In this document: piece after piece, positions 1-48,250 of the stretch
Position numbering within the stretch: position 1 is the stretch's first letter
Layout: every line of letters begins with the position of its first letter
Source: Pseudomonadota bacterium
Lineage (GTDB): Bacteria > Myxococcota_A > Polyangia > Polyangiales > DASUME01
NCBI GenBank assembly: GCA_041179425.1
Contig: JBEGTL010000003.1
Coordinates: forward strand, 1 to 48,250
DNA length: 48,250 nucleotides
Direction: 5' to 3'
Translations under genes and position numbers: made by a program
The notes under the pieces: model-generated
What the model saw: the letters and a program-made list of their open reading frames with translations, nothing else
Told to the model about the DNA's origin: nothing
Databases searched by the model: none

Positions 1-612
1 GTCGTCGGCAGCCTGATCGATCAGCGCCTTGGCAGCCTTCTCGAGCGCCCGCGCAAGCTCGCGTGCCTTGGGTTCGGACAGCGAGTCGATCCCGTCTGCC
101 AGCGCGACGTACTCTTGCACTTGGCGCTGAAAGCGGGCGAAGGCGCGGGCCCCGTCTTCGGTCTGCAGAACTGGATACCAGTCACCGCCATGGCCTCCCC
201 CTGCGCCCAGGAGTGGCACGCTGATCAAGCCGGCGACACCTGCGTGCAGGTCCTTGTCGCAGCCTTTGAACCAGCCCTTTGCGCAGCGCTTTCCGAGGTA
301 AGCGGTGGCGGACAAGATGACGTGCTCTGCGCCGAGCGCCTTCCTCGCGACGTCGTACAGCTCACGCACTTGGTCGAGTTGTTTTGCGTTCGGTTCGTCG
401 CTCGCGGGGAGCAGCATGGCGTGCGCCTGCGTCGTCGTCTCGGTCTCGTTCGCCGTCTTCGGCAGCGGCTCAGACGCGGCTGCACTCGATGCCTGCGGCG
501 CGGGCGGAGGCGGTGCCTCCGTGGTTGTCGGCCCCACCGTCTCTTGTGCACGTGCCACCGGCAGCGACAGACCCAACGACAACAGTAAACAAAGCAGACC
601 CCAGCTTCGCAT
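1..612 (-). CDS. Secreted hypothetical protein, partial (runs off the window start)
   Basis: Read manually on the minus strand from ATG at 612: MRSWGLLCLLLSLGLSLPVARA-QE (Sec signal peptide), Pro/Thr/Ala linker, then an open frame with no stop to position 1; absent from the ORF track because it is incomplete. Confidence 0.75.
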   Translation of the reverse strand, partial: MRSWGLLCLLLSLGLSLPVARAQETVGPTTTEAPPPPAPQASSAAASEPLPKTANETETTTQAHAMLLPASDEPNAKQLDQVRELYDVARKALGAEHVILSATAYLGKRCAKGWFKGCDKDLHAGVAGLISVPLLGAGGGHGGDWYPVLQTEDGARAFARFQRQVQEYVALADGIDSLSEPKARELARALEKAAKALIDQAADD

Positions 613-894
613 GAACCCCCCAAGGCACTCGCGTGAACGCTCCGACACGTCTCGCCCGAGTCCGCGCTGGGCTCGGCCGAGGTCCGCAGTCGGGCGTTTG
701 TACGTACTCACGAGGACTTCCTGCCCAAAAAGAGTGAGTGGGTCAGATTTTCTGCGACCGTCAGATCACACCAAGACAGCAGAGCCGGGGGAAGCTACCG
801 ACTCTCGCCGCGGTACCACGGCCGTTGGAGGATTCCTTTGCAGACTGGATCGCTCGCACCGTCTACACGTCCACCTCCCGTCGCGCGTGTCGGC

Positions 895-2715
895 GTGGGT
901 CACGTGCGTCGCGGCAAGACGCTACGCATCGTCGGTGCATGCCTGCTTGCGGCGTTCATCCTCCGCTTTCCGCTCGGCTGGGCACTCACTCCGAGCCCAG
1001 AAGACGTCCTGACGCCCGGCGAGGTGCTGGGCACGGGCCACGGACCACTCGTCGTGCTGTTGCACGGCATGGCCGGACGACAGTCCGTCGAGCCACTGAT
1101 CCAAGCGATGGCCCGTGACCCTTCGCTGAAGAACGCGCGTGTGCTGGCGCCTGGGTACAACAGCGCCTTCTACGTGAACACCGACCCCGACCTGATCGTC
1201 GGCCACCTGCGCGGCGCCATCGAGCTTGCGGCGAAGAACGGCGTGAGCGAGATCGTTCTCGTCGGCCACAGTCTAGGCGGCATGTTGCTGCGCGAGGCCT
1301 ACCTGCTCAGCATCGAGCACAACGCCGGCTGGGACAAAAAGGTCAGCCGCATCGTGCTGCTCGCCTCGCTGAACCGCGGCTGGACCACGAGCATCGCCAG
1401 GGAGCCACTGCAACGCGCATTGGTCGAAGTTGGATCGTGGGTGCTGCCCTCGCTTCACGTTGGCGGCCTATACGACCAGCTGCGCCGCGGCGCACCGTTC
1501 ATCGCAAACCTCCGCCTGCGCTGGTTGCGCAAGATGCGCGAGCTCCACAACCAAGAGCTCGCGCGGAACAACGGAACGAAGCTCATCCCGGACGTCGTCC
1601 AGCTGCGTGGTGCACTCGACGTCGTCCTGACGAATCAAGACAGCGCAGACCTCGAGGACACGCACGGCTTTCGCGCGGTCGAGATCCCTCGCACCGACCA
1701 CGGCGGCGTGCTCGATCTTCAAGGCGAGCTAGGCAAGCAGCGCGCGACCACCATCCTTGCGGAGATCGCAGGCCGCGGACCGCCCGGCATCTTCCCCGAC
1801 AACGAGAAGTCGAGCTGCTTGAGCGGCGTGGACGAACGGCCTACCCACGTCGTCTTCGCCGTGCACGGCATGGGAACGACCGGCGCGTGGACGGGCGCGT
1901 TCAAGACGCAGGCACAAGAAGAGAAGTTGTTGGCCGACGAGAGAGACACTGGCGCGAGTCCACAACCTCAGGCTGTGGTGGAGAGGGTGGACTACCCGTG
2001 GTTTCCGATGGTGCCGTTCCTATTCGGCTTCGAGCGCCAGCAGCGTCTGCACTACTTCGTCGACAAGTACACCGAGTTCGAGGCCTGCCATCCCAACTTG
2101 TTGAGCCGCTCGGCGCTTGCCCACAGCAACGGCACGTACATCGTGGCCAACGCCATGAAACAGATCGGCTCGATCTCGCTGCAGCGTTTTGCGCTGGTGG
2201 GCTCGGTGCTGCCCGAGAAGTTCAACTGGGAACTTCTCGCTTCCCGAAAACAGATCGATCGCGTGGCCAACTACCGCTCAGGGGAGGATGGCATCGTCGG
2301 CGTCTTCCCTGGCGCCTACGACTGGGTGTACTTCCAGTACGCCGAGCTTGGCGCGGCGGGCGTGTGGGGCTTCGACGGGGCGCCCTCGTTCGTCACCGAC
2401 GTGCAGTGGTTCGCGGGCGGCCACAGCAAACTCATCCAAAGCCCGAAAGGGCGCCGAGAAGTCGCCAGATTCCTCGTCAACGGGACCGTCCCACCGAGCC
2501 CGCTGTTCCGTTCCGAGGTGGCGTGGTGGCTCGAGGTGCTGGGCAACCTGTCCGGCTTCATCTGGCTCGGCATCGTGGGGATCCTGGTGTGGATCGGTCG
2601 CCTCATCCATCGTAAGGCGGCCGTCTTGCGCACACCCGGTCGTCCGACTTGGGTCTCGGCCGCGCCACTCGCGGTCTACGTCGCGGTGCTCGCCGTCATC
2701 GCGTTTTGTTTCTAG
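895..2715 (+). CDS. Membrane-anchored protein with two tandem alpha/beta-hydrolase domains
   Basis: Domain 1 LLHGMAG...VGHSLGG...D..H; domain 2 AVHGMG...AHSNGT...LVGSVLP...D...GGHS; hydrophobic N-terminus and two C-terminal hydrophobic helices; start uncertain (838-904). Confidence 0.8.
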   Translation: MGHVRRGKTLRIVGACLLAAFILRFPLGWALTPSPEDVLTPGEVLGTGHGPLVVLLHGMAGRQSVEPLIQAMARDPSLKNARVLAPGYNSAFYVNTDPDLIVGHLRGAIELAAKNGVSEIVLVGHSLGGMLLREAYLLSIEHNAGWDKKVSRIVLLASLNRGWTTSIAREPLQRALVEVGSWVLPSLHVGGLYDQLRRGAPFIANLRLRWLRKMRELHNQELARNNGTKLIPDVVQLRGALDVVLTNQDSADLEDTHGFRAVEIPRTDHGGVLDLQGELGKQRATTILAEIAGRGPPGIFPDNEKSSCLSGVDERPTHVVFAVHGMGTTGAWTGAFKTQAQEEKLLADERDTGASPQPQAVVERVDYPWFPMVPFLFGFERQQRLHYFVDKYTEFEACHPNLLSRSALAHSNGTYIVANAMKQIGSISLQRFALVGSVLPEKFNWELLASRKQIDRVANYRSGEDGIVGVFPGAYDWVYFQYAELGAAGVWGFDGAPSFVTDVQWFAGGHSKLIQSPKGRREVARFLVNGTVPPSPLFRSEVAWWLEVLGNLSGFIWLGIVGILVWIGRLIHRKAAVLRTPGRPTWVSAAPLAVYVAVLAVIAFCF

Positions 2716-2731
2716 GGCGGCGCTTAACCAC

Positions 2732-3751
2732 CTACTCGCCTGCTTCGCGCGCGCGCAGCTCTGGGTAAAACTGCTTGCAGTAGCGTCGGTACAGGCCGAT
2801 AGGCCCGTCGTCGCGGCTGAGCGCAGGCGGAGAGACGTAGCCCTTGTGGGTCCAGATCTCGAAGTCTTGTTCGATGTCGTTCTCGAACACGCGCATGATC
2901 ATGGCGTGCGCGAGGGCGGTGAGCATGGCGCGCGGGAGCTTGTCGAGCCCCGGCACGATGCGCTCGGGAAACGCGATGGGCTTCATGCGCAGCGCGATGT
3001 GCAGGTCGACGTGCTCGCCGTCCGCCGGCGTGCTGAAGATCCACTGCCGCACCTCGATGCCGTAGTGCGGGACCACCACTTCGACGCGCGAGTAGCCGAG
3101 CCCCCACACGTGCACCACGAACTGACTGTCCAGCTTGAGGTTGAGCGCGTCGAGCAGACCTGCGCTGCGCCGCATCTGATAGGCGCCGGTGAGGTGCGGC
3201 CCACGGACGGTGAGCGGGACCAGCTCGCGCACGTCTTTGTAGCCGTGCACGACCGTCAGGTGTGCCGGGTCGACGCCGTTCTCGGTGGTCTCCTGCGGGT
3301 GGCTGCGCAGCCAGTAGTGCTGGGTCTTGAGCTCCCCAAAGCCGGCGATGTCGCACTCGTCGACACGCCAGGTCGGGGCCCGCCCGGCATCGTCGTAAAA
3401 CGCCATGACGAAGCCAGCGAACTCGTCGACGTGCCAGGTCTTGAGCCGGGCTGCCTTGGGCGGCTCGCCGTACGGCGTACTGACGCACGCGCCGGTCTGG
3501 TCGAACCGAAAGCCATGAAAGGGACAGCGCACAGCGTCGCCTTCGATGCAGCCGCCGCCTTTGGCCAGGTGCGCACCGAGATGCGGGCAAAACGCGTCGG
3601 CCACACAGACGCGACCATCGGCACCACGAAACGCGATGATGTCGCGACCCATGAAGGTCTTGTTGAAGAGCTTTCCGCGCGGCAACTCGTGCGAGTAGCA
3701 GACGAAGTACCAGCCGTCGGGAAAAGGAGAGAAGGGAAAGCGGTAGGCCAT
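2732..3751 (-). CDS. Rieske 2Fe-2S oxygenase, KshA / cholesterol 7-desaturase (Neverland)-like
   Basis: N-terminal FPDGWY, Rieske CPHLGAHL...CPFHG, mononuclear Fe ENGVDPAHLTVVH and QDFEIW, C-terminal DGPIGLYRRYCKQFY; likely start MAYRF at 3751. Confidence 0.88.
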   Translation of the reverse strand: MAYRFPFSPFPDGWYFVCYSHELPRGKLFNKTFMGRDIIAFRGADGRVCVADAFCPHLGAHLAKGGGCIEGDAVRCPFHGFRFDQTGACVSTPYGEPPKAARLKTWHVDEFAGFVMAFYDDAGRAPTWRVDECDIAGFGELKTQHYWLRSHPQETTENGVDPAHLTVVHGYKDVRELVPLTVRGPHLTGAYQMRRSAGLLDALNLKLDSQFVVHVWGLGYSRVEVVVPHYGIEVRQWIFSTPADGEHVDLHIALRMKPIAFPERIVPGLDKLPRAMLTALAHAMIMRVFENDIEQDFEIWTHKGYVSPPALSRDDGPIGLYRRYCKQFYPELRAREAGE

Positions 3752-3878
3752 GGTCCAGCGATCGAAGAACGGATGTCCCGAGTGTGAAGAGCAGATCGCA
3801 CGAGCGTCAACCAGCGAGCCGTACAATCGTCCGCCCACGGGGCACTCCGGCTAGCGCTTGTGGGCCATCGGCCTCGCT

Positions 3879-4478
3879 TCAATAGAGCAGTGCAGTACTC
3901 AGGGTGCCGCCCAGGACCACACCCTGCGACGAAAAGCCAGGATAGCCAGGGTTGTTGGTCTGCAGGCCAGTAGCCTCCGGAGCCACCGCATTGGTGCGGA
4001 TGTCCACCGTGGCGTCGTCCCACTCGTCTCGTACGTCGCTCGCCGTGCGGTCGGCCCGACTCGGCGAACGTTTGGTTTGGCTACGCTTCTGCAGCACGTG
4101 CAGCTGCGCCTGCGCGCCAAAACGGAACGCGAGCTTCCAGCTGGGCACGGGCATGTCGTAGCTGGTGCCCAGCACGAAGCCAAAACGGTTGTTGTCGACG
4201 TAGTTGGTGCGACCCGTCTGCAGCGGCACGGGGGTCGGGTGGTACGTGACGTCGAACAAAAAGCCGAGGCTGTCGTCGCGCATCGCGCGTAGGCCTGCCG
4301 TGCCGGCCCACACGTCCTTGAACGCGTAGCCAGGCAGTGGCCGCTCGCTCTGACGGTTGACGTACTGAGACCATCGCTCGTAGGTGGTCGACAAGACCAC
4401 GGACAGCTGGGTGTGCCCTGTGTGCAGCACGTCGTAGTTGAGGCCTAGCCCTGCGATCCAGGGCACGAAGTCGTGGGT
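3879..4478 (-). pseudogene. C-terminal fragment of a FadL/OmpP1-like outer-membrane beta-barrel
   Basis: Amphipathic beta-strands (THDFVPW..., TTYERWSQY, YHPTPVPLQTGRTNYVDNNR) and terminal aromatic residue (..LLY); upstream of ~4480 this frame is only a shadow of the neighbouring gene, with no start or signal peptide. Confidence 0.6.
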
Positions 4479-5407
4479 GGCAGGTCGGGCTTGACGGCGT
4501 GCGTTGCGTCCGTGAACCACTCGGTGTAGTCGCGCTGCACCGTGTTGCGGGTGCCGCTGGCGATGCCGTTGATCTGCCACGCAATCCCGAGCTGACCGTC
4601 GTCTTCCCAGTCTTCGGCCCCGGTGCGGGCTTGCGCAGTGGGCAGCGGCAGTCGCGCACGCACCTCTGCGATGGTCTCTTTGGAAGAGCGCGGCATGGGC
4701 ACAAAGCGAGCTTCGTCTGCACCGCGCACGCTCCAAAAGCGCTCGAACGCGAGCGCGCAGTGCGTGTCGTCTTGCCGACGCATGGTCGCGCGTCGGCTCT
4801 GCTGGCTGTTGTGTTTCATCAGGGTGCGGCGCGTGGCCTCGGTGATGGTGACCGAGACCGAGCCCTCGACCTGGATGTCGCAGTCCATCTGCGAGACCAC
4901 GATGACGTCTTCGCCGCTCTGCGCGAGCTCGAAGAAGTAGTAGTAGTAGTAGTAGTAGTAGTTGGCGAACTGCCCAAGACCCAGGGCCTCGCTGCGCGTC
5001 AGCTGCTTCACCATCCACAAGCCGCTCATGTCGCACTCGGGGTCGCTCGCGCCGAGCGGTTCGCTCACGTCGTTGTTCGGTGCCCCAGCGTCGTCGCGCT
5101 CGACGGGCGCACCACCGTCGTCGTCGACGCTGGCCACGGGCCCGCCGGCCTCTTCGCCGGGGGGGTCGACCTCGGGCTCATCGGTCGGCTCATCTCCGCC
5201 GCCCGGCTCGACCGACGCGTCATTGCCGAAAGTGACGTCCGCATCACTAGGCCGAGGCTTCTTGCCAGAGTCTGCCTGCGGCACCGAGTCGTGTCCGCCC
5301 AGATAGGGCAGGACACGATCGTGAGCTTCGCAGGCAGTCGCAAACGCGACCAACGCGAGCGACATCAACGTCACGCGTGGGCACAACCGAAGAAGGGTTC
5401 TGCTCAC
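4445..5407 (-). CDS. Lipoprotein of unknown function, apparently truncated at the C-terminus near 4484
   Basis: Lipobox AFATAC, acidic DAG linker, globular domain CDMSGLWMVKQLTRS...DWEDDGQLGIAWQ; last residues read into the FadL-like fragment; start 5407 (GTG) or 5365 (ATG). Confidence 0.7.
   Translation of the reverse strand: MSRTLLRLCPRVTLMSLALVAFATACEAHDRVLPYLGGHDSVPQADSGKKPRPSDADVTFGNDASVEPGGGDEPTDEPEVDPPGEEAGGPVASVDDDGGAPVERDDAGAPNNDVSEPLGASDPECDMSGLWMVKQLTRSEALGLGQFANYYYYYYYYFFELAQSGEDVIVVSQMDCDIQVEGSVSVTITEATRRTLMKHNSQQSRRATMRRQDDTHCALAFERFWSVRGADEARFVPMPRSSKETIAEVRARLPLPTAQARTGAEDWEDDGQLGIAWQINGIASGTRNTVQRDYTEWFTDATHAVKPDLPPTTSCPGSQG
4937..4960. repeat. Perfect trinucleotide repeat (GTA)8 encoding Tyr8 on the minus strand
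   Basis: gtagtagtagtagtagtagtagta read directly. Confidence 0.95.
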
Positions 5408-5526
5408 TGAGGAGGGGCAACTTACTGCGAGCGCGCCGCGTAAGTAAAGCGCCCCCACCCACACGGCCCCGTGTGCGAACCAACGCCAACGCAGAGCGTC
5501 ACGACGCGCGACGTGTGTCGTCTACG

Positions 5527-6285
5527 TCAGAACAAGAACGGAATGATCGCGCGGCGCTCGGACGGATAGTCCGCGAAGCGCCGCAGGTAGTCGCGGTGGT
5601 GGGAGACGGCGCGCGGCACGAGGTTGGCGGCCGTAAACAGCGCAAAGAACAACCCCGGGAGCGACCAAGTCAGGATGGCCCAGCCACACCACTCGATGAG
5701 CTCACCAAAATAATTCGGGCACGAGATGAATCGGTACAGACCGCCTCGCGGGATCTTGTAGCCAGTCTCACCCGGCGCGCGCAGCCCGCGCAGCACACGG
5801 TCGGCGTGACGATTGACGAGGTAGCCCGTCGCGAACAGCGCGACGCCCGCGAGGAAACGCGGGTCGACCAGCCACGAGGACGCGTAGCCGGGGCCAAAGT
5901 GCGTCAGGAAGCGAAAGTTGAGGTAGCCGTTCAGCACGTTGAAGGTCGCGCCACTGCACGCGACACCGAGCGGCATGCGGGCCCCGCGCCCCTTGATGAG
6001 CGCTGGATAGACGAACGCACGCTGCACGTAGTGCGCTTCCCAGATCGCCACCATGATCAGCGTGACCACGTCGTGGCGCTCCCCGAGCGAGAGCATCACG
6101 AGCGGGACGAGTGCCGCGGGCGCCTCCATCAACACCCAGCCCACCACGTTGCTGATGCTCGGGCCGTAGCCGGCTCGCGCGTGTCGACCATAGGGAGCAG
6201 TCACGAACATCAGGTAGACCGCCGTGACCAAGGCCAGCCCGAACGAGCCCCACAACAGCGTTGTATAGAAGGAAAGTTCATTCAT
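5527..6285 (-). CDS. 3-oxo-5-alpha-steroid 4-dehydrogenase (steroid 5-alpha-reductase family)
   Basis: APYGRH, GWVLMEAPA, HYVQRAFVYP, YKIPRGGLYRFISCPNYFGELIEWCGWA, NLVPRAVSHH, RRAIIPF motifs; multiple TM segments. Confidence 0.93.
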   Translation of the reverse strand: MNELSFYTTLLWGSFGLALVTAVYLMFVTAPYGRHARAGYGPSISNVVGWVLMEAPAALVPLVMLSLGERHDVVTLIMVAIWEAHYVQRAFVYPALIKGRGARMPLGVACSGATFNVLNGYLNFRFLTHFGPGYASSWLVDPRFLAGVALFATGYLVNRHADRVLRGLRAPGETGYKIPRGGLYRFISCPNYFGELIEWCGWAILTWSLPGLFFALFTAANLVPRAVSHHRDYLRRFADYPSERRAIIPFLF

Positions 6286-7256
6286 ACGTAGCCGGCCTCG
6301 CGGTAAAAACGCAGTGCATCGACCACCGTGTCCGCCATCGGACGCGGCGAGAAGCCAAGCTCACGGCGCGCCTTGTGGTGCACGAAGTCGCACGGGCTGA
6401 CCAGGATGCGCAGCGCGTGCGCGGTGTACAGCGGCCGCCGCTTGGTCCACCGCGCGTACGTGGAGACCCAAGGCAGGGCCCACGCGAGCGCACGCACGGG
6501 GATGGTCGCGCGCGGGCGTCGCCCCCCTGCTTGGTCTGCCAACAGCTCGGCGAGGGCGCGCACCGTCAGGCGCTCGCCCGACAACAGGTAGCGCTCGCCG
6601 CGGCGCCCACGCTCGGCCGCCGCCACGGTCCCGGCCACGACATCGCGAACATCGACCCAGTTGTACGCCCCCTCGGTCGCGAACGGACTGCGCTGGAGCT
6701 TGAGAACACTGTCGGCCAGCAGCGACGGCCCGTAGTCATTTGGCCCAAGCACCGCCGCCGGGCTCACGATCACGGCGTCGAGTCCGTCCTCTACCGCCTT
6801 CAACACCGCGCGCTCGCCGTCGGCCTTGGAGCGATCGTACGCGAGCGCATCCGTCCGCTCGATCAGCGGACACGTCTCGTCGATCGGGCCCGTGGTCTGC
6901 TCGGCCGCGAGCGCGTGCACGGAGCTCATGTGCACGAGGCGCCGCACCCCTTCTGCGAGGCACGCCTGTGCGACGTTGCGGGTGCCATCGACGTTGACGG
7001 CGCGCACCAAGCGGTCGCCCGCCTCGTCGATCGAGATGACGGCCGCCAGGTGATAGACCAGGTCGGCGCCGGCGAGCGCGCGGCGCACGGCGGCAACATC
7101 GCGCGTGTCGGCGTACACGCGCTCCACGGGCAGCCCGGCCAGCGCGCGCTCGTCGCTGCCGTAGATCACCGCACGCACGGCGTCTCCGCGCTCGAGGAGG
7201 GCACGCACCAGCGTGTTGCCCACGTGTCCCGTCGCGCCCGTCACCACCACCGTCAT
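6282..7256 (-). CDS. NAD-dependent epimerase/dehydratase (extended SDR; DFR/HpnA/3-beta-HSD-like)
   Basis: TGATGHVG, HLAA, NVDGTRNV, MSS, YDRSK; ATGA overlap with the 5-alpha-reductase; start MTVVV at 7256. Confidence 0.9.
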   Translation of the reverse strand: MTVVVTGATGHVGNTLVRALLERGDAVRAVIYGSDERALAGLPVERVYADTRDVAAVRRALAGADLVYHLAAVISIDEAGDRLVRAVNVDGTRNVAQACLAEGVRRLVHMSSVHALAAEQTTGPIDETCPLIERTDALAYDRSKADGERAVLKAVEDGLDAVIVSPAAVLGPNDYGPSLLADSVLKLQRSPFATEGAYNWVDVRDVVAGTVAAAERGRRGERYLLSGERLTVRALAELLADQAGGRRPRATIPVRALAWALPWVSTYARWTKRRPLYTAHALRILVSPCDFVHHKARRELGFSPRPMADTVVDALRFYREAGYV

Positions 7257-7411
7257 CGGAGACCTCCGGCACGCAGAAAAGCGCGGCCGGGCCCCGTTAT
7301 AGTGCAACGAAGGACCGGTGCCGCACGCGCCCAGATCTGCCTTGCGTAGGAGACGCAGTTACCACAAGAGACCCGCGTCTCCTATGGTAGACGAGGCAGA
7401 CAAGAGGAGAG

Positions 7412-8146
7412 ATGCGGTCCAACGCGTGTGGGAGCTCGTGCCATCGCCTGTGCTCCGCCGTTGCTTTTTTTGTGCTGCTGCTCGCTGCGTGCACGCAGGA
7501 CGACGCGTCCATTCCGCTCGCGCGCTGGGATAGCGCAGTCAGCGCTCCAGACAGTCCGATCGGCAAGGTAGACGCGGCGACGGTCGACAAGGCAGACGCC
7601 GCCATCGTCTCCACACTCGATGCGAGCCTGTCGTCGCTCCTCGATGCCTTCGCTGCCGTGCCCAGAGAGGCCGGTGCCGGTGCCGCCGTCGACGACGACA
7701 CGTTGCTGACGCTGGCTGCCCAGCTGATCTCCATCTGCCCGTCGGTCGCGCCCAACGACGCGCCCGCACGCGAACGCTGCGCCGACGGCCTCACCAAGTT
7801 CGACGCCTTTCGCGACGTGATCGCCGAGCCGCTGCTGTGGGGTGCGCAGCCGGCGGGGCTCGCGCTCGCAGAGGTCCCCGAGCAGGCGACGCTGACCAAC
7901 CTCAACCCACGCGTGTGGCGCAGGCTGTACCTCTCGACGTTGATGTTCGAGAGTCCGGCGCGCGTCGAAGACGCCGGCAAGTACCGCGCGCTGCGTGTGC
8001 CGGTGCGCTTTCGCAACGGCCTCGATGCAGGCGACTACCCTTACCCTTTCTGGCACGCCGAGAAGAAGTGGGCCTCGTACGAACAAGCCACCTCGATCGT
8101 TTTTTTGTTCGAGGGCAAGCGGCTCGTCGCTGCGGTTCGTTCCGCG
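7412..8146 (+). pseudogene. Lipoprotein of an uncharacterised family, truncated at ~8146
   Basis: RBS GAGGAG, lipobox LLAAC, DAS/DAA linker, conserved-looking core LLWGAQP...NPRVWRRLYLSTLMF...YPYPFWHAEKKW; after VAAVRSA the frame continues without a stop as antisense of the opposing gene. Confidence 0.6.
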
Positions 8147-8859
8147 CAGCACCGCCTTGGGCGCCTTGGTGCGCAGGTACGCCAGGAGACCCTGCTGCTC
8201 CTCTTCAGTCACCGTCCAGGCGTGGTTCGCACCCCAGATGAACTGCACGGGCTGGGTCGCCTTCTCGACCCACGTAGGCAGGGCGCCCATCGTGAAGATG
8301 GTGATCAGCTCCTGGTCGGAGTATCCCGCCGTCTGCGCGGGCGTGTCTTCGACCTTGAGGAGGGGCGCGTCTGCCGAGTGACAAGTCATGCACGACCCAT
8401 CGGGATTGCGGGCGTTGGGCTCGGCGATCCGGAGCACCGTCACCACGCCGCCATCGGGCGCGACGACGGCAGGCTCGCGCCCGAGGTAGCGCGCCTCGCC
8501 GATCTTCCACTGTGCTTCGGTAAAGCCGTTGATGATCAGCTTCGCGGAGCCAGTGTCCCCTTCGAGCGCGGCACGGATGACGACGGTTCCCGCTCTCTTC
8601 ACGGTGATCAGCGCGCCCTCGGGAGTGTCGACGACCGTTGCGATGGTCGGATCGGACGAGCTGAACGTCGCGCCCTTCTTGCGGAACGGCGGGTACCTGA
8701 ACGTCACCGGCAGCGTTGCCTCGTGTCCCTCCACGTACGCGGAGTACATGGGCTTGAACAGGAGCTCGAGCACGCCATTGTCGACGAAGCCCGTGGCCCC
8801 GCATCCTGCGTGCTGGCATCGACGCTTTTTACAGGCGGCGCACCATCGTCGCCCTCGCA
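8147..8859 (-). pseudogene. Ig-like + c-type cytochrome lipoprotein fragment (no signal peptide, one frameshift, no own stop)
   Basis: C-EGDDGAPPVKSVDASTQDAG (Cys codon 8857-8859), frameshift at the C4 run 8797-8800, then FKPMYSAY..FSSSDPTIATV (Big_2-like), heme motif CMTCH, ..LLAYLRTKAPK. Confidence 0.6.
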
Positions 8860-11800
8860 AACTGATCCGTGAACCAGCGGAGCATGGGCTCATCGGCCGG
8901 CCCGGGCCCGAGCTGGGCCGCACGGTGCGCCGCAACCGCCGCGTAGCCACGCATCCCGAGCGACGCAAAGCCGCGCTTGGCGCGTTGGTAGGCCTGTTCG
9001 GCCAACGTCGTCTGACCGGCACGCATCGCGAGTCCGGCGCGCAGCAGGACCGCACACGTCTGTGCAACGGGCAGGTCGTGACGTTCGAGACGTGCGGCAA
9101 ACTTCTCTGCGGCACGAACGTGACGGTCGTTTGGTTCGCGCGCGTTCGCGAGCTCCACCGAGCCCCACAGCAGGCTGAGCGAGGTCGACCACATCTGCGT
9201 GCGCGCGAGGCCCGAACGGACAAAGCGCGGCGCCTCTGCCCGCATCAAGGCGTGCGCAGCCTGCGCGTCGCCTTGGTAGAGTAGCCGGTTGCACTCGCCC
9301 CAGACGGCGATGCCGTAGATGGGCGAGAGCCTGGGTGCACGCCACTCGGCGAGCGCAGCGTGCGTGTAGCGGCGCATCGCTTCCCCATCGCCAGCCACGA
9401 GCGCGGCCCACGCGAGCGCGCTCTGTAGCTGCGCGAGCACCGTGCGGTTGCCCAGCTCGCGCGCCTCTCGCTCCGCTTCTGCGCCGAACGCAGCGATGCG
9501 GCAAAAGTCACCCGCGAGCACGCACACCGAAGCTTCGAGCGAGCTCACCTAGCCGAGCAACCAACGCGCGTCCAGATGCTGGTCGACAGTCAGCGAACGG
9601 ATCGTGCCAACGGTCCGCAGTGCCTCACCACACTGACAGCGCCCAAAGGCGATCAGGGCTTTGCTGGCAAGTGCCGCCACGTGCGCCAGTGGATCGCTGG
9701 TTGTCAACGCCAAGGAGCGCCGCACGAGCGCATCTTGTTCGGCGATCGATGTTAGGCCGAGGTAGGCGTGGACAAACGCCAGCGAGGCGAGCGCGCGGCC
9801 ACGCTGCGCTGCGGAGCCGTGCTGCAGCGCACGCGCAGCGCTCCAGAGGATCAACGCTGCACCCTTCGGGTCGTGCAGACAGATGAGATGTCCGGCCCGG
9901 AACGCAAGCTCCGTTCTTGGATCGTCGGCTGCCTCAGAGCCGGCATCGACCGACTGACTCGCTCGGTGGCTGCGCGCGAGGCTGACGCCCCCTACCCAGA
10001 GGGCGTGCAGCACGCTGGCCGGAACAGGAACGCGGGCCTTGCGCATCGCGGGTCGGAGCAGACGCATGCCTTCTTGTTCGGCCCCTCGCTGCAGAAAGAT
10101 CTCGGCAGCGCGCAGCCGTAGCTCCCAGCTGTCCGCAGGCTTGGCCGCGGCGGCCTCGAGGTAGAGCGGGCCCGCGCGCGTAAGGTCACCCGCTGCGGCT
10201 GCCACGTCCGCGAGCTTCTCGACCAGACCGACCGGGCGACGCGGCGCGGCGCACGCGAGGGCACGTCGATACAGCTCACTCGCGCGGCCCAGGGCCATGG
10301 TTGCACGAGCGCGATCGCCCGCCCGCTCCGCGTGGTCCCCGGCCTCCAGCCACGCACCGGCACAAAAGTAGTGGTGGGCAAAAAACTCTGAATCGTCGAG
10401 CGAAAGCACGTGTGCCGCGCGCACTAGCCGCGCGTGCAGACCGCGTCGCGCCGTTGCATCGAGCTTTTGCTGCACGAGCTCTCGCACCCGGTCGTGGTGC
10501 GGCACGAGGTAGGTCGTGTCGTCGCGCAGGATGGTTCGCACCAGGCGCCGAGCACGCAGAGACGCTAGACAGAGACGCACTTCTGCGGCGTGTTGCGCTG
10601 CAGTGCTGAGTAGCTCGAGGCTGACCGGACGACCCGCGAGCACGACGAGCATCAGCAGCTCGCGCGCGGACTCGTCCAACGTGTCGACCACCTGTGTCAT
10701 CAGCTCCGCGTAGCTTCGCGCTTGGTCGCCTGGCGCACGCTCCGTGTGGAGCAGCGCCAAGAGGAGGAGGGGACTGCCACCAGACTCGCGCAGCAGTCCG
10801 TCCGCCCACGTGCGGTCGAGCTCGCCGCGTCGCGTCGCGCTGGCCAGTCGGTAACAAACCTCTGCGTCGAGTGGGCCGAGGATGATCTCGGTGGGCGCGT
10901 GTGCCGCCGACGCGAGCGCCTCGACGCCGGGTCCCTCGGCGTCGCTACGAAAGCTGGCCAACAACAGCATGGCGGGCGGCCCGTCTGAGACGAGCAGCGA
11001 AAGCAGCGCTGCCCCGTCTGCGTCGGCCCACTGCAAGTCGTCGAGGAAGACGACCAGCGGACGCTCTCGTGCAATCGCGGCCAGCAGACCAAACAGCTGC
11101 TCGAACGCGCGGCGCCGCACCTGACGCGGCGTCGAGGCGCCGTCTCGTACAACGGCCGGGCTCAGCCCCGATTGTCGTAGGCGTGGAAACACCTGGAGCA
11201 GCGCCTCGGTCTCGGTGCCAGCGAGCGCGGCCCGCACGTCCTCGGAGAGACTCCCAAAAAAACGAGCCAGATCCTCGATCAGACCATCGACGCCTCGATA
11301 GGGGAGACACTCTGTCGCGTAACATCGGCCGCGTAGCGTGAGCGCGGTGGCGAGCTCTGGCAGCGCCAAAAAGGACTCGACCAGCGCCGTCTTGCCGATG
11401 CCTGCGTCGCCGCTGACCGTACACACCACGGGGCGCCCGCGAGCACAGGCCAATGCGCCTCTCATCCGCTCGAGCTCTTGCTCTCGCCCGGTAAAACGCA
11501 GCTCTTCAGCCGACCAATCAGGGAGACGTTGTTGAGGCGTGGCGCCCAACACGTCGAAGATTGCCGACGCACCACAACGCTCGCTCGGCACGTCTGCCCG
11601 CAGGCGGAGAGAGAGGCGGCAGAGACCTTCGAGCAACGCGCGTGCCGTCTCGTGCTTGGGCGTGGACACGGCCCGGAGTAGCTCTTGCAGCACTGCGCCT
11701 ACCGCGTACCAATCTGCCGCGTGCGTAGGCGCCTCCCCACGAAGGCGCTCGGGGGCGAGATAGGCAGGCGTCCCGGACTCGCCGCCGTGCGGAATGTCGC

Positions 11801-12401
11801 GCAGCACGCGTGCGACGCCGAAGTCGACGACCACCAACCGACCGCCACGTGCCACGAGGAGATTGGAAGGCTTGAGGTCGCCGTGCAAGACGCCTCGTCG
11901 GTGCAGCGTCGACAGCGCCGACGTCAGCTGCAGCAAACAGCGGACGACAAAGCGGACGCTCAGCGCGTGCCGTGCTGCGAGCAGCAACGAAAGCGACGGG
12001 CCGCGGATCAACTCCATCGTGAAGAAGGGAATCTCCCGCTCCACGTGAAGCTCGTCCATGGTGACCAGGTGCGGATGGCTGAGATCGCACAGCGCCCGAA
12101 ACTCGCGCTGCAGCCGCGTCAGCGCTTGCTCGGAGGCGTCTTCGATGATCTTCAGTGCGACGACGCCACGCGTGGTGGTGTCGATCGCCTCGAAGACCGT
12201 CCCCATCCCGCCACTGCCGATGCGGCCTACGACATCGAAGCGGCCCAGACGCACGGACACCTGCCCCGTCTGCTGGAGCACGCGAGCGAGCAGACGTCTT
12301 CGTGCGAGCTCTACCTCGGGGTCAAAACGATGCGGGTGCCCCTGGGGTGCCGTTGCGAAGAAGACAGCCAGCGGGTCTCGACCACCACGGTTCACGCGCA
12401 C
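8829..12401 (-). pseudogene. Ser/Thr protein kinase-AAA ATPase-helical repeat fusion, interrupted by an in-frame TAG at 9549-9551
   Basis: IGSGGMGTV, ALK, HGDLKPSN, DFG, GTPAYLAPE; Walker A GDAGIGKT, Walker B FLDDLQWAD; ORFs 9549-12401 and 8829-9548 are the same frame separated by a single TAG. Confidence 0.85.
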
Positions 12402-12458
12402 CTCCCGACCCCGCCCACAAAAGTCCGTCGCCCAGCGCGCCCCGAGGCGCGCACGAGC

Positions 12459-13976
12459 TTACTTACCGTGTGCCGCGAGTCTTGTCTTCACGGTCGACAA
12501 CAAGTCTCCTGACACGAATGCGTAGTCGAGCGCGTGCAGACCCAGCTCGGCCGAGCTCAACGTTGCACTGTCGTACAACACCGGGTCGACCCGCACGTCT
12601 CCAGGCAGCGGTTCTGCGCTCACCTTCAGATAGCCGAGCCCACGCACGCTCTTTTCGCAGCTCGCGGTGTAGAAGTCGGCGTAGCGGGCGAGCTGCGTGC
12701 GCACGCGTAGGCGTCCGAAGTCGAACTGCGGCGCGAGCGCCCCGAGCGGGCCGGTGATCGACGCGAACAACGTGCCCTTCATGCGCGCCGGCTGCGCCGC
12801 AGGCCCGCCCGGCGGCGTGGTGCACCCGGTGTCGAAGCCAGCCTCGACGCCGCCATTCACGCGTCCGTAGTCTGTGTTGGGTGGGAGCTTCGCGGTGAAG
12901 GTCGCGTAGGTCAGTGCGCACCCATTCTGCGCCTCGGCGGAGCACAACGGAATCTCTTGGAGCGTGCCGCCCACGAGCTTGCCCTCCGGCACGACGAAGC
13001 CACCGAGCGGACCTGCGAGCACGGCGACCACCAACCGACGAAGGAGCTCGGGGTGTCCCTCGAAACGCTGCTTGAGCAGTCGCGACGTCAAGATGGCGCC
13101 CTGAGAGTGAGCAAGCAGGACGATGGGGCGGTCCCGCGCTGCATGCCCGAGGTAGTAGTCGAACGCCGCTTCGACGTCGCGAAATGCAGTCGCGAGACCT
13201 TTCTCGCGTGTGTCGGGTTGCTCGAACGAGGTGAGCGAGGTCTGCCGGTAGACCGGCGCCCACACGGCACAAGCCTCGCGAAAGGGCACGCCCTGTCCCG
13301 CAAAGATGTCGCGCACCGAGGTCATGTCGATCTGGTCGAAGTCGAGGTTGCGCGGCGGCGCCAAGAGTCCCGGATCGACAGTTGGGTAGAGGTAGAAACA
13401 ATCCGCCAACACGCCGTCTGGAGTCTTGGGTAGCTCTGACACGGTCGTACCGCCGTCCGCGAGCACGTCGGTGACTTTGATCGTCTGTTCACAAGGATTG
13501 TTGGGCAGTCCAGGACGGCACAACCACCTGGCGTCGTTGTCGTAGATCGAGGCGGCAGCGATCGACCCGTCAGGGCCGTCTCCGGCGTCCGCGATCGTGA
13601 TGGAACCCGCGTCCGCGCTGCCCTCTGCGCTCACGACTACGCCAGCGTCGGCGCTTGCATCCGCCGATCGTGGAAGGACGCCCGAATCCGCGACGGGACC
13701 CGAACCTGCATCTTTGGTGGGAGGTGCAGTCTGCCCCGCATCGACGACTGGGGTCGCGGTGTCGCCGCTTCCCGCGTCGGGCAGGCTGGGCGAAGGACCC
13801 GCCGAGTCGAGACTGGCGTCGTCCGCCGTGTGCGGGTCGACGACCGTCGTCGCACCACCGCTACCGTCGGTGCACGCCGCCAGCAAGGTCGACGCGAGCA
13901 GCCAAGGCAGGACGCGAGGTCGACGCGGTGCGGACAACCCAAGAGAACATGGAGGGGAGACAAGAGGGTAAGTCAT
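12459..13976 (-). CDS. DUF3089-family alpha/beta-hydrolase lipoprotein
   Basis: Lipobox LLAAC, long DAG linker, WLCRPG, DCFYLYPTV, WAPVYRQ, LAHSQG, GLHALD. Confidence 0.85.
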   Translation of the reverse strand: MTYPLVSPPCSLGLSAPRRPRVLPWLLASTLLAACTDGSGGATTVVDPHTADDASLDSAGPSPSLPDAGSGDTATPVVDAGQTAPPTKDAGSGPVADSGVLPRSADASADAGVVVSAEGSADAGSITIADAGDGPDGSIAAASIYDNDARWLCRPGLPNNPCEQTIKVTDVLADGGTTVSELPKTPDGVLADCFYLYPTVDPGLLAPPRNLDFDQIDMTSVRDIFAGQGVPFREACAVWAPVYRQTSLTSFEQPDTREKGLATAFRDVEAAFDYYLGHAARDRPIVLLAHSQGAILTSRLLKQRFEGHPELLRRLVVAVLAGPLGGFVVPEGKLVGGTLQEIPLCSAEAQNGCALTYATFTAKLPPNTDYGRVNGGVEAGFDTGCTTPPGGPAAQPARMKGTLFASITGPLGALAPQFDFGRLRVRTQLARYADFYTASCEKSVRGLGYLKVSAEPLPGDVRVDPVLYDSATLSSAELGLHALDYAFVSGDLLSTVKTRLAAHGK

Positions 13977-14192
13977 CGAGGACGGCGCTTTCCGAGTCGC
14001 GAGAAACGTGCCGGTGGCCGGCGACGGGAGACGACTCCCGCTGACAGTCGTAGGAGCGCGAACTCGGTTCACCACGTCGCCGCAAAAAGCGCTGCGAACG
14101 ACAAAAACTACGCAGCTTGCTCGGAGGCACAGAAAGACGGCGCCCTCCCCGGCCCGTCACAATGTTGCTTCAGCGATGCACGCGTGCGCCCG

Positions 14193-14888
14193 TCACCAGG
14201 GCACGATGCCAGCTGCGTCCTGAAACGTGCCTGTGGGTCCGTCCTTGCCGAGGGTCGCGAGCCTGACGATGGCATCGGTCCCCTGCTCGACCGTCTGATG
14301 GCCGGAGTTTTGGTTGAGATCCGTCGCGGTGTACCCGGGGTCGACGACGTTGACCCGCATCTCTGGCAGCGTCCGCGCATATTGAATGGTGAGCATGGTG
14401 ACGGCAGACTTCGACGAGCAGTACGCGAGCGCCGGCACCTTGGACTCGATGCGGGTCTGGTCGTGCACCAGCCCAAACGACCCGAGCCCGCTCGCCACGT
14501 TGACGATCACCGCGTTCTTGGAGCCCCGCAGCAGCGGAAGCATGGCGTGGGTGACGCGCACGATGCCGAACACATTGGTCTCGTAGACGGCGCGCACATC
14601 ATCCGCCGTCGCGTCTGGCGGAGCGATGCGTCCGCCCGCGATCCCCGCATTGTTGATCAACACATCGAGGCCACCGGGTTGCTTCTGTAGCCACGCGGCT
14701 GCGGCTTTGACGGAGCTGTCGTCGGTGACGTCGAGCTGCACGAACTGCGCACCCAGGCGCGTTGCGGCGGCCTTGCCCTTCTCTGGATCACGCGCGCCCA
14801 GGTAAACAGTGTGACCCAGGGCAAGCAGGCGACGGGCAGTTTCGAAGCCGAGGCCCTTGTTGGCGCCCGTGATGAGAGTGTTTGTCAT
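14193..14888 (-). CDS. SDR oxidoreductase (carbonyl reductase-like)
   Basis: TGANKGLG, INNAGI, YCSSK, DPGYTATDLN, terminal VPW. Confidence 0.92.
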   Translation of the reverse strand: MTNTLITGANKGLGFETARRLLALGHTVYLGARDPEKGKAAATRLGAQFVQLDVTDDSSVKAAAAWLQKQPGGLDVLINNAGIAGGRIAPPDATADDVRAVYETNVFGIVRVTHAMLPLLRGSKNAVIVNVASGLGSFGLVHDQTRIESKVPALAYCSSKSAVTMLTIQYARTLPEMRVNVVDPGYTATDLNQNSGHQTVEQGTDAIVRLATLGKDGPTGTFQDAAGIVPW

Positions 14889-14988
14889 GCGCTCACAGTA
14901 ACGCGCGCCCACCAATGAACCAGCGAATGACGACGCTGCAAGGCCGCATGCGTGTGCGCGAACGACGCGACATCGAGGCTTCGATGCC

Positions 14989-15744
14989 TCACAAAGCGGA
15001 GATGCCTCCGTCGACGACGAGCTCCTGCCCGAGCACGAACGCCGCATCCGACGACGCCAGGTACAGCACCGCGCTCGCGACCTCCTCGGCGCGGGCGAGC
15101 CGCGAGAGCGGCAGTCGACGCATGGTCTCCTGCGTCATCTCTGCAAGCTGCTCAGGTGTCATGTCCTTGGCGTACTTGCCGTGGATGGCCGACTCGGTGG
15201 GACCCGGGGAGACCGCGTTGACGCGCACGCCGCGCGGCACCAGCTCCGCCGAGAAGGTGCGGGCGAATGAACGCAGCGCGGCCTTGGTCGCTGCGTACAC
15301 GGAAGTGCGCCGCGCCCCGACACGATTTGCCACCGAGGTATTGAGCACCACCGCGCTGCCCGGCCCCAGCAGCGGCAGCGCCTTTTGCATCGTGAAGAAG
15401 GCACCCTGCACGTTCACGTCGAACAGCCGCTCGAAGTGCTGCTCGCTCACCTCTTCGACCGCCACGAACTCCGCGATGCCAGCATTGACGAACAGCACGT
15501 CGATACGACCGAGGCGCTCGCGCACGAAGGCAAACAAGCGGTCGAGATCCGACGCCTGGGTCACGTCCCCCGCGACCGTGTGTACGCGTGCGCCGAGCTC
15601 CGCTTTGGCCGCCGCGAGCCCCTCGGCACGGGTCGCAAACAGCACGACCTCCGCTCCCTCGCGCAGCAGAGCCCGCGCGGTCGCAAATCCAATCCCCGAG
15701 CTGCCGCCCGTGATCACGGCTACCTTGTGCTGAAAGCGCTGCAT
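14989..15744 (-). CDS. Classical SDR oxidoreductase
   Basis: TGGSSGIG, VNAGI, YAATK, VNAVSPGP, VVDGG. Confidence 0.92.
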   Translation of the reverse strand: MQRFQHKVAVITGGSSGIGFATARALLREGAEVVLFATRAEGLAAAKAELGARVHTVAGDVTQASDLDRLFAFVRERLGRIDVLFVNAGIAEFVAVEEVSEQHFERLFDVNVQGAFFTMQKALPLLGPGSAVVLNTSVANRVGARRTSVYAATKAALRSFARTFSAELVPRGVRVNAVSPGPTESAIHGKYAKDMTPEQLAEMTQETMRRLPLSRLARAEEVASAVLYLASSDAAFVLGQELVVDGGISAL

Positions 15745-15804
15745 GGTTCTTGTCGCCTTTCGTGCTGCAGCTTGGCCAACGACCGGGCGGGCGGACAGGG
15801 ACAC

Positions 15805-15833
15805 TGTTGCATGCCAGTGTTGCATCCCTGCAA
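15805..15833. promoter_or_regulatory. Probable LysR operator in the divergent promoter
   Basis: Direct repeat TGTTGCAT (15805-15812, 15818-15825) and dyad TTGCA-N4-TGCAA (15820-15833) abutting the lysR start, opposite the SDR genes. Confidence 0.5.
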
Positions 15834-16747
15834 TGGCCAATCTTCCTTGGGGCGATGCCCAGCTGTTCCTCGAGATCGTCCGTAGCGGCTCGATCCGCGG
15901 CGCTGCCCGCGTGCTGCGGGTCGACGCATCGACCGTGTCGCGCCGGCTCGCCGCGCTCGAGCAAGGCGTGGGTGTGCGCCTGGTCGACCGCACCACCCAT
16001 CGGCTTGCGTTGACTGCCGCCGGCCGTCAGCTCGCAGAGAGTGGTGAGCGCGTGCAGGGCGAGTTCGATGCGCTGGCCCGCAAGATCGCACTGCACGATC
16101 GCCGCGTCGGCGGCGTGGTGCAGCTCAGCGTCCCTGGGTCGCTCGCGCCGCTCGCGGTCCAAGCCATCGCCACACTGTCCAGCAAACACCCCGAGATCGA
16201 GATCAACCTACTCACCCACGACGCGCTCTCCGAAGTCGATGGCCTGGGTGTGCACGTGGCCATACGGATTGCCGACGCGCCGCCACCCCACCTGATAGGC
16301 CAGCGCGTCGGGGTCCTCCCGGCCGCCATCTACGCAACGAGCGCGTACATCGCGACGTACGGAAGAGACGTTGGCTCGGCCGAGAGCCGCTGGGTCGACT
16401 GGGACCGTCGCCTCGCCCAAAAGCCTGCCTTCCAGTGGCTCGATCAGCAGTACGGTCCGCGCCGCATCGCGGCCCGCGGGCTGTCCACGCTCGATGTGCT
16501 GCAGCTCGTCCGCCAGGGCCTTGGCCTGGGCGCCTTACCGTGTGTCTTGGGCGATGCCGACCGCGCCCTGCGACGTCTCGCCGACGTGCCGACCGAGCAC
16601 GCAACCGCCATCTGGGTGCTCGCACATCCCGAGCTGCGTACCCTCCCGCGGGTGCGCCTGTTGGTGTCCGCTCTGCGTGCGGTGCTCCCCGCGGCGACTG
16701 TCAGGAAGGTCGACAAGCGCGCCGACCGGGTCGGCACAGCGCGCTGA
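15833..16747 (+). CDS. LysR-family transcriptional regulator
   Basis: HTH GSIRGAARVLRVDASTVSRRLAALEQGVGVRLVDR, LTAAG, substrate-binding domain; divergent from two SDRs. Confidence 0.93.
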   Translation: MANLPWGDAQLFLEIVRSGSIRGAARVLRVDASTVSRRLAALEQGVGVRLVDRTTHRLALTAAGRQLAESGERVQGEFDALARKIALHDRRVGGVVQLSVPGSLAPLAVQAIATLSSKHPEIEINLLTHDALSEVDGLGVHVAIRIADAPPPHLIGQRVGVLPAAIYATSAYIATYGRDVGSAESRWVDWDRRLAQKPAFQWLDQQYGPRRIAARGLSTLDVLQLVRQGLGLGALPCVLGDADRALRRLADVPTEHATAIWVLAHPELRTLPRVRLLVSALRAVLPAATVRKVDKRADRVGTAR

Positions 16748-16841
16748 CGCGGCAGACCAGCCAACGCCTCCACACTAACGAATCGCTAACACACGCAAGA
16801 CATCGCGGTGCGGCAGCGTATGGCGAGGCAAGAGGAGAGCG

Positions 16842-17996
16842 ATGCCCAACTCACTTGCCAAGACCTGCGCGCTGCTCAGCGCGGTCGCGGGTCTCTGCGG
16901 ATGCGACGACAATCAGAGAAGTGAACCACAGGACACGCAGTCCACAGGTCCGTCCGTAGTCGGCCCGACAAGCGGACCAGACGCTTCGCCGAGCGACGGC
17001 CCCCTCCCCGACGCAGCGGTCGCGCCCGTGCCCCGCGAACCGTCAAGCGCGCAGGACCGAGACGGGGGTGTTGCGCGCGCGGATACAGGGAGTGTGACCG
17101 TCGTCCCGGTCCCGACCAGCATCCCAGTTGATCAGAGCCCGGCGCAGCCAGCGCAGCCACCCCTGGGTCCACAACCGACGACACCTGCGCAGCTGCCCAC
17201 GGAGGAGCCGCCCACGGCGCCCAACACCAAGCCCTACGCGAGTATTGGATCCGGCGGCGGCGGGACGCTGTCGGGGCATCTCTACGCGCTGGGCAGCGCT
17301 AACTCGATCGGCTCGACGGACGACACGCTCTTGCTGGCATGCTTCATCAACGAGACCGCAGATGGCTGTGACTCCGCTCGTTCGTCGTCGCTCCGCGTCC
17401 CGCTCGGGACCGGGGCTCTCGCCACGTATCGTTTCGACGGGCTCCCCGACGGTCGCTACATCCTGGATGCGGTTCGCGACGTCAACGGCAATGGAGCGGT
17501 CGACGCCGGCGACGAGCTTGACTCCTTCGCGATGAACGGCGTGGTGGCCACCGTGCTTCGTCCGCCTGTCGAAAACGTAAACTTGCGTCTGAAGCCAGCG
17601 ACGAGAGACGCAACGTCCGAACCGGCACTACAGCTCGCTGATCTCGTCGGGAGCTGGAAGGTCTCGGCACCGGATGCTCCGACCCACAACTACGCGATCT
17701 ACGCGGATGGTCAGTACACGTCGATCTATGCAGGGGGGAGCGCGATCGGAGGCTGCGGCATCGCGGCCTCCCGCAGCGAAGCAGGCACGGTACGCGTCGC
17801 CGACGGAATCATCTGGTTTTACGACGTAAACGTGGCCGGGTTTTCCGGCGGAACCTGCACTGCTGACGCAGACGTCGGAGCGGGAACAAGAGTGTACGCA
17901 GCGCAGCTGTGGAAAGACGAAGTCGGACGACCCGCGATGATTCTGCGCGCTGCGCGAGGCCGGTACGTGGAGGAAGAGCTGTTCATTCGCCACTAG
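16842..17996 (+). CDS. Lipoprotein with Pro-rich linker and beta-rich domains
   Basis: RBS GAGGAG, lipobox LCGC, YRFDGLPDGRYIL..RDVNGNGAVDAGDE (Dx[DN]xDG-like Ca-binding loop), C-terminal LVGSW lipocalin-like segment. Confidence 0.75.
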   Translation: MPNSLAKTCALLSAVAGLCGCDDNQRSEPQDTQSTGPSVVGPTSGPDASPSDGPLPDAAVAPVPREPSSAQDRDGGVARADTGSVTVVPVPTSIPVDQSPAQPAQPPLGPQPTTPAQLPTEEPPTAPNTKPYASIGSGGGGTLSGHLYALGSANSIGSTDDTLLLACFINETADGCDSARSSSLRVPLGTGALATYRFDGLPDGRYILDAVRDVNGNGAVDAGDELDSFAMNGVVATVLRPPVENVNLRLKPATRDATSEPALQLADLVGSWKVSAPDAPTHNYAIYADGQYTSIYAGGSAIGGCGIAASRSEAGTVRVADGIIWFYDVNVAGFSGGTCTADADVGAGTRVYAAQLWKDEVGRPAMILRAARGRYVEEELFIRH

Positions 17997-18475
17997 GCAA
18001 CCGGTCAATCGACGAGACAGCACCCGGGCCGCACGTACAATGGGCCATGCACGCGGATGTACCCATGGTGCCCAACGACTTCGCGCGCGCGGTGCACCAC
18101 TCCCTGCTTCTGTTCGTTGGAGTCGAGGGGCGCGCGCGTCTTTTGGGAGCGGCATCCGCTCCACGTCGGCGGCTCTTCTCTCGACTCGTACGCGCTGGCG
18201 CGCTTACTCGATGACGACTCGCGCAAGTGTCCTATGTGCTGGTATGCCGAGGTCATGAACGGACTCGGCCCGTTCTTGCAGACGCGCGACGCTAAAAAAG
18301 GCAGCCAAGCCCAAGGTCGTTCCGGCGCGGCGCAAGCGAAGTACGGATGGGCCCAGCGGCGGCTAGAGCGCTCGCAACCAATGCGCGAGAACTCACCACG
18401 CGCGCGGATCCAAGGAAGATTGGGGGACCTCGCACGTATGGACGATTGTCTCGATCTCAGTGAGGGCGTAGCGAT

Positions 18476-19297
18476 ATGTGGGTCGTCGACGTGCGGGCTC
18501 GGTTGCGGATGGCGGTCGTGGTGCTGCTGCTCGGGGGGCTGGGGCACGCGACCACGTCGAGGGCTGACGACGGGGGCGGGACAAAGCTGGCGGTCGACTC
18601 GACCGCGAGCGAAGAGTCGCCCCCGGAGGCGTACTTGCGGGCGGTCGATCTCGCGGTGGCCGAGCACGAGCGGGGCTATTTCCTCGAGGCGCGCGAGCAC
18701 TTCCGCGCGGCGCACGAGATCTACCCCAACGCGCGGAGCTTGCGGGGCCTTGGAAAGGTCGAGTTCGAGCTGCGCAACTACGGCGAGTGTGTCCGCTACC
18801 TGACGGACGCGCTGAGCTCGAGAGTCCGGCCTCTGACAGACGATCTACGCGCGGAGGTCGAGGAGATCCGTGCGCGCGCGCGTGTGTACGTGGGTGAGGT
18901 ACACGTCGACGTGCAGCCAGAGTCGGCGAGCGTGAGCGTCGACGGCGTGCCGCTCGTGAGTCCAGCGACCGCCGTGACGTTGGAGGTGGGCGAGCACACG
19001 CTGGAGTTTCGCGCCGACGGCCGGGCCTCGGCGAGCCGGCGCGTGACCGTGCGAGGCAACCAGCAGATCCATATTCACGTCACGCTCACGCCGCTGCCAG
19101 CGCTTGGTTTGCCCGCACTTGCTTCGGTCGAGCGTGCGCCCGGCGAAAACCACCGCCTGCGTGGATGGGCGATCGCGCTGACCAGCGTCGCCGTGGTCGG
19201 CGCTGCGATCGGACTAGGGTTAGGGCTCCGGAACCGAAACCGAGGGAGCCCCCGCACCTACGGCGGCACGAGCGACTCGGTGCTCGACAGCCCATGA
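18476..19297 (+). CDS. TPR + PEGA domain protein
   Basis: Signal peptide, EAREHFRAAHEIYPNARSLRGLG (TPR), VQPESASVSVDG...GEHTLEFRADG (PEGA), C-terminal hydrophobic segment. Confidence 0.85.
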   Translation: MWVVDVRARLRMAVVVLLLGGLGHATTSRADDGGGTKLAVDSTASEESPPEAYLRAVDLAVAEHERGYFLEAREHFRAAHEIYPNARSLRGLGKVEFELRNYGECVRYLTDALSSRVRPLTDDLRAEVEEIRARARVYVGEVHVDVQPESASVSVDGVPLVSPATAVTLEVGEHTLEFRADGRASASRRVTVRGNQQIHIHVTLTPLPALGLPALASVERAPGENHRLRGWAIALTSVAVVGAAIGLGLGLRNRNRGSPRTYGGTSDSVLDSP

Positions 19298-29537: not shown

Positions 29538-29568
29538 CAAAAAAGCCCCCGGACGAATCCGAGGGTTT
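29538..29568 (-). terminator. Rho-independent terminator
   Basis: Minus-strand CCCTCGGA-TTCG-TCCGGGGG hairpin followed by CTTTTTT, ~65 bp downstream of the 29632 stop. Confidence 0.85.
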
Positions 29569-29631
29569 GGGCAGACGAGCGCCTGTCTTACGTACGGTCC
29601 CGAGCCGAGTGCGGCGCGGCCGCTCCGTAGC

Positions 29632-30747
29632 TCAAAGGCTCTTCGATTTGCAAGCCTCCCATGGGGCCTTGCAGTACGTGCCGCCCTCCATGAACTCCTT
29701 CTTCCATTTCGATTCTTCGCCGCACAAGTGCCAGCGCATCATCGCGACCCACGGGCCCATGTTGTCTCTCGCGCAGGAGATGTGATCGGCCATGGTGTGG
29801 GTAACGAAGACCGACGGCCCTTTGACTTCGCCGTAGTCTGCAACGAAGTTGCGCGTTCCGCTCTCGCCCGTGCCACCGAGAAAGATGGAGGGGTAGTCGA
29901 TCTTTGCGGCTCCACCGCCGCCACCCGCGCCACCGCAGACCAGAACAGTCAGCTTGAGTCGGTCGTCGTCGGATTCCGACATCGATTGCAGCGCGCCCAT
30001 CGAGTGTCCGCCGCGAGCCACACGGTCGGGGTCGAGCTTGCCAAACCACATGCTGCCCTGGGTTTCGTTCTGCTTGAGGATCCAATCGAGCGCTGCTTTA
30101 CCGCTGTTGGTGGAGGGTTGGCTGACGACCACGAACCCGTAAGACGCAAGAAGGTTGAGATGGTCGAGGTAGTTGGAAGGACCGGTGCCGGCGCCCGGTC
30201 CCCACTGGAAGACGGGATGTTTCAGCCCATCCTTACCGAGCCCCTCCGGGTAGTAGACCCAGCTCGCTCCGGAGGGTCCTGTCTTTTCCACGTGCATCGG
30301 CTTCCATGGGCCAAGCTTCTTGGTGTCGCCGAGCTCCGCGGCGGAAGCCGTGACCTCGGGACCACAGCTGCCCGCGCCGGCGCCCGTCCCCTGGCTGACC
30401 GCGCTGTCCGCCAGGCTTGCGCCTCCCCCATCCTTTTCGCCCGAAGCGGCTGCGTCCGAGCCGCTGCCCGCACCGGCGTCTTTGTCTTTGCCCGCACCGG
30501 CGTCGGTCCCGGTCGGCTTCGGGTTCGCCCCTGCGTCTATGGCCGGAGTCTTTCCCCCCGCGTCCTTGGCTGTAGCGGGCGGCGGCTGGTCTTGGTCTTC
30601 GCCTTCGTCGTCGTCTTCACCCTCGTCCGTGGAAACCTTACCGTCGTCTTCGCCTGTCTTTGGGGGCCCATCGCTAGCGCAGCCCAAGCCGCTTGGAAGG
30701 GTCAGTGCGCTCAAGAGCAGCAGCCAGCGCGGGGTTCGTATTTCCAT
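29632..30747 (-). CDS. Chlorophyllase/cutinase-like alpha/beta-hydrolase lipoprotein
   Basis: Lipobox GLGC, acidic DAG linker, HPVFQWGPGAG, LASYGFVVV, KLDPDRVARGGHSMGA, ADH; RBS GGAG. Confidence 0.85.
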   Translation of the reverse strand: MEIRTPRWLLLLSALTLPSGLGCASDGPPKTGEDDGKVSTDEGEDDDEGEDQDQPPPATAKDAGGKTPAIDAGANPKPTGTDAGAGKDKDAGAGSGSDAAASGEKDGGGASLADSAVSQGTGAGAGSCGPEVTASAAELGDTKKLGPWKPMHVEKTGPSGASWVYYPEGLGKDGLKHPVFQWGPGAGTGPSNYLDHLNLLASYGFVVVSQPSTNSGKAALDWILKQNETQGSMWFGKLDPDRVARGGHSMGALQSMSESDDDRLKLTVLVCGGAGGGGGAAKIDYPSIFLGGTGESGTRNFVADYGEVKGPSVFVTHTMADHISCARDNMGPWVAMMRWHLCGEESKWKKEFMEGGTYCKAPWEACKSKSL

Positions 30748-31279
30748 CTTCTCGCTCCTCCGCCAGTTCCGCCGCGAGGCACTCAAGGCCACCTTCGACC
30801 GGATCGGTCGTGCACCCGCGGCTCACCGGGTCAGGCCGAGCGTATCTCTCCGAGCGGAAGCCAATCCTTTCGCCTTTCCATCTTCGTTTTGCGATTTTCA
30901 CGAGCAATTCAAGGGCACTGCGTTCTTCCGCCCCGCGTGCGCGAGGTAGCTCGCAAACGCGCTCGAGCCACGAGCACGGAAGGGGGTGCCTGACCTGGAC
31001 CGCTCCGGGGCTTGTCTACTATCAAAGACAGCGCTACGGAGGCGAGGCGTGACCATTCGTGCTGCCGTGGCGGCCGTCGGCGTCACGGCGAACGTCCAGC
31101 ACAGGCCATTTCTCATTTCACACGCGCTCGCAACAACGCGATCGCCACCTGCCCGTACCGCATCGTCGAAGGCCCGCACAGCGACACGCTTCGATGCCGC
31201 GCTCAAAACAGCCCACGAAACAACGTATTGGTGTAAGACCGCGGCAGCGTTACGTAGCAGTGTGCGATTGAGGAGAACT

Positions 31280-32494
31280 ATGACGATCAAGGGCCTGAGT
31301 GACTACGTGCTGTTCAAGGATCCAAAGCTTGCGGCTCGGTACACGAACAAGAAGATTCCGATCTCGACCCTGTTCGAAGCCTACTTCGACGGCGCAGTCG
31401 ACTTTCGCGGTGACATCTTCGACATGCTCGCGCACCGCCACAACTTCGTGAGTCACGACTTCACGCCCGAGAATGTCCGCTACTTCGTCACCAAGTTCTT
31501 ACCCGAGACGCTCGTCCATACCCAAAAGGACGACACCAAGCTGGTGCGCAGCCACTACGACCGCGGCGACGACTTCTTCGCCGCATTCCTCGGCCCGCGC
31601 ATGGTCTACACCTCCGGCTTCTTCAAGGATGCGAGCCAGAGCCTCGAGCAAGGTCAAGATCAAAAGCTTGACCTTGTCTGCCGCAAGCTGGCGCTCAAGC
31701 CCGGCGAGACGTTGCTCGACGTCGGTTGCGGCTGGGGCACGCTGGTGATGCACGCGGCCAAGCACTACGGGGTGAAGGCTACCGGGGTCACCCTCAGTGA
31801 GAACCAGGCCGCCTACGCCAACGCGCGCATTCGCGAAGCCGGCCTGGAGGGCAAGGCTGAAGTGCTGTGCCTCGACTATCGTGCGATCCCCGCCGGGAGC
31901 TTCGACAAGATCGTCTCGCTCGAGATGGTCGAGCACGTCGGCGTCAAAAACCTCAAGACCTTCTACACCAAGATCCGCGAGCTCTTGGTAGACGAGGGCG
32001 TGTTCTTGCTGCAGTGGACGGGCCTACGTCGCGCAGCCCATCAAGAAGACCTCGTGTGGGGTCTATTCATGGCCAAGTACATCTTCCCGGGTGCCGACGC
32101 GAGCTTGCCCGTGGCCGACATGATCTCCGCCTGCGAGAAGGCCAACTGGGAGATCAACACCATCGAAAACATCAGCATCCACTACTGCTACACCATCAAG
32201 AAGTGGCATCAAAACTGGGCGCGCAACAAAGACGTCATCCTGTCTGCGTACGGCGAGCGTTGGTACCGCATCTGGAACTTCTTCTTGGCTTGGGCAGTCA
32301 CGGCGGGCACCCAAGGAACGGCCGCCTGCTTCCAGGTGGTCATGAACAAGAACCTCAACGAGTACGACCGCGCCCGCTGGGTCACCGGTGCGGCCCCGCT
32401 GAGCGAGCGCCTGTCCGCTCCCGCGCACCATGCGCCCGGCCGCAACAACAATAACAACAACACGACGATCAACGCCGAGAGCGCGACCCCCTGA
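31280..32494 (+). CDS. Cyclopropane-fatty-acyl-phospholipid synthase family methyltransferase, sphingolipid C9-methyltransferase-like
   Basis: HYDRGDDFF..FLGPRMVYTSG, LLDVGCGWG, SLEMVEHVG, KYIFPG; N-terminal KIPISTLFEAYFDGAVDFRGD; RBS GAGGAG. Confidence 0.9.
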   Translation: MTIKGLSDYVLFKDPKLAARYTNKKIPISTLFEAYFDGAVDFRGDIFDMLAHRHNFVSHDFTPENVRYFVTKFLPETLVHTQKDDTKLVRSHYDRGDDFFAAFLGPRMVYTSGFFKDASQSLEQGQDQKLDLVCRKLALKPGETLLDVGCGWGTLVMHAAKHYGVKATGVTLSENQAAYANARIREAGLEGKAEVLCLDYRAIPAGSFDKIVSLEMVEHVGVKNLKTFYTKIRELLVDEGVFLLQWTGLRRAAHQEDLVWGLFMAKYIFPGADASLPVADMISACEKANWEINTIENISIHYCYTIKKWHQNWARNKDVILSAYGERWYRIWNFFLAWAVTAGTQGTAACFQVVMNKNLNEYDRARWVTGAAPLSERLSAPAHHAPGRNNNNNNTTINAESATP

Positions 32495-32524
32495 GGGGCG
32501 CCTCGCCGAGTCGAGCGCAGCGGT

Positions 32525-33499
32525 TCAGCGCACCAGACCGCGCTCCGTGTACGCGGCAAGTGTCTTGCGCGACGCACGGCGCTGCAGCAGGAGCGCGACC
32601 AACGCAACCGCGTTGAACAGCGTGAGGCGCAAGACCATGTAGGGCAGCAGCATGTCGAGCATGCCCGCAATCGCGAACAAGTAAGAGTGCGGCGCGAGCG
32701 AGATGCTGATCCAGAGCCGCATCGGCGCCGCATTGTGCTGGCGATACAGCTCCGAGGCCTCGGCATCTACGCTCCAGCGAGCTTTCAGCAAGCGCGCGCC
32801 CCATGGATTGGTGCGCTCGGTAAAGCGCTCTTGTTTGCCCAGGTAGTCTTCGTAGAAGGCCATCGCGAAGCGCGTGTACCAGGCGGCGGAGTTGACCAGC
32901 GACGTCTTGTTCAGCTCGCTGATCTCCTCGACGCTGTGGCTCTCGCCGCCCGCGCCGAGGCGCGTCGCCCGCAAAAACAGCTCTTTGTAGGCGTCGTACA
33001 AGTTGAAGTGGAAGACTGCGCAGACCACGCCGACGATGCCTGCGAACAGAATCACCGGCAGCTCGAATCGGCCTTGTTGCGACATGTGCCAGACCGCGGC
33101 GAGGCTGCTGGTAAAACCGACCACCATGTCGGCGACGCCGTCGAGCGCGCGACCAAATGCCGAGCTCATCTTTTTGGCGCGCGCCAAGATGCCGTCGGCG
33201 CCGTCCATGATCGCGCTGATCCAGAGCAGCGCCCCGCCCACCAGCATCGCGCGCGGGCTGCCCCAGACCCAACAGCCCGCGGCCGTCAGACCGAGGCTCA
33301 TGGCCAGGAACGTGACCTGGTTGGGCGTGATGGAGGTGCGGTACACCGCGCGCACGAACGCGTAGGCGAGCGGCCGATGCACCCAGAGGTTGATTGGGTC
33401 TTCTACTTCGCGCGACTTCAGGACCGACGCAAAAGAAGGCGGCGCGGCCACGGATGGCGCCTGGTCCGAGTTCGGAGAAACCCCGTTCACGTAGCTCAC
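32525..33499 (-). CDS. CDP-alcohol phosphatidyltransferase family protein
   Basis: ITPNQVT and signature DGADGILARAKKMSSAFGRALDGVAD; TM helices. Confidence 0.92.
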   Translation of the reverse strand: MSYVNGVSPNSDQAPSVAAPPSFASVLKSREVEDPINLWVHRPLAYAFVRAVYRTSITPNQVTFLAMSLGLTAAGCWVWGSPRAMLVGGALLWISAIMDGADGILARAKKMSSAFGRALDGVADMVVGFTSSLAAVWHMSQQGRFELPVILFAGIVGVVCAVFHFNLYDAYKELFLRATRLGAGGESHSVEEISELNKTSLVNSAAWYTRFAMAFYEDYLGKQERFTERTNPWGARLLKARWSVDAEASELYRQHNAAPMRLWISISLAPHSYLFAIAGMLDMLLPYMVLRLTLFNAVALVALLLQRRASRKTLAAYTERGLVR

Positions 33500-33503
33500 C
33501 TCT

Positions 33504-34475
33504 TCACGATGCGGTGGGGTCGAGAGTCTCCGCGCCGAGGTCGAGCAGCGTGGCCTTGGGCTCAGGCAGCCACGACTCGTCCGGGCCCTCGGTCGGCAGC
33601 ACCACCGGCGTGCCGTCGTAGCGGAGCCGCTGATTCAAAAAAAAGGTGGTCCACAAGTACGCGAGCAGCGACGGGCAGTCGAGCGCTGGATGAATGTGGC
33701 CCGCATAGCGCGCAGCGTGTGCGGCCGGCAGCTTGCTCCAGTGCAGGCCAGGGATGTCGTGATGGATGCCGTGAAAGCCGTTGTTGAACGCGAGCCAGTT
33801 GACCGCGCGGCCGACGAAATTGCGCGAGTGGTTGTACTCGCTGTCGGCGTCGCAGCCGTCGTGCTGCAGCAGGTTGATGGTGACGATTCCCCACTGCGCG
33901 TAGAGATGCGGCAGCAGCCAGAACAACAGGGCGCGCTTCCAGTCGAGCACGAACAACGCGACCTGAATGCTCAGCAGCACCGCGAGCTCGGTGATGCCTT
34001 GCCGAAACCAGCGCGGGTGGCGCTTGCGCATGACCCAAATGTACTCGGAGTCCGCGCGCATGATGCCTGGCGCGACCGAGAGCATGAAGAACAGCCCGTT
34101 GAGCAGGTGCCAACGAAAGCGCGTCTTGGTGGTGCGCATGACGTCGCGGCGCGACTGCGTGAAGCGGTGGTGGCTCAGGTTGTGCCCGGGCACGTAGGCG
34201 CTGACCGGGTGCCCGTACACGCAGGTGAGGACGACCTGGTAGACCTTGTTGAGCCAACGCTGCTTGAACACCGGGCTGTGAATGGCGTTGTGCGTCTGCA
34301 CGGCGCCCTGAAAGGCCGTCACACAGAGCAGCACGAGCGGCGGCAGCGCCCACAGGTTGAGTGGCACGTACAGCCATGCGGCCAGCAACGACGCGAAGTA
34401 CACGCCGTTGAAGAACAGGGGTCGGAGGTCGCTGCGGTCTTTGAGGATCACGTGGGGTGCACCAGCTGACGACAC
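33504..34475 (-). CDS. Membrane fatty acid desaturase
   Basis: Three His boxes HNAIH, HNLSHH, HGIHH plus QHDG; TM segments. Confidence 0.9.
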   Translation of the reverse strand: MSSAGAPHVILKDRSDLRPLFFNGVYFASLLAAWLYVPLNLWALPPLVLLCVTAFQGAVQTHNAIHSPVFKQRWLNKVYQVVLTCVYGHPVSAYVPGHNLSHHRFTQSRRDVMRTTKTRFRWHLLNGLFFMLSVAPGIMRADSEYIWVMRKRHPRWFRQGITELAVLLSIQVALFVLDWKRALLFWLLPHLYAQWGIVTINLLQHDGCDADSEYNHSRNFVGRAVNWLAFNNGFHGIHHDIPGLHWSKLPAAHAARYAGHIHPALDCPSLLAYLWTTFFLNQRLRYDGTPVVLPTEGPDESWLPEPKATLLDLGAETLDPTAS

Positions 34476-34567
34476 CTCCCTAGCACATTTGCCGGCGAGT
34501 CTAAGAAACGAGCGGCGGCGCGGTCAGGGTCGCTGGGACCTCATCGCTCTCATCAGAAGACGCCGTA

Positions 34568-35875
34568 CTACGGTAGCCCCGTCAGCGCGCTGACCTCGCT
34601 CGCGTCGAGGACACGATCGTAGATCTGCACTTCGTCGAGGGTGCCCCAATACGCACCCAGAGGGCCGGCACCGAGCACCACCGGCGCATCGTTGAGCAGC
34701 GCGGGTGGCACGTTCGTTTGGCGGTACACGGCCACACCGTCGACGTACGCCTGCAGCTCACCGGGCTGGCTGCGCGTGACGGCGAGCTGAAAAAACGTGT
34801 TGCCGCGTGCGGCGTAGCTGCCGAGCAGAAAAGACGAGGGCCCGGCGCTCGTCGCCTGAAAATATTGGAGCCTCCCCGGCAAACCTGGGTCGTTGTCTGG
34901 ATACAGAAAGATGGCGAAGGCGCCAAAGGCGTCGTCTCCCTTGCTGACAATCGTGCCGCCGTGTCCAGGCGTCGGGCGGAGTGTGGCCACAAAACTGAAG
35001 GCAGCGAGGTCGAAGGCACTCTCGTTGGGCAAGGAGATGTTGCCGGTACCGCTCAGCTCGATCGCCGCTGCGCTGGCGCCGCTGCGGTCGACGCCGTAGG
35101 AGCCCTGAACGACCGTACCATCGTTGTGGTGTCCACTCAGGTCCGTCGCGTCGAGCGAGAAGCGAAGCAGCGTCAGCCACCCCGAAGGGTAGACACGAAG
35201 CTCGTCCATCTTGAGCGCACTGCCGCCCTGAGCATTGCGGGCCTCGCAGCTGACGTGGACGAGCCCGACGCGGGCAGCCGTGAACGCGGTGCTGCTTGCG
35301 GTCGGACTGTCGAAGCGGCCCTGGTCGGCGCTCCACAAGAAGCTGAGGGGCGAGCTGGTCGGGTCCGCTGCGATGCAGGCGACGCTCGCTTGTTGCGCGG
35401 GATTCAGGTAGCGCGGGCGCAAGCTCAGTGCGTCCACCCGCGGCTTCGGGCCCGTGCTCGCGTCCGGCACGACCGGTGCCGCGTCGGGAGCGACGGAGCT
35501 CGCGTCCGCTGGCGTCTCTGCGTCGACCAGGGCCGCGCTTGCATCCAAGAACGTCGCCGCGTCGGTCACGGCTTGCTCGGCGGCATCGGGTGTGGCGCCG
35601 GGATCGGTGCTCGCGTGTTCGGCATCGCGGGCCCCATCCGCGGCATCGAAGGCGGCGTCGCCCTCTCTCGACGCGAGGGCCGGAGCCCCGGCATCGATGG
35701 CCGCGCGGTAACAGAGACCCGTCACGGGCGGATCGTTCGAAGCGCTCACCCGGCAAGTCCAGTGGCTCGGGCAGTCGCTCGGCTCGTTGCAGCGGATCCG
35801 ACCGTCGGGCAGCTCGGCTCCGAGCGAACACGCGCCGACCACCAAGGTCAGAGCCACGGAGGAGACACGGCGCAT
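34568..35875 (-). CDS. Lipoprotein with Cys-rich N-terminus, Ig/PKD-like and LamG domains
   Basis: Lipobox VGAC, DAA linker, DPTSSPLSFLWSA, ATDLSGHHNDGT, AYVDG, GTLDEVQIYDRVL. Confidence 0.85.
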   Translation of the reverse strand: MRRVSSVALTLVVGACSLGAELPDGRIRCNEPSDCPSHWTCRVSASNDPPVTGLCYRAAIDAGAPALASREGDAAFDAADGARDAEHASTDPGATPDAAEQAVTDAATFLDASAALVDAETPADASSVAPDAAPVVPDASTGPKPRVDALSLRPRYLNPAQQASVACIAADPTSSPLSFLWSADQGRFDSPTASSTAFTAARVGLVHVSCEARNAQGGSALKMDELRVYPSGWLTLLRFSLDATDLSGHHNDGTVVQGSYGVDRSGASAAAIELSGTGNISLPNESAFDLAAFSFVATLRPTPGHGGTIVSKGDDAFGAFAIFLYPDNDPGLPGRLQYFQATSAGPSSFLLGSYAARGNTFFQLAVTRSQPGELQAYVDGVAVYRQTNVPPALLNDAPVVLGAGPLGAYWGTLDEVQIYDRVLDASEVSALTGLP

Positions 35876-36720
35876 CAAAACCGACCGACCAGTCCGACAG
35901 AGGGCAACCACGTCAGTCGACGCGAGGGCCGCTTTTCTCGCCGATCGAGCAGACTCCACACGAGCCCGCCGACGATGGCAGTCGCACCCAGACCCACCAA
36001 GACCTGTCCCCTCCCCCACAGCCGCTCGGCGCGGTCGAGATCGCTCTCGAGGCGGCGGTAGCTCGCGCCCACCTCCGCTTGTTCGACGTCGCGCCCACGC
36101 AAGCTGCCCAGCACCATGAGCGCCCCACCCGTCAGGGAGACCACCACGCCGCTTGCAACCGACACGGCGCCGCCACGCAGCCACCAGCGCGGTGGGTCAC
36201 GCTCTGCCTCGGTAGACGGGGCGGACGTGCCCAGCGCGGGCCCGCTCGCCACGGCATCGGACGTCGAAGCCCCCCCTTCTTCGGCTTGCGTGGCAGGCGT
36301 CGCAGCGCCCGGTCGTTCCGCGCGCGAGCCAGGGAGAGGGGCGGCCGGCTCGCGCGCGGCGACGGCGGCACGCAACGCCCGCACGCGCGCTTCTACCGAG
36401 GCGCGTTGCTCGGGGTCGGCCTCGACTGCCAGGTAACGCTCGAAAGCCGCCAGCGCGTCTTCGTCGCGCCGCATGCGGTCGTAGCACTGCGCGATGTTGT
36501 ACAGCAGCGCCGGCCGCTGGCTCTGCTCGTACGAGGCTGAGAAGTGTTTGAGCGCCGCCTCGTACCGCCCCTCGTCGAACGCCACCCTCCCGGCCATGAA
36601 CAGCGCTCTCGCTTCACTCATGCTGCCGGCGGGCTCTGCCGCTTGCGCCCACGTCGACTCCGTCCCCACCGTCGCCAGAAGTCCCAAGCTCAACCACAGC
36701 GCGCCCCACCATCCGCCCAT
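35875..36720 (-). CDS. TPR-containing exported protein
   Basis: EARALFMAGRVAFDEGRYEAAL...PALLYNIAQCYDRM; signal peptide; C-terminal hydrophobic/beta tail; TGATG coupling to the LamG gene. Confidence 0.85.
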   Translation of the reverse strand: MGGWWGALWLSLGLLATVGTESTWAQAAEPAGSMSEARALFMAGRVAFDEGRYEAALKHFSASYEQSQRPALLYNIAQCYDRMRRDEDALAAFERYLAVEADPEQRASVEARVRALRAAVAAREPAAPLPGSRAERPGAATPATQAEEGGASTSDAVASGPALGTSAPSTEAERDPPRWWLRGGAVSVASGVVVSLTGGALMVLGSLRGRDVEQAEVGASYRRLESDLDRAERLWGRGQVLVGLGATAIVGGLVWSLLDRREKRPSRRLTWLPSVGLVGRF

Positions 36721-36800
36721 CGCTCGATGGTATCCCCAGTCCCGGCTGGCGCGCCAGACACTCGCACGGTCGCGTCGTCCGGGGGGGAGCGCGCGATGAA

Positions 36801-36890
36801 GCAGCTGTCCACCAGGCCGAGCTCGAAGAGGCGGCCGTTCACCGGGTCGAGCTCGAAGAGGCAGCCGTGCACCAGGTTGTGCTCGCGACG
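36801..36890. repeat. Imperfect 30-bp tandem repeat x3
   Basis: gcagctgtccaccaggccgagctcgaagag / gcggccgttcaccgggtcgagctcgaagag / gcagccgtgcaccaggttgtgctcgcgacg. Confidence 0.85.
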
Positions 36891-37129
36891 CGTGGTCACG
36901 CCAGTCCCGACTAGTACGGCAGCGCGATCCATTGTCCCGCCGACACACCGCGAACACGATCGACATCTGACGGTTCATCTTGGAGCGCAAGACACTCAGA
37001 GTCGGAGTCCCAACTCGCCACAAAACAGGGCCGCTCTGCAAGCGGTCCCCAGCTGCCCTGACGCAGAGATCGGACAGCGCTCCCACCCCGGAGACCCGCG
37101 CGCGCTGCGGAGTGTGTTAGTGCACCCCC

Positions 37130-38017
37130 ATGCTGCAGCTCGCGAATCTGCTCGAGAAGATCTCCCACAAGCTGACCGGTTGGGTCGAGTCGTTGGCGAT
37201 CATGTTGCCCAACCTGCTGGTCGCGCTCTGCGCGGTCACGCTCGCGGTGCCACTGTCCCGCTGGACGGGAAAGTTGTCGGCGAGCGCGCTGGCCCGACTG
37301 ACGCGCAATCCGCCGGTCGCGAACCTGGCGGCAACCATGGCGCGAGCGTTGGTCATGGTGATCGCAGTTTCGTTCTCGCTCGAGCTGCTGCAGCTCGACA
37401 AGACGGTCACCTCGCTGCTGGCGGGGGTAGGTGTTGCGGGCCTGGCGCTCGGCTTCGCCTTTCAGGACATCGCGTCCAACTTCATCTCGGGATTCATGAT
37501 GGCGATGATGCGGCCTTTCAACGTGGGCGACCTCGTCGAGGTGGGCTCGCACTCGGGACGCGTGGTCACCATGTCGATGCGCGACACAGAGGTGGAGACC
37601 GTCGACGGGCGTTCGGTCTTGATCCCAAACCGTGAGATCTTTCAGAACGCCATCGTCAACTACACACGCACACCGAGTCGACGGCTCGAGTTCGCGATCG
37701 GCATCGACTACGACGAAGATCTCGAGAGCGTACAAGACACGATGGTCTCCTCTCTCGCAGAGCTGCCCGGCAGGCTCGCGGACGAGCCGGTGGAGGTGTT
37801 TTTCGAGGAGTTCACCGAGAGCACCATCAAAGCGCAGGTGCTGGTCTGGCTATCGGCCGCGGACGAGCTCCACTATCGACGCTCTCGCTCCCAGGCGATG
37901 ATTGCAGTCAAGCGCGCACTCGACTTGCGCGGCGTCGTGTTGCCGGTCCCCGCGCGCACCGTCGAGCTCGGCCCTGACTATCGCACCCGTCAAACGGAAG
38001 CATCGTCCCCGACGTAG
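37130..38017 (+). CDS. mscS: Small-conductance mechanosensitive channel (MscS family)
   Basis: SLLAGVGVAGLALGFAFQDIASNFISG, RPFNVGD, LIPN, IVNYT, IGIDY. Confidence 0.92.
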   Translation: MLQLANLLEKISHKLTGWVESLAIMLPNLLVALCAVTLAVPLSRWTGKLSASALARLTRNPPVANLAATMARALVMVIAVSFSLELLQLDKTVTSLLAGVGVAGLALGFAFQDIASNFISGFMMAMMRPFNVGDLVEVGSHSGRVVTMSMRDTEVETVDGRSVLIPNREIFQNAIVNYTRTPSRRLEFAIGIDYDEDLESVQDTMVSSLAELPGRLADEPVEVFFEEFTESTIKAQVLVWLSAADELHYRRSRSQAMIAVKRALDLRGVVLPVPARTVELGPDYRTRQTEASSPT

Positions 38018-38061
38018 CGAAACCGCCTTTCCTCGCGCGCCGCGCCCGGAGTGACGCGACG

Positions 38062-38718
38062 TCACGACAAGACCGGCAACGCGGCCAGCGCCAGCAGGTT
38101 CTCCGGGGTGCGCTCGACAGTAAGGTCCCACTCACTGAAGGGCTCCGCACCGCCCACCGCACGTTTGAAGCAGAGCGCGGCCCGGACGCTCAGCATGTTC
38201 ACGTACTCGCTCCAGTACGCCGTCAGCAGCTCGGTGAAGTGTGGTGTCATGAACTGGTACTCGTACACGCGACAGAGAGCCACACGGTCGCTGTCCGGCG
38301 AACGACCCACCACCATGCGTCCGCTGTCGTGGTAGAGGCTCCAAAGCATGGTCATCCGCGCGAGGAACGGGCTGACGCCGATCTCCTCGTCCTGCGCAAA
38401 GCTACGGTAGATGCCTGCCTTTGCGATGCGCCTTGCAGCGGGGACTTGTTGTTGTGTCCCCTTCAGGTCTCGTTCGGCCGCCACCTTGCCAAAGTACGTC
38501 CACACGTCTCTCATCCCGTCCCGCTCGAGGATACGAGCCAAGCACTCCGTCAGAGCCATGAAGTCCCGCTCTGGATACCAGTCGGTCGACAGAATCTGAC
38601 GGTCCAAGTAGTGCTGGAGCGCAGGCGGCACCTCGCGCGCGCCACGCGGATGGGCCTTCAGGGACGCGATCACGGGCACGAAGCCCGTCCCCTTGTAGTT
38701 GGGGACACTAGCCGTCAT
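38062..38718 (-). CDS. Hypothetical protein, myxobacterial TIGR02265/DUF2378-like
   Basis: N-terminal KGT motif, ILSTDWYP, WSLYHDSG pattern recalled for this paralogous group. Confidence 0.55.
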   Translation of the reverse strand: MTASVPNYKGTGFVPVIASLKAHPRGAREVPPALQHYLDRQILSTDWYPERDFMALTECLARILERDGMRDVWTYFGKVAAERDLKGTQQQVPAARRIAKAGIYRSFAQDEEIGVSPFLARMTMLWSLYHDSGRMVVGRSPDSDRVALCRVYEYQFMTPHFTELLTAYWSEYVNMLSVRAALCFKRAVGGAEPFSEWDLTVERTPENLLALAALPVLS

Positions 38719-38759
38719 CCGTACGATGGTACCCGAAGGGGGGCCGCACGTCGCCCCTC

Positions 38760-39386
38760 TCAACGCAGCGTGCGCACCGGGCCGAGCTGGACGCCCAAAG
38801 GAGGCGCGATCAGCACCCTCACATGGTCTCCCTCGACCAGCACTTCAGCGCTCTCGATGCCGCGGGCGCGCAGCTGCCGCAAGATCTTATCGCGTAGCTC
38901 GGCGTCGCTCATGCCTGGTTCGCGCAGCTGGTCCAGCGGCAGCGGTGCGAGTTCGACGGGTCCGTTCGCCATCCCTGGTGCGCGGTGGCGGAGCTCGATG
39001 TGGTGGCCGGCCGTGTCGTCGGCGCTGAGCTCGATGCGAGTCTCTTGCTTCGTGCGTTCTACCGAGACTTCGTTCGGGGTCCAGCCTTGATCGCCGAGCT
39101 GCTGACGGATCTCGCCTGCGGCTTGGTGGTCGGTCTTGCCAGCCAGCTCGACGACCACGCGGAACACGGCATCGCGGGCGACCGCGTAGACCTTACTCCA
39201 GCCAACGCCGGTGCAGAACACAAGCACCGCGAACGCGAACACGGTGGCCAGCGCAGTCCGAGCTCGTGCACGAGGTTGACCTCGCGCGTGCAGTAGCTGC
39301 CTCGTGTGTGCGAGCGAAGGCATGGCGTCTGCGGTCTCCGCAGCCAGCCGTCGATGGTCCGAAGCGATCAGCAATTCGATGTTCAT
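38760..39386 (-). CDS. Putative membrane anti-sigma factor
   Basis: ATGA-coupled to the ECF sigma, RBS AGGAGGAG, short N-terminal region, one TM helix, extracytoplasmic tail. Confidence 0.65.
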   Translation of the reverse strand: MNIELLIASDHRRLAAETADAMPSLAHTRQLLHARGQPRARARTALATVFAFAVLVFCTGVGWSKVYAVARDAVFRVVVELAGKTDHQAAGEIRQQLGDQGWTPNEVSVERTKQETRIELSADDTAGHHIELRHRAPGMANGPVELAPLPLDQLREPGMSDAELRDKILRQLRARGIESAEVLVEGDHVRVLIAPPLGVQLGPVRTLR

Positions 39387-39919
39387 GGCAGCTCCTCCTT
39401 CAGTGCGAGCGGTCCCCGTGCGGCCGCATCCCTCAGGTAGCGGGCTCGCAATCGAGCGCGCGCACGCACAACGCGTGACTTGATCGCCGCCAGCGAGTCG
39501 CCCTGCAGCGCGGCGATCTCGTCGAGGCGAAACTCGGACAGGTCGGACAGCACCAGCGCTTCGCGTTCCTTCGCGTTCAGCGTCGCCAGCGCGCGGGCCA
39601 TACGCTGCGCGCCCTCGTCCGCAAACGCGGGCTCCACCGCGGGTTCCGCGACCTGATCCAACGGAAGCAGCCGACGCCAAAAGTCGCGCCGGTGGCGCTG
39701 CCGGTGCAGACGCAGCAGGATCGCGAAGAACCAGGAGCGGAAGCGCGCCTCCTCGCGCAACGTGCCCAGCCGGTCGAACGCGCGCAAGACGGCGTCTTGA
39801 AACAGGTCGTCGCCATCCGCGCGGCTCCGCGACAGGCGCCGCGCAGTCAGCACCGCCTGGTGGTGCAAGGGTTCGAGCAGCCTCAGCAGCCGCTCACTCG
39901 TTTGTTCATCCGTGTCCAT
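39383..39919 (-). CDS. ECF RNA polymerase sigma factor
   Basis: Region 2 DDLFQDAVLRAF...FRSWFFAI; region 4 EREALVL...LDEIAAL...IKSRVVRARARL. Confidence 0.92.
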   Translation of the reverse strand: MDTDEQTSERLLRLLEPLHHQAVLTARRLSRSRADGDDLFQDAVLRAFDRLGTLREEARFRSWFFAILLRLHRQRHRRDFWRRLLPLDQVAEPAVEPAFADEGAQRMARALATLNAKEREALVLSDLSEFRLDEIAALQGDSLAAIKSRVVRARARLRARYLRDAAARGPLALKEELP

Positions 39920-39985
39920 GCCCAGGGAGACACGTCAGCGGCGCCAAAAGTTGCAGCGAAAGACGGTATGGACGCGACGACCGCG

Positions 39986-40102
39986 TTACCTCTGTGCCGT
40001 CTGGTCAGACGAGAGCACGCGGTAGTGGTACGTGTACAGCTCGCGAAAACCGCACTGCGTCGGTTCGAGCTCGGCCGGAAATACTGAGCTCGTGATCGCC
40101 CT
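39986..40102 (-). pseudogene. Orphan 3' gene end
   Basis: GC3-rich frame AITSSVFPAELEPTQCGFRELYTYHYRVLSSDQTAQR* bounded upstream by the CTAG repeat. Confidence 0.35.
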
Positions 40103-40103
40103 G

Positions 40104-40119
40104 CTAGCTAGCTAGCTAG
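40104..40119. repeat. (CTAG)4 palindromic repeat giving stops in all six frames
   Basis: ctagctagctagctag read directly. Confidence 0.95.
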
Positions 40120-40258
40120 CTCGCTCGACCACCACTGCAGACTCTTCGCCGAGTAATCTTGCGTCTCGCAGAACTCCTTCAGCTCAAGACCACTCGCTTG
40201 CCATGCCTCGACACGTGCCGCCCACTCTGATGGAGATGCTGGGGCCGAGCTATCCACC
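40108..40258 (-). mobile_element. IS66-family TnpA-like N-terminal fragment
   Basis: EWAARVEAWQASGLELKEFCETQDYSAKSLQWW fits the IS66 TnpA HTH pattern; ends in the CTAG repeat; no tnpB/tnpC or terminal repeats seen. Confidence 0.65.
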
Positions 40259-41953
40259 CGAACCTGCGTGGGGGACTCGTGTCGAGCTGAGCGCACCCGC
40301 AAGGTAGTCATCGCGCAGCGCGATGCGTCGGATCTTGCCGCTCGTCGTGCGTGTGATCGTTCGCGGACGCACGATCACTACTTCTTGGAGCGGTAGCCGA
40401 AAGACGCTGAGCACCGCGACGCGGATGCGCGCCGAGAGCTCCGCCACGCGGTCCGACCGCCGCCAGTCGCGCGACTCTGCAACTACTACGACCTCTTCCG
40501 TGCCGGTCTGGGAATCGTGGTAGCCAAACGCTGCGTTGAGCAGAAGCTCTGGAATGTGGCTCCGCACGCAGTGCTCGACGTCGGTGGGGGAGAAGGCCTC
40601 GCCGCCCCGCTTTACCATCTCCTTGACGCGGCCCACGATGAACAGCTCGCCGGCATGCACGACTCCCAGGTCGCCAGTTCTCAGGGGATCGGGCAGTCCG
40701 ATCAGCTCCCCGTCGCTGCGCAGTGACGCGCGAGCGCTTGCATCGCCGCTGATCGCGACCTCGCCGACTTCGTTCTCGCCGAGCGTCCGCCCGTCCTCGT
40801 CCAAGACGACGAAGCGAGTGCCAGCGACGGCAAACCCATTGCCTGCGCGCGAAACCGTCTCGTCGGAGCTCGCCTCTCGCAGTGCGACACGCCCGTTTCG
40901 TAGCTCGGCGCGATCGAAGTTGCGGACCAGTCGCGGGGTCCCGGGCGGCCGCACGGCCACTGCCACGCAGTTCTCCGCCAGGCCGTAGCCAGGCTGGATC
41001 ACGTGCTTCCGGAGGCCATACGCGGCGAAGAACCGCTCGAAGGCATCGCATGCAGCCGCATCGACGATCTCCGCGCCGTTGATGCTGGTGCGCAGCGCCG
41101 ACAGGTCGAAACCTGCGCACGGCGCGGCGGAGAGTCTCGCCTTGGCCAGCACGAGGTCGTAGGCGAACTGCGGTGCCATGCTGATCGTCGAGCGCTGTGT
41201 GCTCATCTGTCTGAGCCAGCCGATCGGATCCATGATGAACGCCTGCGGCGTCCCGAGCGTCAGGCCGGCGCCGACGCGCAGCGAGGTGAGCACGGCAGCC
41301 ACCAGACCCATGTCGTGAAAAAGCGGGAGCCACGAGTAGACACGGTCTTGGGCCGTCCAGTCGATGCCGAGACAGAATCCGCGGGCGTTGGCGCTCAGCT
41401 GCTCGTGACGCAGACACAGGCCCTTCGGCTCGGCCGTGCTGCCTGCGGAGAACTGGATGATTGCAGCTCGCCCCTCGGGCATTTGACAGCGGTCAGCGGC
41501 CGGGTCGAGACCACTGGGCTGGTGACTCGTCTCGAGAGCGAGCACGCGGGTGCTCGTGGCAGCCTCGGCAGCGGCACGCTCGTGGCATTCGAACTCACTG
41601 CGATGCGTCAGCAAGTAAGGTGCGCGGCTGGCGCGTAGGATGGAGACGATTCGCTCGAAGTCTTTGCCCACGGCGCGCAGGTCTGGCCTGTAATAGAGAG
41701 GGAGGACCGTGCCGCCTGCATGCAGGACGCCCAGCGTCGAGATCACGCAATCGAGCGTGTTAGACATCGAGATGGCCGCGCGCTGACCGCAGGTAAACCC
41801 GTCGGCCCTCAGGGCCTCCGACTTCTGCACGACCAGGCTCCAGAGCGCGCGATAGCTCAAGGTAGGAGCGTCGCGTCCCAGCTTGAGTTCCGCGGGATTG
41901 TCGCGCACCGCGTGCTCGCGAATCGCTTCGAGAAAGTGAGCTGGCTCAGACAT
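40250..41953 (-). CDS. Fatty acyl-AMP ligase (FAAL)
   Basis: QFSAGSTAEPKG, SWLPLFHDMGLV, NGAE, PGYGLAE, RTGDLG, RTTSGKIRR. Confidence 0.9.
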   Translation of the reverse strand: MSEPAHFLEAIREHAVRDNPAELKLGRDAPTLSYRALWSLVVQKSEALRADGFTCGQRAAISMSNTLDCVISTLGVLHAGGTVLPLYYRPDLRAVGKDFERIVSILRASRAPYLLTHRSEFECHERAAAEAATSTRVLALETSHQPSGLDPAADRCQMPEGRAAIIQFSAGSTAEPKGLCLRHEQLSANARGFCLGIDWTAQDRVYSWLPLFHDMGLVAAVLTSLRVGAGLTLGTPQAFIMDPIGWLRQMSTQRSTISMAPQFAYDLVLAKARLSAAPCAGFDLSALRTSINGAEIVDAAACDAFERFFAAYGLRKHVIQPGYGLAENCVAVAVRPPGTPRLVRNFDRAELRNGRVALREASSDETVSRAGNGFAVAGTRFVVLDEDGRTLGENEVGEVAISGDASARASLRSDGELIGLPDPLRTGDLGVVHAGELFIVGRVKEMVKRGGEAFSPTDVEHCVRSHIPELLLNAAFGYHDSQTGTEEVVVVAESRDWRRSDRVAELSARIRVAVLSVFRLPLQEVVIVRPRTITRTTSGKIRRIALRDDYLAGALSSTRVPHAGSGG

Positions 41954-44177
41954 CTCGGCCCCAGACTCCCATGCGGATTCGTGGCAGCAAGCTTGCCGCG
42001 TAGGTGTCGCGCATCATTTCCGAAGTTCCGGCGAACACCGAGAAGATGCGCGAGTCACGCAACGCACGTGTGACGTGCACGGTGGTCTCCGTGGAGACTG
42101 GCAGACACTCCAGAGCGTCGGCGGCCACTTCGATCGCTCGCTGCGCTGTCTCGCAAGCGGCATACTTGAGCATTGCTGCGTCGGTGCGTTCGAGCTCGCC
42201 GCGCGTCGTTTTCTCGATGACGTGGTAGGCGAGGGCCCGTCTACCCTCGACCCGCGCCAGCTCGCCGAGCAGCCTGGGCGTGTGTGCGCTGGCGAGCTCG
42301 GGCGCTCGTTCGAGCACGCGCAGCACGCGGAGCAAGCAGCTGCTCGCCAGCTCGAGGGAGCCGGCGGCGATCAGCACGCGCTCGTGGAGCGTGGCATCGG
42401 CAAAGTAGCTCAGGCCGAGCCCGGCGCGTCCGATGAGGTTGTGCTTGGGAACGCGCACGCTGCGGAAGTCGAGCGTGCCGGTGGGCGAGCCGCGCAGGCC
42501 GAGCTTGTCGTACGGAGCCGAAGCAGTCACACCTGGCGCGTCCGAGGGCACCAACAACAGGCAAGCTTGAAACGGCTGGCCGTCCGCACTCGAGCGAGCG
42601 AGCACCAGAGCGAAGTCCGCGACCGGCGCGTTGGTGATGAAGACCTTTCGGCCATCGACGACATAGTCGGAGCCGTCCTCGTGGGCGACCGTCTGCATGG
42701 CGCCGGTGAGATCGGAGCCACCACCGGGCTCCGTGATTCCAAAGGCGATCACTGCGGAGCCAGACAGGATGCGCGGCAGAAGATGCTCACGGAGCAGCGG
42801 CGTTCCGTGGTTGGCAACGAGCGAAAAGACCGCTCCGGCCGCCACCAACAGGCTGACGGCCGCACTGGCCGACGCCTTCGACATGAGCTCCTCGATCAGC
42901 GCAACGCTGTAGCTGAGGTCGCGGCCCGGCCCGCCGTGCTCGAGCGGCACCATCGAGGTGGTCAGTTGCTCGCGCGCGAAGCGCTGGTGCACGTGTCGAA
43001 AGTCAGACAGGCTTTCTTGCTCGCCGGCGCTCGCCCGCGGCAGCGCGGTCGCTATCACCCGGCGCGCCCGCGCACGGAAGTCCACGTGCTCCGGAGTCGC
43101 AAACGAGCAGCTTCCTCGCGGCAGACCGGCCTCGGGAAGCAAGCCGCCGAGCTGTCGCTCGATCTCCGCGCACAGAATGTGCTTGCTCCCGAACAGACGA
43201 CAGAGGCTGCGGCAGTCGCGGTACGCGCGGGCTGCGTCATGCTCGCTCAAGAAGCCGCGCCCGCCGTGGAGCTGCTGGCAGTCTTTGACGAACTCGGGAA
43301 GCGAGTCATGCACGTTGGCGCACAGCATCAGCACACGCAGCGCTCGTCCCGGCGAATCCACGGCGGCGGCACGCAGCTGTGACTCGAGTGTTGTTTGGCA
43401 CGAGCAGAGGTCCGCGATGCGATGGCGTATGACCTGCTGTGTCGCGAGCACACTGCCGCGGAATGGTCTCGATCCGAGAAAGTCGAAGGTCGCAGCGAGT
43501 AGCTGCCGCGACCAGGCGATCAGAGCATGAGCAGCGCGAAGGCGGTGCTGCTCGGTCAACGAAGCTAGTGCTACCGGGTCGAGGTACGCGCTCTGCGAGG
43601 GCGCTATCAGCACGCGATCGAACGCGATCGAGCAAAGCCCGGCAGCGCCGAGGCCCATGTCCAGCCCTGGACGCCGAGATACTCCCTGCGCATCAAGCGG
43701 TACCTGACACAGCTCGGTCGCCGAGACACGCAAGAGCAGAGTAGAAACATGGGCGCCAGAAACGACTCCATGGACGGTTCCGGTGAGCTGCCTCGTGCCA
43801 TTTGCAGACAGACTGACGGCCAGGTCCGAGGCGAGCTCGAACCACGGTGCGGGTAGCGTGGTCAGGGCCGAGCGCAGTCCGCTCGCTCGCTGAAGCTCGC
43901 GGGCGGCGCGCAGGGTCGCGAGCGCGACAACCGCACCCAGCGATCGGCCTCCGTCCAGCGAGGAGAGCAGCTGGGCAGCCGGGGTGGCGGGCTCGACCGA
44001 CTCACCCGCGCACTCGAGCTCGGACCAGACGTCAGTCGGCAGCGCGCCGTGAGCCTCCCAGTGCTCCACATCGTACCTGGGCGGCTCCGCGAGCTCGATG
44101 CGGCGAGTGTCCACCGTCCGAGTGTCCACCGTCAGGAGCGCGCTGGGCTCCGCGCTGGCTGCTGGCGACGCACTCAT
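41946..44177 (-). CDS. Tandem (two-domain) acyl-CoA/acyl-ACP dehydrogenase
   Basis: Degenerate N-terminal unit (RPFRG..QVIRHRIAD, QLHGGRGF..E, RAYRD) and canonical C-terminal unit (FGITEPGGGSD, GRKVFITNA, KLGLRGSPT, ERV, RDSRIFSVFAGTSE); ATGA overlap with the ACP. Confidence 0.88.
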   Translation of the reverse strand: MSASPAASAEPSALLTVDTRTVDTRRIELAEPPRYDVEHWEAHGALPTDVWSELECAGESVEPATPAAQLLSSLDGGRSLGAVVALATLRAARELQRASGLRSALTTLPAPWFELASDLAVSLSANGTRQLTGTVHGVVSGAHVSTLLLRVSATELCQVPLDAQGVSRRPGLDMGLGAAGLCSIAFDRVLIAPSQSAYLDPVALASLTEQHRLRAAHALIAWSRQLLAATFDFLGSRPFRGSVLATQQVIRHRIADLCSCQTTLESQLRAAAVDSPGRALRVLMLCANVHDSLPEFVKDCQQLHGGRGFLSEHDAARAYRDCRSLCRLFGSKHILCAEIERQLGGLLPEAGLPRGSCSFATPEHVDFRARARRVIATALPRASAGEQESLSDFRHVHQRFAREQLTTSMVPLEHGGPGRDLSYSVALIEELMSKASASAAVSLLVAAGAVFSLVANHGTPLLREHLLPRILSGSAVIAFGITEPGGGSDLTGAMQTVAHEDGSDYVVDGRKVFITNAPVADFALVLARSSADGQPFQACLLLVPSDAPGVTASAPYDKLGLRGSPTGTLDFRSVRVPKHNLIGRAGLGLSYFADATLHERVLIAAGSLELASSCLLRVLRVLERAPELASAHTPRLLGELARVEGRRALAYHVIEKTTRGELERTDAAMLKYAACETAQRAIEVAADALECLPVSTETTVHVTRALRDSRIFSVFAGTSEMMRDTYAASLLPRIRMGVWGRDV

Positions 44178-44437
44178 TGGCCACATCGTGTGCGCTCCAA
44201 GAGTCCGACCAGCAGCGCGACGAATTCGCGCAGGGTGGTGTCACGCGTGAACGGCTGTTCGGACTGCGTGAGGTCTAGCCGCACCCCGAAGTGCTTCTCG
44301 ACGCCAAGCACGACCTCGGCAGAGCTGAGCGAATCTAGCCCGAGCTCGTCCAGCTTGAAGTCGTCGCTGAGAAAGTCCGCCGGGACGCGCAGCTTGGTGG
44401 CGATCACCGTTTTAATGGTCTGAGTGTTGTCGTTCAT
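44174..44437 (-). CDS. Stand-alone acyl carrier protein
   Basis: ELGLDSL phosphopantetheine motif, EKHFGV; RBS GGAG. Confidence 0.92.
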   Translation of the reverse strand: MNDNTQTIKTVIATKLRVPADFLSDDFKLDELGLDSLSSAEVVLGVEKHFGVRLDLTQSEQPFTRDTTLREFVALLVGLLERTRCGQ

Positions 44438-44453
44438 GATTGACTCCAGGGAG

Positions 44454-45608
44454 CTAAGCTAGATCCGGGTTGATCTCGAAGATCGGGAAGTAAGTGTCCA
44501 GAGCGTTGCTGGTGAAGCGACGCGCGAGGTCGGGGATGTCATGCCAGTGCCAGGTGGGCTGGCCGCAGGGCGGCATCCAGTCAGAGCCTGCCATGTAGTC
44601 ACAGGCCTCGACGGCCACCGAGTGACGAACGCCATGTGTGTGGACGAAGGAGTGGCGGTTCATGCACGCCTCGATTCGACTGGTCACCATCGTACCACCC
44701 TGATCCCAGCCCGAGCTGGTGACCACGCCCTGACGGCCGAGCGCACGCAGGGTGGCGCGCAGCACCGGCGCGCCAACGTTGTCGATGAAAATTCCAACCC
44801 TACCCTCGCCCGTGTGCTCGCGAACGGCGCGCAGGAATACTCCCTCACTGCGCATGTAGCGAAGACTGTAGCTCGGGTCACTCGCGAACCGCGCGGCGTC
44901 GAAGCACAGGTCCGGAAAGTTGCGACGATCCACCGGCGCAATCCCGGCTGCCGCGATCTGTGCCAGGCGTGCATCGGTCGATGCGATCATCGCGACCCGA
45001 CAGCCGAAGCTCGCCGCGAGCTGCAGCTCAGCGAGAGAGACTCCGCCGCCCCAGCCCCAGACCCAGGGCTTGGGATCGTCGGCCACGGACATCTGCGCCC
45101 GATAGCATGCGATCGCTACCTTCCAGTTGTCGTAGGCAGTCAGATAGCGAATCGAGATTGCCGCCCACTGCGCAAGCGAGTGCCGTGACGGCTGCGGGAT
45201 GCGATACAGCTGCTCGCGCTTGAGCTTGGTGCGCTTGGCAAGCATGCCGACGCTCCCACGCGCGTCGTATCCGAACACCCGGGTCAAAAAGCCATGCGCG
45301 TCCGACGAGCCGACCGGGATCAGTGCGCACGCGTCGCCCTCGCGCAGGTCCTGCACATGGGAGCCTACTTCGAGTACACGCACGACACCGGCATTGCCGA
45401 GCACGACGGTAGCTTCCATGCGCAGACGACAGATGTCGACGGGCTTGCGTCGCAGCGCGTGCGACATGTTTCCCTCCCAGCATCCGTAGATCGGCGCGGC
45501 GAGGATCTCATCGGGCTGCAGGTCGGAAAGCTCGAGCGTCTCGAGCTGGAGCTCGGCCTCGCGGTCGTCATCGAGAGGATGGATGACCCAAGCTTCAGTG
45601 CGAATCAT
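44454..45608 (-). CDS. Medium-chain dehydrogenase/reductase, distantly crotonyl-CoA carboxylase/reductase-like
   Basis: GroES-like GVVRVLEVGSHV..LREGD, TAY, VWGWGGGVS nucleotide-binding loop, IDNVG; no GHE zinc motif; start MIRTE at 45608 with GGAGG. Confidence 0.75.
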   Translation of the reverse strand: MIRTEAWVIHPLDDDREAELQLETLELSDLQPDEILAAPIYGCWEGNMSHALRRKPVDICRLRMEATVVLGNAGVVRVLEVGSHVQDLREGDACALIPVGSSDAHGFLTRVFGYDARGSVGMLAKRTKLKREQLYRIPQPSRHSLAQWAAISIRYLTAYDNWKVAIACYRAQMSVADDPKPWVWGWGGGVSLAELQLAASFGCRVAMIASTDARLAQIAAAGIAPVDRRNFPDLCFDAARFASDPSYSLRYMRSEGVFLRAVREHTGEGRVGIFIDNVGAPVLRATLRALGRQGVVTSSGWDQGGTMVTSRIEACMNRHSFVHTHGVRHSVAVEACDYMAGSDWMPPCGQPTWHWHDIPDLARRFTSNALDTYFPIFEINPDLA

Positions 45609-48249
45609 CTGCGGCCTCCATGGTGGTGCGCCCTCTTGGCCCATCCGTCGCCGCGCTCATCGCATGTTCGCGGTCAGGCGTGAGCACGCGCCGGAGCACG
45701 TCCGCCACGAGCTCCGGCTCGGAGTGCACGAAGTAGTGGCCACGGTCTAGGAAAGTCACGCTCCGAGAGTCTCGAAAGTAGCGCTGCCAGTGCGAGACAC
45801 GCTGCTCCCAGCCTGCTGTGAGAGGGTCTGCGGAACCGAACAGGCAGACTAGCGGGGTCGCCAGTGGCCGGGGAGCAGCTAGCTCGCGAAAGTGCTCGAA
45901 GAGCTCACCGAGCCGCACGCCATCCTCGTGCATGTTGGCGGCGGCTTCGAGTGCGTCGGCCTCGGTGGCGATCTCAGGCAGTCCGCCGAGTGACCTCATG
46001 AAAGTCGCAAGGTCCCCCCCGCCCGCCATGGTGCCGAGCGCCGCGTCGGAGATGGTGACGCCCTCGAGCGGTGGCAGGAACGCTGCCGCAAACACGCATG
46101 CCGCAGGACGCCCCTCCAGTTCGAGCCGCCGCGCGAGCTCCACAGCCACCGACGAGCCTCCACAATGCCCGTAGATGTAGAGCGGGCTCTGGACGTGCAT
46201 CAGCTCGGCGAGGACTTTCTCGAGCATGCGTTCGCGCTCACGCACGTTGCGCAGCGGAGGCACGACCAGCACCTCGAAGTCCTCCGGTAGCTCGGCAGCC
46301 AGCGGCTTGAATGCGAGCTCGGTCCCGCCAGCGTAAGGCACGCAAACCAAGGTATGTCTCGCCGTCGCAGGAGACTTGAGGGCGAACATCTCGACACCTT
46401 CGTCGCTTGCGTCGACGAGCTTCACGAACCGCTCGATCGACGGGCTGCCGAGCAGCGACTTGACAGTCGTACGGAGTCCAAGCCGATCGCGGCACAGTTG
46501 AACCAGTCGCATAGCAAGCAGCGAGTCTCCACCAAGCTCGAAGAAGTCATCGCGTACGCCGATCGGGGAGACGCCCAGCAACTCTTCCCAGATCTCAACC
46601 AGCTGGCTCTCGACGGGCAGCTGCGGCCCACGGTACGCGCTGGTCAGGTCAGGACGCGTGGTCTTTTCCCGTCGCGTCGCGAGGCTCTTTTCGAAGCGGG
46701 TGACGTGCCGCTCGATCGGCAGTGCGCACGCGACTACATTCGGCACGGCACGAAGGGCAAGCGCACGCTCGAAGATCACGAGCAAGTCGCGACCGCGCAG
46801 CACACCCTCGGACAGTAGACGCTGTAGAGCGCCCTTGCGCTCGCGCGGGTCGGCGCGCCCGTCCTCGGCCGCCTGCGGACGGTAGTAGTCAAGGGCGACG
46901 CTGACCCAGCGTGTCCCGTGCTCGCCGTCGAAGCGATGAGCCATCACGTCCAGTGCGCGATTGGACGACGCGTAGCCGAAGTTGCCGAGCCCGCCGAACT
47001 CCGATGAGACCGACGACGCCAGACAGCAGAAGCCCACGGCGTGGCGCGCGGTGAGCGCGGCCAGCACCTGTGCACCGCGGAGCTTGGGGCCAGAGTTCGC
47101 GTCCGCAGTGCTGGGCGTCGCATCGTGCAGCATGCCGAAGGTCCGCTCCTCGAAGGTGGCCGCGAGGTGAAAGACGCCATCGACCGCGCCCCAGGTGTCC
47201 TCGAGCCGCGCGAACAACGCAGACATCTGCTCCGAACAGCTGACGTCGGCGCGCACTAGCTCGAGCTCAGCACCGCGCTCCTCCAGCTTGAGCAGCGTAC
47301 TGACGATTTGCGCGATGCTGGCCACCTCGGCGGTGTCCGACGCGAGCTCGCCAAAGCGCGCTCTGGGCGGAAGCTCGGTTCTGTGGACGAGCGCAACGCG
47401 CGCTCCGTATTCGCTCACCAAGTGCTCAGCGAGCGACAGACCCATACGCCCGAGCCCACCTGTGATCACGTAGCGCCCTTTCGAACGCAGAGCCGCCGGC
47501 TCGGCCGCCGGTGCGATGCGCCGATACTCTCGCTGCCAACGTCGGCCGTGCCGGAAGGCGACGGGCTGGAAGTCAGCCTCGCGCGCGAGTTCGTCCGCGA
47601 TGGCCGCGGCGCTTCGAGCGGCTGCGAGCGGGCAGTCCGAGCGATCTACGTCGAGCCAGCGCGCACGCAAGTTGGGCAGCTCGCGCGGCAACACCAGAAC
47701 CGCAGTCGCGGTGCAGGCGAGGTCCGCTGCGATGCGTTCCACGCCCAGCACGGGCTGCGCGTGCGCGGTGATGTACACCCACTCGATCGCGGCCTGACAA
47801 CCGGAGCCGGTGAGGCCTTGCGCCAGCGCCGCGGGCTCCGCCAGCACTCCGTCAAGCGCCTGCGCAGGCTCGTTCGCGCGGCTACCGGCCTGACAGCGAA
47901 GCAGCGTCACCGGGCCCGAAGAGACCGCGGCCAGCCTGCGAAACAAGGCTTCGATGTGATCGTTTCGAGTCGGGTCGAGCGAGCTCTCGGTGGGCTCGCG
48001 ATCGGCGCTGCGAACACAGCGCAGCTCGAGCAACTGCACGTCCTCGCGCCGGGCAAGCGCGGCTAGCTCACGGCACAGATCACACCCATCCGAGAGCAGA
48101 GCCCAGGACCTGTGGCCCTCGCGCGGCAAGCTCGCGGGCAGCGGGCTCTGCACCCAGGTCGGCCGATAGAGGTAAGGTCCGTGCGCAACGGGCTCTGTCT
48201 GCGCCCGAGGCAGCTCGGGCACGACAGCGTCCCTGCGCGTAGACCCGTC
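45595..48249 (-). CDS. Type I PKS terminal module, partial: KR-ACP-TE
   Basis: LYRPTW KR start, ITGGLGRMG, PK, SS, YASSN; carrier FFELGGDSL; TE PYAGG, GHCGG, GHYF; frame open to the window end. Confidence 0.93.
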   Translation of the reverse strand, partial: DGSTRRDAVVPELPRAQTEPVAHGPYLYRPTWVQSPLPASLPREGHRSWALLSDGCDLCRELAALARREDVQLLELRCVRSADREPTESSLDPTRNDHIEALFRRLAAVSSGPVTLLRCQAGSRANEPAQALDGVLAEPAALAQGLTGSGCQAAIEWVYITAHAQPVLGVERIAADLACTATAVLVLPRELPNLRARWLDVDRSDCPLAAARSAAAIADELAREADFQPVAFRHGRRWQREYRRIAPAAEPAALRSKGRYVITGGLGRMGLSLAEHLVSEYGARVALVHRTELPPRARFGELASDTAEVASIAQIVSTLLKLEERGAELELVRADVSCSEQMSALFARLEDTWGAVDGVFHLAATFEERTFGMLHDATPSTADANSGPKLRGAQVLAALTARHAVGFCCLASSVSSEFGGLGNFGYASSNRALDVMAHRFDGEHGTRWVSVALDYYRPQAAEDGRADPRERKGALQRLLSEGVLRGRDLLVIFERALALRAVPNVVACALPIERHVTRFEKSLATRREKTTRPDLTSAYRGPQLPVESQLVEIWEELLGVSPIGVRDDFFELGGDSLLAMRLVQLCRDRLGLRTTVKSLLGSPSIERFVKLVDASDEGVEMFALKSPATARHTLVCVPYAGGTELAFKPLAAELPEDFEVLVVPPLRNVRERERMLEKVLAELMHVQSPLYIYGHCGGSSVAVELARRLELEGRPAACVFAAAFLPPLEGVTISDAALGTMAGGGDLATFMRSLGGLPEIATEADALEAAANMHEDGVRLGELFEHFRELAAPRPLATPLVCLFGSADPLTAGWEQRVSHWQRYFRDSRSVTFLDRGHYFVHSEPELVADVLRRVLTPDREHAMSAATDGPRGRTTMEAADDSH

Positions 48250-48250
48250 G

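Follow-up and report, generated by a model that had tools for sequence, protein, structure and literature searches.

Can a polyketide synthase (PKS) operon carry its own route from a free fatty acid to a branched extender unit, and release the finished chain as a beta-lactone? This question is raised by the right end of the window, the whole 48,250-nucleotide stretch of DNA that we analysed. There, ORFs, Pfam and NCBIfam place five co-oriented genes on the minus strand (40250-48249), in the order 3' part of a PKS (KR-ACP-TE), MDR, ACP, double ACAD and FAAL (fatty acyl-AMP ligase). The initial annotation had described them as a tight operon with the KS and AT lying outside the window, and both descriptions hold. 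All five genes are where it had put them: the PKS gene overlaps MDR by 14 or 50 nt, 16 nt separate MDR from ACP, and overlaps of 13 nt and 8 nt join ACP to ACAD and ACAD to FAAL. The window is the entire contig, so the PKS gene is truncated at the contig end and open on its 5' side, and neither the matching KS-AT nor any KS at the expected identity of about 80% was found in the rest of the 833-contig assembly. The operon is mostly captured at this end of the contig, and it is very rare and conserved. FAAL is directly followed on its strand, 330 nt past its stop, by a gene for an ECF-type sigma factor (39383..39919, minus strand; Pfam Sigma70_r2 and r4), and no terminator-like site was found between these two genes. 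A group of lipid genes also lies near the operon (30986-34475).

Co-occurrence of the five genes had been named as a check on the cassette, and the full set was found again, in identical order and with a Cys-thioesterase, in two other contigs, L035 from a soil metagenome and L032 from a Thermoanaerobaculia MAG. Because order and Cys-thioesterase recur in two distant sources, the arrangement is more than chance. Orthologs of the ACP occupy the same position in both contigs, so that at all three loci the ACP gene is flanked by MDR and ACAD. The PKS of L035 is immediately preceded by a Cy-A-PCP module. The combination had not been recognised from a characterised cluster, and we likewise found no characterised cluster combining these parts in literature searches.

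The enzymes that would begin the route are encoded by the three genes farthest from the PKS. FAAL (567 residues; 40250..41953, minus strand) has a Pfam AMP-binding domain (PF00501), and its 17 best PDB matches are all FAALs or adenylation domains, with 7r7f, FadD32, 3kxw, FadD23, 3pbk and FadD28 at the top. Fatty acyl-AMP ligase families are among its top NCBIfam matches, all short of their cut-offs (250 against 600 in one case), and the region expected to hold the FAAL-specific insertion, which blocks CoA use, aligns essentially gap-free to FAAL 7r7f. A candidate partner is encoded two genes upstream, a free-standing ACP of 87 residues (44174..44437, minus strand; PF00550, E 7.8e-11) with its phosphopantetheine Ser36 in a DSL motif (44330-44332). 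No acyl-CoA ligase gene was found in the operon. The gene between them encodes a fused two-domain ACAD-type flavoprotein of 746 residues (41946..44186, minus strand; Pfam, alignment A1 and PDB profile). All three of its ACAD Pfam domains are confined to residues 364-733: the C half is a complete, LCAD/IVD-like ACAD, matching 3oib, 2pg0, LCAD 8w0t and IVD 4kto in the PDB profile search, and the degenerate N half keeps only a remnant of an ACAD C-terminal domain. Full-length relatives of the double form number only 6 among 5.8 billion clusters. The C-terminal motif is FAGTSE, without Glu; Glu599 (in the 743-residue form; 602 counted from the first ATG) is invariant in the alignment, at what we take to be the position of the IVD/LCAD base.

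The proposed extender depends on MDR, a divergent ECR/CCR-like protein by NCBIfam, PDB profile, fold search and tree (44454..45644, minus strand; the true start is probably the ATG at 45608, from comparison with the L035 ortholog). When a family profile was searched against the PDB, the ten best matches were all CCRs or ECRs, including KsCcr, AntE and CinF (E 1.3e-26 to 2.4e-15), and other MDRs reached 9e-12 at best, in partial matches. In a fold search with the AF2 model (pLDDT 94.9), the 12 entries listed among ranks 1-15 were all ECRs (TMq, the query-normalised TM-score, 0.74-0.80), with generic MDR alcohol dehydrogenases close behind (0.70-0.73), a small margin. The CO2-pocket residues N81, F170, E171 and H365 of KsCcr align with N59, Y126, D127 and H337 of MDR, which are followed by G338; N59 and D127 are invariant among 33 family members. 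In the KsCcr work, the F170Y variant carboxylates fully, and a mutant reported at the Glu is E171A, a different swap from the Asp127 of MDR, which retains the carboxylate.

MDR is not a canonical Ccr, because it scores far under the cut-off of the curated model TIGR01751 (49.5 bits against 378.55); a second-tier relative reaches 74 bits. The residue after the catalytic His, which presumably corresponds to a pocket-limiting Phe of CCRs, is Gly in all three cassette MDRs, Tyr in five of five ethylmalonyl-context relatives and Tyr or Phe in six of six second-tier relatives; the four CCRs in the alignment have Phe. Long-chain CCRs have been reported to carry a small residue in place of a pocket-limiting Phe. 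A quick tree places the three cassette MDRs in one group (SH-aLRT 89). Relatives of MDR from other families of this phylum adjoin genes for an N-extended ACAD, a fused B12 mutase, an HpcH/CitE lyase and hydratases, a set that we take to be that of the ethylmalonyl-CoA pathway. The nearest of the relatives whose context is known are presumably enzymes of CoA thioesters, and the adenine-pocket residues of KsCcr do not discriminate CoA from ACP users within the family. Altogether, these data agree with the earlier assignment of MDR to the CCR family rather than to the generic reductases: by sequence it is a member of a divergent clade of enoyl-thioester carboxylase/reductases, and carboxylation is predicted.

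The PKS fragment (884 residues; 45595..48249, minus strand; Pfam, NCBIfam and translation) contains a KR-prefix (47932-48171), KR (46891-47478), ACP (46414-46605) and TE (45700-46353), all assigned by Pfam/NCBIfam on the minus strand. It is 48-53% identical over about 850 residues to five full-length proteins, each a single-module KS-AT-KR-ACP-TE enzyme, and no DH domain was found in these relatives. The KR motifs gave no readable stereochemistry under the usual motif rules. The window's own KS and AT are off the contig, and our argument about the AT is based on these relatives at that identity in the shared part. All five carry GHSSGE, GAAH at the YASH/HAFH position and a conserved Arg; inspection of the AT motif, which the initial annotation had called for, thus gave in the relatives a non-canonical signature that is neither the malonyl nor the methylmalonyl one. 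ZmaA-AT, an enzyme supplied with hydroxymalonyl by an ACP, has this GAAH motif, and it is known too from a loading AT that accepts acyl-CoA. In a whole-domain comparison of the L035 AT, ZmaA-AT came only at rank 9, no closer than ordinary ATs.

The thioesterase had been called a Cys enzyme, and it is specifically ObiF-like. This PF00975 domain has ObiF1 (6n8e) as its best PDB match (E 2.8e-24; 89 bits, with the runner-up at 44 bits), at about one third identity. Its nucleophile is Cys696 (fragment numbering; codon 46162-46164) in GHCGG, which fits the GXCXG Cys-nucleophile motif defined for ObiF1-type thioesterases (PMC6668435). The ObiF1 triad is Cys1146/Asp1254/His1284 (PMC6668435), and in a phmmer alignment, after a 20-residue index offset, its Asp and His map to Asp808 (45826-45828) and His838 (45736-45738), which would complete the triad here. 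GHCGG is found in the window, L035, L032 and five of five full-length relatives, and the Cys nucleophile with a RifR-like triad is kept in seven of the seven family PKSs seen. Among 40 proteins with this type of thioesterase, 37 are NRPS C-A-PCP-TE proteins and three are the present PKS; the window's thioesterase comes after the KR-ACP of a PKS and not in an NRPS module. In ObiF, the Cys is needed for lactone formation, and the substrate is an N-acyl-alpha-amino-beta-hydroxy acid on a PCP, not a polyketide (PMC6668435). The beta-lactone idea has a concrete basis because the Cys-thioesterase is ObiF-like with an aligned triad. How the chain is released cannot be read from such similarity alone: the related Cys-thioesterase of SulM is reported to form a beta-lactam.

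From the observed gene content and order, family assignments, conserved catalytic residues and conserved synteny, we infer the following route, with its substrates, chain length and starter unit, its tethering to ACP rather than CoA, and its end in a beta-lactone. FAAL would adenylate a medium- or long-chain fatty acid and load it on the ACP, and the ACAD would oxidise the acyl thioester to the trans-2-enoyl thioester. The ECR, with NADPH and CO2, would then reductively carboxylate the enoyl group to a 2-alkylmalonyl thioester, which the GAAH-type AT of the PKS would accept as an extender. The KS would condense it with a starter chain, predicted to differ between loci, and the KR would give a 2-alkyl-3-hydroxyacyl-ACP. 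Finally, the ObiF-type Cys-thioesterase would take over the chain as a thioester, and attack by the 3-hydroxyl would close an alpha-alkyl beta-lactone. We give this whole route, from fatty acid through an ACP-based alkylmalonyl extender and the PKS to an alpha-alkyl beta-lactone, a probability of roughly 0.45.

The choice of carrier could be different. The ACAD and ECR may act on CoA thioesters and supply long alkylmalonyl-CoA, as CinF and AntE do, with FAAL and ACP only delivering a fatty-acyl starter to the KS (in L035, to Cy); the product would still be a 2-alkyl-3-hydroxy chain. This division of labour would suit the CoA-pathway gene sets around MDR relatives, the best solved matches of the ACAD, which are acyl-CoA dehydrogenases, the need of the L035 Cy-A-PCP module for an acyl donor and the usual role of FAAL-ACP pairs as lipid-loading devices. 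We nevertheless think it unlikely, given the ACP gene between the MDR and ACAD genes at every locus, an operon that lacks an acyl-CoA ligase, and a GAAH motif known from an ACP-fed AT; moreover, the FK506 work shows ACP-bound ACAD activity and concludes ACP-bound CCR action. It is quite improbable, in our view, that FAAL, ACP and ACAD prepare a fatty-acyl starter of the 2-enoyl kind, like MbtM/MbtL/MbtN in mycobactin and LipA/LipB/LipD in friulimicin biosynthesis, beside an MDR that is an ordinary crotonyl-CoA carboxylase/reductase for ethylmalonyl-CoA. The triad is a known module, matched weakly here in NCBIfam (MbtM 201 bits, MbtN 75 bits, far under the cut-offs), the MDR relatives resemble pathway Ccr enzymes, and many PKS clusters bring their own ccr; but the Gly in place of a bulky Tyr/Phe in the cassette MDRs, where all five ethylmalonyl-context relatives have Tyr, their separate clade and an operon lacking an MbtK-like N-acyltransferase all argue the other way.

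We consider it very improbable that MDR is a mere trans-acting enoyl reductase, or another reductase, that does not carboxylate. A score under the curated CCR threshold and the nearness of generic alcohol dehydrogenases in the fold search would be compatible with that role, but the CO2-pocket residues are conserved and the PKS relatives lack a DH domain whose product would need reducing. An ACAD followed by a purely reducing ECR would be futile, and the pair makes sense, we infer, only with carboxylation, which is favoured because plain reduction would undo the ACAD step. At the end of the line, the Cys-thioesterase might hydrolyse or transfer the same chain; a mycolate-like lipid would then result in place of a beta-lactone, namely a 2-alkyl-3-hydroxy fatty acid, either free or as an ester. 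An identity to ObiF1 of only about one third in a PKS context, the beta-lactam reported for SulM, and the lipid genes nearby leave real room for such a product; we find it possible but doubtful when set against the Cys and RifR-like triad kept in all seven PKSs, the Cys requirement of lactone formation in ObiF (PMC6668435) and a cis KR that would supply the beta-hydroxyl.

The initial annotation had offered the cassette on a dedicated ACP as a novel route. The combination remained unmatched in literature searches, but the ACP-borne principle has a published precedent in FK506 biosynthesis. A preprint on Streptomyces tsukubaensis shows the ACAD TcsD to act on TcsA-bound substrates and concludes that the CCR TcsC carboxylates a TcsA-bound dienoyl unit (bioRxiv 10.1101/736256). 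On this account, TcsA-TcsD resemble the proposed route in having a dedicated carrier protein, an ACAD and a CCR that work on the carrier-bound chain and a specialised AT that uses the unit. They differ from it in relying on a KS/AT pair to build the chain and in an ACAD that introduces its double bond at gamma,delta. In the window, by comparison, FAAL would load a fatty acid that already exists, the ACAD is an LCAD/IVD-like double form, fused, and the ECR belongs to a divergent clade. The pathway interpretation as a whole is partly supported, by an MDR related to CCRs and ECRs, an ObiF-like Cys-thioesterase and a non-canonical AT motif in the relatives, and its ACP-borne route is less unprecedented than first implied.

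Other systems share parts of the design. ObiF1 of obafluorin and the window's thioesterase have PF00975, the GXCXG Cys, the Asp and His positions and, presumably, a beta-hydroxyacyl thioester substrate in common, but ObiF is an NRPS C-A-PCP-TE protein for an N-acyl-alpha-amino-beta-hydroxy acid, and its counterpart here ends a PKS module. In antimycin (AntD/AntE), cinnabaramide (CinF) and salinosporamide (SalG) biosynthesis, as in our proposal, an ECR makes an alkylmalonyl extender for the final PKS module, and in L035, as in antimycin, an NRPS module feeds KS-AT-..-ACP-TE. Unlike the window, the AntE, CinF and SalG systems presumably have canonical CoA-thioester ECRs, a Ser thioesterase and no FAAL-ACP-ACAD set. 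MbtM, MbtL and MbtN, which make a 2-enoyl-ACP from a fatty acid, are a FAAL, an ACP and an acyl-ACP dehydrogenase, the same three enzyme kinds that are neighbours here, with all three matches far under cut-offs. No ECR is known to follow in mycobactin, where MbtK transfers the enoyl chain to lysine; the window has the triad, but neither the operon nor the 10 kb downstream of it contained such an amine transferase (MbtK-like N-acyltransferase). In the mycolic system FadD32-Pks13-AccD4, a single-module PKS joins a FAAL-activated fatty acid and a 2-carboxyacyl unit into a 2-alkyl-3-oxo/hydroxy acid, with an extender made via biotin carboxylase, reduction in trans and a Ser thioesterase that transfers to trehalose; FadD32 is itself among the best PDB matches of FAAL. 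The OleABCD, LstABCD and nocardiolactone pathways share the product class predicted here, a 2,3-dialkyl beta-lactone whose two arms both derive from fatty acids. Those pathways differ in their thiolase-type head-to-head condensation, separate reductase and ATP-dependent beta-lactone synthetase, and the operon has no such genes.

Beta-lactones are covalent warheads against serine/threonine hydrolases, proteasomes and lipases. The alligamycin paper lists OleC-type synthetases, an NRPS thioesterase or an esterase, the ketosynthase SalC and the cyclase VibC as routes to them, with KS-like SalC forming the salinosporamide ring; for hymeglusin, a KS domain is reported to close the beta-lactone. Assembly lines of this type are not yet known to release beta-lactones, and the enzymes look built for a branched extender and a reactive four-membered lactone. 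At its boldest, and we put this tentatively, as a reading that is rather unlikely to hold in every part, this would be the first assembly-line PKS to close a beta-lactone by its own ObiF-type Cys-thioesterase, and its alpha-alkyl branch would be the work of a FAAL, a fused double ACAD and an ECR from a hitherto unrecognised clade, with a free-standing ACP as the carrier throughout. Polyketide chemistry would then lead to 2,3-dialkyl beta-lactones of the lipstatin or nocardiolactone type, in convergence with OleA-D logic and mycolate condensation. If true, engineering would gain a portable release domain in this PKS-embedded ObiF-type thioesterase, and the FAAL-ACP-ACAD-ECR cassette would be a compact converter of any free fatty acid to a PKS extender that leaves the CoA pool untouched. 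The divergent ECR clade of MDR escapes curated models, which bears on the annotation of CO2-fixing reductive carboxylases; in other lineages of the phylum, this clade seems to act as the carboxylase of an ethylmalonyl-CoA-type pathway.

The window is the whole of one contig (C3) of a draft genome of 8.4 Mb in 833 contigs (89.85% complete, 6.5% contaminated). Five minus-strand genes at 40250–48249 overlap or lie no more than 16 nt apart. They encode a PKS fragment of 884 aa, open at the contig end, with a KR-prefix, KR, ACP and thioesterase (TE); an MDR enzyme (44454–45644, 396 aa) whose top NCBIfam match is crotonyl-CoA carboxylase/reductase, at 49.5 bits against a cut-off of 378.55; an ACP of 87 aa; a double ACAD of 746 aa whose C-terminal half is a complete ACAD; and an adenylating enzyme of 567 aa with fatty acyl-AMP ligase families among its top NCBIfam matches (FAAL). 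Our ORF, Pfam and NCBIfam analyses agree in every item with the initial annotation, which had listed this gene order, shared orientation and set of domains, including a Cys-TE; the nucleophile motif of the TE reads GHCGG. An ECF sigma factor gene (39383–39919) follows on the same strand, 330 nt downstream of the FAAL gene. When the region around the end of the FAAL gene was scanned for promoters and terminators, nothing exceeded shuffled sequences, and no terminator-like site lay between FAAL and the sigma factor gene; the sigma factor may control the operon or share its transcript.

The window also carries, on the minus strand at 2732–7307, a run of steroid-type genes that suggests sterol modification: a KshA-like Rieske oxygenase (2732–3838), a 3-oxo-5-alpha-steroid 4-dehydrogenase (5527–6285) and a 3-beta-HSD/epimerase-family protein (6282–7307). 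A lipid gene group at 30986–34475 comprises a cyclopropane-fatty-acid-synthase-like methyltransferase with an N-terminal extension of about 180 aa (30986–32494, plus strand), a CDP-alcohol phosphatidyltransferase (32525–33499, minus) and a fatty-acid desaturase (33504–34475, minus). A cyanate lyase (25600–26118, plus) and a fusion of a Ser/Thr kinase with an AAA_16 ATPase domain (950 aa; 9549–12401, minus) are encoded as well.

Among 5.8 billion protein clusters, we found five full-length relatives of the PKS fragment: P0169, from the soil metagenome contig L035, P0170, P0171, P0209, which is labelled as a Polyangiales MAG protein, and P0210. All are single-module KS-AT-KR-ACP-TE proteins of 1709–1776 aa with the KS at the very start, and they match at 780–886 bits, the following match falling to 367 bits. 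Compared by domain, P0169–P0171 are 82–85% identical in KS, 69–73% in AT and 51–61% in KR-ACP-TE, and the window fragment is 48–52% identical to them in KR-ACP-TE.

The only modular KS in the assembly lies on contig C695 (locus L011), where a PF00756 esterase gene is followed by a PKS start, with KS and the beginning of an AT, that runs off the contig; there are only two further AT matches. C695 initially appealed as the missing N-terminus, its KS being 51% identical to that of L035 versus 42% for an unrelated PKS. Because true family members keep such high KS identity even where their KR-TE parts have diverged, a KS only 50–53% identical to P0169–P0171 rules it out, and its AT begins with a canonical motif. 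Contig C568 (locus L013; AT-ACP-C-A-PCP-TE, with HAFH and a Ser-TE) was likewise rejected as a separate system. The same AT segment is present in C695 and C568 with differing sequences, and the contig ends do not overlap; the two are further assembly-line fragments of this genome, neither one joint gene nor parts of the window PKS. A tblastn search of the assembly with the family N-terminus returned no match better than C695; the KS-AT of the window PKS is absent from the assembly, that is, it was not assembled.

In their AT, all five full-length relatives carry GHSSGE, the conserved Arg, which in ATs binds a free carboxylate, and GAAH where other ATs have YASH or HAFH. The same GAAH is described in PMC4207774 for ZmaA-AT, which takes hydroxymalonyl from an ACP, and it is also described for a loading AT that takes acyl-CoA. 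A special kinship of the L035 AT with ZmaA-AT was discarded, since the latter ranks only ninth against the PDB over the whole domain. GAAH thus argues against malonyl- or methylmalonyl-CoA and goes no further: the initial proposal of a bulky extender is borne out in these relatives insofar as none has a malonyl or methylmalonyl motif. The TE of the window is closest to ObiF1, a beta-lactone-forming NRPS thioesterase (E 2.8e-24, 89 bits), the second match being a type II thioesterase at 44 bits. Proteins with this type of TE (n = 40) are NRPSs ending in C-A-PCP-TE in 37 cases and PKSs of this family in three.

Full-length relatives of the double ACAD number only six in the 5.8-billion-cluster collection (33–54% identical), and the hits listed for 40 related genomes, including nine from the same genus, contain no full-length match. 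Genomic context was read for two of the relatives, on L035 and on L032, a contig from a Thermoanaerobaculia MAG. In L035 the genes run NRPS > PKS (KS-AT-KR-ACP-TE) > MDR > ACP > double ACAD > FAAL, in L032 ..KR-ACP-TE > MDR > ACP > double ACAD > FAAL, and the Cys-TE is present in both. Because gene order and Cys-TE recur, the cassette is a conserved unit, patchily distributed. Two other loci were rejected as members, one with a single ACAD (L036) and one with a different double ACAD in which both halves are intact (L084).

Next, we considered whether the MDR is a reductive carboxylase of the ECR/CCR type (enoyl-thioester or crotonyl-CoA carboxylase/reductase). Its family is small: searching all 1.84 billion representatives with HMMER gave only 191 relatives at E ≤ 0.001. 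When a 33-member profile was compared with solved structures, the first ten matches were all CCR/ECR (4gi2, 3hzz, 3krt, the reference carboxylase KsCcr as 6na3, 6na4 and 6owe, 9kva, two forms of AntE, and CinF); other MDRs came behind, at E ≥ 9e-12 and with partial matches only. The folds nearest to the AlphaFold model (pLDDT 94.9) are those of ECRs, with ordinary alcohol dehydrogenases close after. Excerpts of PMC6628652 describe the CO2 pocket of KsCcr as set by N81, F170, E171 and H365, some ECRs as having Tyr at position 170, and F170Y as carboxylating fully. These residues align with N59, Y126, D127 and H337 of the MDR, D127 being Asp where KsCcr has Glu; N59 and D127 are invariant in the family.

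Of 401 genomes of the phylum searched with a profile, 113 have a member of the family, and gene context was read at loci L127–L131 (genomes G065, G240, G186, G073 and G220) and L133–L138, besides the window gene. Members of the closest tier (E ~1e-165, the tier of the window MDR) adjoin an N-extended ACAD, a fused B12-dependent mutase, a HpcH/CitE-type lyase and an enoyl-CoA hydratase, and those of the second tier adjoin a mesaconyl-CoA hydratase, a lyase, and either a succinyl-CoA-ligase-like pair or a family III CoA transferase. We take these gene sets to be those of the ethylmalonyl-CoA pathway (Ccr, Ecm, Mcd, Mch, Mcl), and because the relatives sit in them, the family very probably consists of genuine but divergent reductive carboxylases. 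The window MDR, the only family copy in its genome, is likely to be one too. The NCBIfam CCR model scores this divergent clade at 49–74 bits against a cut-off of 378. One genome has a second divergent copy (L132, G171:C28, 255–10688), close to a PKS of the type KS-AT-ACP-TE and to a large Ser/Thr kinase that has GAF and cyclase domains; this copy keeps Tyr after the catalytic His.

At that position the four canonical CCRs aligned have Phe, the five ethylmalonyl-context relatives all have Tyr, the six second-tier relatives have Tyr or Phe, and all three cassette MDRs have Gly. Presumably it is also the position of CinF Gly362, of AntE Val350 and of the Phe that limits the acyl pocket. According to the alligamycin paper (PMC11513958), the pocket of the S. 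coelicolor CCR is limited by a bulky Phe, in whose place long-chain enzymes have a small residue. A quick tree places the three cassette MDRs in a single group nested in the family (SH-aLRT 89). On our reading, a pathway carboxylase was probably recruited once to the cassette, after which the acyl pocket would have been widened.

The remaining enzymes are of recognizable kinds. Compared with solved structures, the FAAL has FAALs or adenylation domains in all of its top 17 places, the first being 7r7f, FadD32, 3kxw, FadD23, 3pbk and FadD28. The C-terminal half of the double ACAD is closest, among solved structures, to a mycobacterial ACAD, LCAD and IVD. Its C-terminal FAGTSE motif is without a Glu, but a Glu is invariant at what we take to be the position of the IVD/LCAD catalytic base. 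Of the ACAD C-terminal domain, the N-terminal half retains only a remnant; fused or heteromeric ACADs of this kind occur in mycobacterial sterol catabolism. Kinship with methylsuccinyl-CoA dehydrogenase was rejected, as identity between the window ACAD and the one adjoining an ethylmalonyl-context MDR is only 26%, and the MDR-ACAD pair was therefore not simply copied from the ethylmalonyl-CoA pathway.

Together, the cassette could run as follows. The ACAD would form a 2-enoyl thioester, which the ECR would then carboxylate reductively, since an ACAD followed by an ECR is chemically sensible only with carboxylation. The cis KR would give a 2-alkyl-3-hydroxyacyl chain, the type of substrate from which an ObiF-like Cys-TE could form a beta-lactone. 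Three observations favour the ACP as carrier: no activating enzyme other than the FAAL is present, the genes for MDR and ACAD flank that for the ACP at each of the three loci, and GAAH is found in the AT of the relatives. Against this, the MDR's relatives are probably CoA users. The CoA adenine pocket cannot separate the two: KsCcr K296/R303/Y328 become G/R/R in the window MDR, and across the wider family these positions are not conserved. For FK506, excerpts of 10.1101/736256 report that the ACAD TcsD was shown to act on the TcsA-bound chain, and conclude that the CCR TcsC acts on the carrier. The initial proposal of an ACP-run cassette with a Cys-TE gains from an ECR-like MDR and an ObiF-like TE and is weakened by the probable CoA use of the MDR's relatives. 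We put the full chain, from fatty acid through ACP and alkylmalonyl extender to beta-lactone, at a probability of roughly 0.45; release as a beta-lactone by itself is about an even bet.

The L035 version has a Cy-A-PCP module directly upstream of the PKS, with EpoB, BmdB, HMWP2 and PchE as best solved matches. Its gene (L035:2–3229) overlaps the PKS start, and since the module is of the heterocyclisation kind, this version would be primed by a thiazoline- or oxazoline-forming NRPS step. Such a module needs an acyl donor, and this might be the FAAL-loaded ACP too.

We found no description of this gene combination, nor of a PKS with an ObiF-type TE, in the full text of Creative-Commons PMC papers and bioRxiv, which is not proof of absence. 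Every part is of a known enzyme kind; the novelty lies in how they are combined, in a TE of this type ending a PKS and in the divergence of the ECR clade. The Mcd-like ACAD, Ecm-like mutase, lyase and hydratase neighbours of that clade indicate that it is probably an unrecognised form of the carboxylase of the ethylmalonyl-CoA pathway.
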